Positions 1 to 64,000 of a DNA stretch of 64,000 bases are shown here, one piece after another (position 1 is the first letter of the stretch; every line of letters starts with the position of its first letter). This stretch comes from Nitrososphaerota archaeon (GTDB lineage Archaea; Thermoproteota; Nitrososphaeria; Nitrososphaerales; Gagatemarchaeaceae), in contig DAHWNW010000002.1 in NCBI GenBank assembly GCA_027339745.1, positions 55,725-119,724 on the forward strand. The letters run 5' to 3'. The position numbers were made by a program, and so were the translations under genes. A model generated the notes under the pieces. It was not told the DNA's origin and ran no database searches. It saw nothing but the letters and a program-made list of their open reading frames with translations.

Positions 1-14
1 CGCTGGAGTAGCGG

Positions 15-959
15 TCATACCCGGCCGCCCCTCAGCATAGTGTAGAGCATGCCGCGGAAGACCCGCTGCGACGCTTCGTAGACCACCGACACGTTAGGCT
101 TCCTTTTCAAGTACCCAAGCTCGTCCACCCATGTAACGCCCCTAGAGACGCCGTCGGCTGCGTCTACCTCGACGTAGCGTTCCCTGGTGTCGGTGGCCAC
201 TCCAGGGTTCAGCACTATGGCCATCGTGATGCTGTCTGGGCAGCTGGTCCCGTCCACACCCCTCTCGATCTCCATGAACTTGCGCACTTGCCGGTTCACG
301 GCCAGGTAGAACTCCGACTCCTTGGTCTTCATGCTCCCTATCTCTTGGAGCTCGGGGACGCCGATGAGCCCATGCCTCATGACTATCTCCCAGCCGACCA
401 TAGTCACGGGCATCCCTGAGTTCAGGACGATGCTGGCAGCGTCTGGGTCCACCCAGATGTTGAACTCGGCAGCCGGAGTCACGTTCCCCAGGTACTGATT
501 GGCTCCGCCCATGAAGTAGAATTCCTTCACTTTCTTAGCTATGCCAGGGTCTTTCCTGAGGGCGAGTGCTACGTTGGTCATGGGGGCGATCTCGACGAGC
601 GTAATCTCTCCCGGATTCTCGTTGATCGAATCGACTATGGCGTCGACTGCGTGCTTCCGCTCGGGCCTCTGTCTGGCCTTGGGAAAGTGCGAGTCACCCA
701 TCCCGTCGCTGCCGTGGATTTCCTCCACAGTCCTCCATTCCTTGAGCAGCGGGTGCCTCGCGCCAGGGTAGACCGGGACCTTCCCGGACTCCCCTGCGAC
801 CTCAACCGTGTATAGGGCGTTCTCGACTTCCTGGTCGAAGCTGATGTTGCCGCAGTTGATGGTGATCCCCTCGAGCTTTGCGTCTTTCGCCCTGAGCGCC
901 ATCATGATGGCGACGGCGTCGTCCCCCGCCGTGTCAGTGTCCAGTATTATCCGCTTCAA
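15..959 (-). CDS. Inosine/uridine-preferring nucleoside hydrolase family protein
   Basis: 'KRIILDTDTAGDDAVAIMMAL' Asp-cluster N-terminus typical of the IUNH fold. The ORF track extends to 1298, but those 113 extra codons are Ser/Arg/Pro-rich and antisense to the RIO kinase gene. A TTG at 957-959 sits directly before the conserved motif. Confidence 0.8.
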   Translation of the reverse strand: MKRIILDTDTAGDDAVAIMMALRAKDAKLEGITINCGNISFDQEVENALYTVEVAGESGKVPVYPGARHPLLKEWRTVEEIHGSDGMGDSHFPKARQRPERKHAVDAIVDSINENPGEITLVEIAPMTNVALALRKDPGIAKKVKEFYFMGGANQYLGNVTPAAEFNIWVDPDAASIVLNSGMPVTMVGWEIVMRHGLIGVPELQEIGSMKTKESEFYLAVNRQVRKFMEIERGVDGTSCPDSITMAIVLNPGVATDTRERYVEVDAADGVSRGVTWVDELGYLKRKPNVSVVYEASQRVFRGMLYTMLRGGRV

Positions 960-1047
960 GGCGGACCGACCCCGGCAGCGGTCAGATAAGAAGGATACCA
1001 GGTGCGGCGTGGTAATCTCAATAGAGGGGGCCCCGGCCCGGTGGGGG

Positions 1048-1935
1048 ATGTCCACCACCGAGAACGCGGCCAGGGTCATGAAGTCGCTGAAGGACGAGGA
1101 GTGGAGGACGCTGGCGGGGGTGGAGCGCGCTTCGACCGGGTACGGGACCCCTGACGTCGGGAGGCTCTCGCGCATGAGCCGCCTCCCCCAGGAGAGGGTG
1201 CGTTTCGCCACGGCGGACCTCGAGAAGAAGGGGCTCCTGACGAGGAAGGGCCGTGGGTTCGCCCTCACGAGGGAGGGGGTGGAGGCGATGGCGCTCAAGG
1301 ACTACGTGAAGAAGGATTTGATCTACGCGCTAGGCGCCATCATCGCGAAAGGGAAGGAGTCGGACGTGTACGAGGCGCTGACAGAGGAGGGGACGGTCTA
1401 TGCCCTCAAACTCTACAAGATCGGCAGGACCTCGTTCACAAGCGTGAGGAGGAGCAGGCCAAGGGAGGAGGCGGCGTTCAGGAGCTGGATGACGGCCAAC
1501 TATGACGCGGCGAGGCGCGAGTACCACGCGCTGAGGAAGCTGGAAGGACTCTCGCCTTCGTTCCCCCGGGCGGTGGCTTACAGCAGGAGCACTGTCCTCC
1601 TTGAAGAGGTCTCCGGGGTGAGGCTGTCCCAGAGGCCTGTGCTCGAGGACCCTGAGGGAGCCCTCGGCGCAATCCTGGCCCTCATGCGAACAGCGTATGC
1701 CCAGGCGAGCCTCGTGAACGCCGACCTGAGCGAATACAACATACTCACCGACGGGGCATCGTTCTGGCTGATCGATTGGCCCCAGGCCGTCGACTCATCC
1801 CACCCGAACAGCACTGAGCTGCTCGCGCATGACATCAAGGCCGTCACGACATTCTTCAAGAGGGCATATGGGGTCGCTGCGGACCTGCACAAGTGCTACG
1901 AATACGTCAGTGGACGTTCGCTGTCCCTGGGCTGA
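1048..1935 (+). CDS. rio2: RIO-type Ser/Thr protein kinase, Rio2-like (N-terminal winged helix plus RIO domain)
   Basis: ATG at 1048. N-terminal wHTH-like segment, then 'IAKGKESDVYEA' P-loop-like motif and 'NADLSEYNIL' catalytic region. The upstream part of ORF 808..1935 is antisense to the hydrolase gene. Confidence 0.8.
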   Translation: MSTTENAARVMKSLKDEEWRTLAGVERASTGYGTPDVGRLSRMSRLPQERVRFATADLEKKGLLTRKGRGFALTREGVEAMALKDYVKKDLIYALGAIIAKGKESDVYEALTEEGTVYALKLYKIGRTSFTSVRRSRPREEAAFRSWMTANYDAARREYHALRKLEGLSPSFPRAVAYSRSTVLLEEVSGVRLSQRPVLEDPEGALGAILALMRTAYAQASLVNADLSEYNILTDGASFWLIDWPQAVDSSHPNSTELLAHDIKAVTTFFKRAYGVAADLHKCYEYVSGRSLSLG

Positions 1936-1962
1936 GATAAAGTCCAGGACCTCGGTCGGGCG

Positions 1963-2223
1963 CTAGAGCCTGTCTGCTATCCTCACGTAGAGGACGTTGT
2001 TTCCCCTTATCACTACTTTACCGTAGTTCGCGATCTTTTTCCCGTTCTCCGACTCCTCGGCGTCGACGAGTATGACGTTCATGTATGGGTCGACGTTTGA
2101 CATCTTCCCCGCATATTCTATCTCGCTCTTCAGCCGAACAGAGACCTGCTTGTTCAGGGACCTCTGTAAGATGCTCAAGGGGCGCCTTGTCTGCTGAGGA
2201 GGTTGGAACGGCTGAGGGCTCAC
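1963..2223 (-). CDS. Sm-like (LSm/SmAP) RNA-binding protein
   Basis: Sm1/Sm2-like sequence 'VSVRLKSEIEYAGKMSNVDPYMNVIL...VVIRGNNVLYV'; small size. Confidence 0.8.
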   Translation of the reverse strand: MSPQPFQPPQQTRRPLSILQRSLNKQVSVRLKSEIEYAGKMSNVDPYMNVILVDAEESENGKKIANYGKVVIRGNNVLYVRIADRL

Positions 2224-2332
2224 TGCGAACTTCTCATCTGGCCCTCGCTCACAGTTAAAAATACATCGGTGATGAATCGTCCAAGGGGAGAGGACGTCGG
2301 GGACCGAGACAGCGGCTGGAGCGAAGGGGCGG

Positions 2333-2998
2333 GTGGCATCCTTCCCCCGCTACACGTCGGGATCTGTGGGCCTGGACGCCCTGCTGTCAGGCGGATACAG
2401 GGCAGGCACCTTGACCGAGGTGTTCGGGAGGAGCAACACCGGCAAGTCGCAGCTGGGGATGCAGGCTGCCTTGTGCGCCGCCTTGAAGGGGGCAAGGGTG
2501 CTCTATATCGACAGCGAGGGCGGATTCAGGCCCGAGAGGCTCGAGCAGATCGCCGGAGCAAGAGGGTGGGACTTCGAGGGGGCGCTTGAGAGGATCACGT
2601 TCATGAGGTCCGACTCGGCCCCGGAGCAGATGGAGACGGTCAGAGGCATGAATCGGCGGAGGGCTACGGCGGAGTGCAAGCTTGTAGTGGTGGACACGCT
2701 CACCCGCAACTTCTCGGTCGAGCTGCCCGGGAAGTCGAACCTCGCAAGCAGGCAGGGGGCCCTTGACATCCATCTGAGCGAGATGGCAAGGGACGCGTAC
2801 ATCCATTCCAGGGCGTACGTGCTGACGAACAGGGTGACCTTCGGTACCGCTGGAGACGTAGGGATAGGTGGCGGGACAGTGGAGCAGCTGGTTCATATGA
2901 CCGTGAAGCTCGAGCGCCAGGGGCAGGCGGTGTCTGCGACCTCGTTCCCTTCCTGTGAGAGGGCTGCCTTGCAGATTGGGGCTGCGGGCGTCATCTGA
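2333..2998 (+). CDS. RadA paralog (RadB-like RecA-superfamily ATPase core)
   Basis: 'GLDALLSGGYRAGTLTEVFGRSNTGKSQ' Walker A (GxxxxGKS), 'VLYIDSEGGFRPERL', Walker B-like 'LVVVDTL'. Lacks the N-terminal HhH domain of RadA. Confidence 0.7.
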   Translation: MASFPRYTSGSVGLDALLSGGYRAGTLTEVFGRSNTGKSQLGMQAALCAALKGARVLYIDSEGGFRPERLEQIAGARGWDFEGALERITFMRSDSAPEQMETVRGMNRRRATAECKLVVVDTLTRNFSVELPGKSNLASRQGALDIHLSEMARDAYIHSRAYVLTNRVTFGTAGDVGIGGGTVEQLVHMTVKLERQGQAVSATSFPSCERAALQIGAAGVI

Positions 2999-3138
2999 GT
3001 CGAGTCAGACATCGTCCATCGCAGCTCGTGTGGTGGACGTCTTCTCGAAGGAAAGTCTGCAGAGGGAGGTCCCGGAGCGACGCGCCATAGAAAGGCCCCG
3101 GCCTCGCATTGGGCCCGAGTCAGCGCTGAGGCTAGGAC

Positions 3139-3150
3139 GGTTAAATATCC
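3139..3150 (+). promoter_or_regulatory. TATA-like box (GGTTAAATATCC)
   Basis: AT-rich box in GC-rich DNA, about 26-32 nt upstream of in-frame GTG codons at 3174/3180. Confidence 0.4.
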
Positions 3151-3173
3151 AAGATACAGGTCGTACAGACGCG

Positions 3174-3497
3174 GTGGTCGTGCAAGCCAACATCGCGACG
3201 ATACTCGACTCACTCTTGAAGTCCGACCTTGACGAAGCGAAACGCAGGATACAGGCGCTCCTCCCCACAGCGACGTCCGAGAAGGAGAGAGGGAGCTTGA
3301 TGGCGGCGGCGGGGATACTAGCGAGCATTACGAAGGGGAAAGACGGCACGCTGCAGACCTGGGACAGCGCCAAGGTGGAGAGGGCGGCGAAGTCGATAAC
3401 GTCGAACCAGATGGCAGACGACTTCGACAGAGGCTATGCAGACACGCTGTTGAGCTACTCTAAGCTCAGAGCGGATACCCAGCGAACTGAAGGGTGA
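3174..3497 (+). CDS. Hypothetical small helical protein
   Basis: The ORF track gives 2955..3497. The 5' part overlaps the RadA-paralog gene and is Arg/Ser-rich. GTG at 3174 sits at promoter distance from the TATA-like box. No recognisable motif. Confidence 0.35.
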   Translation: MVVQANIATILDSLLKSDLDEAKRRIQALLPTATSEKERGSLMAAAGILASITKGKDGTLQTWDSAKVERAAKSITSNQMADDFDRGYADTLLSYSKLRADTQRTEG

Positions 3498-3810
3498 AGG
3501 CCAGCATCCAGGTGAAGAGGAAGACCATCACGAAGCCACCCACCCCGGTCGTGTAGATCTTTCCCTGCTGCTCCCTCGGCATCCCGCGGTACCACCCATA
3601 GAGGGCGAGGTAGTAAGAAACGAGGTAGACCCCTATCCCTATGCTGACCCCGAAGGACCAGTCGAAACCGTAGGCCTGGTCGAGGAGCTGGGTGCCGAAC
3701 CCTGCGACCGCCGCCAGCCCTATCCTCGTCCAGTATAGCTTATCAAACGCCGCGGCTGGCTGAGGCTTCGTGGCCGAACTATCCGGCTTCGAAGTCTTGG
3801 TGCTCGCCAA
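3466..3810 (-). CDS. Small integral membrane protein (about 3 hydrophobic helices), unknown function
   Basis: Hydrophobic segments 'IGLAAVAGFGTQLL', 'FGVSIGIGVYLVSYYLALYGW', 'GVGGFVMVFLFTWMLAFTLQF'. Confidence 0.5.
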   Translation of the reverse strand: MASTKTSKPDSSATKPQPAAAFDKLYWTRIGLAAVAGFGTQLLDQAYGFDWSFGVSIGIGVYLVSYYLALYGWYRGMPREQQGKIYTTGVGGFVMVFLFTWMLAFTLQFAGYPL

Positions 3811-5566
3811 AGAAATCGATTTGGCGTTGCGCGGAACCTACGTTAATAACATTTACAGGAGAGGAAGCGCGCAACTGTTCCGTTTCAGGAGGCCGCAGGG
3901 AGAGGATGTCTGGCTGGTGGCATCCCCCAAGAAGGGGGCCTGGATATCGAACAGGGTCGAGGAAAGGGACGAAACCACCGAATTCACTTCGCGGCTCAGA
4001 GGGGAGCTCGAGAGGGCGAGGTTCTCAGGCGCATCCCAACTGGACCTCGATAGGGTCTTCCAGATAGACTTTGATGGGAAAGAGAGTCGGAGGGTGCTGA
4101 TAGAGCTCATGCCGCCGGGGAACTTAGTGGTCCTCGGCCCAGATGGGGCGGTCAGGCTCGCGCAGAGCGAAGTGCGCGCGGGCAGCCGGCGGGTCGTCAG
4201 GGGGGAGCGATATTCCCCTCCGGGCCAGAGCAGGCTCAGCCCGCTCGATGTCGGGGCCGAAGCTGTCGAAGCGATGCTCAGGGCGGAGACGACCCTGGGG
4301 AAGGCGGTCGGGAGACACATCGCCCTGCCCAGGAAGTACGTCGCCGAGGCCCTGAAGAGAGTAGGAGCTTCAGAGGGTACGCCGTCTTCGAGCTTCGTCG
4401 GCAGAGGAGGGGAGATAGCGAAGGCTGTCGCGGACATGGTAACAGACGCGAGGACGAATCCAAGGCCGTGCATCTGCGAGACGCAGGCGGGGGACGAGGT
4501 CTTCACGTTCCCGCCCAGCGGGCTCAAGGTGAAAGAAGAAGCGGGGACGGTCTCCGAGCTCTGCGACCGCCTCTTCCTTGGAGACGCTCTGGCAGAGGCA
4601 GAACCTCCCAGCGCCGAGGAGGCAAAGCGGAAGGAGTTGATAGCGACGGCGGAGAGGCTCAGGGAGGAGTCGAAGTCGTTGATGACGAAGGCTGCGGGGG
4701 CAAGGGGGGCGGCCGCGGAGGCGAGGGCGGCCCCGCTCGACACGGCGTTGAAGGTCATGCGAGAGGCGGGGGTCAGACCGCTCAGGGACCCTGTCTCCCC
4801 AGCAGCGGCATCGTCAGCGCTCTACGACTGGGCCAAGGAGCTCGAGGCGAAGTCATCGCAGAGCCTTGAGGCCGCCGCGAAGCTGGAAAAGAGGGCGTCC
4901 AAGGTCCCCTCCAGGGCTGCGCCGCGAGCCCAGGCCCTGTCGAGGAGGAGGGGCGAGTGGTACGAAAGGTTCAGGTGGTTCGTCACGGTCGAGGGGAAGC
5001 TGGCGGTAGGCGGGCGTGACGCACAGACAAACTCCGTCCTCCTCGGGAGGCACCTCGACCCTAAAGACACAGTCTACCACGCCGACCTCTTCGGTTCACC
5101 GTTCTTCGTCCTCAAGGAGGGGGCAGCCCAGACCGAGGAGGAGTCCAGGCAGGTCGCTCAGGCTACGGTCGCCTTCAGCAGCGCCTGGAAGACGGGGCTC
5201 GGGGCCGCCGACGCGTATTGGGTGACGCCTGACCAGGTAAGTTCCGCCGCCCCGAGCGGAGAGTACCTGCCGCGCGGGAGCTTCGTCATCCGAGGGAGGA
5301 AGAACTTCGTCGCGAATGTGCTAGTGGAGGTGGCGGTCGGTATGGACCAGAAAGGCCGGGTGATGGCCGGCCCTGAGGAAGCTGTCAAGAAGAGGTGCGC
5401 GCGCTACGTCGTCCTGAGGCCCCACAACGAGAAAGCCTCCGAGACAGCCAAGCGCGTCCTCAGTGACCTTGGGTCAGACCCGAGGCGGCCGACCCTCGAC
5501 GAGGTGCAGAGGGCCCTCCCGGCTGGGGGCGGCAAAGTAATCACTCGGGCCGAAGTTCGCCGCTAA
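3770..5566 (+). CDS. NFACT-family protein (RqcH/NEMF/FbpA-like ribosome quality-control factor homolog)
   Basis: N-terminal 'LSGFEVLVLAKEIDLALRGTYVNNIY' NFACT-N pattern, central Ala/Glu-rich coiled coil, and C-terminal NFACT-R/DUF814-like 'GGRDAQTNSVLLGRHLDPKDTVYHADLFGSPFFVLK'. Confidence 0.8.
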   Translation: MAELSGFEVLVLAKEIDLALRGTYVNNIYRRGSAQLFRFRRPQGEDVWLVASPKKGAWISNRVEERDETTEFTSRLRGELERARFSGASQLDLDRVFQIDFDGKESRRVLIELMPPGNLVVLGPDGAVRLAQSEVRAGSRRVVRGERYSPPGQSRLSPLDVGAEAVEAMLRAETTLGKAVGRHIALPRKYVAEALKRVGASEGTPSSSFVGRGGEIAKAVADMVTDARTNPRPCICETQAGDEVFTFPPSGLKVKEEAGTVSELCDRLFLGDALAEAEPPSAEEAKRKELIATAERLREESKSLMTKAAGARGAAAEARAAPLDTALKVMREAGVRPLRDPVSPAAASSALYDWAKELEAKSSQSLEAAAKLEKRASKVPSRAAPRAQALSRRRGEWYERFRWFVTVEGKLAVGGRDAQTNSVLLGRHLDPKDTVYHADLFGSPFFVLKEGAAQTEEESRQVAQATVAFSSAWKTGLGAADAYWVTPDQVSSAAPSGEYLPRGSFVIRGRKNFVANVLVEVAVGMDQKGRVMAGPEEAVKKRCARYVVLRPHNEKASETAKRVLSDLGSDPRRPTLDEVQRALPAGGGKVITRAEVRR

Positions 5567-7377
5567 ATGCACTCGGCGACTATCTCGGCGACGTCGCGGA
5601 CATCCATCCCCGAGTTCGTCACCTTGGTGGCGTCGTCGAACATGGAGAGGCAGAACGGACACTCCGTGGCGATGGTCTTGGCGCCTGTCCTGGCGGCCTC
5701 CTCCGCCCTGATCCCTGCTATGGACCTCCGGTGGGGGACATTGAACCAGTAGTTCGACCCCCCCGCACCGCAACAGAAGGTCTTCTCCTTCCTCCTCCCC
5801 ATCTCCCTCAGGTCGTGGACGGACGCCGCGAGCGCCTCCCTGGGTTGGTCGAAGACGCTGTTGTACCGCGAGGCGTAACAGGCGTCATGGAGTGTCACGG
5901 AGATGTTCTGCACCTTCTCTCTGGGGACCGACACCTTCCCGTCCCTGATTAGGTCTGAAATCAGCTGGGTGTGGTACACCACGTCGAACTTCGCTCCGAA
6001 CTGGGGGTACTCGTTCTTCAAAGCGTTGAAGCAATGAGGGCAGGTGGCGATTATCTTCTTCACGCCATAGGAGTTGAGCTTCTCTATGTTCTGGAGCGCA
6101 AGCTCCTGGTACCGCCCTTCCTCCCCCAGCCTCCGAGCGGGGTCCCCCACGCACATCTCTTCTCCGCCCAGTATCGCGAACGAGACGCCGGCGCTCTTCA
6201 GTATCTTCGCCAAGGCCTTCGCTATGCGCTGGGCCCGCTGGTCGAAGGAGGAGACGCAACCCACCCAATAGAGGTACTCCGCCTTCGGGTTGGCCGCCAA
6301 GGTGTCGATGCCCAGCCCTTCGGCCCAGCCTGCCCTGGTCGAGTTCTTGAACCCGTACGGGTTCTGGCTCTGGGCTAGGTTAGCCAGCATCCCTGACTTC
6401 TCCTTGTCTAGCTTCCCCTTCGAGACGAGCTCCCTTCGGAGGTCGTAGATGACGTCAAGGTGCTTCACCCCTACCGGGCAGCTGGCGACGCAAGCCCCGC
6501 AGGAGGTGCAAGACCAGAGCTCGTCCTCGGCGACAGAAGTGAAGGGGTCAGATTCGCGTCCGGCACGGGAAAGGAGGCTGACCTTCCTAACGAGGACGCG
6601 GGGGGACAGAGGGCGGCCTGCCGCTGTCGCCGGACAGGCGGCCTCACAGGCGCCGATCTCCACGCAGGAATCGAAGGACAGAGACTGGTCCGCGGTGAAG
6701 TCTGAAACTTTGCCGACGCCCACCTTGATCGCCTCAGGGTCTGTCTTCCCCGCCATGACGTCGGCCAAGTTGAACGGCGTCCTTAGTGACGCCAGGGGCC
6801 TGTCGAACTTGGCGAAGAGGTTGATGCTTGGCCTGGCGTAGTAGCCTGCGACCAAGGAGTTCCTCGCTGCGTCGAGGAGGAGGTCCGCCCAGCCGAGGGC
6901 CGGGAACCAGAGGAGGACCAGCTCCGAGGTGGTGAGGGCGATGGCAGCCATTAGCACTATCTGAAGTGTCTTGGAGGCGGACGCGAACCCTTCAGTTACA
7001 TGCACCTCTCTCCCTACCCGCCTGCTCTGGAAGTACCTCTGGACCCGCCAACCGAAGGCGACCGCCAACCCGGCTGCGAGGGGGACGGACGCTACCCTGA
7101 AGGCGGCTAGGAGGAGAGGAGCCATACCCATGGCGGGCGCCAGGACCGCGTCAGCAATCGTGAGCCCTACCCCGAGGGCTATGGAGAGGTGCATGAGAAA
7201 GACCGGGTCCCCTGTCTTCAGTCGGCGCGCTTCGTCCCTACCCAGCCCCCAGATGCGCGCTGGGCCGAGGCTGACCGACCACCTGCGAGAGAAGTAGACG
7301 ACGGCGAAAGCGACGGCAGCCACGCTGGCGAAGGATATCGCGTAGGCGGCCAGGTAACCGACGTCGAGCCCAGCCAT
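5563..7377 (-). CDS. Membrane-anchored Fe-S oxidoreductase, HdrD/GlpC-like (EtfD-type candidate ETF:quinone reductase)
   Basis: N-terminal half has several hydrophobic helices. It carries one canonical ferredoxin motif 'CTSCGACVASCP' and one variant 'CVEIGACEAACP'. Two Cys-rich CCG-type regions are present ('WVGCVSSFD', 'TFCCGAGG'). It is last in the acd-etfB-etfA gene string. Confidence 0.75.
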   Translation of the reverse strand: MAGLDVGYLAAYAISFASVAAVAFAVVYFSRRWSVSLGPARIWGLGRDEARRLKTGDPVFLMHLSIALGVGLTIADAVLAPAMGMAPLLLAAFRVASVPLAAGLAVAFGWRVQRYFQSRRVGREVHVTEGFASASKTLQIVLMAAIALTTSELVLLWFPALGWADLLLDAARNSLVAGYYARPSINLFAKFDRPLASLRTPFNLADVMAGKTDPEAIKVGVGKVSDFTADQSLSFDSCVEIGACEAACPATAAGRPLSPRVLVRKVSLLSRAGRESDPFTSVAEDELWSCTSCGACVASCPVGVKHLDVIYDLRRELVSKGKLDKEKSGMLANLAQSQNPYGFKNSTRAGWAEGLGIDTLAANPKAEYLYWVGCVSSFDQRAQRIAKALAKILKSAGVSFAILGGEEMCVGDPARRLGEEGRYQELALQNIEKLNSYGVKKIIATCPHCFNALKNEYPQFGAKFDVVYHTQLISDLIRDGKVSVPREKVQNISVTLHDACYASRYNSVFDQPREALAASVHDLREMGRRKEKTFCCGAGGSNYWFNVPHRRSIAGIRAEEAARTGAKTIATECPFCLSMFDDATKVTNSGMDVRDVAEIVAECI

Positions 7378-7423
7378 ATGCAGCGCCGACGCCCCTCTGT
7401 TTATAGGCTGTTCGAGACGCCGG

Positions 7424-8356
7424 TCAACGCCTGGCCGAGAGGGCTCGCCTGAGGGCGGGGACCACCTGGTAAAGGTCCCCTACTATGCAGTAATCAGAAG
7501 CTTGGAAGATCGGCGCGTCCTTGTCCGTGTTAATGGATGCGACTATCTTCGAGTCCTTCATCCCGGCGACGTGCTGCAGTTGGCCCGAGATCCCGATGGC
7601 TAGATAGAGGTCGGGCTTGACGGTGACCCCCGTCAGCCCGATGTGGTGCTCTTCTGGGAGCCATCCGAGGTCGGCGGAGAGGGGACGCGAGCATCCGAGG
7701 GCCCCGTGCATCGTCACAGCCAGGTCCTCCAGCATGGAAAGGTCCTCCCTCTTCTTCACGCCCCTGCCGGCCGACACGATGACCTTCGCGGACCTCAGGT
7801 CGACCCCTCCCGCGGCCTTCTTCTCGCGCCCGACAACCTTCGACCGGTCTGAGACCTGGCCCACCTCCACCTCCTGGGTCCGCTCAGGGAGGGCCTCCGC
7901 TCTGGGATAGGCGCCTGTCTTCACGGTGACCACTGCCGGAAACTGGCACCGTGTCTTCGCCACGACCTTACCCGCGTAGACGTTCCTCTCCCCCGTCACC
8001 CCCTGCCCGTCGGAAGCGAGCTTCACCACCTCCGCCATGCACCCGACGCCAAGCTTGGCCGCCAGCCTCGATGCCGCTTCCCTCCCGTCCCTCGTCGCCC
8101 CAAGCAGGACCGCGACGGGGGAGAGATCCTTCGCTGCCCGGGCTAGGGCTTCGGCCGCGACGGCCGGCGAGACGTCCGGACCTGAGGGACCCTTGAGAAG
8201 GAGCCTCACCCCCGAGCCCCTGATCCCCTGGCGAGGGGACCCGATGTCCACGACGCGGACCTCCGCCGACGCGCCCCTTGCAACATCCTGGGCAGCGCTA
8301 GCCACCTCGGCGGAAACGCCCTCCGACTCGGAGTAGACCCAGACATCCCCGCTCAC
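7424..8356 (-). CDS. etfA: Electron transfer flavoprotein alpha subunit
   Basis: C-terminal FAD-binding pattern 'IVSAGRGV...GCSRPL...GLTGVTVKPDLYLAIGISGQLQHVAGM'. 4-nt start/stop overlap with etfB. Confidence 0.85.
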   Translation of the reverse strand: MSGDVWVYSESEGVSAEVASAAQDVARGASAEVRVVDIGSPRQGIRGSGVRLLLKGPSGPDVSPAVAAEALARAAKDLSPVAVLLGATRDGREAASRLAAKLGVGCMAEVVKLASDGQGVTGERNVYAGKVVAKTRCQFPAVVTVKTGAYPRAEALPERTQEVEVGQVSDRSKVVGREKKAAGGVDLRSAKVIVSAGRGVKKREDLSMLEDLAVTMHGALGCSRPLSADLGWLPEEHHIGLTGVTVKPDLYLAIGISGQLQHVAGMKDSKIVASINTDKDAPIFQASDYCIVGDLYQVVPALRRALSARR

Positions 8357-9117
8357 TTCAAGACGCCCTCCCTCGAAAGCGCATCCAGTAGCTTGGCGGC
8401 GGCCTCGTCGGGCCCCCCTTCTATCATTACGTGCTTCCTCGTCGACGGCTGGGACGACATCGAGACCACCTCGACCCCGCTGATGGTCCCGGGAGGAGCG
8501 ATCTCGCCGCCGTTGAGCTCCTCGATGGGCTTCTTTGATGCCTGCATTATCTGGACGAGCGTCGGGTAGCGCGGTTCGTTGATCTCGCTCACCACGGACA
8601 CCGCGAAGGGGACGGATGTCTCGACGGCCTCGACGCTGTCCTCGAGGGAGCGCTCCACCCTCGCCGACCCACCGGTCACCTCTATCTTCCTGGCGTAGCC
8701 GACATAGGCCACCCCTAGGAGCTCCCCCAGCATCGGGGGGACTTGGCCGGTGTAGGTGTCAGACGAACCTTCCGAGCATATGACCACGTCATAGGGCCCG
8801 GACCTCCTGATCGCCGCGGCGAGCATGCTAGCGGTGCGCAGCGCGTCTATGACCAACGGGTCGGCGGCGACAAACACACCCCTGTCGGCACCCATGGCGA
8901 GGGCCTCTTTCAGGGTCTTCTTCGATTCAGCAGCGCCCACCACGAAGACAACGACCTCCCCCTGGTGGGCGGATTTCAGCCTGAGCCCTTCCTCTACCGC
9001 ATTCTTGTCGAAAGTGCTCATCTTCCCGGCGGCCCCCGCAAGGACTGGCCTCCCCTCTGTGTCGAGCCTGAGCTCTGCCTCGTCAACGGCGTGTTTGACG
9101 CAAACCGCTATCTTCAT
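8353..9117 (-). CDS. etfB: Electron transfer flavoprotein beta subunit
   Basis: 'MKIAVCVKHAVD' N-terminus and 'DVVICSEGSSDTYTGQVPPMLGELLG' are typical of ETF-beta. Overlaps the acd stop by 4 nt. Confidence 0.85.
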   Translation of the reverse strand: MKIAVCVKHAVDEAELRLDTEGRPVLAGAAGKMSTFDKNAVEEGLRLKSAHQGEVVVFVVGAAESKKTLKEALAMGADRGVFVAADPLVIDALRTASMLAAAIRRSGPYDVVICSEGSSDTYTGQVPPMLGELLGVAYVGYARKIEVTGGSARVERSLEDSVEAVETSVPFAVSVVSEINEPRYPTLVQIMQASKKPIEELNGGEIAPPGTISGVEVVSMSSQPSTRKHVMIEGGPDEAAAKLLDALSREGVLK

Positions 9118-10283
9118 TGTGACCTTGCCAGCTCCCGCCTGGTTATCAGCATGCGGAGCACCTCGGAAGTCCCCTCGCCGATCGTGAGGAGCCGGGCGTC
9201 CCTCCAGTGCCTATGGAGGTCGTCGGTGGTGTATCCGTACCCTCCGTGGATCTGGATGGCTTCGTCGCACGCCCTCAGAGACATCTCCGTGGCGTACACT
9301 TTAGCCTGCGAAGCCTCTGATGCGTAGTCACCCCCCATCTCCTTGATCCTCGACGCGTACAGGTAGAGGAGCCGGCCCGCGCTGATCCCTATCTTGGTGT
9401 CTGCCAGCTTCGCCCTCACCAGCTGGAAGTCTGCTATGGCCTTGCCGAACGCGCGCCTCTTCCGGGCGTAGGCAAGCGCCTCCCCATAGGCGAGCTGGGC
9501 GATGCCGACGTTGAGCGCCGCGACGACTATCCTCGCCCCGTGAAGGATCTCCTTCGCGTAGTCCGCCCCCTTTCCCTCCTCACCGATGAGGTTATCCTCG
9601 GGGATCCGGCAGTCGGAGAAGATCACCTCACGCGTCTTCGAGCCCCTCATCCCGAGCTTCTTCAGCTCGGCGCCGAACTTCAGCCCCGCCCTAGGCGACT
9701 CCACCATGAAGCATGAGGGACCCCTCGAGGTCTTCGCGAAGACGAGGTAGACATCCGCCTCCCCGGCGTTGGTGATGAACATCTTAGAGCCGTTGATCGT
9801 GTACTCCCCCGCGCGCTTCTCCGCTGTCGTGGCCATGTTCCCCGCGTCGGAGCCTGACGCAGGCTCTGTGAGCGCGAACGACGCCAGCTTCCTTCCTGAG
9901 ATTATACCCCGCAAGTGGAGCTGGCGCTGCGACTCGGTCCCAAACCTAAGAACACCCTCCGCCACGGCGTTGTGTATCTCAATGCTGAGGGCCATAGAAG
10001 CGTCGGCGGTGCCGAGGAGCTCCACGGCGGTAGCATAGACCGAGAAGGGCAACCCGAGCCCCCCGTACTCGGCGGGGAACGGGATCAGGCTCATCCCCTG
10101 CTTGAGGAGAGCGGACCTTGGCCCGGCCATAGCCGCCTCTCCGGTGTCCAGCTTCGGGGAGAGCGGGAGTATCTCCTTCTCCATGTATAATCCGAGGGAG
10201 GAGAGGACATCGGAGTATTCCTGGTGCTTGGCCGGGTGGAGCATCTGCATGAGCAGCTTGTGTTCGGCGGTGTATATCGTCAA
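9114..10283 (-). CDS. Acyl-CoA dehydrogenase
   Basis: 'FALTEPASGSDAGNM', 'GSKMFITNAG', 'QIHGGYGYTTD...RDARLLTIGEGTSEV' ACAD signatures. TTG start. Confidence 0.9.
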   Translation of the reverse strand: MTIYTAEHKLLMQMLHPAKHQEYSDVLSSLGLYMEKEILPLSPKLDTGEAAMAGPRSALLKQGMSLIPFPAEYGGLGLPFSVYATAVELLGTADASMALSIEIHNAVAEGVLRFGTESQRQLHLRGIISGRKLASFALTEPASGSDAGNMATTAEKRAGEYTINGSKMFITNAGEADVYLVFAKTSRGPSCFMVESPRAGLKFGAELKKLGMRGSKTREVIFSDCRIPEDNLIGEEGKGADYAKEILHGARIVVAALNVGIAQLAYGEALAYARKRRAFGKAIADFQLVRAKLADTKIGISAGRLLYLYASRIKEMGGDYASEASQAKVYATEMSLRACDEAIQIHGGYGYTTDDLHRHWRDARLLTIGEGTSEVLRMLITRRELARSQ

Positions 10284-10313
10284 AGCGAGACGCTTTGCGT
10301 TCCCGGCTCCTCC

Positions 10314-10354
10314 AGAGATTTAATCGTTCTCACTAACGAGAATTCCTAAAAGAG
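10314..10354. promoter_or_regulatory. Divergent promoter region with two TATA-like boxes flanking a short palindrome
   Basis: 'GATTTAATCG' (10317-10326) lies about 31-39 nt upstream of the acd TTG on the minus strand. 'CCTAAAAGAG' (10345-10354) lies about 26 nt upstream of the prpD-like ATG. Between them is TTCTC-N6-GAGAA (10327-10342). Confidence 0.4.
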
Positions 10355-10374
10355 CTCAGCCCAGGCGGCGGGCT

Positions 10375-11745
10375 ATGGACCTGGCGGGCCGCCTCGCAGA
10401 CTACGTGACCTCGACTAAGTTCGGGAACATCGACCCAAGGACAGTCAAGGAGATGAAGGCCAGGGTGGTCGACGCCATAGGGTGTGCCATAGGGGCGTTC
10501 GGCGAAAGACCCATCGAGATGGCCAGGAGCGCGGTCTTAGGCCTGAGGAGCGGTGGCCCGTCGAGCGTCATCGGGACAGGCAAGCGGACCTCCCCCGACC
10601 TTGCCACCTTCGTGAACGGGTTCATGCTGCGGTACTTTGACTACAACGACACCTACCTCTCGAGGGAGCCTGCCCACCCAAGCGACAACATCGCGCCATG
10701 CCTCGCGGTGGCAGAGTCCGAGGGCGCTACGGGGAAGGAGCTCGTCTCGGCGGCGGTGGCAGCCTACGAGGTCCAGTGCAGGCTCTGCGACGCCGCCGAC
10801 ATAAGGCACCGGGGATGGGACCACGTCAACTACGGGCTGGTGTCGTCATCACTCGCCGCGGCGAAGCTGATGGGCCTGGACGCGAAGAAGGCGGAGCAGG
10901 CGGTCAACATCGCGGTGAGCGGGCACATAGCCATGCGCCAGGTAAGGGCGGGAGAGCTGTCGATGTGGAAGGGCGCGTCCTTCGCCAACGCCGCGAGGAA
11001 CGGGGTCTTCGCGGCCGCCCTGGCCAAAGACGGAGTGACCGGGCCCTCGCCGGTCTTTGAAGGAGAGATGGGCTTCTTCAGGCAGGTGTCGGGCCCCTTC
11101 GACCTCGACGTCAGCGGGTTCGGCGGGCGGGGAGGGAGATACAAGGTCCCCGAGACGTACGTGAAGTACTGGCCCGCCGAATATCATGCGCAATCGGCGA
11201 TCTGGGCCGCGCTGGCCGTAAGGGGGGACCTGAAGGGCCCGGGTGAAGCGAAGTCAGTCCTGGTCGAGACCCACGAGGCAGGGTACACGATTTTGGGCAA
11301 AGACCCGGAGAAGTGGCATCCGGGGACCAAAGAGACCGCGGACCACAGCCTACCATACATAGTTGGCATGGCGCTCCTGGAGGGGAAGATAGACAATGAG
11401 ACGTATTCGGAGCGAAACCTCAGATCAGCCCGGGTCCTCCGCTTCCTGAGAAAAGTGGAAGTGAAGGAGGACCCCACGCTGACGGCCATGTACCCCGCCC
11501 AGGGGATGGCAAACAGGGTGACAGTCGTCACGAAGTCAGGCGCGGTCTTTTCCAAGGAGGTGGACGTCCCAAGGGGTCACCCCCTGGACCCTATGGGGAG
11601 GGAAGAGCTGGAGCAGAAGTTCAGGGCCCTCACCGAGGGGAAGCTCTCCTCAGAGAGGCGGAGGGAGCTCCTCGACCTCCTGTGGAACTTGGAAGAGGTC
11701 GATGACCTGAGAGAGGTTTTCAAGTTGATGAAAGTCATGGCCTAA
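10375..11745 (+). CDS. MmgE/PrpD family protein (2-methylcitrate dehydratase-like)
   Basis: Length and collinear MmgE/PrpD pattern ('DAIGCAIGA', 'HPSDNIAPCLAVAE', 'WDHVNYG', 'ADHSLPY'). Confidence 0.8.
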   Translation: MDLAGRLADYVTSTKFGNIDPRTVKEMKARVVDAIGCAIGAFGERPIEMARSAVLGLRSGGPSSVIGTGKRTSPDLATFVNGFMLRYFDYNDTYLSREPAHPSDNIAPCLAVAESEGATGKELVSAAVAAYEVQCRLCDAADIRHRGWDHVNYGLVSSSLAAAKLMGLDAKKAEQAVNIAVSGHIAMRQVRAGELSMWKGASFANAARNGVFAAALAKDGVTGPSPVFEGEMGFFRQVSGPFDLDVSGFGGRGGRYKVPETYVKYWPAEYHAQSAIWAALAVRGDLKGPGEAKSVLVETHEAGYTILGKDPEKWHPGTKETADHSLPYIVGMALLEGKIDNETYSERNLRSARVLRFLRKVEVKEDPTLTAMYPAQGMANRVTVVTKSGAVFSKEVDVPRGHPLDPMGREELEQKFRALTEGKLSSERRRELLDLLWNLEEVDDLREVFKLMKVMA

Positions 11746-11790
11746 ACCCCGGCTGTCTCACCTATATCATCGCCTGTCGCCCCCCTTGAT

Positions 11791-12564
11791 ATGGAGTCTG
11801 AGGAGCTCCTCAGGAAGGCGTTCGGCCTGAACTCCTACGAGTCGAAGCTGTACGTCACCCTCCTAGGCCGCGGGATGAAGGCAGGGGAGGCGGCCCAGGC
11901 GTCGGGGGTCCCGCAGTCGCGGACTTACGACACCCTCCGTTCCCTCGAGCAGAAGGGTTTCGTGATGGAGTCGGACGGCGTCTACAAGTCCGCGACCCCC
12001 TCGGCGGCCCTTGGTTCGAGGTTGGCCAAATTCGTCTCCGACTTCGAAGCAGGGCTCGAAGGGCGGCAAGCGGCGATGCGGAAGATAGTCAGGGAGCTGG
12101 AGCCTCTCGCGCGGCCGGTAGATGGGGAGCAGGAGCCCGTGATGCTGAAGGGACTCGACAGCATAACAGCGGCGTTCCTGGAAGTCCTGCGACGTTCCGA
12201 CGAGGCGTTCCTCCTCGTCAGGAAGGGGCTGGCGGCCAAGGCAGCCTTCCTAGGAGTATTGGGGCAGGCGAGCAGGAGGCCGAAGCAAGTGAAACTGCTG
12301 GTCCCGGCGAACCAGAGGCTCTCCCGGGCCGAGCTTCGGGAGGCCGGAGAGAAGGGGCTGGAGGTCCGCCGCTCTGACGGCGTGCTGCTCGACATGATGG
12401 CAGGGGATAGGGGCGGGGTCATAATCGGGGTGCCGGCGAGGGGGAGGGACGAGTCATTCGCGGCCGTTGCCATTTGGGTGAGGAGCCCCTCGTTCGCCCA
12501 GTCGGTGATGGAGTCGCTCGACCAACAGTGGAGGGCAGCCAGGCCTCTCCGGGGCAACCTCTAA
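11791..12564 (+). CDS. TrmB-family transcriptional regulator
   Basis: N-terminal wHTH 'GLNSYESKLYVTLLGRGMKAGEAAQASGVPQSRTYDTLRSLEQKGFV' plus a C-terminal effector-like domain. Confidence 0.75.
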   Translation: MESEELLRKAFGLNSYESKLYVTLLGRGMKAGEAAQASGVPQSRTYDTLRSLEQKGFVMESDGVYKSATPSAALGSRLAKFVSDFEAGLEGRQAAMRKIVRELEPLARPVDGEQEPVMLKGLDSITAAFLEVLRRSDEAFLLVRKGLAAKAAFLGVLGQASRRPKQVKLLVPANQRLSRAELREAGEKGLEVRRSDGVLLDMMAGDRGGVIIGVPARGRDESFAAVAIWVRSPSFAQSVMESLDQQWRAARPLRGNL

Positions 12565-12588
12565 TTACCACCTTATAGTAGTAATCGT

Positions 12589-13578
12589 GTGAAGCTCGCC
12601 GTGGGTTTCAACCCGGTGCTCAGCGTGCAGGCCGCGGTGGCTCAGGCGTCGCGCGCAGAATCCCTCGGCTACGACTCGGTCTGGGTTCACGAGAGCCTGT
12701 ACCAGAGGGACGTGGTCACGTACATGTCGGCGATGGCGTCCGGGACCAGGAGGATTGGGCTCGGCTCCGGCGTGATCAACACGTTCACCCGCCACCCTGT
12801 CACCGCCGCGACGACGTTCGCCACGCTTTCCGAGCTGTCAGGCGGGAGGGTGACCCTGGGGCTCGGGCTCGGGAGCTTCCCCACCATCCCGCTCATCGGG
12901 CATCGGATATTCCCCGTCGGAGAGACCAAGCCTATCCGCAGGATAAGGGAGTACGTCGAGGTGGTCAGGTCAGTCTGGGAAGGGGGGGAAGTCGACTTCG
13001 ACGGCGACTTCTTCCAAGTACACGGCCTGACCCTCGGCTTCAAGGTCGACCGGAGGGTTCCGATCTTCATCGCCTCCCTTTCGCCGAAGACCCAGGAGTT
13101 CGCGGCCACCGTCGCGGACGGCGTGATACTCTCACCTGCGCTTAGCACGGTCCTGGCGACGGGGGAGATGGTGGAAAAGGTCAGGCGAGGGGAAGCGAAG
13201 AGAGGCCACGCTGTGGAGAGGGCTTCATACATGCTCACCTCGGTCGATAGGGACCCGGTCATGGCGGCGAAGGCCGTGAAGGACTATTACTTCTTCGTCT
13301 ATCAACTGGCCGAGGTTGTCAAGCCCGAGTCACTCGCGCCCTACGGAGTGGGTGAGGAGGACCTCCGGCCGATGAGGGAGGCGTGGAGGAGAGGGGACGA
13401 GGTGGGGGCGAGGAGGCTGATCCCCGAAGCTGCGATCGAAGCGCTCACGGTCACGGGGACCCCCGACCACGCGCTCGCCAGGGTGGGCGAGTACATGAAG
13501 GCGGGGGTCACGCTCCCAATCCTAATGCCGATAGGGGACGTAGGCTTGGCTTTGAGCGAGCTCGCGCCAGGCGGCTAG
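12589..13578 (+). CDS. Luciferase-like monooxygenase (LLM) family flavin/F420-dependent oxidoreductase
   Basis: TIM-barrel LLM pattern ('ESLGYDSVWVHE', 'LGLGSG', 'GGRVTLGLGLG'). GTG start. Cofactor cannot be decided from sequence alone. Confidence 0.75.
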   Translation: MKLAVGFNPVLSVQAAVAQASRAESLGYDSVWVHESLYQRDVVTYMSAMASGTRRIGLGSGVINTFTRHPVTAATTFATLSELSGGRVTLGLGLGSFPTIPLIGHRIFPVGETKPIRRIREYVEVVRSVWEGGEVDFDGDFFQVHGLTLGFKVDRRVPIFIASLSPKTQEFAATVADGVILSPALSTVLATGEMVEKVRRGEAKRGHAVERASYMLTSVDRDPVMAAKAVKDYYFFVYQLAEVVKPESLAPYGVGEEDLRPMREAWRRGDEVGARRLIPEAAIEALTVTGTPDHALARVGEYMKAGVTLPILMPIGDVGLALSELAPGG

Positions 13579-14504
13579 AACACCGGCAAGTAGATTGACA
13601 GGACTAGAGACACCATATACAACACGGCGAACTGCAACGCCAGCGCCGCTGTCTTAGGGTCGGCGTCGTCCGGGACAGGTCCCCTGAACATCTTCCAAAG
13701 CGGCACGGCCCCCGGGAGCGTGAGCAGGACCAGGAGCGACCAAGCGCTGACAAACCCCGACAGGACTTCCCCTAAGACGATGATGTAAGCGAGGGCGAGA
13801 AGCCACCCGTAGACCCTGGAAGCCGTCCTCTCTCCCAGCCTGACGGCGATAGTCCTCGTGTTGACAGAGCCGTCGTAGCTTATGTCCCTTATGTTGTTCG
13901 CGAGCAGGACCAGGGCTACGAAGAGGCCGACGGGGATCGCCCCGACCATCGGAACCCAGGAGAGCGCCCGCGTCTGCACGACGTATGCGCCCAGGGGGAT
14001 TAGGAGCCCCCACATCACGAACACAGTGACTTCGCCGGCTCCCCTGGCCTTCAGGACGACAGGGTCGGATGTGTAGAGGACGCTCCCCAGCACCCCCGCG
14101 CCCGTGATGATCAGGATTGCAGGCCCGGACACCAACGCAAGGTAAGCGGCAGCTGCGAGGGTGACAGCGTAGAGGGCCAGTGAGAAGTCGAGTATGGTCG
14201 AGAGCGGGACCTCCCCTTCGGCTCCTGGGTGCAGCCTGTACCTCGTCGTAGGCGCGCCCTCCTTGTCTACTCCGTGCTTCACGTCGAAGTAGTCGTTGAG
14301 GATGTTGGTAGCCGCGTGGAAGGCGACCATCCCCCCGAGCGTGAGGAAGTAGAGCAGGAGGTCGGCCTTCCCTTCGAGCGCGGCGAGGAGGGTGCCGAGC
14401 GTGACAGAGGAGAACGTCATAGTGAAGGACCATGGCCTGGCTGAAAGGAATGCTGTCCTGACGCTGAGGCCTCGGGGGTGGCCAACGGCCCTCGTGCTGA
14501 ACAT
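13575..14504 (-). CDS. UbiA-superfamily aromatic prenyltransferase (MenA-like)
   Basis: Multi-TM protein with the 'NDYFDVKHGVD' Asp-rich motif and a second Asp-containing motif 'NNIRDISYD'. Confidence 0.75.
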   Translation of the reverse strand: MFSTRAVGHPRGLSVRTAFLSARPWSFTMTFSSVTLGTLLAALEGKADLLLYFLTLGGMVAFHAATNILNDYFDVKHGVDKEGAPTTRYRLHPGAEGEVPLSTILDFSLALYAVTLAAAAYLALVSGPAILIITGAGVLGSVLYTSDPVVLKARGAGEVTVFVMWGLLIPLGAYVVQTRALSWVPMVGAIPVGLFVALVLLANNIRDISYDGSVNTRTIAVRLGERTASRVYGWLLALAYIIVLGEVLSGFVSAWSLLVLLTLPGAVPLWKMFRGPVPDDADPKTAALALQFAVLYMVSLVLSIYLPVF

Positions 14505-14628
14505 GCTATTATTACCACACGTCGGTGGTAATATTAAGATTGGTAGAACCCCTCCGCGATGTAAGGTAACTGGCGGCGCATGAGGCCGTGCGATGGGGAT
14601 TTAACACAGTCAGCCCCGGCGGCGCAGG

Positions 14629-15246
14629 TTGAGGAAGAGCAGGAGGGTCGCGCTTGGCCTGACGATCGTGGCGGTCGGGATGGCCCCCCTCTTCGTCCTC
14701 CCTGGGAGGGACTTCGCCCTGTCTACGTTCGTGGCCACGGGGTGCATGGGAGCGGTGGCCGTCGCCTCGGGAGGGTACCGCAAGCTCTACTCCCCCCGCG
14801 CCTGGACCCTGGCTCTGGGGGTGACCTCTGCCGCCGGGCTCTACGCGCTGTTCTATGCAGGGAACCTGGCTATCGCGGCGTTCCATCCTCTTGGAGTCGG
14901 AGCCCAGGCGGAGACGTCGATCTACGCGCTGATAGCTTCCTCTGGGAACCCGGTCCCTCTCCAAGTCCTCGTGCTAGCCTGCGACTCGCTCGGCTTCGAG
15001 TCGTACTTCAGAGGGACTCTGCAGGCGCACGCCTCGCCGAGGCTCGGGGGGGCGGCCCCCTTCGCCGTGGCGGCGGTGGACGCACTGATACACGCCGCGA
15101 GCCTCAATATCCTCTGGGTGGTCGCGACCTTCTTAGCCGACTCTGTCTGGGGGCTCACCTACTATCGGACGGGTGACCTGAGCTCGAGCGTGCTCAGCCA
15201 CTTCGTGTGGGACATCGCTATATTCATGGTCGCGCCGATAAGGTGA
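14629..15246 (+). CDS. CPBP-family intramembrane metalloprotease (CAAX protease-like)
   Basis: Hydrophobic protein with 'ESYFRGTL', 'ALIHAAS' and 'SHFVWD' motifs in CPBP order. Preferred over the Arg/Gly-rich frame 14580..15176. Confidence 0.6.
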   Translation: MRKSRRVALGLTIVAVGMAPLFVLPGRDFALSTFVATGCMGAVAVASGGYRKLYSPRAWTLALGVTSAAGLYALFYAGNLAIAAFHPLGVGAQAETSIYALIASSGNPVPLQVLVLACDSLGFESYFRGTLQAHASPRLGGAAPFAVAAVDALIHAASLNILWVVATFLADSVWGLTYYRTGDLSSSVLSHFVWDIAIFMVAPIR

Positions 15247-15314
15247 GCTACGAAGGAGACGCCGCCTGCCTCCGCTCGCTTATAACGACCGGAAGGCGCG
15301 GGGGCGTGAAGCCA

Positions 15315-17288
15315 ATGCGCGAGGGAAGGCTGCTCTGGGAACCCGACCCGGGCCTCGTCAGGCGGACGGCCATGTCGGCGTACATGAAATGGCTGGAAAA
15401 GAGGGGGTCCAGCTTCGAAGGGTACGACGAGCTCTGGCGATGGTCCGTGGACGACCTGGAAGGGTTCTGGGGGTCCATCTGGAAGTACTTTGACGTCGCA
15501 GGCGCGGACTATCCGGTGCTCGCAGAGCGCAAGATGCCGGGGGCGAAGTGGTTCGATGGGGCAGAGCTCAACTTCGCAGAGCGAGTGTTCGCGAAGGGGA
15601 GGGATGGGCCGGCGCTCATCTGCAGAGGGGAGAGGGCGCAGGGGAAAGTAGTTGCCTGGCAGGAGCTCGAGCGGAAGACGGCGGCCCTCGCCAGAACCCT
15701 GAGGGATTCAGGTGTGGGGCGAGGAGACAGGGTTGCGGGATACCTTCCGAACGGGCCCGAAGCGATAGTAGGTGTCCTGGCCGCCGCGAGCGTCGGAGCC
15801 ATCTGGTCTGGGAGCCCTCCAGAGTTCGGGACCCAATCAGTTGTAGACAGGTTCGGGCAGATAGGACCTAAGGTTCTGATTGCCACCGACGGCTACAGCT
15901 ACGGCGGGAAGTGGACCGACAGAGCGGACGATGTCTCCTCCATCGTGAAGTCCATCCCAAGCATAAAGAAGGTCATCTCCGTGTCTGGGGGAAGCAAGGG
16001 GAGAGGATTAGCTGGCTCAGATGCTTGGGAGGAGGCGACGGGAGGCAAGGAGAAGCTCGACCACGAGTTCGTCCCCTTCGAGCACCCGCTGTGGATCCTG
16101 TACTCGTCTGGGACCACCGGGCTCCCGAAGCCGATAGTGCACTCGCATGGTGGGATACTAGTCGAGCTCCTGAAGTCCCTCGCCCTGCACAACGACATAA
16201 GGGAGGGGGACCGCTTCTTCTGGTACACCACGACAGGGTGGATGATGTGGAACTACCTCTTGGGGGGGCTCCTGCACGGAGCCACCCTCGTCCTATACAA
16301 CGGCCACCCCGCCTGGCCTCGCCCTGATTCTCTGTGGTCCTTGATGGAAGAGACAGAGACGACGTATATGGGGACAAGCGCGGCCTACATCTCCGCCTGC
16401 ATGAAAGCGCGGGTCGAACCGCGAGGTTCGTTCAGCCTGAGCACTTTGAGGGGGATAGGCTCGACCGGGTCGCCCCTCTCGACTGACGGATTCGAATGGG
16501 TGTACGCGAAGGTCAAGGATGGCGTCTGGCTCGAGTCACTGAGCGGAGGGACAGATGTCTGCACGGCATTCGTCACAGGGTCGCCGACGCTCCCTGTGTA
16601 CTCGGGGGAGCTTCAGTGCAGGGCGCTGGGGGCGAGCGTCCAGGCGTTCGACGAGAACGGCAGCGCAGTCGTCGGCAAGGTCGGAGAGCTGGTCATCACA
16701 GAGCCCATGCCCAGCATGCCCGTGTTCTTCTGGGGGGACGAGGATGGGAGCAGATACAGGGAGAGCTACTTCGACATGTTCCCCGGGGTCTGGAGGCATG
16801 GAGACTGGATAAAAGTGACCAGCAGAGGGACGTGCGTAATCTACGGCCGTTCAGACGCCACGATAAAGAGGCAAGGAGTGAGGATAGGCACGAGTGAAAT
16901 CTACAGGGCAGTCGAGAAGGTCCCCGAAGTCTCCGACTCCATGGCGGTCGACGTGGTTTCGAAGGAAGGGGGCGAGGAGATGGTCCTCTTCGTTTCGCTC
17001 AACGAGGGGGCGTCGCTGGACGAAGAGCTTGCCGCCAAGATCAAGGCCCAAATCAGGGCCGACCTCTCTTCGCGGTACCTCCCAGACAGGCTCGTCGCGG
17101 TCCCAGCCATTCCTCGGACGTTGAACGGGAAGAAGCTCGAAGTGCCGGTGAAGAGGATCCTCGCCGGGGCGGACCCGGAGAAGGTCCTGAATAAGGGATC
17201 CCTGGCAGACCCCGCATCGGTGGAACACTTCGTGAAGATCGCGAAGGGGCTCATCGCCGGCGGCCGGGGGGATTTGGAAGCGAATTAA
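15315..17288 (+). CDS. Acetoacetyl-CoA synthetase (acetoacetate-CoA ligase)
   Basis: N-terminus 'LLWEPDPGLVRRTAMSAYMKWLEKRG...YDELWRWSVDDLEGFW' and AMP-binding motif 'ILYSSGTTGLPKPIVH'. ATG at 15315; the track ORF starts at 15207 inside the preceding gene. Confidence 0.85.
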   Translation: MREGRLLWEPDPGLVRRTAMSAYMKWLEKRGSSFEGYDELWRWSVDDLEGFWGSIWKYFDVAGADYPVLAERKMPGAKWFDGAELNFAERVFAKGRDGPALICRGERAQGKVVAWQELERKTAALARTLRDSGVGRGDRVAGYLPNGPEAIVGVLAAASVGAIWSGSPPEFGTQSVVDRFGQIGPKVLIATDGYSYGGKWTDRADDVSSIVKSIPSIKKVISVSGGSKGRGLAGSDAWEEATGGKEKLDHEFVPFEHPLWILYSSGTTGLPKPIVHSHGGILVELLKSLALHNDIREGDRFFWYTTTGWMMWNYLLGGLLHGATLVLYNGHPAWPRPDSLWSLMEETETTYMGTSAAYISACMKARVEPRGSFSLSTLRGIGSTGSPLSTDGFEWVYAKVKDGVWLESLSGGTDVCTAFVTGSPTLPVYSGELQCRALGASVQAFDENGSAVVGKVGELVITEPMPSMPVFFWGDEDGSRYRESYFDMFPGVWRHGDWIKVTSRGTCVIYGRSDATIKRQGVRIGTSEIYRAVEKVPEVSDSMAVDVVSKEGGEEMVLFVSLNEGASLDEELAAKIKAQIRADLSSRYLPDRLVAVPAIPRTLNGKKLEVPVKRILAGADPEKVLNKGSLADPASVEHFVKIAKGLIAGGRGDLEAN

Positions 17289-17313
17289 TACAGGCACTCA
17301 GGCGGGAAAAGCT

Positions 17314-18666
17314 GTGCCAGGACAAAGGAAGGTATACATGATCTCCGGCGGGGTGACGAAGTTCGCGAAGGCCCACCCCGACATGGACTTCCGCATGATG
17401 GTCAAGCGTGCATTCGACTACGCCATGAAAGACGTCCCTGACCTACGGACGTCTGACATTGAGAGCAGCAGGATTTCTTACTTCTCGGACCATTTCGCCC
17501 GGCAGCTGAAAGCGGCTTCGATGGTGCAGGACTACCTGGGGCTGAACCCGAGGGACTCGAGGAGAATCGAGTGGGGGGGAGCCACCGGGGGCCAGGCCAT
17601 CCAGGCCGGATGGGAGACGGTAGCGAGCGGGAGGAACGAGGTGTGCCTCGTCGCCGGGTTCGAGACGATGTCTCACGTCGAGACCTGGAAGGGGAACGAG
17701 TTCATCGCCCTCGCTTCTGACACCAACTTCGACTATCCAGTGGGAGGTTTCTACACTGGATACTACGCGCTCATGGTCCAGCGGCACATCTACGAGTACC
17801 TGCGGAAGACGAAGTACGCCCACGTGAAAGACGAAAGGAAGGCCCAGAGGGCGGCAACGGAGGATGCGAAGAGGGTCATGGCCATGGTATCTGTGAAGAA
17901 CCACGTCAACGCGCAGCACAACCCCTATTCGCAATACCCGGAGCGGCTGACCATGAAGGCGGCCCTCGGGAGGGAGATGGTCGCTTATCCTCTGAACAGG
18001 CCTATGATATGCACCATGAGCGACGGGGCCGCTGTGGCGATACTCGCGTCAGAAGACGTCGCTTTCAAGTACACGGACCACCCGGTCCTTATCAAGGGGG
18101 TCGGGTGCGGAACCGACACAATGAGGCTCGCGGACAGGCCGCATGGGAGCGTGCCGCTGTTCTCATGGGAGAAGGCAGAGGACTACGCCAACCTGAAGTA
18201 CCCCGGGGTCCACTCATTCCGCGCCGGGAGGGCCGCCGCCCTCGAAGCGTATAAGAACGCAGGGGTGAGGAATCCGAAAGAGGAGCTGGACTTCGTCGAG
18301 CTCCACGACGCCTATGCGAGCTCGGAGATACAGACTTACGAAGACATAGGACTCTGCAAGTACGGCGAAGGCTACGACTTCGTGGACCAGGGGCACCCAT
18401 TCCTAGAGGGGATGGACTACGGGTTCGACCTCCCCCACAAAGGGACCATCCCTGTCAACCCCTCGGGGGGGCTTATCGCCTGCGGGCACCCGGTTGGGGC
18501 GACCGGGATAATGCAGGGGGTCTTCGCTTTCTGGCAGCTGCAGGGGAGCATCGGGGAGCACTTTGGGAACGAAAGGCTGCAGATAAGGAACGCGAAGCGC
18601 GGGCTCATCCACTCCCATGCCGGGACAGGGAGCTCTGTGACCGTCACTATAATGGAGAGGGCGTAG
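17314..18666 (+). CDS. Archaeal-type thiolase (SCP-x/thiolase-like, partner of the DUF35 protein)
   Basis: Thiolase-fold pattern ('MICTMSDGAAVAILAS', 'VELHDAYASSEI', 'NPSGGLIACGHPVGATG'). Immediately followed by a DUF35 gene. GTG start. Confidence 0.8.
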   Translation: MPGQRKVYMISGGVTKFAKAHPDMDFRMMVKRAFDYAMKDVPDLRTSDIESSRISYFSDHFARQLKAASMVQDYLGLNPRDSRRIEWGGATGGQAIQAGWETVASGRNEVCLVAGFETMSHVETWKGNEFIALASDTNFDYPVGGFYTGYYALMVQRHIYEYLRKTKYAHVKDERKAQRAATEDAKRVMAMVSVKNHVNAQHNPYSQYPERLTMKAALGREMVAYPLNRPMICTMSDGAAVAILASEDVAFKYTDHPVLIKGVGCGTDTMRLADRPHGSVPLFSWEKAEDYANLKYPGVHSFRAGRAAALEAYKNAGVRNPKEELDFVELHDAYASSEIQTYEDIGLCKYGEGYDFVDQGHPFLEGMDYGFDLPHKGTIPVNPSGGLIACGHPVGATGIMQGVFAFWQLQGSIGEHFGNERLQIRNAKRGLIHSHAGTGSSVTVTIMERA

Positions 18667-18668
18667 AT

Positions 18669-19202
18669 TTGACTCCACCGAAGAAGTTCTCGAAGTTCAG
18701 GGAAGTGATGAAGGAGGTCAATGCGAAGGGCGCGGCGATCTACAAGAACCCTGTAGGGACAGAAGACCTGGTCGTGCTCTCCCCGTACACCATCAAATAC
18801 ATCCACAGCTACGCCGAGGACTCGCCTTTTTTCCTTGGCCTGGCCAAGAGGAAGCTGCTGGGGAGCGAATGCGAGAGCTGCCACTACAAGTACGCCACCC
18901 CGCGCAGCCACTGCATGAACTGCGGCGGCGAGACCAAGTGGTTCAACCTCCCGAAGGTGGGACGCGTCCACTCCTGGACCACCTGCTACTATGGGGGGGA
19001 GGAGTTCCTCAAGGAGACACCGTTCAACCTCGCGCTCGTCGAGTTCGACGGGGTGGACACGCTGTTGCTGACTAGGCTGAAGGAGGCGAAGGAGGCCGAC
19101 ATCTTCATCGGGATGGAGGTGGAGGCGGTGTTCCGCGCTTCTCCGAGGTACCTCGTCTCTGACGTGCACTTCGTACCGACGGGCAAGGCACGGAAGAAGT
19201 GA
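18669..19202 (+). CDS. DUF35 Zn-ribbon/OB-fold protein (thiolase scaffold)
   Basis: 'CESCHYKYATPRSHCMNCGG' rubredoxin-like zinc ribbon followed by an OB-fold-sized segment. TTG start 2 nt after the thiolase stop. Confidence 0.8.
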   Translation: MTPPKKFSKFREVMKEVNAKGAAIYKNPVGTEDLVVLSPYTIKYIHSYAEDSPFFLGLAKRKLLGSECESCHYKYATPRSHCMNCGGETKWFNLPKVGRVHSWTTCYYGGEEFLKETPFNLALVEFDGVDTLLLTRLKEAKEADIFIGMEVEAVFRASPRYLVSDVHFVPTGKARKK

Positions 19203-19211
19203 GCGAGTTCC

Positions 19212-20126
19212 CTAGGGCTTGGCCAGCGTCAGCCACTTCGCGTAACGCTTGTCCTTCCCGTGGATTGTCCGGTCGTAGAGCTCCGCGAGCCTGTCCGTGA
19301 TCGGGGTCCCGTCATCCCCGATCTTCCTCCCGTCGATCTCACTCACTTTGGCGATCCCGGCGGCGGTGCCGCTGAAGAACACCTCGTCCGAGGTGTAGAG
19401 CTCTTCCTTGGTGGCGTCGTTCCTGTAGAAGGTGATCTTCTCGTCGCGCGCGAATTGGATGATGGTGTCGCGGGTTATGCCTCTGAGTATCCCAGAACTC
19501 GCCGGCGGGGTGCTGAGTATCCCGTCTTTGACCCTGAAGATGTTCTCCCCCGGCCCCTCTGCGACCATCCCGTTGGAGTTCAGGAGTATGGCCTCGTCAT
19601 ACCCCGCAGCGACGGCCTGCATCTTTGCCAGGGCAGAGTTGGCGTAGTTTGCCGCGCACTTCGCCTGGACTGGCATCGCCCTCGAGTCTATCCTGACCCA
19701 GTTGGTGATCGTGGCCCTCACCCCCCTGTTGGAAGCGTCACCGAGGTATGCGCCCCACTCCCAGGAGCCGATTGCGACAGATATCTTGCTGGTCAGAGGG
19801 TTAAGCCCCATCTCACCGTAACCGGTGAACGCGATCGGCCTGATGTAACACTCCTTGGCAGGGTTGTTCCTCACGAGGTCTACGCACGCCTGGGCTATCT
19901 CCTTCGCGGAGAACCCCAGGTTCATCCGGTAGATCTTAGCGCTGTTCATCAAGCGCTCGATGTGCTCAGACAACCTGAATATCGCCGTCCCCTCGGGGGT
20001 TTCGAAGGCCCTTATCCCTTCGAATATCGCCATGCCGTAGTGGAGCCCGTGAGTGAGGACGTGTATCTTCGCGTCGTCCCAGGGGACGAACTTTCCGTCC
20101 ATCCAGATTTTCTTCTGCGGCTTCAT
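19212..20126 (-). CDS. ilvE: Branched-chain amino acid aminotransferase
   Basis: Fold-type IV PLP pattern ('HGLHYGMAIFEGIRAF', 'IRPIAFTG', 'AKCAANYANS', 'EGPGENIF', 'GILRGITRD'). Confidence 0.9.
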   Translation of the reverse strand: MKPQKKIWMDGKFVPWDDAKIHVLTHGLHYGMAIFEGIRAFETPEGTAIFRLSEHIERLMNSAKIYRMNLGFSAKEIAQACVDLVRNNPAKECYIRPIAFTGYGEMGLNPLTSKISVAIGSWEWGAYLGDASNRGVRATITNWVRIDSRAMPVQAKCAANYANSALAKMQAVAAGYDEAILLNSNGMVAEGPGENIFRVKDGILSTPPASSGILRGITRDTIIQFARDEKITFYRNDATKEELYTSDEVFFSGTAAGIAKVSEIDGRKIGDDGTPITDRLAELYDRTIHGKDKRYAKWLTLAKP

Positions 20127-20197
20127 GCCTGAGTTCGGGCCGGGGGAACCATATTTAGGGAAAGCGCTTTTCCCTAATCTGCTCCGTTTAAAACGAA

Positions 20198-21406
20198 GTG
20201 GCGTTGGAGCCAGGTGCCATGACCGACCCAGTGATACTATCCGCTTGCAGGACGCCCATCGGGAAGTTCGGCAAGAGCCTGGTCGGCGTCGCGGCGACGG
20301 AGCTCGGCGCGCTCGTGATAGAGGAGGCCATGAAGAGGGCCAGGGTCGAACCAGGAGAGGTAGACGAGGTGATCATGGGGAACGTCGTGTCTGCCGGCCT
20401 CGGCCAGAACCCAGCGAGGCAGGCGGCGGTGCACGCCGGCGTCCCCTTCAGCGTGGGCGCCTTCACAGTCAACAAGGTCTGCGGGTCAGGGCTCAAAGCA
20501 GTGATGCTGGCAGCGCAGTCTGTCAAGGCGGGGGACAACGATATCGTGGTGGCGGGGGGGATGGAGAGCATGAGCAACGTCCCCTATCTTGCCAAAGGGG
20601 TCAGGTGGGGGACCAAATTCGGGGACGCTAGGCTCTTGGATGGGATGATTGTGGACGGCCTCTGGGACGCATACCACGACTACCACATGGGAGTCACTGG
20701 CGAGAACGTGGCGAAGAGGTTCCGCATCTCGAGGAGGGAAGCGGACGAGTACGCCTATCAGAGCCATATGAAGGCGGCCAGAGCGTCAGAGGATGGGACT
20801 TTCGAACTGGAGAAGGTGAAGGTGAAGGTCAAACGCGAAGGAGGCGAAACCGCAGAGTTCTCAGCCGACGAGTGCGTTAGGGGGGACACCACAGTGGAGA
20901 AGCTGGCGAAGCTGAAGCCTGTCTTCAAGCCCGACGGCGTGCTGACGGCGGGCAATTCATCGCAGCTGAGCGACGGGGCTTCGGCCCTTATCGTCGCCTC
21001 GCAGGAGGCGGCTGACAGCCTAGGGGTCAAGCCACTGGCGAGCATCGTGGGCTACCAGACTGGGGGGGTCGAGCCTGCGAGGGTGATGGAGGCCCCTATA
21101 CCTACGACGAAGGCCCTGCTCAGGAGGCTGAAGATGGACGCGGGAGATGTCGACCTCTTCGAGCACAACGAAGCGTACTCTACCGCGTCCATAGCGGTGA
21201 GGAAAGCCCTCGGCGTCGACGAGTCGAGGTTCAACGTCTGGGGGGGAGCCGTCGCCCTCGGCCATCCAATCGGGTGCAGCGGGGCGCGGGTGCTCACCAC
21301 CTTGATCTACGGGATGAAGAGGGAGGGGAAGAAGACAGGGCTGGCGACCCTCTGCCTGGGCGGCGGGAACGCGGTCTCTATGGTTGTGGAGTCTTGGTCT
21401 CCCTGA
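20198..21406 (+). CDS. Acetyl-CoA C-acetyltransferase (bacterial-type thiolase II)
   Basis: 'ACRTPIGKFGKSL', 'VNKVCGSGLKAV' (active-site Cys), 'NEAYS', 'GGAVALGHPIGCSGARV', 'LCLGGG'. The true start may be the ATG at 20219. Confidence 0.9.
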   Translation: MALEPGAMTDPVILSACRTPIGKFGKSLVGVAATELGALVIEEAMKRARVEPGEVDEVIMGNVVSAGLGQNPARQAAVHAGVPFSVGAFTVNKVCGSGLKAVMLAAQSVKAGDNDIVVAGGMESMSNVPYLAKGVRWGTKFGDARLLDGMIVDGLWDAYHDYHMGVTGENVAKRFRISRREADEYAYQSHMKAARASEDGTFELEKVKVKVKREGGETAEFSADECVRGDTTVEKLAKLKPVFKPDGVLTAGNSSQLSDGASALIVASQEAADSLGVKPLASIVGYQTGGVEPARVMEAPIPTTKALLRRLKMDAGDVDLFEHNEAYSTASIAVRKALGVDESRFNVWGGAVALGHPIGCSGARVLTTLIYGMKREGKKTGLATLCLGGGNAVSMVVESWSP

Positions 21407-23060
21407 GCTTCCGCCGAAGGACCTTCCCTATCAGGGTCTTCGGCAGCTCTTGGACGAACTCCACTTCCTTCGGGACCTTGAACTTCGCGAGCCGCTCCTG
21501 GCAGAACTCAATCAACTCCTGAGCGCTGGTGCCTTTGGCGGGGTCCTTCAGTACGACGAACGCCTTCACCGCTTCGCCGCTGAACTGGTTCGGGACGCCG
21601 ATCACCCCCGCCTCTTTCACGTCCGGGTGCTCGAAGAGGACGTCCTCCACCTCCCTCGGGTACACCTTGAGGCCGCCGACGTTTATCATGTCCTTCTTCC
21701 TGTCGACGATATAGAAGTAACCGTCGGGGTCCATCTTGGCTATGTCCCCTGTAAGGAACCAGCCGTCCTTTAGAACAGCCTTGGTCTCTTCCTCCTGGTT
21801 CCAATAGCCTTTCATGACCTGAGGGCCCTTCACGGCGAGCTCGCCGATCTCCCCCGCTTTGAGAGTCTTCTCCCTGTCGGATATGTCCACTATCTTGGCG
21901 TCCGTCTCGCTGAATGGGGGGCCTATGGAGCCGTCCTTGACCACGCCTCCGGTAACCGGGTTGCAGTGGGTCACGGGGCTAGTCTCAGACAGCCCGTATC
22001 CCTCGACGAGGTTACCCCCTGTCAGCTCTATGAACTTCTTCCTGACTGCTGGCGGGAGCGCAGAGCCTCCCGAGAGGCAGGCCCGGACGGACCTGAGGTT
22101 GTACCTCCTCGCCTCGGGCTTGCTGTTGATGGCTATGTACATCGCTGGCGCCCCCGAGAAGATAGTTACCTTCTGGCTCTGTATCGTCTTCATCACCTCT
22201 TCTACGTGGAAGCTGGGGAGGAGAACCATCGCCGCTCCGGCCGCGAGGGGTGCGTTCATGGTCACCGTGAGTCCGTAGATGTGGTAGAGAGGTAGCACGC
22301 ACAATGAGATGTCTCGCTCCGTGATGGGGAAGAGGCTGACGCCGTACTCCGCGTTGGACACGAGGTTGTAATGAGTGAGCATCGCCCCCTTCGACACCCC
22401 GGTGGTCCCCCCTGTGTACTGCAGGACCGCCACGTCATTGACCGGGTCGACGGCAGCGTAGGCGGCCATGGGGGGGTTGGACCGAATCAGGGTCACGAAG
22501 TCGATCGTGTTTTCCCGGGGGACGTCTCGGATCCCGGCGAGGCCGGCGAGGCGCCTCTTCAGGCCCGGCAGGTAGTCGCCGAGCCCCGTCGCTATGACGT
22601 GTCTTAGGGGGAGCCTTCCCCTGCAGCCACCTAGGCTGCTGAAGAGGTCCATCCCTCTCGCCACGGTGCGGCTCGCGACCACAACCTCTGCGCCTGAGTC
22701 CCTGAGCTGGTGCTCCAACTCCCTCTCCTTGTACACCGGGTTGCACATGACGACAATCCCTCCTGCTTTCAGGATGCCGAAGTAGGATACGACGAGCTGC
22801 GGGATGTTGGGGAGGAAGACCGCGACCCTGTCCCCCTTCTTCACTCCGAGCCCCACCAGAGCTGACGCGAACCTCGAACTCAGGTCATCCACTTCGGCGT
22901 AGGTGAAGTCGCGGCCCTGGTAATGGAGGCAACGGTTCCCAGGATGTAGCGCCGCAGAGTCGCTCAGCAGGGCATAGAGCGGCCTGACCTTTGGCCTGGG
23001 GACCGAGTATCTCTCCCCGACCTGCGCCTTGAGCCATGGACGTTCGAGGAGCTCCTGCAT
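21378..23060 (-). CDS. Long/medium-chain acyl-CoA synthetase (AMP-forming)
   Basis: 'LQYTGGTTGVSKGAMLTH', 'GYGLSETSP', 'WFLTGDIAKMDPDGYFYIVDRKKDMI', 'KVLRRKL'. Confidence 0.9.
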   Translation of the reverse strand: MQELLERPWLKAQVGERYSVPRPKVRPLYALLSDSAALHPGNRCLHYQGRDFTYAEVDDLSSRFASALVGLGVKKGDRVAVFLPNIPQLVVSYFGILKAGGIVVMCNPVYKERELEHQLRDSGAEVVVASRTVARGMDLFSSLGGCRGRLPLRHVIATGLGDYLPGLKRRLAGLAGIRDVPRENTIDFVTLIRSNPPMAAYAAVDPVNDVAVLQYTGGTTGVSKGAMLTHYNLVSNAEYGVSLFPITERDISLCVLPLYHIYGLTVTMNAPLAAGAAMVLLPSFHVEEVMKTIQSQKVTIFSGAPAMYIAINSKPEARRYNLRSVRACLSGGSALPPAVRKKFIELTGGNLVEGYGLSETSPVTHCNPVTGGVVKDGSIGPPFSETDAKIVDISDREKTLKAGEIGELAVKGPQVMKGYWNQEEETKAVLKDGWFLTGDIAKMDPDGYFYIVDRKKDMINVGGLKVYPREVEDVLFEHPDVKEAGVIGVPNQFSGEAVKAFVVLKDPAKGTSAQELIEFCQERLAKFKVPKEVEFVQELPKTLIGKVLRRKLRETKTPQP

Positions 23061-23130
23061 GGGTCGAGGATAACCTCAAACTTGCCTTAAGGGTATCCCT
23101 TAGGAGCAAGGGGGCGGTCTAGGCTTAAGT

Positions 23131-24285
23131 ATGGACGAGAGCGGCGTCATATCGGACCCGAACATGTCTCAGGCCGGGGAGAAGTTTCTCATCCTCTGCG
23201 TCGACCGGGACGACGACTTGAAGTCCAAAGCAAAGGTGGAGTCCCCGGTGGTGGGGAGAGCGGCGGCCATCGAGGCGGCGACGAAACTTGCGCTCGCGGA
23301 CCCCGAGGAGGCGGACGCCAACGCCATCTTCGCGGCGATCAAGAAGTATGACGAGCTCACCACGTCGAAGACGCCTTGCGAGATCGCGGTGGTGTGCGGC
23401 GACCCTGACAGGGGGTTCGAGGCAGACAGGAGGGTCGGGAGGCAGGTCGCCGCCGTGCTCCACGGAGGGAGCTACACAGGGGTGGTGCTCGTGTCAGACG
23501 GAGGAGAAGACGAACAGGTGATGCCGATAATCCAGAGCCAGAAGCCAATCGTCTCCGTGCAGCGGGTGACGGTGAAGCACAGCCAGACCGTGGAGGAGAC
23601 GTACGAGGTCCTCGGGAGATACCTTAGGATGCTGGTGTTCGACCCGCACTATTCGAAGTACGCGCTTGGGGTCCCGGGCCTGATCCTTGTACTCGCTGGG
23701 ATCCTGATAGTCGTCAACAGGACGTTCGAAGCCGGTATTGCCACCCTCCTCATCATAGGCGGGGCGTTCCTAGTCAGGGGGTTTAGCATAGACAGGAACG
23801 TGACAGGCCTCCTCCATAGGGGCCCTACCGGGTTCCTCAGGTTCTTCTCCCTCGTTGCCGGGCTGATCATGGGCATCGTAGGGATCCTTACCGGGTACGG
23901 CGCCATGGTAGGGGATACGCTGGCAGTCAACGCGGTGGTCGCAAACCCCACGAACCTCCTGATCTACGGGGGAGCCCTTGCAGGGGACTTCATCGGCGGG
24001 AGCTTGAACTTCGTGTGGGGTGGGATCGCCATCTACGCCGCTGGTGCCCTCCTCTCTCATTTGGCCAGGGAGAGCGCCCGCTGGAACAGAGACCTCTTCG
24101 TGCTTGTGATGCTTGCCATACTGTATCTCCCGCTTCAGACCTTCTCGGTCTATCTAGTGAGCGGCAACGCCCAGGCGACGTTCCTGCTGGTCTCCGCCAT
24201 CCTCATAGGCCTGGCGGCGATCTTCGCTCTGACCACTGTGATTTATCCGCGGGTGCGGAGCAGGGGCCCCGCAGAAAACGAGTGA
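23131..24285 (+). CDS. DUF373-like archaeal membrane protein
   Basis: Soluble N-domain 'FLILCVDRDDDLKSKA' followed by several TM helices. Family assignment is from memory of the motif. Confidence 0.6.
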   Translation: MDESGVISDPNMSQAGEKFLILCVDRDDDLKSKAKVESPVVGRAAAIEAATKLALADPEEADANAIFAAIKKYDELTTSKTPCEIAVVCGDPDRGFEADRRVGRQVAAVLHGGSYTGVVLVSDGGEDEQVMPIIQSQKPIVSVQRVTVKHSQTVEETYEVLGRYLRMLVFDPHYSKYALGVPGLILVLAGILIVVNRTFEAGIATLLIIGGAFLVRGFSIDRNVTGLLHRGPTGFLRFFSLVAGLIMGIVGILTGYGAMVGDTLAVNAVVANPTNLLIYGGALAGDFIGGSLNFVWGGIAIYAAGALLSHLARESARWNRDLFVLVMLAILYLPLQTFSVYLVSGNAQATFLLVSAILIGLAAIFALTTVIYPRVRSRGPAENE

Positions 24286-24288
24286 CAC

Positions 24289-25071
24289 ATGTTAGAATCA
24301 GTGCTGAGATATCTTGGCGCCTACAAGTTCTACGAGGGGAGACTTAAGGCGCAGGTCGAGCGCGAGGAGATACCGAGCCATATCGGGATAATACTCGACG
24401 GGAACAGGCGCTGGGCCCAGATTCAGGGGGTCTCGGATGGTCTCGGCCACGAAGAGGGGGCGAACAGGGCGGAGGAACTCCTCGACTGGTGCCACGACCT
24501 TGGGATCAAGACGGTGACACTCTATGTGCTTTCGACGGAGAACCTAGACAGGACCCCCGAGGAGCTGGCGGCCCTCTTCGGACTCATCGAGGCGAGGCTC
24601 AACAGACTGCTCAGCGACGCCAGGATAGCCAGGTACAGAGTGAAAGTCAGGGCCATCGGCCACCTTGACCTCCTCCCCAAGTCGATAGTGGGGCTCCTGA
24701 CCGCCATAGAGGAGAAGACGGCGGGGTACAGCGACCACTACCTCAACATCGCAGTCGCTTACGGAGGGCGCGCGGAGATAACTGACGTGGTGAGGTCGGT
24801 GGCCCAGGACGTGAAGAGCGGCAAACTCAGCCCCGATGCGATAACCGAAGACACGGTCTCGAAGAGGCTGTACACAGCTTACCTCCCTAACCAAGAGCCG
24901 GACCTCATAATCAGGACTTCGGGGGAGGAGAGGATGAGCGGGTTCCTCCTCTGGCAGGGCGCCTACTCTGAGCTGGTGTTCGTGGACGTCTTCTGGCCGG
25001 CCTTCCGTTACATCGACCTCCTCAGGGGTATCAGGACATACCAGAAGCGCAGGCGAAGGTACGGGCGATGA
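24289..25071 (+). CDS. uppS: Undecaprenyl/dolichyl-type cis-prenyl diphosphate synthase
   Basis: 'HIGIILDGNRRWA', 'LYVLSTENLDR', 'IRTSGEERMSGFLLWQGAYSE'. Confidence 0.9.
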   Translation: MLESVLRYLGAYKFYEGRLKAQVEREEIPSHIGIILDGNRRWAQIQGVSDGLGHEEGANRAEELLDWCHDLGIKTVTLYVLSTENLDRTPEELAALFGLIEARLNRLLSDARIARYRVKVRAIGHLDLLPKSIVGLLTAIEEKTAGYSDHYLNIAVAYGGRAEITDVVRSVAQDVKSGKLSPDAITEDTVSKRLYTAYLPNQEPDLIIRTSGEERMSGFLLWQGAYSELVFVDVFWPAFRYIDLLRGIRTYQKRRRRYGR

Positions 25072-25109
25072 GAAAACATATAGCCTGACCTGAGGAGAGG
25101 GAGAGCAAG

Positions 25110-25556
25110 TTGAAGGTAACCCTCGGGACGCTCAAAGACAAGGGGGACGAGCTGGCAGCCTTCCTGGAGCCTCGTGTAGGCTCGAAGCCTTCCGTCTCGG
25201 GCGACTCGATGGAATTCGACGACGAGAGCGTCAGAGAGGGGGTCAAGCCCAGGCAGGTGAAGACGTACATCAAGCGCTTCCTCTTCATGAACGGGGTCAG
25301 GAAGAAGTACAGGGTGTTCGTCTCTGGGAAAGAGCTCACGGTTCAAGAGATAGTGGTCGGAGAAGAGGCGGAAGAGGAGAAGGAGAAGAAGGCCCAGGCG
25401 AAGAAGCCGGAACCTGAGGTAGAGGCAGAGGAGAAGAAGGAGGAGGAGCCCAAGGCTACTGAATCCGAGGCGGCCGAAGGGCCTGAAGAGAAGCCGAAGA
25501 AGGCCCCCGCCAAGAAGCCCCGGGCGAGCAAGAAGAAGAAGGGAGAAGAATCCTAG
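25110..25556 (+). CDS. Hypothetical small protein with Lys/Glu-rich tail (possible L22e-like fold, see findings)
   Basis: TTG start about 28 nt downstream of 'ACATATAG'. About 90-aa globular part, then an 'EEAEEEKEKKAQAKKPE...KKKKGEES' tail. Confidence 0.5.
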   Translation: MKVTLGTLKDKGDELAAFLEPRVGSKPSVSGDSMEFDDESVREGVKPRQVKTYIKRFLFMNGVRKKYRVFVSGKELTVQEIVVGEEAEEEKEKKAQAKKPEPEVEAEEKKEEEPKATESEAAEGPEEKPKKAPAKKPRASKKKKGEES

Positions 25557-25828
25557 AGCGCCCTGGTCAAGCGAGCCCGCCGAAGCCTCTTAGCTCTCAG
25601 CAGAGCCCGCAAGTAGTTCCTCGACTCGCGCAACCACTTCAAGGATTGGCGGAAGTCACCTAAGGCGAAGCTGTCGGCCCCCTTCCTGAGATTGTCCAGG
25701 GCGAACTTGAGTGCCTGCCTTTCGTCAGGGACGGCGTACCGCTTCAGCTTCACGAAACGGCCTGGATTCTCCTCATCCAAGTCGAGCCTGATGAACGCGA
25801 TGCTCTTCTCCAGATTCAGGTACGCCAT
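25553..25828 (-). CDS. Hypothetical protein (weak call)
   Basis: Ordinary-looking helical composition, but no TATA-like box was seen upstream and there is no recognisable motif. Confidence 0.3.
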   Translation of the reverse strand: MAYLNLEKSIAFIRLDLDEENPGRFVKLKRYAVPDERQALKFALDNLRKGADSFALGDFRQSLKWLRESRNYLRALLRAKRLRRARLTRAL

Positions 25829-25998
25829 CCATACGGACCGGATCTGCTCTTCGCTGGGCTCGCCCGAGACGGAGGCGAGGGCGGATTCGAGCCTCCCCGC
25901 CGCTTCCGCGAGGTCCCGCGCTGTCTCGTCCCTCCAACCGCTCAGGTCCCCGGCCCGCCTCCATTGAGGAACCGCATCGGGGGAGTTTCCGCCTCTGA

Positions 25999-26010
25999 TT
26001 ATTTATAACC
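25999..26010 (+). promoter_or_regulatory. TATA-like box (TTATTTATAACC)
   Basis: About 25-30 nt upstream of the TTG start at 26034. Confidence 0.45.
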
Positions 26011-26033
26011 AAGACAGGAGCGCCCCGCTTCGA

Positions 26034-26711
26034 TTGCCGAAGAAGGAAGAACAGAGGATAGGGGGCGCGTGCTACATCGGCCTGGATTCGCTCCTCGACC
26101 TCGGCAGGCTTTCGTGCGCCCTCGAGAGGGCTCCGTTCCCGCTCTTCGCGTTCAAAGAGGGGAAGTCGACCAGGATCGCTGCACAGGCGGACCTCTTCAT
26201 GGGGACCCCGATCTTCTACTACTTCGACAACGGGGCGGTCGACGAGTTCCTCGCTTACAGGATCACCGGTGAAGGGGAGGAGGTGCAGTTCGTGAGCTCG
26301 GCGAGCAACGCGTCTTACCTCTATGCTCCTGTGATAAGGGTCATGAAGATGCCCAAACCCCTCGAGGGGAAGCTCGGTTTCCAGGACAAGTTCATGTCCG
26401 TGGAGGTGGAGAACGTCCCGAGCCTCGTCAAGGTGGGCGCGTACAAGACCCTCTTCGAGGAGCCTCCGCTGCCTCTCTTCGCTTTCAAGCATGGAGGCGG
26501 GTGGGTCCTGGGGACCTTTGCCCGCATCGACGACTATGAAGAGGCGTCCATATTCTTCTACGCGATGGTGAAGGAGGAACCGTCGAGCTTCCTGAGATAC
26601 ACGTACGATAGGATCACCGAAACCACCTATGTCAGGCGGACGGACGAACCTGGGTTCCACTACATCAAGGTCGTCAAGCTCACCGGGGCTCATCCACTGG
26701 TGGAGTTCTGA
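26034..26711 (+). CDS. Hypothetical protein with internal two-fold duplication
   Basis: Normal amino-acid composition. Repeated 'P(F/L)PLFAFK(E/H)G' and 'IF(Y/F)Y' elements about 110 aa apart. Preferred over the Arg/Gly-rich antisense ORF 25773..27131. Confidence 0.55.
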   Translation: MPKKEEQRIGGACYIGLDSLLDLGRLSCALERAPFPLFAFKEGKSTRIAAQADLFMGTPIFYYFDNGAVDEFLAYRITGEGEEVQFVSSASNASYLYAPVIRVMKMPKPLEGKLGFQDKFMSVEVENVPSLVKVGAYKTLFEEPPLPLFAFKHGGGWVLGTFARIDDYEEASIFFYAMVKEEPSSFLRYTYDRITETTYVRRTDEPGFHYIKVVKLTGAHPLVEF

Positions 26712-27121
26712 GCCACCCTCCTCACGAACTTCTCGGCGTCGGTCAGCGTGAACTTCGAGTTGTTGTAGGAAGCTTTGTGGACCGCTTCGCTGTATTTGAA
26801 CCAGCCGAAGCCCTGGTGCTCGAATGATATCCTCACCTTCTCCGAGTCGGTGGACGCGAGCATGTACACGACCTGCTTGTGCACGTTCTTGCCGTCCCTG
26901 CGATAGTAGTACTCTATCACCTTCCTGAACCCGGGGATTATGCTGATGCCTTTCAGTCCGGTCTCCTCCTCCACCTCCCTCAGGACGGTCTGGAGTTCGC
27001 TCTCTCCCTCCTCGACGCCCCCCTTGGGGAAGTCCCAGCGTCCGGCGTTGAGCAGGAGCAGGTACATCCGTCCCCCAGGGGTCTCCCTGAAGACCACCGC
27101 ACCGGCAGACTTCTCTTCCAT
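26690..27121 (-). CDS. NUDIX hydrolase
   Basis: Nudix box 'GRWDFPKGGVEEGESELQTVLREVEEETGL'. The ATG at 27119-27121 ('MEEKSAGAVVF') fits family length. Confidence 0.8.
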   Translation of the reverse strand: MEEKSAGAVVFRETPGGRMYLLLLNAGRWDFPKGGVEEGESELQTVLREVEEETGLKGISIIPGFRKVIEYYYRRDGKNVHKQVVYMLASTDSEKVRISFEHQGFGWFKYSEAVHKASYNNSKFTLTDAEKFVRRVAQNSTSG

Positions 27122-27234
27122 CGCCCGCCATGACAGAGGCGACGGATTAATATGATTCACCGGGCGTCGGCATGACGATGCCCCCGGTGGAGGATTCTTA
27201 CCGCCTCGGGGGGACGGAAATGGAAGCGGTCTGA

Positions 27235-27546
27235 ATGCGTTTCGTTGATAGGTTGAAACAGAAGGTGCAACGGGAGAATCTTTGGTTCTTCATCCTCATC
27301 CTCCTGTCGACCGAGGAAAGGTACGGCTTTGAGCTCAGGGAGCTCATAAACGAAAAGTTCGGATTCTGGAGCGGGAACGTGACCGCGTACCGCGTGCTCT
27401 ATAACCTCCAAAGGTCAGGCATGGTGCAGGTGGAGATTAGAGACAGACGGAAGTACTACCACATCACTGAGCTCGGCCGCCAGGAGCTGCAGGCTGCAAG
27501 GGCATTCCTGCAGGCGCTTCTTCAGGGCCAGGGGGCGCCCCAATGA
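27235..27546 (+). CDS. PadR-family transcriptional regulator
   Basis: 'ERYGFELRELINEKFGFWSGNVTAYRVLYNLQRSGMV' wHTH typical of PadR. Confidence 0.8.
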   Translation: MRFVDRLKQKVQRENLWFFILILLSTEERYGFELRELINEKFGFWSGNVTAYRVLYNLQRSGMVQVEIRDRRKYYHITELGRQELQAARAFLQALLQGQGAPQ

Positions 27547-27602
27547 CCTTTACAACAGTAAAATAGTGGCTGATATACCCTCGGGGCAGGGAGGAAGAGA
27601 AG

Positions 27603-28664
27603 TTGGCGAAAATCAAGGTAGCCGTGGCCGGGGTGGGGAACTGCGCCTCGGCGCTGATTCAGGGGCTCCATTATTACTCAAAGAAGGGCCCAGACGAAGG
27701 GCTCACCTACTGGAGCGTCGGAGGATACACCCCCAAGGACATAGAGTTCGTCGCCGCGTTCGACGTCAACGCCAAGAAGGTGGGGAAGGATCTCTCGCAG
27801 GCCATATTCCAACCCCCGAACAACACGGTGAAGATTTCTGACGTCCCTAGTATGGGGGTCAAGGTGAAGAAGGGCCCGGTGCTGGACGGCATCGGGAAGT
27901 ATCTCAAGGATGTGGTGTCGATCTCGCCTCTGGCTCCCCAGGACGTTGTGCAGGAGCTCAAAGACAGCGGCGCGGACATCCTGGTGAACTACCTACCTGT
28001 AGGGAGCACCGCCGCGACTCAAGCTTATGCCGAAGCAGCGCTGAGGGCTGAAGTCGCGTTCGTGAATGCGATCCCAGTGTTCGTGGCTTCCGAGAAACGA
28101 TGGGCGGACAGGTTCGCGGCGGCGGGGCTCCCTGTCGCCGGGGACGACGTGATGAGCCAGGTGGGGGCGACAGTGCTTCATAAGACGTTGGTCAAGATGG
28201 CCGTCGACAGGGGGGTCAAGGTTGACGAGACATACCAGTTGAACATAGGGGGGGACACCGACTTCCTCAACATGCTTGAGGAGAGCAGGCTGAAGGACAA
28301 GAGGGAGAGCAAGACCAGTGCCGTGAGGGCCATGTCACCATACGAAGTGCCGACGCGGATCGGCCCCAGCGACTACGTCCCCTTCCTCGACAACGACAAG
28401 GTGTGCTACATATGGCTGAAGGGGAGGTACTTCGGAGGGAGCGTCGTCAAGGTGGACGTGAAGCTGCATGTGGTCGACGCCTACGACAGCGGGGGCGTGA
28501 TCGTCGACGCTATACGGGGGACCAAGCTCGCGCTGGACCGAGGTGTCTCGGGAGAGCTGGAGAGCCTGTCTGCCTTCTGTTTCAAGCATCCCCCGAAACA
28601 GATGCCATACCCCGCCGCGAAGACGGCGTTCGAAGAGTTCACCTCGGGGAAGAGGGAGCGATAG
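27603..28664 (+). CDS. myo-Inositol-1-phosphate synthase (short prokaryotic type)
   Basis: 'KIKVAVAGVGNCASALIQGLHYY' N-terminus and 'NIGGDTDFLN' region. TTG start. Confidence 0.8.
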   Translation: MAKIKVAVAGVGNCASALIQGLHYYSKKGPDEGLTYWSVGGYTPKDIEFVAAFDVNAKKVGKDLSQAIFQPPNNTVKISDVPSMGVKVKKGPVLDGIGKYLKDVVSISPLAPQDVVQELKDSGADILVNYLPVGSTAATQAYAEAALRAEVAFVNAIPVFVASEKRWADRFAAAGLPVAGDDVMSQVGATVLHKTLVKMAVDRGVKVDETYQLNIGGDTDFLNMLEESRLKDKRESKTSAVRAMSPYEVPTRIGPSDYVPFLDNDKVCYIWLKGRYFGGSVVKVDVKLHVVDAYDSGGVIVDAIRGTKLALDRGVSGELESLSAFCFKHPPKQMPYPAAKTAFEEFTSGKRER

Positions 28665-31365
28665 CGGCCGACCTTCTGATGTAGAAGGCCACGCCCAGCG
28701 CGACAATCAGGACGAACGCCGACGGAATCGCGTACCGGAGCAATATGTTCTCTGCTATCGTGACGGAGACGGAGGTCGGCACGGTCCCGCTGATTGTGAC
28801 ACCCGCGTAGGCGAACGTCAGCTTGGCCCCGCTCATGGAAATAGTCTGGCCTGAGTTGGCCACCACGCTTGCGTTGGCCACGCCGGTCTCGTGCGCCCCC
28901 AGGTTCGAGAAGTACACCATGATCTCTTTCGAATTGGCCTGCAAGCCCTGGAGGTTGGAGAAGGTCAATCCCGGGGGTATCGGGAGCGTGAAGGTCACAT
29001 CTGAGACAGGGACCGCCGACGGGTTGGTCACCTGCAGCGAGAGGGTGAAGGCCTTCCCCTCCTCGGGGGTCGCGGGCGTGGTTGTCATGGCGACAGAGAG
29101 CGGCTGGTATATCTGGACGGTAGGGCTCCCCCCTTTGACTGCGAACGTGGTTCCGCCGAAGTAGAAGGAGGCCGAGACAGGGGCGGCCGAAAGGTTCCCG
29201 TATATCTGCGCGGTCGACACCTTGTAGGAGAACGTGACGTTCCCTCCTTTACCGATTGACCCGACCGTCTGGTGGAGCACGCTAGAATTGACGATGGAGT
29301 CGAAGGCGTCGTTGGTGGTGCTCACCGTAACGTTGTAGATCGGGGTCGGCCCCAGGTTCTCAGCCATGACCGTGACAGACGAAGTCATGCCGCCGAAGAG
29401 CTCCTGAGGCGAGTACCCCTTGGACAGGACAAGGCCGGCGGGGACAGGGACCGGGCCCGAAGAGCCTGACACTGACTCCCCGGCCGCCTCGCCGGTGAAC
29501 GTGAAGGGCTGTATCATGTAATTGGAACCGTCGGTAACGTTGTAGCTCATCGACGTCCTGACGGTGGTTGAGGCGTTGAGGGTCTTGTAGGAGAGGGTGA
29601 CCGTGCCTGACGCGCAGCTGATTCCCAGGCCGCTCACGTGGCCGCAGCCAAGGCCTGCAGGGAGGACACCTGTCGCTACGTAGTCGGTCACGCCGACTGG
29701 CGCTATGTCCGAGGCGGCGAAGTTGAGTGTGACGTTGGTCTCGCTCGTCGAGAGCGCCGCGAAGGAGGAGGTCACTTGGAGAACAGGGAACGAGACTTGC
29801 ATCCCGTTCTGCGAAAAGACGTCGGAGATCGTGTTCGTGGTAGCGTTGAGGGCAGCCCCCTGAGGGTCCTGGTACGTCACGCTGTAGGACCTCGTGACGT
29901 TTATGGCAGTGATGCTCGGCGCTGACTGCGTCACCGTGACGGTCGCGGTCCCTCCGCCGGCAGCCAAGCCAGGCACTGACTTGCCTGCCACGACCACGGA
30001 AGAAGCTGGGAGGGTCCCAACGTTGACCAGCGTTATGTTGAGAGTCTGCGGAGTCCCCACGGCCTTCCCAAGGCTGTCGGCCGGGGATGGGACCATGGTA
30101 GCATACACCACCGCGTCGTCTGCCCCGAGGGACAGCCTGATGGGGTTGATCACAGTGGTCGCGTTGAAGGCCGCGCCCCCGAATTCGTACTGGTAACTCA
30201 CGACGGAAGCGGGGATGGTGATCGAGCCGTTTGTGGTCCCGGTGTACTCTAGCCTGTAGACCGGCGTGAGGGTAGCCGATGGGCCCAGGGAGGCGGACTT
30301 GACAGAATCGTTGCCGCCAAGGAAGGTGAATACGCCTGTGGTCTTCCACCATGAGTCAGAGAACGAGAGGCCGAAGATGGATGTCGTCGGCGAGAGGTTG
30401 GTGAAAGTGAGCGTGACGGCGAGGTCTCCGTTGGTGTGAAGGACCCCGACATCGACGGCCCTCGTGGCGAGGAGCGGGGCAGGCTGCTCTACGATGGTCG
30501 CGTTCGTGCCATAGATGGTCTGGCGCGGAGCGAGCTTCAGGGTGTAGGACCCAGTGAAGGCTGCGCCGTTGTCCTTCACGACGGCGCTGTCGTTGGAGCT
30601 GATCATGCCGCTCAATGCCTCTATGTGGATCTCAGACGAATTGCTCGCGGCGGACGCTGTCAACGAGGTCACCGAGCCACCGAAGAGGCCCACCGCGTTA
30701 AGCTCCCCTGCTGACGTGAGGGCCGATGGGGTGATGGAGCCGACCACCAGGTTGTGAACGAACCCGGACCCCGACGAGCCCTTCACCCCTTCCAGCACGA
30801 CGAACGGGGACTCTGAGCCCGCGAACGCAGGCCCTGACACAGCCCTCGCAAACCCCCCCTCGGCCGTCGGAAGGAAGTTCTTGAGAAGCGTCGCGGGGAC
30901 AAGGCTTGAGAAGGCGACCGGACTAAGGAACGTATAGACCCCGGTGCTGTTTGTTGTGGACATGAAGTCTGTGAGGAGGTACGGGTCGAGGGCTGCCGCC
31001 GCTGCGGAGGCTTGAGAGAAGGAGCTGGCACCCACGGTCAGGAAAATCCCCTGCGGGACCAGTGAGGGGACCGGGAGGAGGTTGTATCCATTCGGACCGA
31101 ATACCTGAAAGTCTGGGTTCCATCCTAGGGTGCTGACCGCTGTGATGTTGTACCAGCTGAGCCCAGGTGTGGACTCCAGCGCTGAGAGGTGGCTGGACCC
31201 GTTCACCCCGTCGAATGTGAAGAACCACAGGGCGTTCGATCCTGCTACATACACGTTCAGCTTCTCAGAGTATGAGGAAGTCTGGGCGTGCGCCATCTGC
31301 ATCGGGACCGCCGAGAAGAGCATGAGGGCAACGACCGCGAACGCTAGCAACCGGTAGTGCTTCAA
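28639..31365 (-). CDS. Large secreted, C-terminally membrane-anchored surface protein
   Basis: Signal peptide 'MKHYRLLAFAVVALMLFSAVPMQMAHAQ', Ser/Thr/Ala/Gly-rich beta-type sequence with many N-x-S/T sequons, and C-terminal TM 'AFVLIVALGVAFYIRRS'. Confidence 0.75.
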   Translation of the reverse strand: MKHYRLLAFAVVALMLFSAVPMQMAHAQTSSYSEKLNVYVAGSNALWFFTFDGVNGSSHLSALESTPGLSWYNITAVSTLGWNPDFQVFGPNGYNLLPVPSLVPQGIFLTVGASSFSQASAAAAALDPYLLTDFMSTTNSTGVYTFLSPVAFSSLVPATLLKNFLPTAEGGFARAVSGPAFAGSESPFVVLEGVKGSSGSGFVHNLVVGSITPSALTSAGELNAVGLFGGSVTSLTASAASNSSEIHIEALSGMISSNDSAVVKDNGAAFTGSYTLKLAPRQTIYGTNATIVEQPAPLLATRAVDVGVLHTNGDLAVTLTFTNLSPTTSIFGLSFSDSWWKTTGVFTFLGGNDSVKSASLGPSATLTPVYRLEYTGTTNGSITIPASVVSYQYEFGGAAFNATTVINPIRLSLGADDAVVYATMVPSPADSLGKAVGTPQTLNITLVNVGTLPASSVVVAGKSVPGLAAGGGTATVTVTQSAPSITAINVTRSYSVTYQDPQGAALNATTNTISDVFSQNGMQVSFPVLQVTSSFAALSTSETNVTLNFAASDIAPVGVTDYVATGVLPAGLGCGHVSGLGISCASGTVTLSYKTLNASTTVRTSMSYNVTDGSNYMIQPFTFTGEAAGESVSGSSGPVPVPAGLVLSKGYSPQELFGGMTSSVTVMAENLGPTPIYNVTVSTTNDAFDSIVNSSVLHQTVGSIGKGGNVTFSYKVSTAQIYGNLSAAPVSASFYFGGTTFAVKGGSPTVQIYQPLSVAMTTTPATPEEGKAFTLSLQVTNPSAVPVSDVTFTLPIPPGLTFSNLQGLQANSKEIMVYFSNLGAHETGVANASVVANSGQTISMSGAKLTFAYAGVTISGTVPTSVSVTIAENILLRYAIPSAFVLIVALGVAFYIRRSAAIAPSSPR

Positions 31366-31418
31366 GCGAGACGTTGGAGGGCGCCCGGTTCACCATATAA
31401 AACCGTTTGAGAGGTCAG

Positions 31419-32420
31419 CTACTTCTTTCGGGTCGGCTCCTCGGAGGGGTCGTCCACGCCCCTGTCGTTGAGGATGAAGACCGTGTCCCTCTCCGGATGG
31501 TAGGGGCTGTCCACCATCCTCGCGATGCGGTTCTTCGCCGCCTTCCTGAGGTAGAGCCTGTAGGTGCTTGTGTGGGCGACAACGTGCCCACCGACGGGCC
31601 TCGTGGGGTCGCCGAAGAACGAGTCAGGGGCAGCCTGCACCTGATTTGTGACTACCACGGCTATGTTATAGATCTCGGCGGTCCTCAGGAGCTGATGCAT
31701 GAACCTGTTGAGCCTCTGCTGCCTCTCGGCGAGGGTCCCCCTCCCCAAGAACTCGGCCCTGTAGTGGGCGACGGCGCTGTCTAGGATGACCAGTTTCACC
31801 TTGTTTGGCTCGATGATGTGCCCCAGGTCCTTCACAATCAACTCCTGGTGGGCGCTGTTGTAAGCCCTGGCTACCGTGATGCGAGAGAGCGCCTTCTCAG
31901 CGTCCATCCCCCTTGCCTCGGCTATCTCCTGTATCCTCTCAGGCCTGAACGTTCCTTCTGTGTCGACGTAGACCGAACTTGCGTCGAGCCCCCCTTCCTC
32001 CCTGGGCTGCTGCGCCATGACGCACAAGGTGTGGCATATCTGCGACTTTCCGCTCCCGAACTCGCCGAAGAACTCGGTCATTGCCCAGGTTTCGATGCCT
32101 CCGCCTAGGAGTTCGTCAAGGTTCTTGGACCCCGTGGATATCCTGTCTATGGCCTTCCTCTTCGCGAGGAGGTCGGCGGCGTTGATGAAGTCCGGCTCTA
32201 GGCGGTTCAGCTCCACCAGCTTCTTCCTGGCCTTGTTGTTCAGCTCGACCGCCTTGGAGACGTCGATGTCGACCGCTTCGGCGATGTCCATGGGCCCGGA
32301 GGTGGCGAGGTCCAGTATCGTTTCGATTCCTGCGTCCTTCAGCTTGGCCTTTGTGGCCGGCCCGACGCCAGGGAGCGTGTCGAGCTCGAGTTCCTCCTCG
32401 ACTTCAGTCGCAGGCAACAT
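31419..32420 (-). CDS. radA: DNA repair and recombination protein RadA
   Basis: N-terminal HhH 'LPGVGPATKAKLKDAGI', Walker A 'GEFGSGKSQ', 'VYVDTEGTFRPERI', Walker B 'LVILDS'. Confidence 0.95.
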   Translation of the reverse strand: MLPATEVEEELELDTLPGVGPATKAKLKDAGIETILDLATSGPMDIAEAVDIDVSKAVELNNKARKKLVELNRLEPDFINAADLLAKRKAIDRISTGSKNLDELLGGGIETWAMTEFFGEFGSGKSQICHTLCVMAQQPREEGGLDASSVYVDTEGTFRPERIQEIAEARGMDAEKALSRITVARAYNSAHQELIVKDLGHIIEPNKVKLVILDSAVAHYRAEFLGRGTLAERQQRLNRFMHQLLRTAEIYNIAVVVTNQVQAAPDSFFGDPTRPVGGHVVAHTSTYRLYLRKAAKNRIARMVDSPYHPERDTVFILNDRGVDDPSEEPTRKK

Positions 32421-32454
32421 GTACCGCGAGCGCCTTCTGGTAGATAAGTATGCC

Positions 32455-33750
32455 TCAGGGAGAGATGCGTGTAAGTGTTCTAGGGAACAAGCTGGCCGAG
32501 CGGATGTGCTTCAACCCCGCGATCCACCTCGTCGTCCTCTCGACGCCTATTCCGAAGCCCGAATGTGGAGGCATGCCGAACTTCCTCAGCTCCAAGTACC
32601 ACGAGAAGGACTCGGTCGGGAGGTCTTGGCTCGAAATCCTCTCCATGAGCTCGTGGTAGTCGTGTATCCTCTGCCCGCCTGTGGCGAGCTCCCCGACCCC
32701 CTCGGGGGCGATGAGGTCCGCTGACTTCGTCACCTTCGGCCTGTCGGGGTAGGTCATGTGGTAGAACGACCTCGCGCTTAGAGGATAGTCGGTGATGAAG
32801 AAGGGAGACTCCTGAGTCAGGCTGACCGCCTTCTCCGCCTCAGTGGGGAGGTCGTCCCCCCACTCGAACCCGAATCCTTTGCTCTCCGCGATAGACCTGG
32901 CCTCGTCATACGACAACCTGGGGAAGGGGACTTCGGGCTGCCGGAGGACCCTGCCGAGCGTCTTCAGGTCCGTCTGCCTGTTCGCCAGCACCCTCTCCAC
33001 CATCTTGGATAGGAGCCCCTCCTGGACCTTCATGTTGTCCGACTGCTCTGCGAACGCCTGCTCGGCCTCTATCATCCAGAATTCGGTCAGGTGTTTCGCC
33101 GTCTTGGACTTCTCCGCCCTGAAAGCCGGTTGGAAGATCCACACTTTCTGCAGCGCGGGGAGGGCCGCCTCTTCATAGAACTGGGCGCTCTGGCTCAGGC
33201 TCGCCTTCTTCCCGAAGTAGTCCACCGAGAAGAGTGTCGCCCCCCCTTCTACGGCGGCCTGGACGAAGGACGGAGCGCTTATCAGCTGGAAACCGTTCTC
33301 CCTGAAGTAGTCGAACGCGGCCCCGATCACCTCGGCCCTGATCCTCATCGTGGCGATGGCCTTTGGCCCTCGGATGCTCAGGTGCCTCTTGTCGAAGAGG
33401 AACGAAGCCGACTTCGCCGCGGTCCGCGTGATTGGCCAGCTGTCCGCCGTCGCGAGGACAGCGAACTCGGCGGCCGAGACCTCCTTCCCTCCCGGCGCAC
33501 GCCGGTCGTCGCGCACCTCTCCCCTGACCACCACCGCCGACTCTTTGGTGGCGCGCTTCGCCGCGTCGTAGGCGGCGTCGGAGGACCCCTTGCGGGCGGA
33601 AACCTGGACGTACCCGGTGCCGTCCCTGACCTGGACGAATGCGAGCCCACCTATGACGTGCTTCCTGGCTACCCAGCCACGTATCTCAACGGCCCTGGGA
33701 GACCGTCCTGCAAGGATTTCAGATGCGCTCGAGCGCGCGAAGGCATCCAC
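32455..33750 (-). CDS. asnS: Asparaginyl-tRNA synthetase (class IIb)
   Basis: OB anticodon-binding N-domain. Motif 2 region 'FQPAFRAEKSKTAKHLTEFWMIEAE' matches the AsnRS-type 'FRAEKSxTxRHLxEFWM' better than AspRS. Motif 3 is 'GFGIGVERT'. Confidence 0.8.
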   Translation of the reverse strand: MDAFARSSASEILAGRSPRAVEIRGWVARKHVIGGLAFVQVRDGTGYVQVSARKGSSDAAYDAAKRATKESAVVVRGEVRDDRRAPGGKEVSAAEFAVLATADSWPITRTAAKSASFLFDKRHLSIRGPKAIATMRIRAEVIGAAFDYFRENGFQLISAPSFVQAAVEGGATLFSVDYFGKKASLSQSAQFYEEAALPALQKVWIFQPAFRAEKSKTAKHLTEFWMIEAEQAFAEQSDNMKVQEGLLSKMVERVLANRQTDLKTLGRVLRQPEVPFPRLSYDEARSIAESKGFGFEWGDDLPTEAEKAVSLTQESPFFITDYPLSARSFYHMTYPDRPKVTKSADLIAPEGVGELATGGQRIHDYHELMERISSQDLPTESFSWYLELRKFGMPPHSGFGIGVERTTRWIAGLKHIRSASLFPRTLTRISP

Positions 33751-33835
33751 GGTGCGGGCTCGGTCTGTTCATGCTAAAAGCGTGATGCGCGGAGACTCAA
33801 CGTTATAGATAACCCCAGCTGACCGAAGGACACCA

Positions 33836-34801
33836 TTGCCTCGCAGGGCGACGATAATCAGATGGGCCGGGAGCGGAAGCGTCGTCGACCTGCTTTCCTC
33901 TGTGGGGCACGTGATGAGGCTGGAGGGGCTCAAAGGCGAGTTAAGGAGGTCTGGTAACTCCCTCGTCCTCGCGGGGCCCGAGCCCGCCCGGACGTGCACA
34001 GTCTTCAGGTACCTCCCAGGGGTCAGCTGGCTCGCTGCGGGGTATGCCGTCGGGGGGGCTTCCGAGCTAGCCGGTGTCGCGGAAGAGCTGGCGAAGAAAT
34101 ATCTGAGACGCGGGGGGAGGTTCAGCGTCGAGGCAGAGTCTGCAGGAGGCCAGGCGGCTTCTGACCTAGCGGGGGCGGTCACTTCTCATATCCTGGACGC
34201 CGTGAAGGGGGTGCGGGTGTCCAACCCACCTGACAGGAGGTTCAGGGTCGCCATGGACGCATCAGGGGGCGCGGCCGGGGTTGAGCTTTCACGCGGCCCC
34301 GGAGGGATCCCGACCGGGCGATACGAGGCATCTTGCCTCGTATCAGGAGGAAAACACAGCTCCGTCTTGGCATGGCAGGCCGTGCTGATGGGATACAGGG
34401 TCCGCCTCGTACACGCCGTGGAAGACGACGACGGGCTCCTCGCCTCTGCCAGGCTTTATTCGGAACTCTCATTCCGCTCGGACCCCCGGGGTCTGAGCCT
34501 GACGGCAATCGAGGGAGGACCGGCGGCCCAGCTCATACGCGAATTCGCGTCCGAGGCTGACGGCCCTGTCTTCTGCGGATGCACGGCCACGAGAACGCGG
34601 GCGGACGCGCCCCTGGAGAACGTCGTAAGCCCCCTATACCTTCTCCCGGAGGAATGGTTCGACGCGGAGTTCAGGGCCCTCGGATTCGCGGGAAAGGAGT
34701 CGGCCCTGGGCTGGGGCAAGGCAGGAGCCGTGAAGTCAAAGTCGAGGTCGTTCGGAGGTAGAAGGGCCGACGTCAGCGAGGTCATCGACGGCCTCTCCTA
34801 G
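33836..34801 (+). CDS. ThiI-like THUMP/PP-loop protein with degenerate PP-loop
   Basis: The N-terminal half resembles THUMP. 'CLVSGGKHSSVLAWQ' sits where SGGxDS is expected (Asp replaced by His). The start may be the internal ATG near 33914. Confidence 0.45.
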   Translation: MPRRATIIRWAGSGSVVDLLSSVGHVMRLEGLKGELRRSGNSLVLAGPEPARTCTVFRYLPGVSWLAAGYAVGGASELAGVAEELAKKYLRRGGRFSVEAESAGGQAASDLAGAVTSHILDAVKGVRVSNPPDRRFRVAMDASGGAAGVELSRGPGGIPTGRYEASCLVSGGKHSSVLAWQAVLMGYRVRLVHAVEDDDGLLASARLYSELSFRSDPRGLSLTAIEGGPAAQLIREFASEADGPVFCGCTATRTRADAPLENVVSPLYLLPEEWFDAEFRALGFAGKESALGWGKAGAVKSKSRSFGGRRADVSEVIDGLS

Positions 34802-35939
34802 CCGCACCTTCAAGCGCGTCAACTATGGATGCCCGTGCGTCGTACCCTCCCGCCACCTCACCCAGATCGGCCGCCCGCGCTCTGAACCCCTCACCAGCGA
34901 GCCTCCCGAGCGACTCCTCGAAGGTGGCGAGGTTAAGGCGGTCCTGTCTCACGACGATGGAGACGCCCAGCCTGGCGGCCTTGTCCGCGTTCCCTTCCTG
35001 CTCAGGCTGCTTCGGAATCGGGACGAGGAGGGACGGCTTCTTCGAGATAATCGCCTGGGCCACGGTCCCGTGTCCCGCCCTCGACACGACGACGTCGCAG
35101 TTCCTGAAGTAGAAGCCTGCGATTTCGCACCATTCGTAGAACCATCCCCCCGGGGTACGGACCGCGCGCGTGCTCCCGGAGGGGTCGCCCCCTGAGACCG
35201 CGAAGACGAACTTAGCGTTCAGCTCCTTGGACAGCTCGAGGGCCTTGCGTAAGAGCGGGGTCCGCGTTCTCGGGGGCCCGGACACCTGCCAGAACACTCT
35301 TGTCCTGCTGTCCTGGGCGAACTCAAGCGCGGGGCCATCTGGAGTCAGGCCCCCCGTAGGAGAGATGAACCCCACATAGCGTGCCTTCGCGACGCTGCTC
35401 CCCCACAAGTTCTTCTCGCTGATGGTATACGGAGGTGGGAGGTCGGGAAGGAACACCCCGTCGCTGAACCTCCAGAGTCTTCCCATTCCAGCGGACGTCC
35501 CGACCGAAAGCAGCCTGGACAGGGCCCCAATCCTCGTGTGGGAGCTCGTCAGGTTGAGCTGGTTCAGGACCGTGAAGGCGGGGAGGCGGAGCGCCTTGCC
35601 GGCGAGGACCGTCGGCAGGGCAGAGTCGCTGAGGACGACATCTGGGGTGAACCTCCCGATGTTCTCGAGCTCGGCCGAAAACTGCCTGTAGGACTTCGCC
35701 ATGATGGAGAAGGAGTCGAGGAGGGTCTCCTTCACGAGGAACTCGCCGTCCTCGGAGTAGCGCACATCGGCCAACGGGAGCCTGTTGCACCTATACCCTC
35801 TGGCCGCGATCAGTGACGCCACCTCCCCCGACGACGAGAACTCGATGGTCGCGCCCCGGGCTGAGAGCTCCCCGGCCACCTCGAGCATCCTGCTGGCGTG
35901 GCCTAGACCTGAGCCGAAGCAGCCTATGTAGACCTTCAT
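34782..35939 (-). CDS. GT-B fold glycosyltransferase (GT1/GT28, MurG/UGT-like)
   Basis: 'MKVYIGCFGSGLGHASRMLEVAGEL' N-terminus and C-terminal 'VVSRAGHGTVAQAI' nucleotide-sugar binding pattern. Confidence 0.7.
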   Translation of the reverse strand: MKVYIGCFGSGLGHASRMLEVAGELSARGATIEFSSSGEVASLIAARGYRCNRLPLADVRYSEDGEFLVKETLLDSFSIMAKSYRQFSAELENIGRFTPDVVLSDSALPTVLAGKALRLPAFTVLNQLNLTSSHTRIGALSRLLSVGTSAGMGRLWRFSDGVFLPDLPPPYTISEKNLWGSSVAKARYVGFISPTGGLTPDGPALEFAQDSRTRVFWQVSGPPRTRTPLLRKALELSKELNAKFVFAVSGGDPSGSTRAVRTPGGWFYEWCEIAGFYFRNCDVVVSRAGHGTVAQAIISKKPSLLVPIPKQPEQEGNADKAARLGVSIVVRQDRLNLATFEESLGRLAGEGFRARAADLGEVAGGYDARASIVDALEGAARRGRR

Positions 35940-36556
35940 CCCTGGGTCGCTGATTCCAACTTTACGACCTCCCCGCCCGGCGATGTCTCTTCGAATACCT
36001 CAGCCTGGAAGACCCTGACCTTGGTCCCTTCGTCTAGCCAGGCGTCCATGGAGAGTCCTGCCTTTGCGCACGCCTCGGAGAGGAAAGTCTCTGCGTCCCA
36101 GCCCTGCTCGGTGGCGACCTGTGGCAGCAGGAGCCCGCTGGCGTAGCCGTTGGAGACCACCAGGCCGTCTTCGCCCACCCTGACCCTTGAGGGGAGGTCC
36201 GCGCGGACTGGGGTCGACACTTCGCTGGGGACGGTCAGCACGCTGACTTCCACCACGATGCGATCCACCTCCTCAGCCGCGACAGGAAACGGGAAGCGCG
36301 GGTCTTCTGAGGCGTAGACGGCCACTTCCCTGATGGCCTGACCCAACGGCTTGACCGGCTCAGGGTATCCTATGCACCCTCGGAGTGCCTTCGCCCCCCC
36401 GTGCACGGCGCTGAGGGTGACGAACACCCCGCGCTTTTCGCGGAAGACCCCCGTGTCTGGGAACCCTCGGGGGGCGGGGGCCCGCCTGACGTGCGCGACC
36501 AGTGTGTCCCTTGCCAGCGCGACCGCCCTTCTCCCTTCTTCCAGCGTAAGGGGCAT
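35936..36556 (-). CDS. AMMECR1 domain protein
   Basis: 'GVFVTL...LRGCIGYPEP' signature. Confidence 0.85.
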   Translation of the reverse strand: MPLTLEEGRRAVALARDTLVAHVRRAPAPRGFPDTGVFREKRGVFVTLSAVHGGAKALRGCIGYPEPVKPLGQAIREVAVYASEDPRFPFPVAAEEVDRIVVEVSVLTVPSEVSTPVRADLPSRVRVGEDGLVVSNGYASGLLLPQVATEQGWDAETFLSEACAKAGLSMDAWLDEGTKVRVFQAEVFEETSPGGEVVKLESATQG

Positions 36557-37046
36557 GGTGTTCCTGGTCGAGGCGGCCCGCGAGCGACCTTAACTTTTTC
36601 CAGTGGCTCCCCTTCCAGTAGTACTTGCCGCAGGCGGAGCACCTGAAGAACATCCTGTGGCTCTCCTGCACGCCTGGAGGTACCCGCCCCGACACCTCCC
36701 CCTTATTCACCGCCGCCAGCTCGCCCCCGCACAGGGAGCAGAGGGGTTCGCCCCTCGCCAGCGATATCCGCAGCAGCCGCGCCGCGGCCGACACCTCTGA
36801 CAGCCTAACGATGTCGCTCTTTCCTGCGATGAGCATAGACGTGGCGCCCTTCTTCCGTGCCAGAGCCGCCAGCCTGCGGTCGGAGGTCAAGATCACCCTC
36901 CCCTCCCTTGCCGCGAGCCTCACCAGCTGGTCGTCCCCTCCGTTCCTGAAGTACGACGTGTCAAAGCCGAGCGCCCTGAGCTTCCTTGCCAGGGACCCGA
37001 GCATGGCGTCGGCGATGAAGGCTGTCCTCGCGCGGCTCGGTGCCAT
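36360..37046 (-). CDS. Mut7-C/DUF82 PIN-like RNase domain protein with Zn ribbon
   Basis: 'FIADAMLGSLARKLRALGFDT', 'CSLCGG...FFRCSACGKYYWKGSHW'. The last about 65 codons are Arg/Gly-rich and overlap the AMMECR1 gene. Confidence 0.7.
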   Translation of the reverse strand: MAPSRARTAFIADAMLGSLARKLRALGFDTSYFRNGGDDQLVRLAAREGRVILTSDRRLAALARKKGATSMLIAGKSDIVRLSEVSAAARLLRISLARGEPLCSLCGGELAAVNKGEVSGRVPPGVQESHRMFFRCSACGKYYWKGSHWKKLRSLAGRLDQEHHAPYAGRREKGGRAGKGHTGRARQAGPRPPRVPRHGGLPRKARGVRHPQRRARGGEGTPRVHRIP

Positions 37047-37058
37047 GGCCGGGCGCGC

Positions 37059-38147
37059 CTATCTGGTGGTCTCCCCAGACCTGACCGACTCGTAGAGCCT
37101 CCGGGCGGCAGGGTCCTTCTCGAAGTGGACCCTGATGGGCGCGATGATCGCGTCGAGGGCCTCGGCGACGCCCTTCTTGAGGTCAGCCGGGTGCAGCAGG
37201 CCGCCGATGTAGGCGTCCTCCAGCTCCTTGTAGGACGCGAATTCTACCGCCCCGCCGTACTTCTCGGGCCTCTCGACCCTGAAGGTCTTCCTCTTCCGGA
37301 AGATTATGTACTTGGAGTAGTCCATCAGGGCGTTCCCGGCCACCACCTTGGGGGGACAGTAGGCCGAGTTCACCTTGCTGCGTATCAACTCTGGCCCGTC
37401 GTGGACGAAGATCGAACTCTCTGGCTTGCTCTTGCTCATCTTGCTGGCTATCTCGGAGTCCAGGGCCCCGTTTTCGTCGAACCCTTCGGGTTCCTTCTTC
37501 CCCTGGAGCCCTATGAGCATGTGATGGTGGACCGCGACAGGCTTCTTCCATTTCAGCTTCACCGCTATCTCCCTGGCCAGTATGTTGGCGCGCCGCTGGT
37601 CGAGGCCCAGCTGGCAGATGTCCACGTCGAGCCAGAAGATGTCGGCTACCTGCATCATAGGGTAGAGGAGCTGAGCTGCCTGCACTGCTTCCTTGGACGT
37701 CCTCCCTGCGATGGTGAGGGCCCTCTGAGCCCGGGCCAGGGTGAAGTTCTGGGCGACGGCGACCACCTTCTTCCAATACTCCTCGTTCCTGGCCGCGTCG
37801 CTGGTCCAGAGGATTTCGACCTTGTCCATGTCGACCCCCGCAGCCTTCCAGACCTCGACGAAATACCGGCCGACATCCTGGATGCGCCCCAAGTCACCCC
37901 CCATCTTGTTGTTGACCCAGGCGAACCAGTCCGCGATCCAGAGCTTCATCCGGACCCCTGCCCTCAACATGTCTTCGACGAGTATCGGCCGGAGGACGCC
38001 GAAGGGGAGGTGGGCGAGCCCGCTCGGCTCGAAACCGTCGTATGCAGTCGGATGCTCCTTTGCCTGGAGGAGAGCCATCAGCTCTTCCCCGGTGATTATC
38101 TCCTCTCCGACCCCCTTGATCAGGGCGTACCTCTCTTCCAGGTCCAT
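37059..38147 (-). CDS. tyrS: Tyrosyl-tRNA synthetase (archaeal type)
   Basis: 'AYDGFEPSGLAHL' (HIGH-region equivalent) and 'KMSKSKPES'. ATG at 38145-38147. Confidence 0.85.
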   Translation of the reverse strand: MDLEERYALIKGVGEEIITGEELMALLQAKEHPTAYDGFEPSGLAHLPFGVLRPILVEDMLRAGVRMKLWIADWFAWVNNKMGGDLGRIQDVGRYFVEVWKAAGVDMDKVEILWTSDAARNEEYWKKVVAVAQNFTLARAQRALTIAGRTSKEAVQAAQLLYPMMQVADIFWLDVDICQLGLDQRRANILAREIAVKLKWKKPVAVHHHMLIGLQGKKEPEGFDENGALDSEIASKMSKSKPESSIFVHDGPELIRSKVNSAYCPPKVVAGNALMDYSKYIIFRKRKTFRVERPEKYGGAVEFASYKELEDAYIGGLLHPADLKKGVAEALDAIIAPIRVHFEKDPAARRLYESVRSGETTR

Positions 38148-38265
38148 CTGCCTCCGGCCCCATGCGCGCCAATTAAAACCGTTGACAAGGGGCCCGGTGT
38201 TGGAGGGCAACATCCTCCCAGAAAGTCTTAACTACGCTCGGAGGTTGCGCCGGGTTTGAGTTCTA

Positions 38266-38733
38266 TTGCCCAATGCGAGGCACTGGGTGTACGCCGCCGC
38301 CGTCGCGACCTACATCCTCAGCGTCTGGGGGGCCTACGTCACGGTGGGGGACTTCGGGGCGGGGTGTGGGACTGGGCTCGGCGCCAGCTGGCCGCTCTGC
38401 AACGGCACCCTCTTCCCTTCGTTCGCCCATTACGCGACCCTGATAGAGTACGTGCACAGGCTGCTGAGCGTCGTCATAGGGCTGATCATACTCTACGCTA
38501 CCGTCAAGGTCTGGATGGTGAAGCCGAGGCCTTCCCTACCGTCCAAGCTGATGCTCCTAGCGATAATCCTGATACCGATTCAGATCGGAATCGGAGGCGG
38601 GGTAATCGCCTCAGGGCTCGCACCGATCGTAGCTACCACGCACTTTGCCTTCGCCCTGGTCATCTTCGGGATAATAGTCTTCGCCGCAGCGTTGATGTTC
38701 GTCGAAGCCAGGGCCAAGAGCCAGACAGGCTGA
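38266..38733 (+). CDS. ctaA: Compact (4-helix) heme A synthase CtaA/Cox15-like
   Basis: Four hydrophobic helices, Cys pair in the first loop ('GAGCGTGLGASWPLCNG'), and His in 'YVHRLL' and 'TTHFAF'. Confidence 0.65.
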   Translation: MPNARHWVYAAAVATYILSVWGAYVTVGDFGAGCGTGLGASWPLCNGTLFPSFAHYATLIEYVHRLLSVVIGLIILYATVKVWMVKPRPSLPSKLMLLAIILIPIQIGIGGGVIASGLAPIVATTHFAFALVIFGIIVFAAALMFVEARAKSQTG

Positions 38734-38839
38734 GCCTTTCGTGCTGTGGACGTAGTACGCCGCGACCGAGTCGTCAACGCCCCGAGCCGGGGAACAGTCA
38801 GAGCCTACTCAATCCGGCCAGGCGGAAAAGAGGTCCCGC

Positions 38840-39175
38840 CTACGCGTGGTTGACGAGGGTCTCGATTTTTGACTTTATCACGTTGGAGGGGACCGCGCCG
38901 ACGACGATGTCCTCTACCTTCCCCTTCGAGAAGAACATCACTGTGGGGATGCTCATGATCCCGAACTGCGAAGCAAGTTCCTGATTGGCGTCGGTGTCCA
39001 CCTTCACGAACTTGACCCTCCCTTCGTACTCCTTTGAGAGCTCATGAATCACCGGTTCAATCATCTTGCAGGGGCCGCACCAGTCGGCGTAGAAATCGAC
39101 TACGACTGGCTGGGAGGACTTCACGACCTCGTCCTGGAACCCATTAGGCCGGAGGGGAATCACGTTGTCGGTCAT
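38840..39175 (-). CDS. Thioredoxin
   Basis: 'VVVDFYADWCGPCKM' active site. ATG at 39173-39175. Confidence 0.85.
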   Translation of the reverse strand: MTDNVIPLRPNGFQDEVVKSSQPVVVDFYADWCGPCKMIEPVIHELSKEYEGRVKFVKVDTDANQELASQFGIMSIPTVMFFSKGKVEDIVVGAVPSNVIKSKIETLVNHA

Positions 39176-40424
39176 ACAAAGACCGGGTCCCAGCTCCCTG
39201 TTCATAAATCTGCCTTGGGTCGGCCGCCTGCGGCCTGGGCATGGAGTCGGCTAAGGGCGAGCTCCTGAGCACATCCCCGACAGGGTTGTAGGACGCCAGG
39301 GTAGCCCCGTCGATTGCCTTCCACACGAGGTCGTGCAGACCCAGCTTGGTGACATACTCGTCTACGAGGTCAGACTTCACCCGCGTCCTCGGGTGGCGGG
39401 TTATGATCGCACAACAGTCCTTGTACTCCTCGAGGGAGAGGTCGTAGGTGGAGACGCGTCGGGCCATTCCGATTATCTCTTCCTTGTCGTAGGCCAGAAG
39501 GGGCCTTAGGATCGGCAGCGAGGAGCCGTGGTCGAATGACCCCACGTTCCACAAGGTCTGGGAGGCCGCCTGTGAGAGCGAGTCCCCGGTCGAGATCGCT
39601 ATCGCCCCGAAGGCAGGGGCGAGCGCCTCCGCGGTCATACGCATGAACCTCCGGAACAGAGACGGCTCCAGGTCCGCTGACCCCCCTGCGGTGGCGAGTT
39701 GGTACTCGGCGAAGGGGACGAGGACCAGGGTGCTCTTCCCTCCGTAGGACGAGAGGACCTTCACCTCCTTCATGACCTTGCTCTCCAGAGCGTACCTGGC
39801 CGTCGGGGCGAGGTAGAAGTGAAGGTAGACCGGGACGCACCCCCTCTTCATCAGCAACCACGCCGCAACAGGGGAGTCGATGCCGCCAGAGAAGAGGTGC
39901 ATCACCCGCCCTGCCGTCCCTACAGGGAGGCCGCCGGGCCCCGCGGTCTTGTTGGAATAGACGAGGGCATTGAACCTCGTCACGTCTACCCTGAGCACGA
40001 CGTCGGGGTGGGTCAGGTCCACCTTCATCCCGGTCTCCTCCTGGACGGCCGCCCCGAGCCTAAGAGCGAGCTCTCGCGAGGTAAGCGGGTAGCCTTTGTC
40101 GGATCGCCTCGGCTCGACCTTGAAGGACTTCCCCTGCGACCTCCTGGCAGCGTCAAGCACCGCCGCCCGGATCTCCCCGAAGTCGAGCCCCACCGGGACG
40201 ACCTCCGAGAACCAGGCGACCCCGAAGGTCCTGCTGAGTCGGCCCCCGACCGCTTCGGCCCCTCCCTCGGCGGTGACCAAGAACCTCCCCTCCCTGAGCT
40301 CGACGACTGGAGCGAGGCCGCTCAACGACCGCGCTATGTTCCGGCGGAGCGCGCGGACGAACTCCGGCCTGTTCTTCCCCTTCAAAGCTACTTCCGAATA
40401 GTGTACCACATAGGTGAGGGGCAT
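39144..40424 (-). CDS. thiI: tRNA 4-thiouridine/thiamine sulfurtransferase ThiI (no rhodanese domain)
   Basis: 'YSEVALKGKNRPEF' ferredoxin-like/THUMP N-terminus, PP-loop 'LFSGGIDSPVAAW', 'YKDCCAI'. Confidence 0.85.
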   Translation of the reverse strand: MPLTYVVHYSEVALKGKNRPEFVRALRRNIARSLSGLAPVVELREGRFLVTAEGGAEAVGGRLSRTFGVAWFSEVVPVGLDFGEIRAAVLDAARRSQGKSFKVEPRRSDKGYPLTSRELALRLGAAVQEETGMKVDLTHPDVVLRVDVTRFNALVYSNKTAGPGGLPVGTAGRVMHLFSGGIDSPVAAWLLMKRGCVPVYLHFYLAPTARYALESKVMKEVKVLSSYGGKSTLVLVPFAEYQLATAGGSADLEPSLFRRFMRMTAEALAPAFGAIAISTGDSLSQAASQTLWNVGSFDHGSSLPILRPLLAYDKEEIIGMARRVSTYDLSLEEYKDCCAIITRHPRTRVKSDLVDEYVTKLGLHDLVWKAIDGATLASYNPVGDVLRSSPLADSMPRPQAADPRQIYEQGAGTRSLYDRQRDSPPA

Positions 40425-40477
40425 TGGCGGATTCAGCCTCTTGGCAGGCGTAGATTAAGCCGTTCGGCCCCGGCGGG

Positions 40478-41344
40478 TCAACGCAGGACGGCGGCAACCA
40501 TCGCGACCAGGAATATGATCGCAAGATAGGGGCTTGAGAATTTGAAGGCCAGCCATGCGTTGTCCTTGGTGGGGGCCCTGAATAGCTTGATGTTGGTCGC
40601 GAGCAGGAGGAAGTCGAAAACGAGCGAAACCCCCAGGTAAACATAGAAGCCGGGTCCGAGGAAGTAGGATACGTACGTCAGGCTCACCGGGATGAGGAGT
40701 AGTGTGTTGAAGACGATGTACCTTGAGGCGGCAGCAGGCCCCACCACCGATGGGAGCATCGGGACGTTGACTGCCGTGTAGTCCTCCTCTGTGATGACCG
40801 CGAGGGACCAGAAGTGGCTCGGCGTCCATACAAAAACAAGCGCGCCGAGGAGCCATCCCACGGCGGCGTCGCTGTAAGTGACGGCGTACCAGCCGGCCAG
40901 AGCGGCGCAGCTCCCGGCGAACCCCCCGAGGACTATGTTCCAGCTGGTACGAGGCTTCAGGAAGAGCGTGTAAACAGGGACGTAGACGAAGGCGCCCAGG
41001 GCGATGAAGAAGGTTGCAAGTATGTCCAGTGTGAAGGCAGCCACGACCACACCGGCGGCGAGGAGACCGAGACCCATGATCAGGGCGTGCGAGGGCCGCA
41101 CTATCCTACCGGCCGGGAGGGGCCTCCCCATGGTCCGCTTCATCTTCGCGTCCATCCCCATCTCCAGGTAGCTGTTCAGCGCAAGGGCGCCGCTGGAGGC
41201 CAACGCTCCCCCCACCAACACCCCGGCCAAGGTTACGAGTGGCGGCAACCCCCTCTCGGCCACGACGGCCGAGCCCAGCGCGGCCATGAGAAGAAGCGGG
41301 GTGATCTTAGGCTTCGTTAGCGCGAGATAGTCTGAGAGGCTCAA
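40478..41344 (-). CDS. ctaB: Protoheme IX farnesyltransferase (heme O synthase)
   Basis: UbiA-fold membrane protein beginning 'YLALTKPKITPLLL' with 'LNSYLEMGMDAKMKRT' and 'WTPSHFW'. Confidence 0.85.
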   Translation of the reverse strand: MSLSDYLALTKPKITPLLLMAALGSAVVAERGLPPLVTLAGVLVGGALASSGALALNSYLEMGMDAKMKRTMGRPLPAGRIVRPSHALIMGLGLLAAGVVVAAFTLDILATFFIALGAFVYVPVYTLFLKPRTSWNIVLGGFAGSCAALAGWYAVTYSDAAVGWLLGALVFVWTPSHFWSLAVITEEDYTAVNVPMLPSVVGPAAASRYIVFNTLLLIPVSLTYVSYFLGPGFYVYLGVSLVFDFLLLATNIKLFRAPTKDNAWLAFKFSSPYLAIIFLVAMVAAVLR

Positions 41345-41437
41345 ATCGGGGGTTCCATCTGTGGCTGGGCCTCCGCGCTGCGTATTTTGGTCTTGCTCAG
41401 GGGATTCAGGAGGGCCCTGCGGTGAGCTTCGTTGAAA

Positions 41438-41450
41438 CCCTTAAGAAATC
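41438..41450 (+). promoter_or_regulatory. TATA-like box (CCCTTAAGAAATC) upstream of tRNA-Tyr
   Basis: About 25 nt upstream of tRNA position 1. Confidence 0.4.
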
Positions 41451-41470
41451 TCTGAGTTCCGGGCGCCCGT

Positions 41471-41627
41471 CCCGCGGTAGCTCAGCCTGGTAGTCCCGGA
41501 AGGGGCCAACAGCTTCCGGCTGTAGAGGTCGGCCATCGGCTGACCCGTCCAGCCTACTCAGGCCACAGTGACCGGAGTGTCGCAGGCTCAAAAGGTGCCT
41601 AGGCACCTGACAATCCTGCCCGCGGGA
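41471..41627 (+). tRNA. tRNA-Tyr (anticodon GUA) interrupted by three introns (positions 22/23, 37/38, 59/60)
   Basis: Exons are 41471-41493, 41511-41525, 41571-41592 and 41614-41627. They splice to CCCGCGGUAGCUCAGCCUGGUAGAGCUUCCGGCUGUAGACCGGAGUGUCGCAGGCUCAAAUCCUGCCCGCGGGA. This gives a full cloverleaf with a C1-G72 pair and A73. Each intron has a bulge-helix-bulge motif. No encoded CCA. Confidence 0.85.
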
Positions 41628-41757
41628 CACATTACCGCTAGAACGACCGCTCCGGCGCCCCGGGCGCACCATTCTGTACAAGCGTCTTCCTCGAAGGGGG
41701 CTCGGCAGGCGACTCGAGGAACCGTTTTATCCCCCACCAGAACGGGTTGAAACAGCG

Positions 41758-42324
41758 TTGAGTTCAGCTTCTCCCAAGAGCAGGAAGTCCAAGAAGGAAG
41801 GGGTCAAGGCCGAGGTCGTGGAGGAGGTGGAGAAGGCCGGGAAGGCGGTCAAGAGGGAGGTAAAAAGGGCTGAGAGAATGGGGGCCGAGTCGGCGAGGAG
41901 ACCCAAGGCGAAGCCTCAAGCTAAGGCTCCGGCTGGGAAAGCCCCCGTCCCCTCGGTCTTGTCCAGGCACGGGACCGAGATGATCAAGAGGGAAGGGAAG
42001 GGCTTCTCGGTCGGAGAGCTGTCCAGCGCAGGGCTTGCCCCCGGAGAGGCGGCCCGGTGGGGGGCGAGGGTTGACTACAGAAGAAGGAGCGTTATCGAAT
42101 CGAACGTGAGTGCCCTAAAGGGGTGGGCCGCATCACCTGCCGCGGCTCCTAAATCTGAGGGAGAGCCCGAGAAGGCGGGGCGAGCCCTGGAGAGGGCCGG
42201 AGAGGAAGTAGCCAGAGAAGCTGAAAAGGCCGGGAAGGCGGTGAAGAAGGAAGCCAAGAGGGTCGAGAAGGGGGCCGAGCAGAAGCTCGGGAAGAAGCCC
42301 CGTGCTAAGAAGTCCGAATCGTAG
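41758..42324 (+). CDS. rpl13e: Ribosomal protein L13e-domain protein with Lys/Glu-rich extensions
   Basis: Core 'REGKGFSVGELSSAGLAPGEAARWGARVDYRRRSVIESNVSALKGW' matches the L13e signature (RxGRGFSxxEL...VDxRR...NVxxL). TTG start about 30 nt after 'CCGTTTTATCCC'. Confidence 0.65.
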   Translation: MSSASPKSRKSKKEGVKAEVVEEVEKAGKAVKREVKRAERMGAESARRPKAKPQAKAPAGKAPVPSVLSRHGTEMIKREGKGFSVGELSSAGLAPGEAARWGARVDYRRRSVIESNVSALKGWAASPAAAPKSEGEPEKAGRALERAGEEVAREAEKAGKAVKKEAKRVEKGAEQKLGKKPRAKKSES

Positions 42325-43237
42325 CTGACTTCTCCGAGCGCACCGCCATGTACAAGTACTGCTGGGCGTAGCCTGCGTACTCGCCGAAGTATTCCCTCAG
42401 GGAGGCTGACAGCTTCGCGTATTCGCTGGCCGCCATTTTGACCTTCCCATCGCGCTCCAGCCGCGCCCTCAGGGACCGGTCCATCAGCCATGGGTACGAC
42501 CTCGCCACAGCCCTCGCGATCCACACGTCTATGGGAAAGGCCTCGTCTTTCCCGCACGAGTAAAGGAGGACGCAATCTGCAACCTTGGGCCCGACCCCCA
42601 GGAGCACCTTCTCCCCCGACAACTCCCTGAGGAGCAGCCTCCGCGCCTCCTCGTAGGGGAGAGACGAGACAGCGTCGAAGTCGACGTCCCCCCTCGCGAC
42701 CGAGGCCGCGACCCTTTTGAGGAATGGCGCCCTGTAACCCAGGCCGCAACCCCTGAGGGCAGAGACCGTCGGGCCCGCCAAAGCCTGCGGGCTTGGGAAT
42801 CTTCGGTAGACGTCCCCCTCGAACTCGATGGCCCCGCCGTACCTCGCGCAGACGTTGTCTACCATCTTCACTATCCGGGGGATGTTGGCGTTGGTCGCGA
42901 GGGCGAAGGAGGCGAGGCACTCCCACCTGTCTTGCCTGACCAGCCTCAGGCCGTAGAACCGTTCGACGGCCCGGGTGATGGGTTCGTCCTTGGAGATGGA
43001 AGCGAGTACGTGCTCCAGGTCCACGTCCAGCTGGAAGTATTCCGACACCCAGGGGGCGCCGAGGGCGTCTGAGCTGGAGACACACTTCAGGACGTCCCCC
43101 TCCTGCATCATCTTGACCACCCCCCCACCGACGACCCCGTACCACCAGTCCCCTCTCTTGGCCCACCTGAACGTCTGCCCGCTGACCAGGGTGTACTCCA
43201 GACTGAAAGGCGAGGTGAGCGGTACGACGAACTCCAT
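42305..43237 (-). CDS. 8-oxoguanine DNA glycosylase/AP lyase (Ogg, HhH-GPD superfamily)
   Basis: 'LVSGQTFRW' N-domain and HhH-GPD 'LLGVGPKVADCVLLY...FPIDVWI'. ATG at 43235-43237. Confidence 0.75.
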   Translation of the reverse strand: MEFVVPLTSPFSLEYTLVSGQTFRWAKRGDWWYGVVGGGVVKMMQEGDVLKCVSSSDALGAPWVSEYFQLDVDLEHVLASISKDEPITRAVERFYGLRLVRQDRWECLASFALATNANIPRIVKMVDNVCARYGGAIEFEGDVYRRFPSPQALAGPTVSALRGCGLGYRAPFLKRVAASVARGDVDFDAVSSLPYEEARRLLLRELSGEKVLLGVGPKVADCVLLYSCGKDEAFPIDVWIARAVARSYPWLMDRSLRARLERDGKVKMAASEYAKLSASLREYFGEYAGYAQQYLYMAVRSEKSATIRTS

Positions 43238-43325
43238 TCGCGGGTGGTGGTTCGGCGCCCCCGCGAAGATATATCCTTGCGGGCGGAATGCAGTTGAAAT
43301 AGACGCCCGGACGCCAGGGACGCCC

Positions 43326-44630
43326 ATGTCTGGCTCCTATCTTGAGGCGACTCGGCGCTCGGGTAAGCTATTCGAGCGGGCGAAGAAGGTGTTCGCAGGA
43401 GGAGTCAATCACAACGCCAGGTTCTACCAGCCCTATCCCCTGTTCGTGAACAAGGCCAAGGCACAGCACATTTGGGACGCCGACGGAAACAGGTACACGG
43501 ACTACTGGATGGGGCACATGGCCCTGATCCTCGGACACTCGCCGAAGCCTGTGGTGGACGCGCTCCGCGGGCAGATCAGCCACGGGACCCACTATGGGAT
43601 GGGGAGCAGCCTCTCCGTCGAGCTCGCGGAGGAGGTACAGAAGTCTGTCCCCTGCGCCGAGATGATGCGATTCTGCAACACGGGCGCTGAGGCGACGATG
43701 TACCTCGTGAGGCTCGCCAGGGGGTACACCGGAAAGAGGACGGTCATCAAGATGGCGGGGGGGTGGCACGGCTACAACACGGAGCTGAACAAAGGGGTCC
43801 ACAGGCCCTTCGACAAGTCGGAGAGCGCCGGCATCCTCGAAGAGGAGCAGGCTTTCGTAAAGAACGTGAGGTTCAACGACCTCGAAGCTGCGGAGCGGGC
43901 GGTCAGGGAGGCCGCCGAGGACACGGCCCTTATCTTCCTCGAGCCGGTGCTCGGGGCAGGGGGGTGCGTCCCGGCCGAGCCGGACTATCTGAGGGGCCTG
44001 AGGGAGCTGGCGGACAAGCACGGAGTCCTCCTGGCGTTCGACGAAATCATCACCGGGTTCCGCGTCTCGCTTGGAGGGGCGCAGGGGTTCTACGGCGTGA
44101 CCCCTGACCTGGCATCCTTCGGGAAGGTCGCTGGCGGCGGGCTCCCCCTCGGCCTGGTGGCGGGGAGGAAGGAGATCGTCTCGCTGGCGGACCCGAACAG
44201 GAAAGAGAGATTCGTGTCAATCGGCGGAGGGACGTTCTCAGAGAACCCCCTTAGCATGGCCGCGGGGCTCGCGACGGTAAGGCACCTTAGGAGGCACGCA
44301 GGGAGCGTCTACCCCGAACTCGACAAGGCGGGACGGGATGCGAGGGAGGCCGTGGACAGGGCCTTTGCGGAAGAAGGCGTCGTCGCGCACACAACAGGGC
44401 TTGGCTCGCTCTTCCTCACCCACTTCGGAGTGGATCCCAAGAACGCCGAAGAGTCAGCGGGAGGGGACAAGAAGGCGAGGCTGGACTATTGCCTTGAACT
44501 GATGTCCAAGGGCATCTTCATACTCCCGGGACACCCTGGAGGGATCTCGACGTGCCACACTCCCCAGGACTTGAAGGAGCTCGCTGAGCAGAGCGGTAAA
44601 TTCGCCGCTAGGCTGGCAAAGAAAAGATAG
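43326..44630 (+). CDS. hemL: Glutamate-1-semialdehyde 2,1-aminomutase-like class III aminotransferase
   Basis: 'LFERAKKVFAGGVNHNARF', 'NTGAEATM', 'FDEIITGFRV', 'SFGKVAGGGLPLG' (PLP Lys). ATG at 43326. Confidence 0.75.
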   Translation: MSGSYLEATRRSGKLFERAKKVFAGGVNHNARFYQPYPLFVNKAKAQHIWDADGNRYTDYWMGHMALILGHSPKPVVDALRGQISHGTHYGMGSSLSVELAEEVQKSVPCAEMMRFCNTGAEATMYLVRLARGYTGKRTVIKMAGGWHGYNTELNKGVHRPFDKSESAGILEEEQAFVKNVRFNDLEAAERAVREAAEDTALIFLEPVLGAGGCVPAEPDYLRGLRELADKHGVLLAFDEIITGFRVSLGGAQGFYGVTPDLASFGKVAGGGLPLGLVAGRKEIVSLADPNRKERFVSIGGGTFSENPLSMAAGLATVRHLRRHAGSVYPELDKAGRDAREAVDRAFAEEGVVAHTTGLGSLFLTHFGVDPKNAEESAGGDKKARLDYCLELMSKGIFILPGHPGGISTCHTPQDLKELAEQSGKFAARLAKKR

Positions 44631-44725
44631 GGCAAGAAACCCTTTGCATCGTAGGCCCGGACCCCCTCCGAAAGGCGGCAATGCCAGGTTCATCGCTGAA
44701 AGAACGCCCTGAAGGAGCTTGGTTC

Positions 44726-44731
44726 AAAAAA
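44726..44731 (-). terminator. Oligo-T terminator candidate downstream of sod
   Basis: T6 run on the minus strand about 17 nt after the sod stop. Confidence 0.35.
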
Positions 44732-44747
44732 GGCGTAGGGAAAGTGC

Positions 44748-45353
44748 TCACTTTGAGACTTTCCCAAATCTTGCGTCTGCTTCCGACCAGTTGACTACGT
44801 TCCACCAAGCCTCGACATACTTCGCCTTGTCGTTGAGGTACTGGGCGTAAAACGCATGTTCCCAGAGGTCCGAGCACACGATGACGTGCGCCTGAGCGAT
44901 GTGGTTCAGATTGTGTTTCTCTACCTGTGATATGATTAGCTGGTCGCTGACTGGCTCGTAGATCAGCATCGCCCAACCGCTCCCCTCTACGGTCTTCGAA
45001 GCGTCCGAGAACTGAGCCTTGAACTTGTCGAACCCGCCGAAGTCCCTGTTGATCTGGTCCGCGAGCTTTCCTCCGGGCGCACCTCCGCCCTTGCCCGCAG
45101 GGGCCATGTTCGGCCAGAATAGTGAGTGGAGTATGTGTCCGTCCGCGTTGAAGCCGAAGTCTCGGAGGACGCCTTTGATGTCAATCTGGAGTTCGCCCTT
45201 CCTGGCCTTCTCCAGCTTCTCCATGGCGGCATTTGCCCCCGTGACGTAACCTTGGTGGTGCTTGTCGTGGTGCAGCGTCATGATCTGCTTGGAAACGTGC
45301 GGTTCGAGCGCGTCGTACGCGTAAGGCAGTGGTGGAAGTGTGTATGTCTTCAT
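44748..45353 (-). CDS. sod: Fe/Mn superoxide dismutase
   Basis: 'YTLPPLPYAYDALEPH', 'HHDKHH', 'DLWEHAFY' metal-ligand motifs. Confidence 0.9.
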   Translation of the reverse strand: MKTYTLPPLPYAYDALEPHVSKQIMTLHHDKHHQGYVTGANAAMEKLEKARKGELQIDIKGVLRDFGFNADGHILHSLFWPNMAPAGKGGGAPGGKLADQINRDFGGFDKFKAQFSDASKTVEGSGWAMLIYEPVSDQLIISQVEKHNLNHIAQAHVIVCSDLWEHAFYAQYLNDKAKYVEAWWNVVNWSEADARFGKVSK

Positions 45354-45459
45354 CATGGAAAGCCCAAGACCATCGCGTAAAAATGTTGCCATATTGCCCA
45401 CCCAGACCCGCTTTACGTGGGCTCCGACCCCCGGACGTCCCCCTCGTCCGCCAGGTCCT

Positions 45460-46113
45460 CTACTGCTTCGACTTCTTGGCCTTCTCCCAGTCGTCGAGGA
45501 AGCGCTTCAAACCCGAGTCTGTCAGGGGATGTTGCATCATCTTCTCCATGACCTCGGGGGGCATCGTTGCAATGTCCGCCCCCGCCTTGGCAGCTTCTAG
45601 GACGTGCTGGGGGTGCCTTATGCTCCCGACGAGGACCTCTGCCTTCAGCTGGTAGTTGTCCCTGATCTTGACCAGGTCTTCAACGAGATCCATCCCGCGC
45701 TGCCCTATGTCATCCAGCCTACCTATGAAGGGGCTTATGAATGACGCCCCCGCCTTCGCCGCCAGGAGACCCTGGTTGGCTGAGAAGACGAGGGTCATGT
45801 TGACCCTCATCCCCATTCCACAAATGGTCTTCGTGGCTCTAAGGCCCTCCGGGATAATCGGTATCTTCACTACGACGTTGGGGGCCATGGCTGAGATTCT
45901 CTTAGCCTCGGTCACCATCCCGTCGAAGTCCGTGGCCACCACCTCGACGCTGACGTCCCCCCTGACCTCCTTGCAAATCCCCGTTATGATATCCTCAAAG
46001 TCTCCAGGCTCCTTGGAGACAAGGGTGGGGTTGGTGGTGACCCCGTCTACCACCCCCATCTGGTTGAGCTTCCTTATCTGCGCGAGGTTGGCCGTGTCGA
46101 GGAAGAGCTTCAT
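45460..46113 (-). CDS. tal: Transaldolase (short TalC/fructose-6-phosphate aldolase type)
   Basis: 'MKLFLDTANL', 'GVTTNPTL', 'VVKIP', 'NMTLVFS', 'SPFIGRLDD'. Confidence 0.9.
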   Translation of the reverse strand: MKLFLDTANLAQIRKLNQMGVVDGVTTNPTLVSKEPGDFEDIITGICKEVRGDVSVEVVATDFDGMVTEAKRISAMAPNVVVKIPIIPEGLRATKTICGMGMRVNMTLVFSANQGLLAAKAGASFISPFIGRLDDIGQRGMDLVEDLVKIRDNYQLKAEVLVGSIRHPQHVLEAAKAGADIATMPPEVMEKMMQHPLTDSGLKRFLDDWEKAKKSKQ

Positions 46114-46146
46114 CGTAGCGGAGTTTCCTGGCTTTGATAGTTAAGC

Positions 46147-47088
46147 CTACTGTCCCTTCAGCCCGAGGGAGGCCTGCTCGATGTTAGCGGCCGTCAGCCC
46201 GTACTTGCGGAGAAGCTCCCCCGCCTCGCCGCTCTCCCCGAAGGTATCCATTACGCCGACGCGGCGCATGGGGACCGGGTAACGCTCGCCGAGGACCTCT
46301 GCCACGGCCGAACCCATCCCTCCCATGATGTTGTGCTCCTCGGCGGTAACCACGCGCCCGCACTTCCGGGCGAGCTTCACAAGGGTCTCCGAGTCTATTG
46401 GCTTGATGGTGTGCAGGTCCACCACCGACGCAGAGACCCCCTTCGAGCTAAGGGACTCTGCAGCCTTGAGCGCTTCCGGGACCATGATGCCACAGGCGAC
46501 GATCGCCACGTCCCCCCCTTCCCTCAGGACGTTGGCCCTGCCGAGCTCGTACTGGAAGCCGGCGTCGTAGACGACGGGGGTGGACGACCTCGTGAGCCGG
46601 ACGTAGAAGGGTCCCGGGATCGTCGCTATCGCCTTGATGGAGGCCTTGGTGGAGACGGCGTCTGAAGGGACTATGACCTTCATCTTCGGCACCGCCCTCA
46701 TTATCGCTATGTCTTCGACCTGCTGGTGGGACGCCCCGTCTGGACCCACGGAGATACCTCCGTGCGAGCAGACGATCTTCACGTCAAGGTTCGGATAGGC
46801 GATGTTGTTGCGTATCTGGTCCACCGACTTGCCTGGGACGAATATGGCGTAAGTCCCGGCATAGGCGATCTTCCCTGCCAGGGCCATCCCAGCGGCGATG
46901 GAGACGAGGTTCTGCTCGGCTATACCCACGTTGAAGAACCGCTCAGGGAACTTAGTCGCGAAGACCCCCGACTTCAGCGAGCCCGTGGTATCTGCCCCCA
47001 CGACTACCACGTCCTTGTTCTCCGCGCCCAATTCCAGCAGCGCGTCGCCGTACGCGTCCCTCATGGCGGCCGTCTTGGAGAGCATCAA
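46147..47088 (-). CDS. Transketolase, C-terminal (Pyr/TK-C) subunit
   Basis: 'FFNVGIAEQNLVSIAAGMA', 'GPDGASHQ'. Split-gene arrangement with the N-terminal subunit at 47776-48594. Confidence 0.9.
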   Translation of the reverse strand: MMLSKTAAMRDAYGDALLELGAENKDVVVVGADTTGSLKSGVFATKFPERFFNVGIAEQNLVSIAAGMALAGKIAYAGTYAIFVPGKSVDQIRNNIAYPNLDVKIVCSHGGISVGPDGASHQQVEDIAIMRAVPKMKVIVPSDAVSTKASIKAIATIPGPFYVRLTRSSTPVVYDAGFQYELGRANVLREGGDVAIVACGIMVPEALKAAESLSSKGVSASVVDLHTIKPIDSETLVKLARKCGRVVTAEEHNIMGGMGSAVAEVLGERYPVPMRRVGVMDTFGESGEAGELLRKYGLTAANIEQASLGLKGQ

Positions 47089-47774
47089 CGCCGCCTCCCC
47101 GCGCTCTCGGCGATCTCCCTCAGCGCCGCTATCGCCCTCACCGGGTCCTTCGTCCCATAGACGCCTGCCCCTGCGACCATGACGTTGCCTCCCCGCCTAA
47201 CGACCTCCCGCACGTTCTCCGGCTCCACCCCCCCGTCGACCTCGATGTCAGTCTCAAGGCCTTTCTCGTCGACGTACTCCCTCGCCTTCTGGAGCTTAGG
47301 GAGGACGGCGGTGTCCATCCTCTGCCCGCTGAAACCGGGGCTCACCGTCATGATGACCAGCGTCGAGATCTTGTCAAGGCGCGCCAGGGCCCACCCTGGG
47401 ACCTCGGTCTCCGGCTTCACTGCCAACCCCACCTCCCGCCCCCTGGCCCTCACGGCTCGAAAAAGTTCGTCGAACCTCCTCTCGTTCAGGACCTCGGCAT
47501 GGAAGGTGACGATGTCTGACCCGGCGTCCAAGAACTTGTCCACGTAGGCCTGCGGGTTCTCCACCATAAGATGAGTATCGAACTTCAGGTCGGTCCTCTG
47601 CCTCAGGGCCTTCACGGTCCCCGGCCCGAAGGTGATGTTGGGGGCGAAGTGACCGTCTATGATGTCTAGGTGCACCTGGTCGGCGCGGCCCCGCACGGCG
47701 ATCTCCACAGCACCTCTCAGGTCCCCCAGGTCCCACGCGATAACAGACGGCGCAATCCTAATCCCGTTCATCAC
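47085..47774 (-). CDS. rpe: Ribulose-phosphate 3-epimerase
   Basis: 'IAPSVIAWDL', 'HLDIIDGHFAPNITFG', 'HLMVENP', 'MTVSPGFSGQ', 'DGGV'. Confidence 0.9.
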   Translation of the reverse strand: MMNGIRIAPSVIAWDLGDLRGAVEIAVRGRADQVHLDIIDGHFAPNITFGPGTVKALRQRTDLKFDTHLMVENPQAYVDKFLDAGSDIVTFHAEVLNERRFDELFRAVRARGREVGLAVKPETEVPGWALARLDKISTLVIMTVSPGFSGQRMDTAVLPKLQKAREYVDEKGLETDIEVDGGVEPENVREVVRRGGNVMVAGAGVYGTKDPVRAIAALREIAESAGRRR

Positions 47775-47775
47775 A

Positions 47776-48594
47776 TCACCCTAGTTCGCTCAGCACGTCA
47801 CGGAGCTTGTCCTTGGCCGGCGGGGTTCCGTGGTAATGTGGAGACCACTCCATGAACGAGATCCCTTTACCCTTCACCGTGTGGGCTATGATCACGGTCG
47901 GCCTGTTTCTTGTGCTGATCGCAAGGTCAAAGCCGTCCATCAGCTGTGGGAGGTCGTAGCCGTCCACCTCGATCACGTTCCAGTTGAATGCACGCCACTT
48001 CGCAGCCAGGGGCTCCAGAGGCATCACCTGCTCTGTCAGACCGTCCTGCTGGATGCCGTTCCTATCGATTATCGCAGTGAGGTTGTCGAGGCGGAACTTC
48101 GACGCCGCCATGGCTGCCTCCCACACCTGCCCCTCCTGTTGCTCGCCGTCCCCCATGAGCACGTACGTCCGGAACGGCCTTGCGTCAAGCTTGGCCACCA
48201 GGGATGTCCCCACCGCGAGTGATAGTCCGATCCCCTCCGACCCCGCCGGCGCCTCTACGCCAGGGATCCCCATCGAAGGGTGCCCCTGGAGCCGGGAGCC
48301 AATCTTCCGGAGGGTCATCAGCTCTTCGACCGGGAAATAGCCGGCCTGCGCCAGAATCGAATAGAGGAGCGGGGCCGCGTGCCCCTTGCTCAGGAAGAAC
48401 CTGTCCCTGTCTGGCCACTTCGGGTTCTTGGGGTCGTGGCGCATCACGCGGAAGTATAGGGTGACGAGCAGTTCGACCGCGGACAACGACCCCCCGGGGT
48501 GTCCTGATCCAGCCTCCGCCAGTGCCTCGAGTATCAGCTTCCGGGTGTTCCTCGCCGTCTCCTTTAGCCTGACGACCTCCTGGGCTGTCTCCAC
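47776..48594 (-). CDS. Transketolase, N-terminal (TPP-binding) subunit
   Basis: 'GSGHPGGSLS', 'DRFFLSKGHA', 'GSEGIGLS', 'GDGEQQEG'. GTG start overlaps the kinase stop by 1 nt. Confidence 0.9.
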   Translation of the reverse strand: METAQEVVRLKETARNTRKLILEALAEAGSGHPGGSLSAVELLVTLYFRVMRHDPKNPKWPDRDRFFLSKGHAAPLLYSILAQAGYFPVEELMTLRKIGSRLQGHPSMGIPGVEAPAGSEGIGLSLAVGTSLVAKLDARPFRTYVLMGDGEQQEGQVWEAAMAASKFRLDNLTAIIDRNGIQQDGLTEQVMPLEPLAAKWRAFNWNVIEVDGYDLPQLMDGFDLAISTRNRPTVIIAHTVKGKGISFMEWSPHYHGTPPAKDKLRDVLSELG

Positions 48595-49664
48595 TATCTC
48601 CTCACCGGCACCTGCACTATCCTGCTCACAAAGTCACCCGCGCCGAGCGCCTTCTCTTCGAGGTTGTGCGGCGACAGAGACGCGATCCTGGGGAGCTCGC
48701 TCTTCGCTTGCCCCGCTATGTTGCTGAGGATGGCGGCTTGGTAGGGGTTCCCTCCTGAGGCCACCGCGAGGCTGAAGACCCCGGTCATGGCGTCCCTTAC
48801 CCCCACCTTGCTGAAGAGGTTCTTCTTCCCCTCGATGGGCGGGAAGAGGGTGACGTTCTCCTTGTCGAAGAGCGTGACCCCTTGCTCGCCCCGGGTGACG
48901 AGTATCGCTTTGGACTCCAGGCGGCTCAGGAGGTTGACGCCCATGTTCCTGAGGCTTGTCTCATTGACCATGGCCATCCCGGTGGCGTGCTCCGCCTCTT
49001 CGAGGTTCGACTTTACGTAGGTGACCCCGGAGAAGTCAAGGTAGTGCCTCATTTTCGGCTGCCCCACGATTATCTTCCCCAAAGAGTGCGCGGCCGTCAC
49101 CATCCCTCCGATCAGGTAGCTTGTCACGGCACCCCGGTCGTAGTCAGAGATTATCACGCAGTCGACGTCTGCTATCTGGGGCTCGGCCTCGGCTAGGAGT
49201 CTCTTCGACAGGGGCGCCGGCGCGTCCCTCCTGTCCTCCTTGTCTACCCTCAGGGCGTGGAAGTTGTTCACGAGGTACCATGTCCTGAGCGAGGTCGGCC
49301 TGGAAGAGTCGGTGATCACCCCACTGAAGGAAAGCCCGTACTTCGTGAACTCTGACTTCAGCCAGGTCCCGTACTCGTCTGACCCGACCAGTCCCACCAG
49401 CTTTACCGACGCACCCAGGGAGACCAGCTCCCTTGAGAGGTTGGCAGCGCCCCCGGGCAGGAGCGTCTGCCCCACGAAGTCACCCGCTGGCACCGGAGCC
49501 TCTCGAGCGAGCTTGCGCGCCGCGATTTCGACGAAACGGCTTACGAGAAGGTCGCCCACTACAAGAACCCTACGCCCCTGGAACTGGCGGAGGACCGAGG
49601 CCAGTCGTTCCCCGTCGACCGAGTCCAGCGGCAACCTTTTTTCGGAAATTACTCGGCCAGGCAC
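48594..49664 (-). CDS. PfkB-family sugar kinase, HldE/RfaE domain-I-like (heptose-7-phosphate kinase-like)
   Basis: N-terminus 'RRVLVVGDLLVSRFVE...REAPVPAG...LPGGAANLSRELVSLGASVKLVGLVGSDEYG' is collinear with the RfaE kinase domain pattern (VxGDxxxDxY...PEAPVPV...GGAANV). Confidence 0.7.
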   Translation of the reverse strand: MPGRVISEKRLPLDSVDGERLASVLRQFQGRRVLVVGDLLVSRFVEIAARKLAREAPVPAGDFVGQTLLPGGAANLSRELVSLGASVKLVGLVGSDEYGTWLKSEFTKYGLSFSGVITDSSRPTSLRTWYLVNNFHALRVDKEDRRDAPAPLSKRLLAEAEPQIADVDCVIISDYDRGAVTSYLIGGMVTAAHSLGKIIVGQPKMRHYLDFSGVTYVKSNLEEAEHATGMAMVNETSLRNMGVNLLSRLESKAILVTRGEQGVTLFDKENVTLFPPIEGKKNLFSKVGVRDAMTGVFSLAVASGGNPYQAAILSNIAGQAKSELPRIASLSPHNLEEKALGAGDFVSRIVQVPVRR

Positions 49665-49668
49665 CTAG

Positions 49669-50175
49669 TTAAAGCTTGGGAGGTCTCTGCTCATCCGACG
49701 CCTCCTCCCACTTCTCCGCGAGCAGCTCGCCGACGACCTCGACGGCCCTCCTCAGCTCCCTGTCCATGGCGAGCGGGTCGTACCCCTTAGGGGGCGGGTA
49801 GTCGAGGAACTTCTGGTTGGGGTCTGCCCCGACGAAGTCCTTGCTGGCCTCGTATATGGCCATGAGCGCGGGCCCGTCCAGCTTCCTTAGCTCTGACTTC
49901 CAGGCGTGGTGGAACCCCTTATCTGAAAGGAAGGTGAGCTTGACGTCCCCTTCTGCCTCCTTCTTCACGTCCGCCCAGAAGACTCTGTCGAACTCGCTGG
50001 ACCCGACCTTCCCAGACTTGAGCTTAGACTCATAGGAGCTGATAAGAGCCGGAACCGCTTCTGCGGGTATCTCGAAGTGCGCCGCAATCTGCGCTTCCGT
50101 GAGGCCGAGCCCCTTCAGGTGGTAGGACCCTTCTTCCAGTACCTCCTCGCTGATTTCACTGTCTGATGGAGGCAA
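49669..50175 (-). CDS. Hypothetical acidic protein
   Basis: Ordinary composition; no motif recognised. Confidence 0.45.
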   Translation of the reverse strand: MPPSDSEISEEVLEEGSYHLKGLGLTEAQIAAHFEIPAEAVPALISSYESKLKSGKVGSSEFDRVFWADVKKEAEGDVKLTFLSDKGFHHAWKSELRKLDGPALMAIYEASKDFVGADPNQKFLDYPPPKGYDPLAMDRELRRAVEVVGELLAEKWEEASDEQRPPKL

Positions 50176-50468
50176 CAGTTCGGCTGGCTCCAGCTCGGCT
50201 TTAAGATGTGCGCACCCTCCCTGCAGTCGCGGTGCCCATGCAGTGATTGGGGTGCCTGGTCTGACCCCGGCCTCGAACGTCCATAGAAGTCCGAGGGGCT
50301 GAATCCGTTCAACACGAGGGCGGAAGTACGAAGAGGACGTGGCTGCTGTCTTTTAGATTAGGACGACTGGAAACCCAGAACACACGGGGTGGACCGGCAG
50401 ATGCGCTGGAGTCATGCCCCTTCCCTTTAGCAAGTAGCCGCCGCGCCAGGGACGGGGCGGCCCGGCGG

Positions 50469-50780
50469 TCAGCGCTTCTTGACATACAGATAACCTCCCT
50501 CCTCCCTTACGTCGTAAAGGGGCTCGTCAGGGAGGGGCTCGTCGAATATCCCCTTCCCCGTCTTGAGGTCCCAAACCGTCCCATGCCCGGCGCAGGTGAC
50601 CTCCGTGTCCACCAGGGTCCCCTCAGAGAGGTCCCACTCTTCATGCGTGCAGTAGGCCCCAATCCCATAGTACTTCCCGTCGACGTTGGCGATGAGGATA
50701 GACTCCCCCCCGACCTCTACGGTCAGCATCGAATCAGGCGGGACCTTCGAGGCTTCGACGGCTTTCGCGAAGTCAGCCAT
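50469..50780 (-). CDS. Rieske [2Fe-2S] domain ferredoxin-like protein
   Basis: 'YCTHEEW' (CxH) and 'CAGHGTVW' (CxxH) about 20 aa apart. Confidence 0.8.
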   Translation of the reverse strand: MADFAKAVEASKVPPDSMLTVEVGGESILIANVDGKYYGIGAYCTHEEWDLSEGTLVDTEVTCAGHGTVWDLKTGKGIFDEPLPDEPLYDVREEGGYLYVKKR

Positions 50781-50967
50781 GGCAGGCGCACCCCGGCCGG
50801 GCGCTAAAATCTTTACCCAATCACCCCCTATCCGCCTGCCGTAGCACGTCGTCCGTTCGGTGTCGTCGGGACGATCGCCAGGCGCGAGAATGTGTCAGGC
50901 ACTAGGGACCCCTGGCCGAAGCCCCCGACTCGCAGGGCTGGCCGGGCCTGCCCTGAGCTCGGATGAA

Positions 50968-51675
50968 TCAGTCTGGCCTTGGGGCGGGGGCGGTCATGGC
51001 TTCTTCGAGCTCCTTCAGGTCCTTCAGCGAGTCGACGAACGTCCACTCACCATAATATGGGTAGGAGAGTAGCGCCCCGTAGGTGACTAGTTTGGGGAAG
51101 GTCTCCCTCTCTATGTCCCCCTTGTCAGGCAGGTTCTTCGCGATCCTTGGCCCGTTGAGGACATAGACCCCGCCGTTGATCCATACGTCAGGGAAGGCCG
51201 GCTTCTCGTCGAACCCTCTGATCATCTTGAGCTTGTCTATCTTCACCACGCCGAATCTTGACCGGTAAGGGACCACGAGCATGGAGGCTGAAACCCCGCC
51301 GGCCCCGCCGTAGTCGTCGATCATCCTCTTCAACGGGAGGTCGGTGACGATGTCCCCGTTGGTGACCACGAAGGTCTCTTCGGACGGGTACTTCGCTATA
51401 GCTTTCTTGATCCCGCCGCCTGTCCCGAGTGGCTCGGCCTCCACGGAGTAGTCCACGGCGACCCCTTCGAAGCTCGCCCCGAAGTGCTCCCTCAGCCTCT
51501 CCCACTTGTAGCCGCAGGCGAAGGTCACAGCGTCGACGCCTCCCTCCTTGACCAGCCACTGGATTTGGTACTCGGCGATCGGCTTGCCGTTGACAGGTAT
51601 CAGGGCCTTAGGCTTGTCGTCTGTCAGGGGTCGCAGTCGCATCCCCAGGCCGCCGCTGAGAATGATCGCCCTCAT
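50968..51675 (-). CDS. Sugar-1-phosphate nucleotidyltransferase
   Basis: 'MRAIILSGGLGMRLRPLTDDKPKALIPV' signature. ATG at 51673-51675; the longer track ORF prefix is Arg/Gly/His-rich. Confidence 0.8.
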   Translation of the reverse strand: MRAIILSGGLGMRLRPLTDDKPKALIPVNGKPIAEYQIQWLVKEGGVDAVTFACGYKWERLREHFGASFEGVAVDYSVEAEPLGTGGGIKKAIAKYPSEETFVVTNGDIVTDLPLKRMIDDYGGAGGVSASMLVVPYRSRFGVVKIDKLKMIRGFDEKPAFPDVWINGGVYVLNGPRIAKNLPDKGDIERETFPKLVTYGALLSYPYYGEWTFVDSLKDLKELEEAMTAPAPRPD

Positions 51676-51743
51676 CGTCGAGCGGACATCCCTCGGGGAG
51701 ACCGCTCGATAAATGCTTCCCTGGCGTTTTGCGGCGCGTGAGG

Positions 51744-52148
51744 CTACAACGTCACGTTGAGGGAGCCGACGAGAGAGACAGGGACGTCCGTAGCGGTGGT
51801 CGTGAAGACAGTGGCGGTGTATGCCCCCGACGGCACCGTGGGGGACACGGCCACGAAACACTGCACCTCCTGGCCTGCCGAGAATGAACAAGAGGCTACG
51901 TTCCAATAGACGACCTGGCCGGCATGGTTGGTCAAGCCAAGGTAGACGAACGAGGTGAAGGACGTGGCGTAGGTGCTGGTGTAGTTCACCATCACCCCCT
52001 GGTAGCTGCCGATTGTGACCTGCTTCATCCCTGACTGTGAAATCGCGTTGGTGAGGTAGTCTGGGGCCGCCGCGCTGCTGAGAGGCGCCATTGAGACCAG
52101 GAGCAAGCAGACAGCCAGCAGGAACAAACCGGGCAGGTGCGACCTCAA
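51744..52148 (-). CDS. Small secreted protein homologous to the C-terminal domain of the 992-aa surface protein
   Basis: Signal peptide 'MRSHLPGLFLLAVCLLLVSMAPLSSAAA'. The C-terminal about 68 aa align without gaps to the end of the 53084-56062 product. TATA-like 'TTATATAC' lies about 25-30 nt upstream. Confidence 0.6.
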   Translation of the reverse strand: MRSHLPGLFLLAVCLLLVSMAPLSSAAAPDYLTNAISQSGMKQVTIGSYQGVMVNYTSTYATSFTSFVYLGLTNHAGQVVYWNVASCSFSAGQEVQCFVAVSPTVPSGAYTATVFTTTATDVPVSLVGSLNVTL

Positions 52149-52294
52149 TCCAAGAGTCGCGTTGCAGTTTCAGTATATAATCCTAACAATGTGAAAGTGC
52201 TCAGCTTGACGGCCAAGCGGACGAAGGCGAGGCGACCTAGCTTGGAAGGGCTGCGTCCCACCAGGACTTGCACCAGAGCTTACGCTAGGGTTGC

Positions 52295-52308
52295 TAAAAT
52301 AAAGAAAG
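52295..52308 (-). terminator. T-rich terminator candidate (TTTCTTTATTTT on the minus strand)
   Basis: Lies about 15-30 nt downstream of the TAA stop of the 251-aa gene. Confidence 0.4.
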
Positions 52309-52323
52309 GGTCAGGAGAGTCTC

Positions 52324-53079
52324 TTACGAGATCTTCCTGACTAAAATTGCTAGCTCTAGGACTAGGGTTATCGCTGCGAGTACGGCGACTACCAAGACAT
52401 ACGTCTGGGTAGCCGAGATGGCGCTGCCCGAGGGCAACGAAGACTGGATGCTGTTGACCGTTGTCTGGATGCTCCCCACCGTGGAGGTAAGGCCGTTGAT
52501 GTTGCTGAGGATGGTGCCAACGTTGGTGCTGATTGTCCCCACAGTAGAGGAGATTGTCCCCACCGCAGAGGAGACGGTGCCCAACGTCGATGTGATGGCG
52601 GCAAGGTCGTTCATTATCGTCTGCTGGTTCGCCAGCACCTTGTTCAGGGTGGCGTTGACCTGCAGGAGCGCTGCGGTCTCGTTGAACGATGATGACGCCG
52701 GTGCAGTGTATGTGAAGGTGGTTGTACCCGTCGCTCCGTATGAATCGAGGGCCGTGATTGTGTAAGTCCCGCTGATCCAGGCCGACGTTCCGCCGACAGC
52801 CGTCGAATAGGTGAACGAGCCGCTTGAGACGGTCACGCTCGCAATGTCGACTGTCTGGCCTGATGGGTTCTTTACGGTGAGACCCACCTGGTCGGGTTGG
52901 GTCGGTGCGGGGCTTATGGTGCCGGAGATCGTGTAGGCCTGCGAGCCGCTGTATGAGGCGCCGGCCGCTGGGCTGGTGAACGTTATGCTACCAGCAGCGG
53001 TGGCGATCATAGGCGAAAGCGCAAGGACCAGCGCGATCGAGACTGCGGCGATTGCTGGGAGTGTCTTCATGGTGGCCAC
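52324..53079 (-). CDS. SlaB-like S-layer stalk candidate: signal peptide, beta domain, heptad coiled coil, C-terminal TM anchor
   Basis: 'MATMKTLPAIAAVSIALVLALSPMIATAAG' signal, about 110-aa Ser/Thr-rich domain, about 12 consecutive heptads, and C-terminal 'YVLVVAVLAAITLVLELAILVRK'. Starts 4 nt after the upstream gene. Confidence 0.6.
   Translation of the reverse strand: MATMKTLPAIAAVSIALVLALSPMIATAAGSITFTSPAAGASYSGSQAYTISGTISPAPTQPDQVGLTVKNPSGQTVDIASVTVSSGSFTYSTAVGGTSAWISGTYTITALDSYGATGTTTFTYTAPASSSFNETAALLQVNATLNKVLANQQTIMNDLAAITSTLGTVSSAVGTISSTVGTISTNVGTILSNINGLTSTVGSIQTTVNSIQSSLPSGSAISATQTYVLVVAVLAAITLVLELAILVRKIS
52445..52600 (-). repeat. Tandem 21-bp coding repeats (7-residue xVGTISS units)
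   Basis: For example, GATTGTCCCCACAGTAGAGGA followed by GATTGTCCCCACCGCAGAGGA on the plus strand, encoding TLGTVSS/AVGTISS/TVGTIST/NVGTILS/NINGLTS/TVGSIQT/TVNSIQS. Confidence 0.8.
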
Positions 53080-53083
53080 CCGA

Positions 53084-56062
53084 TTAGACGGTGACGGAGA
53101 TTGATGTAGATACTGATACGGGCAGGTTACCCGTGGTGAAGACGAAGATGCTCACAGAGTAGGTGCCGCTCGCGAGGCCTACCGGCTCCGCGATGAACAC
53201 CGACTGCGTCACACCTGCCCCGACTGTGAGGCTCCCTGTCCCGATGCCCACCGTCTGGCCGGCGCCGTTCTTATAGACGGCGAAGACCACGACGCTCTGA
53301 GCGGTCGGGTTCAGGTTGGTGTACGACGCGCTGATGCCTGAGAACGAACCTATCGTCGCTGATTGTGGGGTGCCTGAGACCACGAAGGACTGTGCGAACG
53401 GGACGGTCACGTGGACGGTCAGCGTTTGGCTGCTGTTCACGTTGCCCGCTAGGTCTGCCGCGCTCAGTGCGATGCTCCAGTTCCCGGTCGTGAGACCGGA
53501 GATGGTGACACCGTACGTCACGCTGTGCCCGACGTTATTGGTGCCGGACACGCTGACCGACAGGGTCTGCGTGGCTGAGGTCTGGATGTTGGTCGCCACT
53601 GCGCTGACGCTGGATGAGTTGAGGTCACCCAGACTGTCGGTGATCGTGGCGGTTACCGTCGCTGGCGAGGAGATGTTAGCGTTGGGGACCGTCACGAAGT
53701 TGACGCTCGGAGCGCTCGTGTCGACGAGCACCGAGTAAGTCCCTGTCTGTGCGGTGTTCCCATTGCTGTCGGTGGCGTTGAACGATATGGTGTGCAGACC
53801 CGCGCCAATGTTGACCGCGATTGCCCAAGTGACCTGGTTCGCCGTCTCTGACGAGCAACTCGACAGAGTCCCTGCAGTGTAGCAGACCGACGCGATGGTC
53901 GCTGCTGCCACGCCGGTGGTCGGATAACCGATCGAGGCGTTCGCGCTGCCGTGGAATACGACAGGCGTGCTATTTGCATAGATCACGCCGGACATTGGAA
54001 GCGGTGAGCTGACACCTATTGTTGGATTCGCGCTGACCACGCCGATGGTCGTTTCACCGGAGACTGCCTGCCCTGCGACCACGCCAGTAGCGGTGATCTT
54101 GGCGGTCCCTAGTGTCGACGGAGCGGTGTAGATTACCGCACCGAAGGACGACCCTGTGGTGGAGTGGCCTGCAGTGATGTAGACGTTTGTCGCTGAGAGG
54201 AGACCCGTAGACGCCGCCAGGTTCACCTGGAGCGTGTTGGCATTCGCGGCGAGCGTCACATCGTTCCCGTAGGCATCTACCAGGGTTACGTCGAGGTAGA
54301 GCGTCCCTGAGGAGACGGTGTTGGTCGCTGGGCCGCTGAAGACCGGCGGGTTCCCTGACGCGTAGTAGTAGGCGTTAACCTTGAACGAGGCCGCGGGGCC
54401 TGCTGCTGTTGTTGCCTGCGGTACTGTCCCGGTTACGTTGGCTAGGTCGTGGGTCGGCGCGGCGTAGGTGGGCGCGGTCGCGTTCATCGTGAACGTGACT
54501 TCGGCGCCTTCCAGCGTGTCGACCTTGAAGGAGGTTTGGACCATCCCTGAGCTGTTGGTGTCTAGGGTGATGTATTGGAGTCCGTTGGAGAAGGTACCCA
54601 CGTAGGCACCGTCACCCAGCGTCACTGCGCCGGTTCCTGGCAAGTCCAGGGCGATGTTCACTGGAACACCCTGCTGGACTGTAGGGAGCGTGGCGTAGAC
54701 GCTGATTGAAGAGCCCGCCGTTGGAGCGGCGTTGCTGACGGCCGGGGTGGGCGACGTCGCTGAGAAGGTCCCTGTAGTCGCTGTCCCGCTGTTACCGGCT
54801 ATTGTAAAGGCGGTAGCTCCCGCCCCATAAGTTCCGCTTATGGTGGCGCTGAACTGACCGACAGAACCATAGACGCCGGACTGGAAGTAGTTGTACGGGA
54901 GGTCCCCGCTGACCGCGCTGCCGGTGCCGTATGGCGTGGCGATGCACGCGGCGTTCGTTGTGCAGCTGACGGTTGAGGGGAGGTTGGTGGTGTCGAAGAC
55001 GCCGCTTGCCGAGAGGGCGGTCAAGGAGACCGAGCTGACGACGAGGTTGGCTGTGTTGAAAGCAATCGAGTTGCCGAACTTGTCGGCGATCGAATAGGTG
55101 CCGCTCGCGGCTGCGAGTTCAGCACCGGTGAAGGTAGTGTGGGTCGTTGGCGAGGTGTTTGTGGTAGTCCCTTGGGTGCTGAGGTAGTTGCTGGATTCGC
55201 CGCTTATGAGGAATGTTACCTCTGAGGGCGCACCAGGTCCTGTAGCTATACTGCTCGGGGCTGGCGTGATTGCGGTGCTGGTCCCGGCTGACGCCTTTAT
55301 GGCTGAGGGGCCATCGGCTACCGTGTCAGTCGGCTGGAATGTCGTGCTTGCGACACCTCCGTTCGCGCTAGCTGCAGTCACCCCCGTTGTGGGAGAGACT
55401 GTGCCGTAGGTGGACGTCACCGCCCACTCAATCGGCACGCCAGCGTTGCCGAGGTTGTTCGTTGTGGTGAGGGTCACCGTTGGGTTGCATGCGGGCGTAC
55501 CTGCTGTGTAGGTCCCGGTCACGCAAGAGTCGGTGGCACCGTATGAGATTGCGAGAGCCGCTGAAGCGCCGACGGAGTACAGCTTCTGGGTCGGTCCTGC
55601 GTAGTACGCGGCCGAAGAGCCGTCCTGAACCGTCGTCGTCACCGTCCCGGTTATCGCGTTGGCGGTAGACGGAGCGGGGGCTGTCGCGATGCTGAAGAAG
55701 TCAAATGTGGTGACGGATGCCCCCGGCGAGAGCGCAAGCGTGCAAGACACGCTAGACGAGGTCGAGTGGCAGCCATAGTCTGAAGTTTCGTAGTTAGCTG
55801 TCGAGAATGTCCATCCCGACGGCGCTGTGATCGTCAAGGCCGTGAGAGCGTAGGCGTTGCTGCTCGGGTTCGACACCGTTATCGCCTCCGAGGCAGAGCC
55901 AGACACTACGTTCTGACTAAGTGTGACAGTTGGGGGAGAGGCGTTCGCGGCGCTCACCGGCGTCACCAAGGGCACCAGGATGAGTAGAGCCGAAAACGCT
56001 AGGAGTGAGAGTAGAAGTCCTGAGCTAAATTTTCTTTGATACGCATTCGTAGGCGTATACAT
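53084..56062 (-). CDS. SlaA-like large secreted surface (S-layer candidate) protein, no membrane anchor
   Basis: Signal peptide 'FSSGLLLSLLAFSALLILVPLVTPVSA'. 992 aa rich in Thr/Ser/Ala/Gly/Val with many N-x-S/T sites and no C-terminal TM. Immediately upstream of the anchored coiled-coil protein. Confidence 0.6.
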   Translation of the reverse strand: MYTPTNAYQRKFSSGLLLSLLAFSALLILVPLVTPVSAANASPPTVTLSQNVVSGSASEAITVSNPSSNAYALTALTITAPSGWTFSTANYETSDYGCHSTSSSVSCTLALSPGASVTTFDFFSIATAPAPSTANAITGTVTTTVQDGSSAAYYAGPTQKLYSVGASAALAISYGATDSCVTGTYTAGTPACNPTVTLTTTNNLGNAGVPIEWAVTSTYGTVSPTTGVTAASANGGVASTTFQPTDTVADGPSAIKASAGTSTAITPAPSSIATGPGAPSEVTFLISGESSNYLSTQGTTTNTSPTTHTTFTGAELAAASGTYSIADKFGNSIAFNTANLVVSSVSLTALSASGVFDTTNLPSTVSCTTNAACIATPYGTGSAVSGDLPYNYFQSGVYGSVGQFSATISGTYGAGATAFTIAGNSGTATTGTFSATSPTPAVSNAAPTAGSSISVYATLPTVQQGVPVNIALDLPGTGAVTLGDGAYVGTFSNGLQYITLDTNSSGMVQTSFKVDTLEGAEVTFTMNATAPTYAAPTHDLANVTGTVPQATTAAGPAASFKVNAYYYASGNPPVFSGPATNTVSSGTLYLDVTLVDAYGNDVTLAANANTLQVNLAASTGLLSATNVYITAGHSTTGSSFGAVIYTAPSTLGTAKITATGVVAGQAVSGETTIGVVSANPTIGVSSPLPMSGVIYANSTPVVFHGSANASIGYPTTGVAAATIASVCYTAGTLSSCSSETANQVTWAIAVNIGAGLHTISFNATDSNGNTAQTGTYSVLVDTSAPSVNFVTVPNANISSPATVTATITDSLGDLNSSSVSAVATNIQTSATQTLSVSVSGTNNVGHSVTYGVTISGLTTGNWSIALSAADLAGNVNSSQTLTVHVTVPFAQSFVVSGTPQSATIGSFSGISASYTNLNPTAQSVVVFAVYKNGAGQTVGIGTGSLTVGAGVTQSVFIAEPVGLASGTYSVSIFVFTTGNLPVSVSTSISVTV

Positions 56063-56089
56063 TTATTTTCAGGGTTGCGGCCAGGATTC

Positions 56090-56098
56090 TATATATAA
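56090..56098 (-). promoter_or_regulatory. TATA box (TTATATATA on the minus strand) for the 992-aa surface protein gene
   Basis: Centred about 32 nt upstream of the ATG at 56060-56062 and preceded by an A/T-rich stretch. Consistent with a short-leader or leaderless strong promoter. Confidence 0.55.
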
Positions 56099-56566
56099 CC
56101 GTAGTGGACAAATGGTCTACTTTCGCGCAGACTATAGGAGAAAAGCGCCGCCCTACGCTCTTTCGAGGAATAGGAGGCAGAACCGAACGAATCGAGCGGC
56201 CAGAAGAGAGGAACGCCGGTATTGGCCGCTGCCGGCCGACCGCCTGGCTGCTGCGGTTCGCCAGGTTCGCCGTTTTATGCGGAACATGGGGTCCCCGGCT
56301 TGCCTTTGACCGATCCCCGGAAGATGGGCACTAGAGCCAGCACCCAATCAGGTTAAAACACATCCAACATCAGGATGGCAGGCATATTGCTGGCCGCGAA
56401 TCTGCTCAGGAGCGAAGGTGAATTCACCCGGATTGCAGGCGGGAAGGGAATCGGTGCCGCGGGCAGGACGTCGCTACTTGAGAGAGGGCGCCCTGAACCC
56501 CCTCGGCGGGCCAGCCTCAAGGTGAGCTAGACGGCTTCGCCATTCTACGCGGGCTACATCCTCTAC

Positions 56567-58354
56567 TTGGCCTCGGTTCTTGTTCCTGGGTACGGCATTG
56601 GGGAACTCGCCGGAAGATGGAAGGGAGGGGACGACCTCATCCACCGGATCGGGCATTCACTCGGCTACGGGCTAGCTGTCGACACGGCGGTCTTGGTCAT
56701 AGAGACCACCGGTTTCAGATTTGGTGGAATCGCCCTCGTGGGGCTGGACGTCTACTCTCTCTATTTCCTCGTCGCCCTCGGAGCCGTCATGTACCTGGTG
56801 GCGGTCGTGCGAAGGCGGAGGGTCGCAGGGTTGCCTAGGGTCGACAAGGAGTCGATAGGCGTCCTTGGATGCGTGGCGGTGATCGGCGCCATCGCTTGGC
56901 TCTATTTCGTGTCCTATCCGATCTTTCCTCGGGACTACAACCCCGACTTCATAGCCTTGGTGGGCTCCCCTCGCGAGCTGATCAGTGGCACCCTGACCTC
57001 CATCCCCAGGTTAGTGCTTTACGGCGCGGGATACTACCAGACCGCCGCTGCGTTCCTAGCCGTCGGCTCTACGGGGATTCAGACAGCCCAGGTCTCGATG
57101 TCCATCCTGGCAACCCTGTCCCCCACCTTGGTGTATGCGACGACGCTCAGTCTCACTGGCGACAAGCGAAGCGGGTTGTTGGTCACGGCGATCTACTCCC
57201 TGTCAGGGAGCATCTGGACGCAGATGGTGTTCGTGGATGGCCTTTATCCGAACTTCGTCGGGACTCTGCTCGAGCTCGTCCTCTTGGTCACGTTCATCGA
57301 CCTCGCCAAGAACCCCCGCAGCCGTTCGCTCTGGCTGCTTTCGGCGCCAGTCGTCCTAGCCGCATACTTTTCGCACTATTCGGTTCTCTCTGTCTTCGGT
57401 ACATTCGCGATCCTGTCGTTGGCCCTTGCGATGATGAGGAGCCCGCAATTCAAAGGGACGGCTGTCGCAACCATCGCATTCCTTATCCCCGGAGCTCTTG
57501 GCGCCCTGGCGTTCAGAAGGCAGCTCGACTTGGCGCTGGTCATCTCTTACACCAGCGGCGCCCCGCAGCCGCTGACCACCTATCTTTCGAAAGCGCTCAG
57601 CTTTCTGCCGTCTATAGCCTACCTTGCATTTGACGTGAGGAATGACATCGGGTTTCTGGCCGCCATTACGTTGTTGGCCTTCTCGTTGTACAGAGGGTAC
57701 AAGCGCAAGGATTACGCCATTCTCCCCTTCGCCATCTGGTTCTTCGCTTTGCTGATCGCCTCCCCACAGGACTACGCTGCTTGGAGGTTCGAGCTCGAAG
57801 CGATAATGCCCTTGACGATACTAGCCGGGTACGGGCTGAACTCGATGATACCGAGCACAAGGGCTCGCAAACAGGCGAGATTGAGGAAAGGCGACCCCTA
57901 CAAGTTCGCCGCCGTGATGTTCGTACTCCTCTTCCTGACCCCGATAGTTGCTACTGGATGGGCGTCATCGTTCACGCAGAGCCTCGCGCTAGAGTCTGGC
58001 AAACAAGCGACGGTACAGTCACAGGTCAACGCGACCATGACCTGGCTCGAGGAGAACACACCCCCTTCCTCGTCTTTTCTTTCGGTCACAGACCCGACTT
58101 TCTTGTACTCGGCGCTTCAGATAGGGCATAACTGCACCTATGAGTACATGGGGAACGAGACCCAGGCTATCTCCTATGCCAGGTCCAACGGCCTCTCCTA
58201 CATCATCGTCACCAAGCACGATGTGTTCTTCAGCCAGGTCTTGCAGCCGGCCAACGACTCAGCCCCGTATCTCCCATGGTTCACGTACAAACCTACCGCT
58301 GGCGTGACTTTGGTCTATTACAATCCTAACGTCCGGGTGTTCCAAGTGTCCTGA
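56567..58354 (+). CDS. GT-C-like polytopic membrane glycosyltransferase candidate (AglB/STT3- or PMT/ArnT-like architecture, no WWDYG)
   Basis: About a dozen hydrophobic helices, then a soluble C-domain of about 130 aa. The first loop has 'FPRDYNPDF'. After the last TM, 'WLEENTPPSSSFLSVTDPTF' occupies the place of 'W(L/I)xxNTPxxxxVxSWWDYG'. TTG start. Confidence 0.55.
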   Translation: MASVLVPGYGIGELAGRWKGGDDLIHRIGHSLGYGLAVDTAVLVIETTGFRFGGIALVGLDVYSLYFLVALGAVMYLVAVVRRRRVAGLPRVDKESIGVLGCVAVIGAIAWLYFVSYPIFPRDYNPDFIALVGSPRELISGTLTSIPRLVLYGAGYYQTAAAFLAVGSTGIQTAQVSMSILATLSPTLVYATTLSLTGDKRSGLLVTAIYSLSGSIWTQMVFVDGLYPNFVGTLLELVLLVTFIDLAKNPRSRSLWLLSAPVVLAAYFSHYSVLSVFGTFAILSLALAMMRSPQFKGTAVATIAFLIPGALGALAFRRQLDLALVISYTSGAPQPLTTYLSKALSFLPSIAYLAFDVRNDIGFLAAITLLAFSLYRGYKRKDYAILPFAIWFFALLIASPQDYAAWRFELEAIMPLTILAGYGLNSMIPSTRARKQARLRKGDPYKFAAVMFVLLFLTPIVATGWASSFTQSLALESGKQATVQSQVNATMTWLEENTPPSSSFLSVTDPTFLYSALQIGHNCTYEYMGNETQAISYARSNGLSYIIVTKHDVFFSQVLQPANDSAPYLPWFTYKPTAGVTLVYYNPNVRVFQVS

Positions 58355-58522
58355 ACCCCGCACGATGGGGCGGTGCCTCCGCACGTACGCCGCAAGCCCC
58401 CGGGGCATCTGGGGAGCGCTTGTTTGGGAGCATGGATGATTGATGCGGAAGAGGCAAGCGACATCGAATGACCTCTTTGCCAAGACATTCTCTTCGTCGG
58501 TGCTCCTTGGCCCGAGTCCTGT

Positions 58523-59110
58523 CTACGAGATGGTGATCTTCCCTGAAATCTGCGTACCAATTATAGAAAAGGTGGATGTGCCGGCGGTCTGGAAGACCCA
58601 AGTGAACCCCTGCCCAGGAGCAAGCGCGAAGTCCCCGACCCCCCCTACGCTCAGCGTCACGCTTGTTGTCCCGGTGTTGACCCACTCCACCGGGGTGACC
58701 GAATGGAGGGCTGCGGCCTCGGTATCATTGAATCCTTGCTGCGAGACCCCTATGACGACTTTGATCGGCGTGTAAATCCCTACGGCGTAGGCTGTCTTAC
58801 CTGACTCGAGCACCAGGCTGTGCTCAGGGGGGGTGACGTACCATTTGACCTGGGGGAAGGTGACAGTATACGGGCCTTGGGTCATAGTAGCGTTGTAGGG
58901 AGTAAGGACGCTGTTTCCATCCACAGTGGCCTGGACTCGGATTTCGGACGTCCCACCGCTCCCGTTCTCCAGGTACGCGTTCACCACGAGGGTCCCGGTG
59001 CCCGGACCCACAGAGGTGACCAATGCGTAGAACACGGCGGCTCCTACTATGACAATAGGCACCATGAAGAGAATCGTCCCGATCCTTCGGCGGCGTGATG
59101 CACCTTTCAA
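58523..59110 (-). CDS. N-terminally anchored extracytoplasmic protein (PEGA-like plus cupredoxin-like beta domains)
   Basis: 'RRRRIGTILFMVPIVIVGAAVFYALV' signal anchor, 'VQATVDGNSVLTPYNATMTQGPYTVTF' PEGA-like segment, and a C-terminal beta-rich domain with no obvious Cu ligands. Confidence 0.5.
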   Translation of the reverse strand: MKGASRRRRIGTILFMVPIVIVGAAVFYALVTSVGPGTGTLVVNAYLENGSGGTSEIRVQATVDGNSVLTPYNATMTQGPYTVTFPQVKWYVTPPEHSLVLESGKTAYAVGIYTPIKVVIGVSQQGFNDTEAAALHSVTPVEWVNTGTTSVTLSVGGVGDFALAPGQGFTWVFQTAGTSTFSIIGTQISGKITIS

Positions 59111-59738
59111 ATGGAATTCGGCCTCGCGAGACGTCCCCTTTGGAACATGGTAAGCAGCTTTCCAGATACCCTTCCCGAACGCCAGAAAAACGTTATCGAA
59201 GAGGGTGGTCCTTCGGGGTCACCCGACATGCTGGGTCTTTTGCGCGGCTGTAGAGGTTCGAAGGGGCGAAGAATCACCGTGAGCGGCATAGCTCAGAAGG
59301 CAGATGCCCTCCGGCGGTTCTCTGCCGAGCACTGAGCCGTATGTAGTCGCGGCATTCTGGACGCGCCCGCAGGTCAGTTGGACCAGGTCGCGTTGTCTGC
59401 TGCCTTAGGAATTGACTCAGTTTCGATGGCAGAACAACATATGCTTCTTCGGCTGTCGCAGACAGGCGCTTGGGAACGCGACTTCCATCTGGTATCTGGG
59501 CGAGGTATCTGGGGTAGAGCTACCCTCCCAATGCGGTGTCGGGGATACTGCTGGACGATTCAACGCTCTTCGTTTTGCATCCAGTTGCCGCGTACGCCGC
59601 CCTTCGGTGTAACCTCCAATGCGAGCACAAGATTAGGAGCGGGGACGGAACTCAACCGCCTTGGTAGCGGACCTCTTGTGACGCTTGTCTGCAGTTCCCG
59701 GCCAAGGGAGATATATGGGCAGAGGAGAGCGCCCCTTC

Positions 59739-60641
59739 ATGGACGTCACAGTGCTCATACCAGCTCACAATGAGGAGGGCACGATAGCGAAGGTCATCGT
59801 AAAGGCCAAGGAGCACTCGAACCGAGTGGTAGTCTGTGACGACGGGTCCACCGACATGACCGGGAGGATCGCTGAGTCTCTGGGAGCCGAAGTAATCAGA
59901 ACCTCGCACAACCTTGGCTACGGAGCCGCACTTTCGACCCTTTTGACAAGGGCCAAGGAAATAGGAGCGGGCGTCGTGGTGACGCTCGACGGAGACGGGC
60001 AGCACGACCCCGACGAGATCCCCATAGTGATAGAGCCTTTGCTCAAAGGAGAGGCAGACATAGTGATAGGCTCGCGGTTTCTGGCCGGTGACCGCAAGAT
60101 GCCGAGGTATAGGACCGTGGGGATAAAGGCGATCACAGGCCTCTCCAACAGTGTGGGAGACCTCAAGGTGTCAGACGCACAGTCGGGGTTCAGGGCGTAC
60201 GCCCTCGACGCAATCTCATCGGTCTTACCTACTGAGCTCGGCATGGGCGCGAGCACCGAGATCCTTCTTAAAGCAAGCCGGGCAAGCTTAAGGATTGTCG
60301 AGGTCCCCATCAACGTGTCATACGAGAAAGGGGCAAGCAGGAACCCTGTCTATCACGGGGTTGAAGTCGTCTTTGCGACCATCAAGCACGTATCGATACT
60401 CCATCCGCTGATCGTCTATGGTATCCCAGGGTTCGCGTTCATGTTGTACGGGTTGTATCTAGGATCGAACGCTCTACGTATCTACGAAGACGTCCACAAG
60501 GTGATAATCGGCACAACGCTAATTTCGATGGGAGCCATCCTGGTCGGGCTCATATTGGCCATTACAGCGCTGATAATCTGGATCATGATATCAGTGGTGC
60601 GGAGCCCCCTGTATCAAGCCGGGCGCACGACGCCTGCTTAG
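59739..60641 (+). CDS. GT2 dolichyl-phosphate sugar synthase-like glycosyltransferase (DPM1/GtrB-like) with C-terminal TM helices
   Basis: 'VTVLIPAHNEEGTI', 'VVVCDDGSTDMT', 'VVTLDGDGQHDP', 'GFRAY', then two hydrophobic helices at the C-terminus. ATG at 59739; alternative starts at 59685 and 59715. Confidence 0.8.
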   Translation: MDVTVLIPAHNEEGTIAKVIVKAKEHSNRVVVCDDGSTDMTGRIAESLGAEVIRTSHNLGYGAALSTLLTRAKEIGAGVVVTLDGDGQHDPDEIPIVIEPLLKGEADIVIGSRFLAGDRKMPRYRTVGIKAITGLSNSVGDLKVSDAQSGFRAYALDAISSVLPTELGMGASTEILLKASRASLRIVEVPINVSYEKGASRNPVYHGVEVVFATIKHVSILHPLIVYGIPGFAFMLYGLYLGSNALRIYEDVHKVIIGTTLISMGAILVGLILAITALIIWIMISVVRSPLYQAGRTTPA

Positions 60642-60720
60642 GGTCACATCAGGGGCGCATGGTCCTCCACTCACACCGAGCGACCCGGACTTACGCCAAC
60701 CTTTTCGCGAGGAAGACGCG

Positions 60721-60845
60721 TCATCGCTGGCCGAGCGGTAACCGGGCCCCTGGAAGACCTGCCCGGTCTCGGCCAGGGCCGACCGCGTATCGCCAAGGTG
60801 GGCCTGAAGCATGAGTGGTACCGCTCCTCTTCTGGGCGTCGATGA
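60721..60845 (+). pseudogene. tRNA-Ser(GGA)-like sequence, apparently degenerate (pseudogene or tRNA-derived relic)
   Basis: 'UGGCCGAGCGGUAA' class-II D-arm 14-mer (60728-60741). Anticodon stem GGCCC/GGGCC encloses loop CUGGAAG|A, interrupted by an 18-nt segment at 37/38 with a BHB-like helix. However, the 3' D-stem is missing, the T-loop is non-consensus and the acceptor stem is imperfect. Confidence 0.3.
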
Positions 60846-60994
60846 AAACGGACTCTACGAGGTCCCATTGGACCAAGAATCGAAAGTTCAAGGGCGGGTT
60901 TGATCACGACGCTGTAAGATGGGAGCCGTGGGACAGTCAGGCTGGCCCGGCGAGCGGCGCAAAATTATTATCAGCAAGGCTGACTGCGTCCTGA

Positions 60995-62299
60995 GTGCGT
61001 GCGACCGACCCCGAGCCAGGCTCGCACGTCAAGAGCGTCACGCTCCTCGCCACCATTGGAACCGTCGCCGAGTATTATGACTTCGCGCTCGCGGGTGCCT
61101 GCGCAGCGCTTGTCTGGCCATTCGTTTTCTTCCCCTCGTCTAGCTCCGCGGCAGGCTTCGCTCTCTCCTTCGGGACCTACGGCTCCGCCTTGCTCTTCCA
61201 ACCAGTTGGCGCCGCATTGTTCGGCCACCTGGGGGACCGGCGAGGAAGGAAGCCGTCGCTTGTCCTGACCCTCTCCCTGATGGGTATAGGGTCCCTCGGG
61301 CTCGGACTGGTCCCCAGCTATGAGGCTATTGGGGCGCTCGCGCCGCTGCTCGTGGTGGCCATGCGCGTCCTTCAGGGAATCGGATTCGGAGGAGAGCTGT
61401 CTGGGTCCGCGACTTGGGTGGCCGAAGCTGCCGCTGACACCAATAGGAGGTCGTTCTGGACCGGGTTCCTTTCTGTGTCGCGCACCGCTGGTGCCCTGCT
61501 CTCCTTCAGTATGTTCTACGCTGTCTCGGCTGTACTGCCTCGGGCAGAGTTTCTCGGGTCCGGGTGGAGGCTCCTCTTCATAGGGGGGGCGGCGGCGCTC
61601 CTTGTGGGCGTCGTCGTAAGGTACAGATTTACGAGGGACATTTTGTACTTGGAGGCGAAGGCCAGGAACGCACTGGTGAAGGCGCCTGTCATCTCCGCAG
61701 CGAAGAAGGACTGGGGGACCATACTTGCCCTGGGGGTGTCCACCACTGGGTTCCTGTCCATCATCCTCGTGATGCTCCAGTCCTTCTCTCTGAACTATCT
61801 GACGAAGGTGGGGGTCGGCGTCACCTTCGCTGCCGAACTCTTGGTGTTGGGGAGGACGCCTGAGCTTGTCGTAACTCCTGCGGCCACGCTCCTCGCGGAC
61901 AGATTTGGGAGAAAGGCCACCCTCATCGCAGGAGGGGTAGCATGTCTTATTCCCATCCTACTGTTCTATCCTCTCCTTCACACATCTTCAGTGGGGCCGG
62001 TAGTGCTAGGATTCGCCCTCCTCGGGATCAGCTCATCGTTTGGCTATGCGAGCGCGCCCGCCCTCTTCGCGGAGTCCTTTCCGACAAGCCATAGGTTCTC
62101 AGGGGTCGGGCTCGCCTACAACATCCCGGTTCTGGTGACGGGGTCGCTGACGACCCTCGTCATACCACTTTACATCGCCGCTTTTGGGGGCGCAGTTGGC
62201 GCCGCCAATTATGTGGCAATCACTATATTCGGGATCACCGCAGTCTCCATCGTGGCAGGACTGGTAGTGCACGAAACGAGGACCGCCGATATGCACTGA
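60995..62299 (+). CDS. MFS transporter (metabolite:H+ symporter-like)
   Basis: About 12 TM helices and 'FGHLGDRRGRKP' loop 2-3 motif. GTG start. Confidence 0.85.
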   Translation: MRATDPEPGSHVKSVTLLATIGTVAEYYDFALAGACAALVWPFVFFPSSSSAAGFALSFGTYGSALLFQPVGAALFGHLGDRRGRKPSLVLTLSLMGIGSLGLGLVPSYEAIGALAPLLVVAMRVLQGIGFGGELSGSATWVAEAAADTNRRSFWTGFLSVSRTAGALLSFSMFYAVSAVLPRAEFLGSGWRLLFIGGAAALLVGVVVRYRFTRDILYLEAKARNALVKAPVISAAKKDWGTILALGVSTTGFLSIILVMLQSFSLNYLTKVGVGVTFAAELLVLGRTPELVVTPAATLLADRFGRKATLIAGGVACLIPILLFYPLLHTSSVGPVVLGFALLGISSSFGYASAPALFAESFPTSHRFSGVGLAYNIPVLVTGSLTTLVIPLYIAAFGGAVGAANYVAITIFGITAVSIVAGLVVHETRTADMH

Positions 62300-62351
62300 C
62301 GCCAAGGATGGCCACGCTGAGAGCGTCCGCCTGTCGGCGATCACTGGGGAC

Positions 62352-63683
62352 TCATCGCGACAGGGTCACCCTGCTCAACACGGGTCTGGACTTGGACCAA
62401 AACTCGTCCGGAGTCCTATAGGAAGTCTCGACCACCACGTCGGTCTCCATTGTCGATTCTAGGTATTGCTTCAGGCGCTGGAGCGCAGAAGGGCTCGGCG
62501 CTTCGTCGGGGGAAGTCTTGAGCAGGAACCTGCCTACATCGAGCTGTATCAGCTGATAGTCTGCCAGCCCAAGACTGGATTCAGCCCAGTCAGCAACCGT
62601 CAAGGGCGAAACCTGCTCCCGGCGACTGTTCATAAGCCAGTCTGCCTTCCGCCCCAGCACCTTCCTGATCCTCATCAGGTTCGAGCCACAAGGGCAAGCT
62701 TCTCCGTCTGCCATTTCCACGACATCTCCCAGCCGGTACCTGATGAACGGCATCAGGGGGTTATGGAGCGAGGTTACCACGAGCTCGCCCGTTTCGCCTG
62801 GTCCGACTGGCTCGTCGTCCTTGAGGACTTCGGGGAAGATGAAGTCCTCATTGAAGTGGAGTCCCCTGTGAGCCGTGCAGACTGCACCCATCGGACCGAC
62901 TTCGGCTGCGCCATACCCCCAGAAGATCTCTGAACCATATAGCCCTTCTAACTCTCTGGCGCAGGTTTGGGTGAATACTTCGTTCGTTAGGACGAGCCCT
63001 CTGGGATGGATGCTTTCGCCTCTGGCCTTTAGAAATCGCCCAATCCGCCTGAGGTTTGACGGCCTGCATATCACGAAATCTGGGTTCATGCTCCTCAGGA
63101 CTTCGGCGTCCCGCTCGACATCCCAATTTGAACTCAACAACGGCTTCAGAAAGGGAAGGGGCCGCCCAAGCACTCCGAGCGGGAAGGAGAGTGAGAACGT
63201 ATCTCGCTTCAGCCGCCCATCCCTGTCTTGTCCAGGGCGCCAATAGGAGGTCGGGGGCCAGATTGATACTATTCGATGCCACGGCCTCGCTCCATAGTGG
63301 AGCAGGTGCCTCACCGTCATCGCTGTAGTCACTGCATGGTACTCCCGAGAGAAAGCAAGCCTAATCCTGGCCCCGCTGGTGCCGGTGGTCGACGAGTAAG
63401 ATCCTAAAGTGTTGATGAGGTTCTGCGATATCATCGCCTCTCCATTGCGTTCCACATCGCTCCTTTCGAGGATTGGTAGCGTCCTGAGGTCTTCGAGGGA
63501 CCTGAAGCCGAAGCCCTCAAGGGTCGAGGCGCGAGCGAACCTACGCCTGTAGAAAGGTACATTTTGGTAAGCCAAGGCGATTACTCGCCTCAGCTTCTTG
63601 TACTGGAGCTCCCTCAGCTCTTCTCTGGAGATTCTCGAGTTTCTGAACGCTTCGATGTAGGTCTTCGCGTCTTCCACTAACAA
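62352..63683 (-). CDS. Phenylacetate-CoA ligase / coenzyme F390 synthetase-like adenylate-forming enzyme
   Basis: PaaK-like layout: 'SSTTGTSGARI' P-loop-type AMP motif, 'GYGAAEVGP', 'YRLGDV'. Confidence 0.7.
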   Translation of the reverse strand: MLVEDAKTYIEAFRNSRISREELRELQYKKLRRVIALAYQNVPFYRRRFARASTLEGFGFRSLEDLRTLPILERSDVERNGEAMISQNLINTLGSYSSTTGTSGARIRLAFSREYHAVTTAMTVRHLLHYGARPWHRIVSIWPPTSYWRPGQDRDGRLKRDTFSLSFPLGVLGRPLPFLKPLLSSNWDVERDAEVLRSMNPDFVICRPSNLRRIGRFLKARGESIHPRGLVLTNEVFTQTCARELEGLYGSEIFWGYGAAEVGPMGAVCTAHRGLHFNEDFIFPEVLKDDEPVGPGETGELVVTSLHNPLMPFIRYRLGDVVEMADGEACPCGSNLMRIRKVLGRKADWLMNSRREQVSPLTVADWAESSLGLADYQLIQLDVGRFLLKTSPDEAPSPSALQRLKQYLESTMETDVVVETSYRTPDEFWSKSRPVLSRVTLSR

Positions 63684-64000
63684 AGGAGATGAAGGGGTTG
63701 ACCTGCCCCATTAAATCAATCGGTTAACGCCCTGCTCCATGACCACCATGAGATACCCTCGACGCTGGAGAGGGCATCACGTCGGGGAAAGCCCTCGGCT
63801 TCAGATGCGACGATCGCCCTGCTAGGCGTGGCTCAATCTGCGCACACAATGGAGATCCTACTGAACCGGACGTTGACCTTCGAGGTTAGAACCGAGACGG
63901 CTACGTATCTCCTCGCAGTAGGCGATGAAGGACGATTGCGTTCTCACCTTCTCGGTTCTCGGCCGGGGGACGTTGATAGCCACATCGCTGACGAGCTTTG

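Follow-up and report, generated by a model that had tools for sequence, protein, structure and literature searches.

Positions 41471–41627 on the plus strand of a 64,000-nucleotide stretch of archaeal DNA (the window) very probably constitute a functional tRNA-Tyr(GUA) gene in an uncultured member of the Nitrososphaerota, interrupted by three bulge-helix-bulge (BHB) introns that are predicted from the sequence to be excised by EndA splicing. A sequence-only reading of the window had proposed this gene with introns at tRNA positions 22/23, 37/38 and 59/60, and the proposal has held up—the cloverleaf, the BHB geometry, shuffled controls, conservation and covariation all agree with it. The finding also has a practical side: 64 kb of DNA holding an essential tRNA-Tyr gene read as tRNA-free to ARAGORN and Rfam, and without an intron-aware archaeal search the quality scores and tRNA complements of MAGs of these Nitrososphaerota will be underestimated.

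The locus and its spliced product

The sequence at the locus was reproduced exactly, and every exon and intron coordinate of the sequence-only reading checks out against it (Table 1). In-silico excision of the three introns joins the four exons into a 74-nt RNA, CCCGCGGTAGCTCAGCCTGGTAGAGCTTCCGGCTGTAGACCGGAGTGTCGCAGGCTCAAATCCTGCCCGCGGGA, for which ARAGORN returns tRNA-Tyr(gta) with a complete cloverleaf. The spliced RNA has the anticodon GUA and a 5-nt variable loop (class I); its C1-G72 pair and discriminator A73, to which the earlier reading had pointed, can be read directly from the sequence, and together with GUA they form what we take to be the identity set for archaeal TyrRS recognition. 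The tertiary nucleotides U8, A14, G18, G19, A21, U33, G53, U55, C56, A58 and C61 are present. Position 54 is C, a departure from the U that is near-universal in tRNAs at this site. CCA is not encoded after A73. The four exons lie collinear and contiguous on one strand within 157 nt, and the gene is neither split nor permuted.

Table 1. Coordinates of the tRNA-Tyr gene, its parts and its neighbours in the window
Feature	Position	Strand	Description
Tyrosyl-tRNA synthetase gene	37059..38147	-	362 aa, cognate enzyme; exact match to NCBI-named tyrosine--tRNA ligase proteins
Heme O synthase gene	40478-41344	-	Divergent neighbour upstream of the tRNA-Tyr gene
Promoter-like block	41432..41451	+	TTGAAACCCTTAAGAAATCT; kept in all relatives (L005-L013) amid diverging intergenic DNA
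Exon 1	41471..41493	+	tRNA positions 1-22: acceptor 5' strand, D-stem 5' strand, D loop, G22
Intron 1	41494..41510	+	17 nt, position 22/23, relaxed HBh' motif
Exon 2	41511..41525	+	Positions 23-37: D-stem 3' strand, anticodon-stem 5' strand, C32 U33 G34 U35 A36 G37
Intron 2	41526..41570	+	45 nt, canonical position 37/38
Hairpin 1 of intron 2	41527..41545	+	GGUCGGCC, loop AUC, GGCUGACC; 41527-34 with 41538-45
Motif of intron 2	41550..41563	+	CAGCCUACUCAGGC; hairpin 2, GCCU with AGGC, 41552-55 with 41560-63
Exon 3	41571..41592	+	Positions 38-59: anticodon-stem 3' strand, variable loop GUGUC, T-stem 5' strand, C54 U55 C56 A57 A58 A59
Intron 3	41593..41613	+	21 nt, position 59/60, hBHBh' motif on T stem
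Exon 4	41614..41627	+	Positions 60-73: U60, T-stem 3' strand, acceptor 3' strand, discriminator A73
Ribosomal protein L13e gene	41758-42324	+	Co-directional neighbour of the tRNA-Tyr gene

The earlier reading had warned that genes of this kind are often missed by default annotation, which is true of ARAGORN and Rfam at this locus. ARAGORN reports no tRNA in the unspliced 64-kb window; when intron 2 alone is retained it calls a tRNA-Tyr with a 45-nt canonical intron, and when intron 1 or intron 3 is retained it calls none. Rfam gives no tRNA at the gathering score, none at E<=10 around the locus and none at E<=1 across the whole window. With both searches blank, the gene is invisible to two standard detectors; tRNAscan-SE 2.0 carries a dedicated, Thaumarchaeota-trained BHB model (PMC8450103).

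Genomic context and putative promoter

The proteins flanking the locus are identical, residue for residue, to MAG proteins labelled Nitrososphaerota archaeon (for example those of JAFMAJ010000001.1 in GCA_029785075.1), and G+C in the window is about 62%. The sequence-only reading had called multiple non-canonical introns a trait of Thermoproteales/TACK lineages; the neighbouring-protein matches assign the host to a MAG of the Nitrososphaerota (Thaumarchaeota), outside the Thermoproteales. The tyrosyl-tRNA synthetase gene lies 3.3 kb upstream, as that reading had noted, and a ThiI gene also lies upstream. Public records call no protein gene across the tRNA-Tyr locus. A minus-strand open reading frame at 41406–41681 (91 aa) was considered and rejected as a gene; it too is uncalled in public records, and the region lacks coding conservation.

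The conserved block upstream of exon 1 contains a TATA-like element, TTAAGAAAT, centred some 26 nt before the first nucleotide of the tRNA. The block fits an archaeal promoter and, judging from its sequence and retention, may act as one. Leader and trailer had also been proposed to extend the acceptor helix. The pairing of 41469–70 with 41627–28 is conserved, but that of 41461–67 with 41654–60, although present here, is deleted in close relatives.

BHB geometry and the proposed processing pathway

Each intron was scored for a 4-bp central helix (H) with a 3-nt bulge at either end, each bulge being cut behind its second nucleotide. In intron 1, UGGU (41488–91) pairs with GCCA (41505–08) at all four positions, and an inner helix (h') of 3 bp, CCC with GGG, is closed by GGAA; both helices are as the earlier reading had drawn them. 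The outer helix (h) is just 1 bp, and the motif is therefore of the relaxed HBh' type. With D-loop nucleotides 17a–20 engaged in the central helix and G22 and A23 lying in the bulges, the D stem could form only once intron 1 has been removed.

The central helix of intron 2 also has 4/4 pairs, C32–U35 (CUGU) with ACAG (41565–68), with the anticodon stem in the role of h; h' is either a 4-bp helix or is replaced by hairpin 1. For intron 3, the proposed pairing of 41588–90 with 41608–10 (U55-A, C56-G and A57-U) and the inner stem were both recovered. H has 3/4 pairs, with a C54-C41611 mismatch at its outer end; the 5-bp T stem is h, and GGUGC with GCACC forms an h' of 5–6 bp. Shifting this intron by 1 or 2 nt leaves the product identical, and position 59/60 was chosen by the BHB register. 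Given the C-C mismatch in intron 3 and the near-absent outer helix of intron 1, both would require an enzyme of broad specificity.

The full pre-tRNA has a minimum free energy (MFE) of -76.8 kcal/mol, against -64.1 kcal/mol with all three BHBs in place, and the MFE fold does not hold the three together. We regard the MFE of the whole pre-tRNA as uninformative on BHB motifs because the energy model penalises bulged motifs, and because protein binds them.

A processing pathway may be outlined from these features. Transcription would be driven by the TATA-like element about 26 nt upstream and would yield a 157-nt pre-tRNA, three segments of which fold, by their sequence, into BHB motifs—relaxed HBh' in the D arm, canonical in the anticodon arm and hBHBh' on the T stem. 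A splicing endonuclease would cleave each 3-nt bulge past its second nucleotide; the expected enzyme is a broad-specificity (alpha-beta)2 EndA, the type reported in the literature for Thaumarchaeota (alpha2-beta2; PMC4090602, PMC5829648). Established archaeal tRNA biology suggests that the four exons would be ligated by an RtcB-type ligase and that CCA would then be added. The end product would be a 74-nt class-I tRNA with C1-G72, A73 and the anticodon GUA. The three motifs occupy separate stretches of the pre-tRNA, so the introns need not be excised in a set order.

Conservation and covariation among relatives

Syntenic loci were drawn from NCBI MAGs, ENA, JGI and Logan assemblies. All twelve (L001–L012) carry the identical three-intron architecture, and the gene is retained in at least seven independent assemblies from these four sources. 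In close relatives the exons are identical across species, with strongly diverged flanks, and substitutions fall solely at intron bulge and loop sites unconstrained by the model: nucleotide 2 of the 3' bulge in intron 1 (C, U or A), and the loops, which read GGAA, CCAGA or UAAA in intron 1 and CUAG or CUUG in intron 3.

This pattern bears on the reading of the locus as a decaying tRNA-Tyr pseudogene, in which the canonical intron alone would be real, the 17-nt and 21-nt inserts would be inactivating, and a working copy would lie elsewhere. Such a gene would also go unrecognised by ARAGORN and Rfam, as this one does; however, hardly any of the 157 nt vary between species in which the flanking DNA is near saturation of changes, and the promoter-like block is conserved with them. 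The nearest relative (L095) has, in its species-representative genome, a single match to the exon-1 pattern among the matches listed, and this pattern would equally match an uninterrupted tRNA-Tyr copy. With the covariation of both inserts described below, decay is very unlikely.

More distant relatives inform the functional reading of the gene. A scan of the genome collection with the exon-1 pattern returned at least 119 loci, and 110 genes were parsed among the matches listed. Of these, 108 give 74-nt products that ARAGORN calls tRNA-Tyr(gta), and all have the canonical intron. Five loci (L014, L033, L046, L106 and L120) were parsed by BHB enumeration rather than by DP splicing against the window's mature sequence. 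The lineage names used here are the labels in the relatives' records. Among the matches listed, the 37/38 intron stands alone in Aigarchaeota/Caldarchaeum, Conexivisphaerales and several Bathyarchaeia; it is accompanied by an intron at 58/59 in about 50 soil Nitrososphaeraceae and Nitrosocosmicus, at 22/23 in Ca. Gagatemarchaeum, Ca. Wolframiiraptor and others, at 59/60 in Brockarchaeota, and at 30/31 in three loci. The window's clade (12 loci) combines 22/23, 37/38 and 59/60. One orthologous gene thus offers a clean natural experiment on intron gain and loss, in a series that runs from one intron (Aigarchaeota, Conexivisphaerales) through two (soil ammonia oxidisers, Ca. Gagatemarchaeum) and three (the window) to four (some Bathyarchaeia).

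The BHB stems of both non-canonical introns covary. Among the matches listed there are 23 distinct introns at 22/23; H is 4 bp in 22 of them and 3 bp in L111, and h' stays paired over 3 to 9 bp despite free sequence change (CCC/GGG, UCC/GGA, CCUC/GAGG, GCAGC/GCUGC and CUCGCG/CGCGAG). The ten distinct 59/60 introns among the matches listed likewise keep their stems paired while the sequence changes, with h' pairs such as GCGCC/GGCGC and GGACC/GGUCC. At one locus (L014) the change of exon A57 to G is matched in H by a U to C change on the intron strand, turning A57-U into G57-C. Within the window's clade mean pairwise identity is 95% for the exons, 83% for the canonical intron, 55% for intron 1 and 52% for intron 3.

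A locus reached via an L13e homologue at 50% identity (L013) has introns 1 and 2 and lacks intron 3; its T arm has a GUCGG/CCGAC stem around the loop CUCAAAU, matching to the nucleotide the junction and T loop that splicing of the window's gene should give. Intron 3 is missing precisely at the predicted junction in four further loci as well (L017, L052, L109 and L117), and in all five its absence gives GGCUCAAAUCC, with the T loop CUCAAAU. The exon stems of L013 show compensation relative to the window, with a T stem of GUCGG/CCGAC for GCAGG/CCUGC and an A7-U66 pair for G7-C66.

These intron-free T loops weigh on a second alternative, namely that EndA does not act on the D-arm and T-loop inserts of a real gene, which would be kept as expansions or excised in some other way. 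The relaxed motif of intron 1, with its 1-bp outer helix, and the mismatch in the central helix of intron 3 could be taken to favour it. Retention, however, would be incompatible with known tRNA architecture at both sites—intron 1 would split the D stem at G22/A23, and intron 3 would expand the 7-nt T loop to 28 nt—while the relatives without intron 3 have the exact loop that splicing predicts, and relaxed HBh' motifs are documented (alpha-beta)2 EndA substrates (PMC5829648). We judge this alternative highly improbable, and favour EndA removal of all three introns.

A control for chance was built by enumerating every BHB-like candidate within the 157 nt, blind to the coordinates of the sequence-only reading, and screening all combinations with ARAGORN. 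Seven full-length products were accepted: four are tRNA-Tyr, comprising the proposed junctions and 1-nt-shifted variants with a weaker BHB, and three are tRNA-Leu(tag) calls that use a different internal splice site. That the cloverleaf is a chance outcome of GC-rich, self-complementary intergenic DNA, as the 66% G+C of the region and its many weak BHB-like candidates (41, against about 37 in shuffles) might suggest, is already refuted, since the same enumeration on dinucleotide-preserving shuffles gave a full-length tRNA in 0/100 and the same exons recur with differing introns in more than 100 genomes.

The C at position 54, listed as an oddity by the earlier reading, is indeed there but is not peculiar to the window's gene: 66 of the 110 related tRNA-Tyr genes among the matches listed have it, including genes with an uninterrupted T loop. 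For this reason C54 reads as a lineage-wide trait rather than a defect of this gene.

Fold and conservation of the canonical intron

Intron 2 had been described as a textbook hBHBh' motif with an inner helix of 41527–30 and 41561–64. Its central helix and bulges stand: RNAalifold, run on 35 related anticodon arms plus introns, recovers precisely h (the anticodon stem), the 4-bp H and the 3-nt bulge. The inner helix, in contrast, probably gives way to two local hairpins (Table 1). The pairing is possible, but the two-hairpin fold beats it by 13.7 kcal/mol in the full pre-tRNA and is the solution that relatives conserve; two hairpins plus the BHB core form the unconstrained MFE structure of the arm plus intron 2. 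By these folding models, intron 2 most likely adopts two local hairpins plus the BHB core.

Both hairpins recur among relatives. An equivalent of hairpin 1, with differing stem sequences, is found in 70 of 89 distinct related introns, and CAGCCUAYYRGGC or a close variant in 85 of 90, across several archaeal classes (both among the matches listed); in the window the motif occurs once. The two-hairpin and motif architecture spans MAGs labelled Nitrososphaeria, Aigarchaeota, Conexivisphaerales, Bathyarchaeia and Brockarchaeota. Compared with usual tRNA introns, the canonical intron of the window is far more conserved in sequence, and this strong conservation hints at a testable intron function. 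It is conceivable, though we would hold it only tentatively, that the canonical tRNA-Tyr intron is an ancient, sequence-constrained structured RNA and not a mere spacer. If so, intron 2 might provide a docking platform for an anticodon-loop modification that depends on the intron (pseudouridine 35, for example), or might persist as a stable RNA after excision.

Several more specific roles for the intron were considered and set aside. Nine nucleotides on the 3' side of the motif, CUAYCRGGC, are complementary to D-loop G15–G22 (GCCUGGUAG), and the Y/R variants would retain G-U pairs. The D loop is invariant among the genes listed by the exon-1-pattern scan, and D-loop variants were taken from a metagenome scan; intron-bearing variants (L231, L143 and L237) have no matching intron change, and the pairing is unsupported. 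A simpler account of the motif is the internal GCCU/AGGC hairpin. A C/D-box guide was rejected on the absence of a C box (RUGAUGA) and of an Rfam match, and an H/ACA guide on the shortness of the intron and, again, the absence of an Rfam match; the ACA that lies 3 nt from the intron 2 end is there because pairing with the anticodon-loop CUGU forces it.

Relation to known multi-intron tRNAs

Multi-intron archaeal tRNA genes were reportedly described by Marck and Grosjean in 2003 and by Sugahara et al. in 2007/2008. Multi-intron tRNAs are known in Crenarchaeota and Thaumarchaeota (reviewed in PMC4090602) and are handled by tRNAscan-SE 2.0 (PMC8450103), and 22/23 and 59/60 are among the listed tRNA intron positions (PMC4090602). 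Like the window's gene, these tRNAs have up to three BHB introns per gene, at 37/38 plus non-canonical sites, with relaxed HBh' motifs and hosts that possess, as is expected of the window's host too, an (alpha-beta)2 EndA; in contrast to them, the gene described here belongs to an uncultured Nitrososphaerota of about 62% G+C, not to Thermoproteales. The literature yielded no published description of the window's gene or its clade. The gene was thus correctly identified, but multi-intron tRNAs and these positions are already published, and a three-intron gene leaves the existing picture of archaeal tRNA splicing unchanged.

The nearest comparison is the two-intron tRNA-Tyr of soil ammonia-oxidising Nitrososphaeraceae (L015–L131). 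It shares the exons, C54 included, and has both a T-loop intron and a canonical intron with hairpin 1 and the CAGCCUAYYRGGC motif; however, its T-loop intron sits at 58/59, with a central helix of GCUC with GAGY, and there is no 22/23 intron. A more remote likeness is tRNA-Ile of the red alga C. merolae, in which introns in the D arm, at 37/38 and in the T loop are all of the BHB type (PMC3728597). RT-PCR on that tRNA found the D-arm and T-loop introns removed ahead of the canonical one (PMC3728597); this is a eukaryotic nuclear gene of another isotype, served by another endonuclease, and the order of removal is an analogy only. The split and permuted tRNAs of Nanoarchaeum, Caldivirga and Thermofilum (PMC3218864) share BHB-dependent processing and the same endonuclease, but the window's exons are collinear and so need neither trans-splicing nor permutation.

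One further observation concerns the relatives rather than the window. The published maximum found was three introns per tRNA, and a literature text search found no report of four. In two Bathyarchaeia MAGs (L033 and L106) the tRNA-Tyr gene has four BHB introns, at 30/31, 37/38, 53/54 and 59/60, each with a 4-bp central helix, and both genes splice in silico to a 74-nt tRNA-Tyr; another locus, L046, may also have four.

Genes with Four Predicted Introns

Two Bathyarchaeia MAGs carry tRNA-Tyr genes that are predicted from sequence to contain four introns, each with its own bulge-helix-bulge (BHB) motif: L033 (CAZHKA010000069.1; 198 nt) and L106 (CAZYOZ010000007.1; 209 nt), where L-numbers denote tRNA-Tyr loci of relatives. 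The introns lie at 30/31, 37/38, 53/54, and 59/60 in both genes, the central helix is 4 bp at every one of them, and in-silico splicing yields a 74-nt tRNA-Tyr(gta) in each case. The published maximum that we found for archaeal tRNAs is three introns per gene.

Position 44/45 is a further insertion site. In the Bathyarchaeia locus L120 (CAZVYD010000006.1), an intron at this site—with a central helix of 4 bp and an inner helix of 6 bp—accompanies those at 22/23 and 37/38. A groundwater Thaumarchaeota MAG (L046, JACPTA010000227.1) has a 21-nt insert at 44/45 whose motif is weaker (3 bp and 4 bp), along with introns at 22/23, at 37/38, and in the T loop; if the insert is counted, this gene would also reach four.

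Conservation of the Canonical Intron

The sequence of the canonical 37/38 intron is unusually highly conserved, both in the window and across L013-L132, and its 5' hairpin covaries among relatives. The motif CAGCCUAYYRGGC is near-invariant (85 of 90 distinct canonical introns, among the matches listed), and the introns that carry it span Nitrososphaeria, Aigarchaeota, Conexivisphaerales, Bathyarchaeia, and Brockarchaeota. Within the window's clade, identity is 83% for the canonical intron versus 52-55% for the two non-canonical introns.

The canonical introns of Ca. Nitrosocaldus schleperae (L074) and archaeon HR04 (L121) contain a tandem pair of possible 3' splice motifs—ACAG-AA, then GCAG-AG or CCAG-AG 14-18 nt downstream. 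This arrangement is compatible with either a single long intron or two successive introns at 37/38.

T-Loop Variation

U54 is near-universal in tRNAs; the window's gene has C54, giving the spliced T loop CUCAAAU. The substitution may bear on the reverse-Hoogsteen pair 54-58 and on modification at position 54. Among the matches listed, C54 occurs in 66 of the 110 related tRNA-Tyr genes, including all those of soil Nitrososphaeraceae and the window's clade, even where the T loop is uninterrupted. In the ammonia oxidisers (soil Nitrososphaeraceae and Nitrosocosmicus, L015-L131) the T-loop intron, 19-32 nt long with a central helix of GCUC paired with GAGY, lies at 58/59, offset by a single nucleotide from its 59/60 location in the window's clade and Brockarchaeota, which suggests either independent insertions or intron sliding.

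Two MAGs each hold two differing Nitrososphaeraceae-type tRNA-Tyr genes on separate contigs: GS_EKS_MAG_00091 (L026 and L128) and WS9 (L059 and L131). The pairs suggest either that these bins combine several strains or that the gene is genuinely duplicated.

Other Signals in the Window

An Rfam search of the whole 64-kb window (E<=1) returned no match besides a weak one to the C/D-box sRNA family sR53 (23.1 bits against a gathering score of 49, E 0.45).

Positions of the features discussed
Feature	Position	Strand	Location	In relatives
sR53-like match	15671-15733	+		
Promoter-like block TTGAAACCCTTAAGAAATCT	41432-41451		Upstream of tRNA-Tyr gene	Kept
Canonical intron	41526-41570	+	tRNA-Tyr, 37/38	Conserved
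C54	41587	+	tRNA-Tyr T loop	
Promoter-like block CCGTTTTATCCCCC	41720-41735		Upstream of L13e gene	Kept

The spacer outside the TTGAAACCCTTAAGAAATCT and CCGTTTTATCCCCC blocks diverges among relatives. In L013, a second GCTTAAGAAA box precedes a small ORF.

Follow-up and report, generated by a model that had tools for sequence, protein, structure and literature searches.

The window analysed here, a 64,000-nucleotide stretch from a 62% GC Nitrososphaerota MAG, carries two neighbouring minus-strand genes that form the subject of this analysis. The large gene (53084..56062, ATG start) is an open reading frame of 992 aa and the canopy candidate, and the small gene (52324..53079, GTG start), of 251 aa, encodes a minimal SlaB homologue; with the GTG start the two lie 4 nt apart, as described in the initial annotation, and with the start chosen by public gene callers (ATG 53070) the small protein has 248 aa and the gap becomes 13 nt. 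The number of homologues (280+ for the small protein, 44 for the large, the latter family extending by profile to 216 representatives at E<1e-30) indicates that these are real genes and not chance open reading frames. Inspection of the sequence revealed no T-rich tract between the two genes, and one (52296..52307, minus strand) follows the stop codon of the small gene; judged from the sequence, it is likely the archaeal terminator of a two-gene transcript.

The 5' end of the large gene carries several conserved features, all on the minus strand. A TATA box, TTATATAT (56091..56098, read from 56098 to 56091), is centred ~32 nt upstream of the ATG, where the initial annotation had placed it, and is kept in relatives. 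A palindrome, TAGACCATTTGTCCA (56105..56119; family consensus TGGACAATTTGTCCA), lies 6-8 nt upstream of the TATA box and is a candidate transcription-factor site: allowing up to 3 mismatches, the consensus has one site only in the window, and a stricter 13-nt core gave one match each in 16 loci. Just before the start codon there is a further motif conserved in relatives, TGAAAATA (56064..56071), probably the transcription-start region, whose position we infer from sequence and which would imply a very short leader. When as many as 4 mismatches are tolerated, 35 of the 53 loci show palindrome, TATA box and GAAAA in this succession. Codons 2-8 of the large gene, beginning 1 nt after the ATG, form a hairpin (ATACGC / ctacgaat / GCGTAT, 56039..56058). 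A stem of at least 6 bp occurs at the same place in 36 of 36 sequences (the window and 35 loci), with 17 distinct arms and compensatory changes in a per-sequence hairpin search; in fixed-column pair counts 84% of cells are paired, and the covariation was reached by 1 of 500 shuffles. The minimum free energy of the window hairpin is not exceptional (z -0.66), and RNAalifold predicted no structure on a MAFFT alignment of the region, a null result attributable to misaligned short-loop variants, for which reason the hairpin was judged by the per-sequence search and the pair counts.

An AlphaFold2 (AF2) model of the small protein (pLDDT 82.9, with the signal segment, residues 1-28, at low confidence) shows a beta-sandwich at residues 30-125, one helix at 134-214 and a transmembrane (TM) helix at 223-250, ending in RKIS. 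This agrees with the initial reading of a signal peptide, one beta-domain, about 12 unbroken heptads and a C-terminal TM helix followed by RK. The beta-sandwich (52705..52992, minus strand) is an MG2-like Ig domain by hhalign alignment to SlaB and by Foldseek, which against the PDB returned MG domains, as generic MG/Ig matches only. The Ser/Thr-rich stalk (52438..52680, minus strand) bore out the predicted coiled coil: the heptads keep one register from ~138 to 216, with L, I, V or M at 22 of 25 a/d positions, and the about 12 heptads would span about 12 nm if straight. Two sequons (N133, N142) sit at the top of the stalk. The coiled coil would probably be trimeric, and its a/d residues are beta-branched V/I, which for trimers is suggestive only. 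The TM helix, TYVLVVAVLAAITLVLELAILVRK (52330..52413, minus strand), holds an embedded, conserved Glu and is nearly invariant in the sampled family (invariant columns of alignment A1, the small-protein family alignment, and 53 loci), both searches having been seeded on that very segment.

Several profile comparisons connect the small protein to SlaB. The best match in a PDB profile search with its family was 8qox_B, SlaB of S. acidocaldarius, and the best match in NCBIfam was NF040788 (SlaB), aligned through the last model position; at 32.8 bits (E 3.4e-8) it is far under the equivalog cut-off of 700 bits and thus fails the curated model. Alignment A1 and a SlaB alignment are colinear by hhalign (97.9%), longer members of the small family (330-514 aa), which carry more than one beta-sandwich domain, align with SlaB end to end (99.0%, E 3.5e-18), and comparison with SlaB of ammonia-oxidising archaea (AOA) gave 94.6% for A1 and 96.7% for the long variants. 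The coiled coil scores 92-94% even against reversed SlaB, so that the stalk's likeness to SlaB is compositional only; accordingly, the full-length score was set aside in favour of the Ig domain and the colinearity. The Ig domain alone aligned with SlaB 1-335 at 92.3% (E 5.7e-7), onto residues 29-128, against 0.2% (E 0.32) when SlaB was reversed. Both this domain and domain 1 of S. acidocaldarius SlaB match Pfam MG2, and the tail RKIS is common to the small family and SlaB, the consensus of which ends YRKIS. The family profile gave weak matches to single SlaB sequences, and single-sequence PDB searches with both proteins of the pair returned coiled-coil noise only. By these sequence profiles the small protein is a true but minimal and distant SlaB homologue, and the proposal that the stalk protein follows SlaB domain logic is correct, its Ig domain being homologous to SlaB domain 1.

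The large protein consists of a signal peptide (~residues 1-38) followed by an all-beta array of Ig/MG-like folds, with 12 N-X-S/T sequons and 4 closely spaced Cys pairs. Its composition (T 16.2, S 13.7, A 13.6, G 9.6%) and its AF2 model (pLDDT 82.5, almost entirely beta behind the N-terminal signal helix) agree with the earlier description of a Thr/Ser/Ala/Gly-rich, beta-type protein with an N-terminal signal peptide; the 992-aa sequence has no C-terminal hydrophobic segment and no TM helix, and only 42 charged residues (pI 4.2). In these respects it resembles SlaA, being large, secreted, beta-rich, without a membrane anchor and sequon-bearing (glycosylation predicted). A relation to SlaA in sequence or fold was not borne out: Foldseek of the AF2 model against the PDB retrieved generic Ig/MG arrays only, no S-layer protein is among the top 50 matches of either model, and no PDB sequence match to SlaA was obtained with the single sequence or the profile. 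PDB sequence and profile searches together with Foldseek thus detected no relation of the large protein to any solved S-layer protein, and 'SlaA-like' can be used of it as an analogy only. We assign it to a new unanchored family. Conservation within this family rises from 0.29-0.38 in the N-terminal half to 0.56-0.57 at the C-terminus, where the best conserved part is the C-terminal domain (residues 896-992; 53087..53377, minus strand); in the most distant loci the tblastn match to the large protein is restricted to residues ~895-992. This domain is a candidate for the face towards the stalk protein. Profile matches of ~860-925 aa, considered as possible fusions, proved to be shorter unanchored homologues.

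In most of the 53 loci sampled from relatives the small gene follows immediately on the large one, and the same order holds in three divergent relatives found via the large protein, in keeping with the expectation of a conserved orthologous pair; the relatives include a MAG named Ca. Gagatemarchaeum. Genes flanking the pair include a nucleotidyltransferase and a GT2. In most loci fetched the small-family gene adjoins a nucleotidyltransferase and a Rieske gene; in the genome to which the window belongs, PfkB, transketolase and ribulose-phosphate epimerase come next. A third gene, orf134 (51744..52148, minus strand; called by NCBI and ENA), encodes a secreted protein of 134 aa, has a TATA-like box at 52173-52180, and is a stand-alone paralogue of the large protein's C-terminal domain (blastp E 1e-9), matched at the equal downstream position in 11 related loci. 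A divergently transcribed 595-aa multi-TM protein (56567..58354, plus strand) is linked to the locus in many relatives and has no Pfam, NCBIfam or PDB family match, profile search included. In 14 other genomes a single protein of 783-903 aa stands at the equivalent promoter, with the same signal peptide (96.9% by hhalign against the large family), stalk and TM anchor, and 11 of these 14 loci adjoin the same nucleotidyltransferase-Rieske pair. We count this arrangement as evidence of a functional link within the pair. The likeness of these proteins to the large family is confined to the signal peptide and does not extend to the ectodomain; a genuine fusion of the large and small proteins was rejected on that ground.

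Among the closest known systems is the two-component SlaA/SlaB S-layer of Sulfolobales, as in S. acidocaldarius (PDB 7ZCX, 8QOX, 8QP0; Veith 2009; Gambelli 2019 and 2024), where the function of SlaB in Sulfolobus provides a precedent (PMC10903991). In both, the canopy gene precedes the anchor gene on one strand, nearly abutting. Both canopies are large and rich in beta structure, prone to glycosylation, poor in charge and without an anchor of their own; each anchor comprises, after a signal peptide, an MG2-like beta-sandwich at the N-terminus, a Ser/Thr/Asn-rich heptad stalk and a C-terminal TM helix ending in RKIS. However, SlaB has two or three consecutive beta-sandwiches against the one here, and its helix has ~132 residues against ~81; the TM helix here carries a conserved Glu, the canopy is without sequence or fold relation to SlaA, and a third gene supplies the last canopy domain as a free-standing copy. 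The suggestion of a SlaA-slaB-like pair is supported for SlaB homology and gene order and is an analogy only for the large protein. Pairs of an S-layer protein (SLP) and a SlaB homologue have also been reported from ammonia-oxidising Nitrososphaerota (von Kügelgen 2024, PMC11153153), for instance NmSLP (A9A4Y9) beside A9A4Y8 in N. maritimus, the published table covering AOA genera only (PMC11153153). These share with the present pair the phylum, an Ig-array canopy protein whose neighbour is a SlaB homologue bearing a TM helix at its C-terminus, and a homologous first Ig domain. In the AOA SlaB there are two Ig domains, the coiled coil is short and charged, and the TM helix is a different one (…IIALQI…ARRR), and NmSLP is undetectable with the large-family profile (no PDB match at E up to 10), the likeness being one of Ig-like fold class only. 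The 14 single-chain relatives, which unite ectodomain, stalk and TM anchor, recall the stalked S-layer proteins tetrabrachion of Staphylothermus and PySLP of Pyrobaculum (bioRxiv 10.64898/2026.08.21.746120) in architecture, whereas the window divides the function between two genes.

We consider it likely that the locus encodes a two-component S-layer of an uncultured, acid-environment Nitrososphaerota archaeon not of AOA type. The gene structure, the signals for secretion and anchoring, the folds, the SlaB homology and the conservation of pairing, promoter and hairpin are established by the analysis, and we infer the lattice, oligomer, contacts, transcript ends and abundance. The large protein would be Sec-exported as a 992-aa glycoprotein forming the canopy, its very low charge suiting an acidic habitat, with the variable N-terminal domains outwards and the conserved C-terminal domains towards the cell. 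The small protein (248/251 aa) would be the anchor: its TM helix would sit in the membrane, its Ser/Thr-rich helix would form a coiled-coil stalk of ~12 nm, probably trimeric, and its MG2-like Ig domain, which corresponds to the domain at the N-terminus of SlaB that faces the canopy, would hold the canopy, probably gripping it via the conserved C-terminal domain. Both genes would be transcribed from one TATA promoter with the palindrome just upstream, giving a transcript with a near-leaderless 5' end followed by the conserved hairpin. The pair has further envelope-type traits in its sequons, Cys pairs, low charge, a variable N-terminus versus a conserved C-terminus, and the nucleotidyltransferase and GT2 genes on its flanks.

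A rather unlikely alternative is that the pair forms a surface glycoprotein complex, an adhesin or minor envelope component, on a SlaB-like stalk, with the lattice built from another protein such as the 908-aa C-terminally anchored glycoprotein at 28639-31365. That protein carries 21 sequons besides a signal peptide and a TM helix at the C-terminus, and its gene has a TATA-like box of its own; the SlaB homologue of N. maritimus is a minor component, much less abundant than the SLP and of unproven anchoring role (PMC11153153); and the codon bias of the pair is not above that of neighbouring genes (GC3 0.74-0.75 vs ~0.82; ENC 44-47 vs ~40), which lends no support to high expression. However, the 908-aa protein matches Pfam TRAP_beta above cut-off and DUF11 weakly, pointing to a conserved membrane-associated role and not to a fast-evolving coat, and it is the pair that bears the hallmarks of a coat locus: an ectodomain that diverges fast while leader and anchor are conserved, a conserved promoter dedicated to it, and a conserved place in the genome. 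The 908-aa protein is possibly another envelope component.

Two readings prompted by database matches are far less probable. The best Foldseek matches of the large protein include alpha-2-macroglobulin and complement MG-domain arrays, with which it shares the fold of individual beta-sandwich domains, and a membrane-tethered, alpha-2-macroglobulin-like protease trap might be envisaged; this is very improbable, since there is no CGEQ thioester motif, and the AF2 model has essentially no helices and so no thioester domain. There is, moreover, no Pfam A2M-family match and no global superposition (TM-scores of 0.17 or lower). A prophage or virus tail-fibre module is suggested by relatives auto-named 'phage-related minor tail protein' in JGI and by PDB coiled-coil matches to reovirus sigma-1 and P22 gp26, but these matches reflect coiled-coil composition only, the proteins carry Sec signal peptides as well as a TM anchor, and the neighbours in most loci fetched are the nucleotidyltransferase and Rieske genes named above, leaving this the most improbable reading of all.

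A broader and more doubtful version of the S-layer interpretation, which we offer tentatively, is that of a lineage-specific S-layer cassette whose two ends are constant, the promoter, near-leaderless start and hairpin at one and the SlaB stalk at the other, while the ectodomain between them can be exchanged freely or moved out into a gene of its own. The palindrome would then be a dedicated operator at the front end, and the start-proximal hairpin would be an element of archaeal envelope genes, acting post-transcriptionally or on stability, that has not been described before; the Glu-containing TM helix may have the linked 595-aa membrane protein as its docking partner, and orf134 may tune occupancy of the anchor.

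Given the published AOA pairs, a canopy with a SlaB homologue is not an architecture new to the phylum, and the initial view of a minimal version in another lineage is upheld for the minimal form and the lineage not of AOA type, the design itself being already published. What is new here is such a pair in a non-AOA-type lineage. The Gagatemarchaeaceae are described as non-ammonia-oxidising, with 54-62% GC (PMC10640624). The high-GC lineage of the window is absent from the published AOA table, and no envelope genes are described for it in the literature searched; the present locus extends the SlaB-anchored two-component S-layer design to it. It supplies candidate genes for annotating such MAGs, for metaproteomics and for cryo-ET, and a SlaB this compact, with one Ig domain and ~81 helical residues, may lend itself more readily to study. 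Archaeal envelope-gene expression gains testable handles in the start-proximal hairpin and the conserved candidate operator. Finally, profile comparison finds the first domain common to Sulfolobales SlaB, AOA SlaB and the small family, which supports an ancient anchor module shared by Thermoproteota and Nitrososphaerota.

The feature comprises two adjacent minus-strand open reading frames, which lie exactly where the initial annotation had placed them: a large gene encoding 992 aa (53084-56062, start ATG) and, 4 nt 3' of it, a small gene encoding 251 aa (52324-53079, start GTG). Public gene calls begin the small gene at an ATG at 53070, leaving 248 aa and a 13-nt gap. A TATA box (TTATATAT, 56098-56091, minus strand) is centred ~32 nt 5' of the large-gene ATG, also as first described. 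Because a T-rich tract is present 3' of the small gene (52296-52307, minus strand) and inspection of the intergenic sequence found none between the genes, the pair fits a single bicistronic transcript. Threonine, serine, alanine and glycine make up 53% of the large protein, bearing out its description as rich in these residues, and it has only 42 charged residues (pI 4.2), 12 N-X-S/T sequons and four closely spaced cysteine pairs.

AF2 models the small protein (pLDDT 82.9) as a signal segment of low confidence (residues 1-28) followed by a beta-sandwich with pLDDT above 90 (30-125), a single continuous helix (134-214) and, after a short linker, a transmembrane (TM) helix at residues 223-250 (52330-52413, minus strand; TYVLVVAVLAAITLVLELAILVRK). 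One heptad register runs throughout the 81-residue helix, with L, I, V or M at 22 of 25 a/d positions (position a is mainly V or L, position d mainly I or V), so the initial count of about 12 uninterrupted heptads was correct; if straight, the modeled helix would extend ~12 nm. Foldseek comparison of the model with the PDB returned macroglobulin-type Ig domains.

Searches with the small protein as a single sequence gave coiled-coil noise only. A profile of 70 family members, however, has S. acidocaldarius SlaB (8qox_B) as its top PDB match, and the top NCBIfam match of the small protein is the SlaB model NF040788, in an alignment that reaches the last model position at 32.8 bits, far under the 700-bit cut-off. 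Compared by hhalign with an alignment of 28 Sulfolobales SlaB sequences, the family profile scored 97.9% (E 4e-13), colinear from beta domain through coiled coil and TM helix to a C-terminal RKIS common to both. Since coiled coils inflate hhalign scores, we ran reversed-sequence controls. The full profile matched reversed full-length SlaB at 94.2% (E 1.2e-7, limited to the coiled coil), and the coiled coil alone matched the reversed SlaB coiled coil at 92.3% (E 5.7e-7); the likeness of the coiled coils is thus compositional and is no evidence of homology. The Ig domain alone aligned to the first domain (29-128) of SlaB 1-335 at 92.3% (E 5.7e-7), versus 0.2% (E 0.32) against the reversed SlaB N-terminus; this match is real. 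Longer family members (330-514 aa, with additional Ig domains) align with SlaB end to end (99.0%, E 3.5e-18) and with six ammonia-oxidiser SlaB homologues at 96.7% (E 3.8e-10), to which the family profile itself scores 94.6%. Pfam MG2 is matched both by domain 1 of S. acidocaldarius SlaB and by the first Ig domain of family members. These profiles show the small protein to be a true, if minimal, SlaB relative, and the stalk half of the original SlaB reading is upheld. Sulfolobales SlaB contains two or three beta-sandwiches (PMC5744192; PMC10903991), whereas the small protein has one. In the Sulfolobus SlaB trimer the Ig-like domains are oriented towards the SlaA canopy, with the N-terminal one proposed as the SlaA contact (PMC10903991); by the domain alignment, the single Ig domain retained here corresponds to that canopy-facing end. 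The stalk is nearer the Sulfolobales SlaB type than that of ammonia-oxidising archaea (AOA), and the single Ig domain sets the small protein apart.

The large protein is modeled by AF2 (pLDDT 82.5) as nearly all beta after a signal helix. It has 44 word-indexed homologues, and a profile of the family extends this to 216 cluster representatives (E<1e-30). Those members that were inspected have no anchor at the C-terminus and all end in one conserved C-terminal domain. Neither sequence nor profile matched SlaA, the N. maritimus S-layer protein (NmSLP) or any other solved protein, so 'SlaA-like' is an analogy of role and not of membership. The Foldseek comparison proposed in the initial annotation likewise gave no link to SlaA: the best PDB matches were generic multi-Ig arrays (hydin, alpha-2-macroglobulin, complement) with TM-scores <=0.17, and the top 50 contained no S-layer protein. 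The original reading is borne out as regards a secreted, unanchored, all-beta protein, but not as regards a relation to SlaA in sequence or fold. Identity as an alpha-2-macroglobulin is ruled out, as the large protein has neither the thioester motif nor the helical domain. Across alignment columns, identity to the large protein is at its lowest (0.29-0.38) in the N-terminal half and reaches 0.56-0.57 at the C-terminus, the pattern expected if the N-terminus were exposed and the C-terminus faced a conserved partner.

A rival candidate for the lattice protein is a 908-aa protein encoded at 28639-31365 (minus strand), between a RadA-like gene and an ORF at 27603-28664. The protein carries a signal peptide, 21 sequons and a TM helix at its C-terminus, and its gene has a TATA-like box; it also scores above the gathering threshold of Pfam TRAP_beta (translocon-associated protein beta; 32 vs 22.4 bits) and weakly matches DUF11. 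It could be an additional component of the envelope or one associated with the translocon, and may contribute to the lattice. The feature is real and was correctly read at the outset, and our preferred explanation of the locus is a canopy gene of an S-layer paired with a minimal SlaB anchor. The two proteins would form a two-component, SlaB-anchored S-layer, in which the stalk would trimerise, the Ig domain would meet the C-terminal domain of the canopy protein, and the canopy protein would build an abundant lattice. High expression of the pair finds no support in codon usage (GC3 0.74-0.75 and ENC 44-47, vs ~0.82 and ~40 for most window genes), although this is a weak test in either direction at high GC, and the Nitrososphaerota MAG that contains the window (GCA_029785075.1, contig JAFMAJ010000001.1) has ~62%.

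With the TM motif as seed, a locus scan that took a single genome from each species yielded 53 loci, essentially all from MAGs titled Nitrososphaerota, Thaumarchaeota or unclassified archaeon. One belongs to a MAG named Ca. Gagatemarchaeum, whose family has been described as non-ammonia-oxidising with 54-62% GC; the paper naming that family makes no mention of S-layers (PMC10640624). Wherever gene order could be judged, the large gene is directly 5' of the small gene. The pair is followed 3' by a 134-aa ORF (orf134), a sugar nucleotidyltransferase and a Rieske protein, and is often preceded 5' by a divergent gene for a 595-aa membrane protein. Because the scan was seeded on the TM motif, a second search began with three divergent members of the large family. 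Each is followed 1-16 nt 3' by a gene for a stalk-type partner, in which a signal peptide precedes one or two Ig-like domains (assigned to Pfam MG2 in two of the partners), a stalk and a TM helix at the C-terminus; the pairing is conserved from either starting point. At one divergent locus (L056, 4000-4740, plus strand) the heptad coiled coil between Ig domain and TM helix is replaced by a Thr/Ser/Val-rich low-complexity stalk. The TM helix, with its internal Glu (Val in one clade), is almost invariant across the family alignment and the 53 loci while Ig domains and stalks vary widely, an invariance that is partly ascertainment, both family-gathering searches having been seeded on this segment; it is kept in one of the three partners found independently of that seed.

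Fourteen loci (L029, L033-L035, L037, L039, L041-L044, L046, L047, L049 and L052; gene ends at ~7000-7500 in most) have no separate canopy gene and encode a single-chain protein of 783-903 aa, directly 5' of the nucleotidyltransferase-Rieske pair in 11. These proteins are headed by the unusual signal peptide of the large protein (hhalign 96.9%, 37 columns) and end in the coiled coil and TM anchor of the small protein, which ties the head of the large gene and the tail of the small gene to one functional unit. A domain-level fusion of the two proteins is rejected, as the single-chain ectodomain has no detectable relation to the large protein.

Single-chain genes also carry the promoter and hairpin architecture of the large gene (56039-56119, minus strand), which is common to the window and 35 of the 53 loci (e.g. 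L002, L023, L029, L046, L052): a palindrome, a TATA box, a YGAAAAYA motif, the start codon, and a perfect 6-10 bp hairpin within the first codons. The palindrome (56105-56119, minus strand; consensus TGGACAATTTGTCCA) is the single site in the window within <=3 mismatches, and a stricter 13-nt core has one match each in 16 loci. The hairpin stem occupies the same place in 36 of 36 sequences, with 17 distinct arm sequences and compensatory changes (ATACGC/GCGTAT, ATACAC/GTGTAT, ATACTC/GAGTAT, ATATGC/GCATAT). Only 29% of shuffled controls have a stem of >=6 bp anywhere in 48 nt; in a fixed-column count 84% of cells are paired, and one of 500 shuffles reached the observed covariation. The folding energy of the window copy alone is unremarkable (z -0.66). 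Loop length varies (2-8 nt), which argues for a hairpin over the site of a dimeric protein. The stem falls within codons 2-8 of the large gene, and may contribute to the conserved peptide MYT..NAY.

Downstream, orf134 (51744-52148, minus strand; own TATA-like box at 52173-52180) encodes a secreted, stand-alone paralogue of the C-terminal domain of the large protein (residues 896-992, blastp E 1e-9), is matched at the equivalent position in 11 related loci, and may act as a competitor of, or complement to, the anchor-facing domain of the canopy protein. The nucleotidyltransferase ORF overlapping it (50968-51906, minus strand, 312 aa) is over-extended; public gene calls give 235 aa. The 595-aa multi-TM protein (56567-58354, plus strand), linked to the locus in many relatives, has conserved Asp, Arg and His residues and matched nothing in Pfam, NCBIfam or the PDB, also when an 8-sequence profile was used. 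From about 50900 to 64000, ORF GC3 falls from ~0.82 to 0.69-0.77 and ENC rises, a region including the nucleotidyltransferase, the S-layer pair, a GT2 (59685-60641) and an MFS transporter (60995-62299), which suggests that the envelope and glycosylation region is a compositionally distinct surface-gene island. Searches of the window for tRNA and Rfam families found none.

Two-component SlaA/SlaB layers are established in Sulfolobales (PMC5744192, PMC10903991). The table of SlaA/SlaB pairs of von Kügelgen et al. includes ammonia oxidisers only (Nitrosopumilus, Cenarchaeum, Nitrosarchaeum, Nitrosotenuis, Nitrosotalea, Nitrososphaera and Nitrosocaldus; PMC11153153), and Jung et al. (2024) used the presence of slp and slaB across AOA (PMC11559005), so the idea of a SlaB-anchored pair has precedents in the phylum. 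The novelty lies in the lineage, in a distinct canopy family, and in a single-Ig SlaB variant whose stalk is more like the Sulfolobales type than the AOA type.

What the first reader, a model, noticed from the sequence alone, without database searches (positions are those of the whole stretch)
56567..60641. Putative dolichol-dependent protein glycosylation module next to the S-layer genes, with an AglB/PMT-like GT-C enzyme lacking WWDYG
Divergent from the S-layer gene is a 595-aa protein (56567-58354) with about a dozen TM helices and a soluble C-terminal domain of about 130 aa, which is the GT-C layout. Its first extracytoplasmic loop carries acidic residues in 'FPRDYNPDF' (DNA 56921-56950), reminiscent of the DxD/'DPYF' loop of STT3/AglB. 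Directly after the last TM it reads 'WLEENTPPSSSFLSVTDPTFLYS' (DNA about 58042-58110). In STT3/AglB/PglB alignments as I remember them, this position is 'W(L/I)xxNTPxxxxVxSWWDYG'. The catalytic WWDYG is therefore replaced by VTDPT(F).
Downstream lies a GT2 enzyme of the DPM1/GtrB type with C-terminal TM helices (59739-60641). That type makes Dol-P/Und-P-linked monosaccharides, the donor class used by GT-C enzymes. An anchored PEGA-like protein (58523-59110) lies between the two. A sugar-1-P nucleotidyltransferase (50968-51675) and uppS (24289-25071) are also in the window.
Together this reads as a lipid-linked single-sugar transfer system acting on the adjacent Ser/Thr-rich surface proteins. 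It could be an O-glycosylation-type or glycan-decorating activity. To my knowledge no enzyme for archaeal protein O-glycosylation has been identified, so a non-WWDYG GT-C next to its likely substrate is a good candidate.
Basis: inference. Interest (0 to 1): 0.7.

Follow-up and report, generated by a model that had tools for sequence, protein, structure and literature searches.

The report
AglB-like glycosyltransferase tied to S-layer genes
Next to the putative cell-surface (S-layer) protein genes of an uncultured soil/acid-habitat archaeon sits a membrane enzyme that descends from the universal N-glycosylation enzyme AglB/STT3 but has lost every motif that reads the N-x-S/T signal; it is a concrete, still unproven candidate for a different kind of surface-protein glycosylation, possibly the unidentified archaeal O-glycosylation.

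Summary
ORF 56567-58354 encodes a 595-aa polytopic membrane protein. Its confident AlphaFold model (pLDDT 84) matches only GT-C class-A glycosyltransferases (STT3, AglB, PglB, DPY19, ArnT, ALG12).

Its about 110-aa C-terminal domain is homologous to the AglB core domain (hhalign 94%, E 9e-8), and [ST]D[WP][RT]F falls where AglB has WWDYG.

Across 91 family members only D127, H270 and R407 are invariant. The OST-specific second DxD, the EL5 Glu, WWDYG and DK/MI are all missing, and no Pfam STT3 hit exists. It is therefore a divergent AglB relative, not an oligosaccharyltransferase by the family's defining features.

The family is small (240 representatives) and sits mainly in uncultured Nitrososphaerota (group I.1c, Gagatemarchaeaceae-like). 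In eight loci, down to about 25% identity and in varied orientations, the gene abuts an SlaA/SlaB-like pair. It evolves as fast as the SlaA-like protein.

A DPMS/ArnC-type GT2 is adjacent in four loci, and a Wzx/AglR-type flippase in three.

Best reading: an S-layer-dedicated extracytoplasmic glycosyltransferase using dolichol-phosphate sugars. O-linked, N-glycan-decorating and non-canonical N-linked transfer cannot be told apart. I could not test whether a canonical AglB exists elsewhere in the genome. Verdict: a new variant of a known kind.

The parts
56567..58354 (+). 595-aa GT-C class-A membrane glycosyltransferase, AglB/STT3-like architecture, lacking WWDYG. The true start is possibly upstream (ATC 56555), because the frame encodes the conserved N-terminus back to TAG 56528-56530.
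   Evidence: ORF. No Pfam, NCBIfam or PDB sequence hit. AF2 pLDDT 84. The top 18 Foldseek hits are all GT-C_A, E 5e-6 to 4e-4. Start-codon issue.
56924..56989 (+). Outer-face catalytic loop and helix, F120-G141. The family motif is [YF]PIFPxxxSxD127[FY]xxH131x6L138xxG141. D127 (56945-56947) is the putative catalytic Asp, equivalent to OST EL1 Asp (PglB D56, Stt3 D47).
   Evidence: D127 is 91/91; F120, P121 and G141 are nearly invariant. Outside by the positive-inside rule. Greedy hhalign places D127 on PglB D56 (low confidence).
57239..57256 (+). G225-L-Y-P-N-F230, a nearly invariant short outer loop at the position of the OST second DxD/DxE motif (PglB GYYDTD), but without acidic residues.
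   Evidence: G 88/91, Y 82/91, N 84/91, and no D/E. Aligned to PglB 151-156 (low confidence).
57374..57376 (+). H270, invariant His in the short outer loop S-H-[YF]-[TS].
   Evidence: 91/91. Outer loop by topology.
57785..57787 (+). R407, invariant Arg at the outer end of the third-from-last TM helix (AWRF...P415...GYG). It is equivalent to PglB R375 and yeast Stt3 R404 (lipid-phosphate binding).
   Evidence: 91/91. hhalign to PglB 371-401 and to Stt3 R404. Same position relative to EL5-like loop / TM12 / TM13.
58019..58354 (+). C-terminal extracytoplasmic alpha/beta domain (residues 485-595), homologous to the AglB central core domain (Pfam PF22627 type). The DK/MI-motif insertion is absent.
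   Evidence: hhalign A2 vs AglB-core alignment: 94.4%, E 9.2e-8, profile columns 486-593. PDB profile hits 3vgp and 3vu0. Foldseek 3vu0_A prob 1.0.
58088..58105 (+). T508-D-P-T-F-L513, the loop occupying the WWDYG position. The family consensus is [ST]-D-[WP]-[RT]-F, and D509 is D/E in 69/91.
58523..59110 (-). 195-aa N-terminally anchored, beta-rich extracytoplasmic protein (p195). It is conserved beside the GT-C in only 3 loci, and its function is unknown.
   Evidence: No Pfam hit at E<=5. AF2 pLDDT 41, unusable.
59739..60641 (+). GT2 polyprenyl-phosphate sugar synthase (DPMS/AglJ/ArnC/GtrB class) with two C-terminal TM segments. It is the putative source of the Dol-P-sugar donor.
   Evidence: PF00535 2.5e-24. 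AglJ 1.3e-38, PpgS 1.5e-36, Dol-P-hexose transferase 9e-26, all below the equivalog cutoffs. PDB 5mlz 4.3e-15 and ArnC. DDGSTD and DGDGQHDP motifs and TMs.
53084..56062 (-). 992-aa secreted SlaA-like putative S-layer protein (30% Ser+Thr, 4% charged, 12 N-x-S/T sequons), divergently transcribed from the GT-C. It is the putative acceptor.
   Evidence: Orthologues beside the GT-C in L001, L005, L008, L009, L010, L014. No PDB or strong Pfam hit.
52324..53079 (-). 251-aa SlaB-like putative S-layer anchor: signal peptide, beta domain, coiled coil, C-terminal TM.
   Evidence: NCBIfam SlaB NF040788 3.4e-8 over residues 125-251. TM at 219-251. Coiled-coil-type PDB hits only.
51744..52148 (-). 134-aa secreted protein, a stand-alone copy of the C-terminal beta domain of the SlaA-like protein.
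   Evidence: 34% identity to SlaA 896-992. Syntenic in L001 and L010.
50968..51675 (-). Sugar-1-phosphate nucleotidylyltransferase, syntenic with the S-layer block in 5 loci.
   Evidence: PF00483 2.2e-28..
56063..56566 (.). 504-bp divergent intergenic region between the SlaA-like gene and the GT-C gene. An A/T-rich 'tatatataac' element lies about 30 bp upstream of the SlaA-like start.
   Evidence: Sequence read directly. Promoter function not tested.
62352..63683 (-). 443-aa PaaK/F390-synthetase-like adenylating enzyme, a recurrent neighbour in 4 loci (near GT4/GT2 genes in L001 and L003). A possible sugar-modifying accessory.
   Evidence: NCBIfam DVU_1553-family/PaaK 6e-44 and 2e-31, below cutoffs. 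Synteny.

Best explanation
The 595-aa protein is a catalytically competent GT-C class-A glycosyltransferase that descends from the AglB/STT3 oligosaccharyltransferase lineage.

It keeps the generic GT-C machinery on the outer membrane face:
- a catalytic Asp (D127) at the head of a juxtamembrane helix;
- an invariant His (H270);
- a lipid-phosphate-binding Arg (R407) at the OST R375/R404 position;
- the AglB-type core domain.

It has lost everything that makes an OST read N-x-S/T and bind a metal-pyrophosphate donor: the second DxD, the EL5 Glu, WWDYG and DK/MI.

It works outside the cytoplasmic membrane as the last step of a three-component pathway:
1. The cytoplasm-facing GT2 (59739-60641) loads a single sugar from a nucleotide sugar onto dolichol phosphate.
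2. A flippase moves it outward. This is Wzx/AglR-type in relatives and unidentified in this window.
3. The GT-C transfers it to the co-encoded SlaA/SlaB-like surface proteins.

My committed guess for the acceptor is Ser/Thr hydroxyls of the S-layer proteins (O-glycosylation), because the remodelled but still conserved peptide-binding loop and the co-evolution with SlaA point to a protein acceptor.

Shown: fold, homology, motif loss, synteny.
Inferred: donor, acceptor, linkage.
For: - Fold: all 18 significant Foldseek hits are GT-C_A enzymes, and the next hit has E 0.03, prob 0.13, from a model with pLDDT 84.
- AglB ancestry: the C-terminal domain matches the AglB core at hhalign 94%, E 9e-8. 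PDB profile hits are only 3vgp and 3vu0. It aligns with yeast Stt3 494-574, P 8e-4.
- Retained catalysis: D127, H270 and R407 are invariant in 91 sequences with 20% mean column identity. All lie on the outer face. R407 aligns to PglB R375 and D127 to D56.
- Lost OST features.
- Donor pathway: the GT2 is of DPMS/ArnC/AglJ type. It is adjacent to the GT-C in the window, L004, L009 and L011. A Wzx-type flippase is adjacent in L008, L009 and L011, and L011 reads flippase-GT2-GT-C with 63- and 22-bp gaps.
- Acceptor: the GT-C abuts SlaA/SlaB-like genes in the window, L001, L005, L006, L008, L009, L010 and L014, in divergent, upstream and downstream arrangements.
- Rate coupling: GT-C identity to the window is 53/36/44/30%, tracking SlaA at 55/48/-/32%. 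The NTP-transferase is 87/72/82% and Rieske 87/85/88%.
- Three tandem GT-C paralogs precede the S-layer gene in L006.
- Precedent: the AglD-AglR-AglS pathway acts on the Haloferax S-layer glycoprotein (PMC3871713).
Against: - There is no biochemical or glycoproteomic evidence, and the organisms are uncultured.
- The S-layer identity of the neighbours rests on architecture and a weak SlaB hit.
- The GT2 is absent from the fetched flanks in about half the loci, and no flippase is recognisable in the window.
- Known three-component GT-C enzymes mostly decorate glycans or lipids, not proteins (my own knowledge of these systems; I did not read a source for this).
- The residue equivalences in the TM part come from low-confidence alignments (E 0.2).
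- Fast evolution could simply reflect surface exposure.
- Three of the 14 loci (L007, L011, L013) have no SlaA-like neighbour detectable by BLAST.
Confidence: 0.5

Rival explanations
1. N-glycan decoration, like AglS. The GT-C adds a terminal sugar from Dol-P-sugar onto N-glycans that a canonical AglB has already attached to the S-layer proteins, as AglD/AglR/AglS do in Haloferax volcanii.
For: - The gene logic is the same: GT2 Dol-P-sugar synthase, Wzx/AglR-type flippase and a GT-C.
- The documented archaeal precedent acts on an S-layer glycoprotein (PMC3871713, PMC3892788).
- The SlaA-like protein has 12 N-x-S/T sequons.
- Most bacterial three-component systems modify glycans (my own knowledge; I did not read a source for this).
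Against: - A glycan acceptor does not explain why an AglB-type peptide-binding core domain, with a remodelled but conserved loop (D509 in 76%), is retained.
- It also does not explain why the enzyme diverges in step with SlaA rather than with the sugar-pathway genes.
- Sequon density (1.2 per 100 aa) is no higher than composition predicts.
Confidence: 0.25
2. Non-canonical N-oligosaccharyltransferase. This is a second, AglB-independent OST that attaches a glycan to Asn of the S-layer protein through a recognition mode not based on WWDYG. In the extreme case it is the lineage's only OST.
For: - AglB ancestry and overall OST architecture.
- AglB paralogs exist in other archaea, for example the three in A. 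fulgidus (PMC3703281).
- Haloferax has an AglB-independent N-glycosylation whose OST is 'currently unidentified' (PMC3892788).
- I could not show that a canonical AglB exists in these genomes.
Against: - All residues that OSTs use for amide activation, metal binding and sequon reading are missing family-wide: the second DxD, the EL5 Glu, WWDYG and DK/MI.
- The two cultured Nitrososphaerota examined each carry a single canonical WWDYG AglB (PMC12153357), so one is expected here too.
- Adjacency to a mono-sugar Dol-P synthase fits single-sugar transfer better than en-bloc glycan transfer.
Confidence: 0.1
3. A lipid or polysaccharide acceptor, or a non-catalytic role. The GT-C builds or decorates a membrane glycolipid or lipoglycan that the S-layer anchor docks to, or it acts as a scaffold or chaperone for S-layer assembly.
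For: - ArnT and ALG12 (lipid and lipid-linked glycan acceptors) are among the fold hits.
- GT4 genes, a PaaK-like adenylating enzyme and Phosphodiest/Sulfatase genes recur nearby, as in polysaccharide clusters.
- One weak relative fuses a PMT_2 domain to a phosphodiesterase/sulfatase domain.
Against: - Three invariant outer-face polar residues argue for catalysis, not scaffolding.
- The specific, orientation-independent adjacency to SlaA/SlaB genes, and the AglB-type core domain, are more easily explained by a protein substrate.
Confidence: 0.12

Closest known systems
AglB / STT3 / PglB oligosaccharyltransferases (GT66; Pfam PF02516 plus the AglB core domain PF22627)
   Same: - GT-C_A fold with top structural matches.
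- Length like the short AglBs.
- A long EL5-like loop followed by four TM helices.
- An Arg at the R375/R404 position.
- A homologous C-terminal core domain, including the 'WLxxNTP' helix and the terminal 'V(K/R)(I/V)F' strand.
   Different: - No PF02516 hit.
- WWDYG is replaced by [ST]D[WP][RT]F, and the DK/MI insertion is absent.
- The second DxD reads GLY[AP]NF.
- No conserved EL5 acid.
- Probably three extra N-terminal helices.
Haloferax volcanii AglD-AglR-AglS (Dol-P-mannose synthase, flippase, extracytoplasmic Dol-P-Man mannosyltransferase)
   Same: The same three-part logic, and the same kind of target, an S-layer glycoprotein (PMC3871713). GT2, Wzx-type flippase and a polytopic transferase are found together in L009 and L011.
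   Different: AglS adds to an N-linked glycan, whereas the acceptor here is unknown. No flippase was identified in the window.
Bacterial three-component periplasmic glycosylation systems (GtrA/GtrB/GtrC, CsbB/GtcA/YfhO, ArnC/ArnEF/ArnT)
   Same: A polyprenyl-phosphate GT2 with C-terminal TMs plus a GT-C acting outside the membrane. ArnC and ArnT are among the sequence and fold hits. One distant member hits Pfam YfhO weakly. The system descriptions are from my own knowledge.
   Different: - Those systems modify O-antigen, teichoic acids or lipid A.
- This enzyme has an OST-type soluble domain and is tied to protein genes.
- The flippase type is Wzx-like rather than GtrA-like.
Protein O-mannosyltransferases of the GT-C fold (PMT/GT39, TMTC, TMEM260)
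   Same: A GT-C using Dol-P-sugar to glycosylate Ser/Thr of secreted proteins is the proposed chemistry. Five of 55 distant members hit Pfam PMT_2 (1.6e-6) and one hits TMEM260-like.
   Different: - No hit for the window protein.
- No MIR or TPR domains.
- A different soluble domain (AglB core).
- PMT structures rank far lower in Foldseek (Pmt4 E 0.5).
Pfam DUF6541 (PF20176), an uncharacterised membrane-protein family
   Same: The 28%-identical family member P0018 passes its threshold (34 bits against a cutoff of 29), and one further distant member matches at E<=0.01.
   Different: The window protein and 15 of its 16 closest relatives (all but P0018) do not match. No literature exists on DUF6541.

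Membership tests
GT-C class-A glycosyltransferase superfamily | Polytopic fold in which a conserved N-terminal TM module carries a long first outer loop with juxtamembrane helices | tested here: met
   The top 18 Foldseek hits are all GT-C_A (E 5e-6 to 4e-4, prob 1.0, TMq 0.39-0.50), and nothing else is significant. DSSP shows TM 94-116, then helices 126-140 and 154-166, then TM 171-197.
GT-C class-A glycosyltransferase superfamily | Conserved catalytic Asp/Glu on the outer face at the start of the first outer loop | tested here: met
   D127 is invariant in 91/91. It lies on the outer side by the positive-inside rule. It aligns to PglB D56 in a low-confidence hhalign.
AglB/STT3/PglB oligosaccharyltransferase (GT66) | WWDYG motif in the soluble domain (binds the +2 Ser/Thr of the sequon) | tested here: not met
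   Absent from the protein, from all 100 full-length family members scanned, and from all six frames of the window. The aligned position reads T-D-P-T-F.
AglB/STT3/PglB oligosaccharyltransferase (GT66) | DK or MI motif in the core domain | tested here: not met
   The family has a gap where the AglB DK/MI-bearing insertion lies in the profile-profile alignment. The motif definition is from my own knowledge.
AglB/STT3/PglB oligosaccharyltransferase (GT66) | Second DxD/DxE/DxH motif and the EL5 TIXE/SVSE Glu (metal ligands) | tested here: not met
   The aligned position is GLY[AP]NF with no acid. No column in 316-359 is >=70% D/E. Only positions 96, 127 and 509 are acidic-rich. The positional equivalence comes from a low-confidence alignment.
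AglB/STT3/PglB oligosaccharyltransferase (GT66) | Homologous C-terminal central-core domain | tested here: met
   hhalign 94.4%, E 9.2e-8 over profile columns 486-593. PDB hits 3vgp and 3vu0. Foldseek 3vu0_A.
AglB/STT3/PglB oligosaccharyltransferase (GT66) | Match to Pfam STT3 (PF02516) or NCBIfam AglB models | tested here: not met
   No hit at E<=0.1 for the window protein, at E<=1 for 17 close members, or at E<=0.01 for 55 distant members.
Three-component extracytoplasmic glycosylation system (GT2 + flippase + GT-C) | Polyprenyl-phosphate sugar synthase GT2 encoded with the GT-C | tested here: met
   The window GT2 lies 1.4 kb downstream. It is also adjacent in L004, L009 and L011, and within 10 kb in L001 and L003. 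Its class is supported.
Three-component extracytoplasmic glycosylation system (GT2 + flippase + GT-C) | Dedicated flippase (GtrA- or Wzx-type) in the locus | tested here: inconclusive
   None was recognised in the window. The adjacent MFS is a metabolite/H+ symporter type, and 10 of the larger ORFs elsewhere in the window that I scanned are unrelated; the smaller ORFs were not scanned. A Wzx/Polysacc_synt gene sits directly beside the GT-C in L008, L009 and L011.
Protein O-mannosyltransferase PMT (GT39) | Pfam PMT/PMT_2 match, loop-1 DE motif, MIR domains | tested here: not met
   No PMT or PMT_2 hit for the window protein or its close relatives. Only 5 of 55 distant members hit PMT_2. There is no MIR domain, and the soluble domain is AglB-core-like.
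SlaA/SlaB-type S-layer (for the neighbouring genes) | Large secreted lattice protein followed by a stalk protein with a beta domain, coiled coil and C-terminal TM anchor | tested here: inconclusive
   The architecture fits. The NCBIfam SlaB hit is 3.4e-8, far below its cutoff. There is no PDB sequence hit to solved S-layer proteins. Expression and lattice formation are not testable here.

The most novel reading that the evidence does not exclude
This family is the long-sought archaeal protein O-glycosyltransferase. On this reading an AglB paralog was converted, by loss of the sequon-reading and metal-binding motifs, into an S-layer-dedicated enzyme that transfers single sugars from dolichol phosphate onto Ser/Thr of the SlaA/SlaB-like proteins. 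That would show that N- and O-glycosylation machineries can arise from the same OST scaffold.
Probability: 0.25. Interest if true: 0.85.

Novelty: new variant of a known kind. Interest (0 to 1): 0.62.

Why it matters
Archaeal O-glycosylation has been known for decades on S-layer glycoproteins, yet its pathway is still called elusive (PMC8241124, PMC11607397). An AglB-independent glycan transferase in Haloferax also remains unidentified (PMC3892788).

This finding gives a defined, conserved and uncharacterised enzyme family with an obvious candidate substrate encoded next door, a likely donor pathway, and three invariant residues to mutate. That makes the hypothesis directly testable by heterologous co-expression.

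Independently of the acceptor, it documents an OST-derived GT-C that has shed every OST-specific motif while keeping the core domain. This bears on how acceptor specificity evolves in the STT3 superfamily.

It also gives a first handle on cell-envelope biogenesis in the abundant but uncultured group I.1c Thaumarchaeota of acidic soils.

Tried and rejected
1. Direct family assignment failed. Pfam, NCBIfam, and PDB phmmer/hmmsearch with the single protein and the 17-member profile gave nothing.
2. A search for a canonical AglB found no WWDYG-type motif in the window or in 270 kb of related loci. The tools gave no way to scan the rest of these genomes, so the 'only AglB' scenario stays open.
3. 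The AfAglB-S1 C-terminal query returned only fragments. That was useful for the core-domain profile but not for a TM-domain profile.
4. The last large protein search, with the 91-member profile, mostly returned the same close family. It did not reveal taxonomy or bridges to STT3.
The narrower alignment gave 5 loci.
6. p195: the single-sequence AF2 model was unusable (pLDDT 41). There was no Pfam hit, including PEGA, at E<=5. It is not related to the second small-protein family that sits beside the GT-C elsewhere.
7. The organism carrying the flippase-GT2-GT-C operon on a 1.58-Mb contig could not be named.
8. C-mannosylation (DPY19-like) was rejected as unlikely, because the SlaA-like protein has 4 Trp and no WxxW.
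9. The MFS transporter next to the GT2 was considered as a flippase and rejected, because it is a metabolite/H+ symporter type.
10. uppS was rejected as part of the module. It is 32 kb away among unrelated genes.
I therefore could not measure spatial clustering of D127, H270 and R407, and relied on topology and alignments.

Full report
**Observation**

- a 595-aa ORF at 56567-58354 (+);
- a 195-aa ORF at 58523-59110 (-);
- a GT2 ORF at 59685/59739-60641 (+);
- upstream on the minus strand, a 992-aa ORF (53084-56062), a 251-aa ORF (52324-53079), a 134-aa ORF (51744-52148) and a nucleotidyltransferase (50968-51675).

The quoted peptide strings are at the stated DNA positions: F120-F128 = 56924-56950 and W493-S515 = 58043-58111.

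One detail differs. The frame upstream of the called TTG still encodes the family's conserved N-terminus (SPFYAGYILYL) back to a TAG at 56528-56530. So the true start is uncertain and the first helix is a little short.

**What the 595-aa protein is**

It has no hit in Pfam, NCBIfam or PDB by sequence.

Homologues are few:
- 18 were found in the 5.8-billion-protein word-indexed search, all hypothetical proteins of 'Nitrososphaerota/Thaumarchaeota archaeon' MAGs.
- 240 representatives at E<1e-3 were found in the exhaustive HMMER scan of 1.84 billion clusters.

An AlphaFold2 model built on 17 sequences is confident (pLDDT 84.4, pTM 0.86). Against the PDB, all 18 significant Foldseek matches are GT-C class-A enzymes (E 5e-6 to 4e-4, probability 1.0, TMq 0.39-0.50): STT3 of dog, yeast and human, A. 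fulgidus AglB, C. lari PglB, the DPY19 C-mannosyltransferase, ArnT and ALG12. The next hit is a transporter at E 0.03, probability 0.13. The GT-C assignment is therefore solid.

**Relation to AglB/STT3**

The soluble C-terminal domain gives the specific link.
- A profile of 91 diverse family members (alignment A2) hits only two things in the PDB, both aligned end to end: the C-terminal globular domains of the short A. fulgidus AglBs, 3VGP (E 0.046) and 3VU0 (E 0.17).
- I entered yeast Stt3 and C. lari PglB from memory and verified them against 6C26_A (100%) and 3RCE_A (about 99%).
- hhalign then aligned family 485-552 to Stt3 494-574 (P 8e-4). It aligned the AWRF...P...GYG helix to PglB LRFTIYAVPVMALGFGY, with R407 on R375 (E 0.2).
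- I seeded a search with the 3VGP sequence printed. It returned AglB fragments carrying Pfam PF22627, which I aligned as A4.
- A2 against A4 gives 94.4% probability, E 9.2e-8, over the whole domain (profile columns 486-593).

In these alignments the family's [ST]-D-[WP]-[RT]-F (T508-D-P-T-F in the window) lies on WWDYG. The family has a gap where AglB carries the DK/MI-bearing insertion.

Distant members read WLRENTPEDCVVISIGRWEFMY or WISKNTENDSKILVISEWEYIY, grading toward the STT3 pattern. None of the 100 full-length members scanned has WWDYG.

**What is kept and what is lost**

Across A2 (mean column identity 20%) only D127, H270 and R407 are invariant. Nearly invariant positions are P118, F120, P121, G225, Y227, N229, W391, P415 and W493.
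- The outer-loop motif is [YF]PIFPxxxSxD127[FY]xxH131x6L138xxG141.
- A positive-inside analysis puts D127, GLYPNF, H270 and the start of the R407 helix on the outer face. Basic residues are concentrated in the short inner loops.
- After a long EL5-like loop (316-359) come four TM helices. R407 is at the outer end of the third, exactly as for PglB R375.
- A greedy, low-confidence hhalign to PglB makes TM 94-116 the equivalent of OST TM1. It puts D127 on the catalytic D56 and GLYPNF on GYYDTD.
- The OST second DxD position has no acid, and no column of the EL5-like loop is acidic. The only other acid-rich columns are 96 and D509, the latter in the WWDYG-equivalent loop (D/E in 69/91).

The protein thus keeps the minimal GT-C catalytic set (Asp, His, phosphate-binding Arg) and the AglB core domain. 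It lacks every feature that defines an N-oligosaccharyltransferase.

Pfam agrees. There is no STT3 hit anywhere in the family. Distant members hit only other glycosyltransferase-type membrane families: PMT_2 in 5 of 55, DUF6541 in 2, and TMEM260-like, ALG9-like and YfhO in 1 each.

**Neighbourhood**

The GT2 is of the polyprenyl-phosphate sugar synthase class.
- Pfam: PF00535, 2.5e-24.
- NCBIfam: AglJ 1.3e-38, PpgS 1.5e-36, Dol-P-hexose transferase 9e-26, all below their equivalog cutoffs.
- Best PDB matches: P. furiosus Dol-P-Man synthase 5MLZ (4.3e-15) and ArnC.
- It has DDGSTD and DGDGQHDP motifs and two C-terminal TM segments.

The 992-aa protein has a signal peptide, 30% Ser+Thr, 4% charged residues and 12 sequons. 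The 251-aa protein has a signal peptide, a beta domain, a coiled coil and a C-terminal TM, and hits NCBIfam SlaB at 3.4e-8. Neither matches a solved structure by sequence. 'S-layer' is therefore an inference from architecture.

**Conservation of the association**

I examined 14 distinct loci (window plus L001-L015, with L002 and L012 duplicating L001 and L011) from exact-protein look-ups and a scan of GTDB species genomes. I compared them by BLAST and clustering.

The GT-C abuts an SlaA-like/SlaB-like pair in eight of them:
- the window and L001 (divergent);
- L005, L010 and L014 (GT-C upstream, co-directional);
- L006 (three tandem GT-C paralogs, then an 896-aa protein ending in the SlaB anchor);
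- L008 and L009 (GT-C downstream).

L010 reads GT-C - p195 - SlaA - SlaB - p134 - NTP-transferase - Rieske. GT-C identity to the window in these loci falls to about 25-30%.

In the remaining loci:
- L003 and L004 end within 1 kb upstream of the gene.
- L015 has a 991-aa secreted DUF2341 protein next to it.
- L007, L011 and L013 show no SlaA-like neighbour.

Named carriers include Ca. Gagatemarchaeum stordalenia and several 'Thaumarchaeota archaeon' MAGs, which is the group I.1c lineage described in PMC10640624. That paper does not discuss S-layer or glycosylation genes.

The GT-C is the fastest-evolving gene of the block and tracks SlaA. Identities to the window are listed below.

| Gene | L001 | L010 | L006 | L005 |
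|---|---|---|---|---|
| GT-C | 53% | 36% | 44% | 30% |
| SlaA-like | 55% | 48% | - | 32% |
| NTP-transferase | 87% | 72% | 82% | - |
| Rieske | 87% | 85% | 88% | - |

**Donor pathway in relatives**

- The orthologous GT2 is adjacent to the GT-C in the window, L004 and L009, and within 10 kb in L001 and L003.
- A Wzx/AglR-type flippase (Polysacc_synt) lies directly upstream of the GT-C in L008 and L009.
- In the very distant member P0165 (L011) the order is flippase - GT2 - GT-C with 63- and 22-bp gaps.
- That is the three-component arrangement known from bacteria and, in archaea, from AglD-AglR-AglS, which add the last mannose to the Haloferax S-layer glycoprotein's N-glycan (PMC3871713, PMC3892788).
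- The window itself has no recognisable flippase.
- p195 is conserved in only three loci, has no Pfam match (including PEGA), and could not be modelled.

**Mechanism and alternatives**

The best-supported reading is an S-layer-dedicated extracytoplasmic glycosyltransferase. It would take a single sugar from dolichol phosphate, supplied by the GT2 and a flippase. D127 would act as catalytic base and R407/H270 would hold the lipid phosphate. The acceptor would be the SlaA/SlaB-like proteins.

I favour a protein Ser/Thr acceptor for three reasons:
- The AglB peptide-binding domain is retained with a remodelled but conserved loop.
- The enzyme co-diverges with SlaA.
- Paralogs multiply next to the S-layer gene.

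This step is inference. The rivals are AglS-like decoration of N-glycans, a non-canonical N-OST, and a lipid or polysaccharide acceptor.

No WWDYG protein is in the window or in 270 kb of related loci, and the rest of the genomes were out of reach. The two cultured ammonia-oxidising Nitrososphaerota examined each have one canonical WWDYG AglB (PMC12153357), so one is expected here.

**Novelty and score**

- The literature still describes archaeal O-glycosylation enzymes as unknown (PMC8241124, 2021; PMC11607397, 2024). My searches found no later identification and no paper on DUF6541.
- The system type (GT2 + flippase + GT-C) and the fold are known.
- What I believe is new is an OST-derived GT-C stripped of all OST motifs and genomically tied to S-layer genes. 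I rate this a new variant of a known kind.
- Interest is 0.62. It is a well-supported, testable candidate for an open question, but function is unproven and the hosts are uncultured.

Noticed in passing
L006:7940-13847 (MAG 'archaeon isolate YP1.bin45'): Three tandem paralogs of the GT-C (616, 622 and 614 aa; 42-43% identical to the window protein) lie directly upstream of an 896-aa surface protein that ends in the SlaB-type coiled coil and anchor. This suggests diversification of the enzyme alongside a fused SlaA/SlaB-like protein.
   Followed up: partly
L003:2420-3967, L006:6100-7635, L001:11867-13213; protein P0208: Alkaline-phosphatase-superfamily genes (Pfam Phosphodiest or Sulfatase) sit directly beside the GT-C in three relatives but not in the window. 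A weak relative (P0208, 782 aa) fuses a PMT_2 domain with Phosphodiest/Sulfatase domains. This may point to a phospho- or sulfo-modification step coupled to the transferase.
   Followed up: partly
window 51744-52148 (-): The 134-aa secreted protein is a stand-alone copy of the C-terminal beta domain of the SlaA-like protein (34% identity to residues 896-992). It is syntenic in L001 and L010, and its role is unknown.
   Followed up: partly
L004:2612-3286, L010:9198-9842, L007:11771-13177: A second small membrane-protein family lies immediately beside the GT-C in three loci. It has N-terminal TM helices and a beta-type ectodomain with a 'GGxxPYNF..W.D' motif, which looked PKD-like to me but had no Pfam hit. 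The L007 copy has two such domains joined by a poly-Ser/Thr linker of about 35 residues, a classic O-glycosylation-type sequence. It is unrelated to p195.
   Followed up: partly
window 56528-56569: The GT-C reading frame encodes conserved N-terminal residues upstream of the first ATG/GTG/TTG, right after a TAG stop. This implies a non-canonical start (possibly ATC at 56555), a recent truncation, or a sequencing error.
   Followed up: partly
window 62352-63683 (-) and 60995-62299 (+): A PaaK/F390-synthetase-like adenylating enzyme (443 aa) recurs near the glycosyltransferase genes in L001, L003 and L006. An MFS metabolite/H+ symporter recurs in L001. Neither has an obvious role in the proposed pathway.
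   Followed up: partly
window 28639-31365 (-): A 908-aa ORF has only a weak Pfam TRAP_beta (translocon-associated protein beta) match at residues 293-400 and no NCBIfam hit. It may be another large envelope or secretion-related protein.
   Followed up: no
L011:11746-13390: In the distant flippase-GT2-GT-C operon, the GT-C is followed by two DUF1616 membrane proteins instead of SlaA/SlaB-like genes. Two distant GT-C family members themselves gave weak DUF1616 hits.
   Followed up: no
window 50469-50780 (-) and 50968-51675 (-): A Rieske protein and the sugar-1-P nucleotidyltransferase stay linked to the S-layer block in 4-5 loci at 72-88% identity. They diverge far more slowly than the surface genes and the GT-C.
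   Followed up: yes
window 1-64000: ARAGORN found no tRNA genes in the whole 64-kb window. The G+C content is about 58-65% throughout.
   Followed up: no
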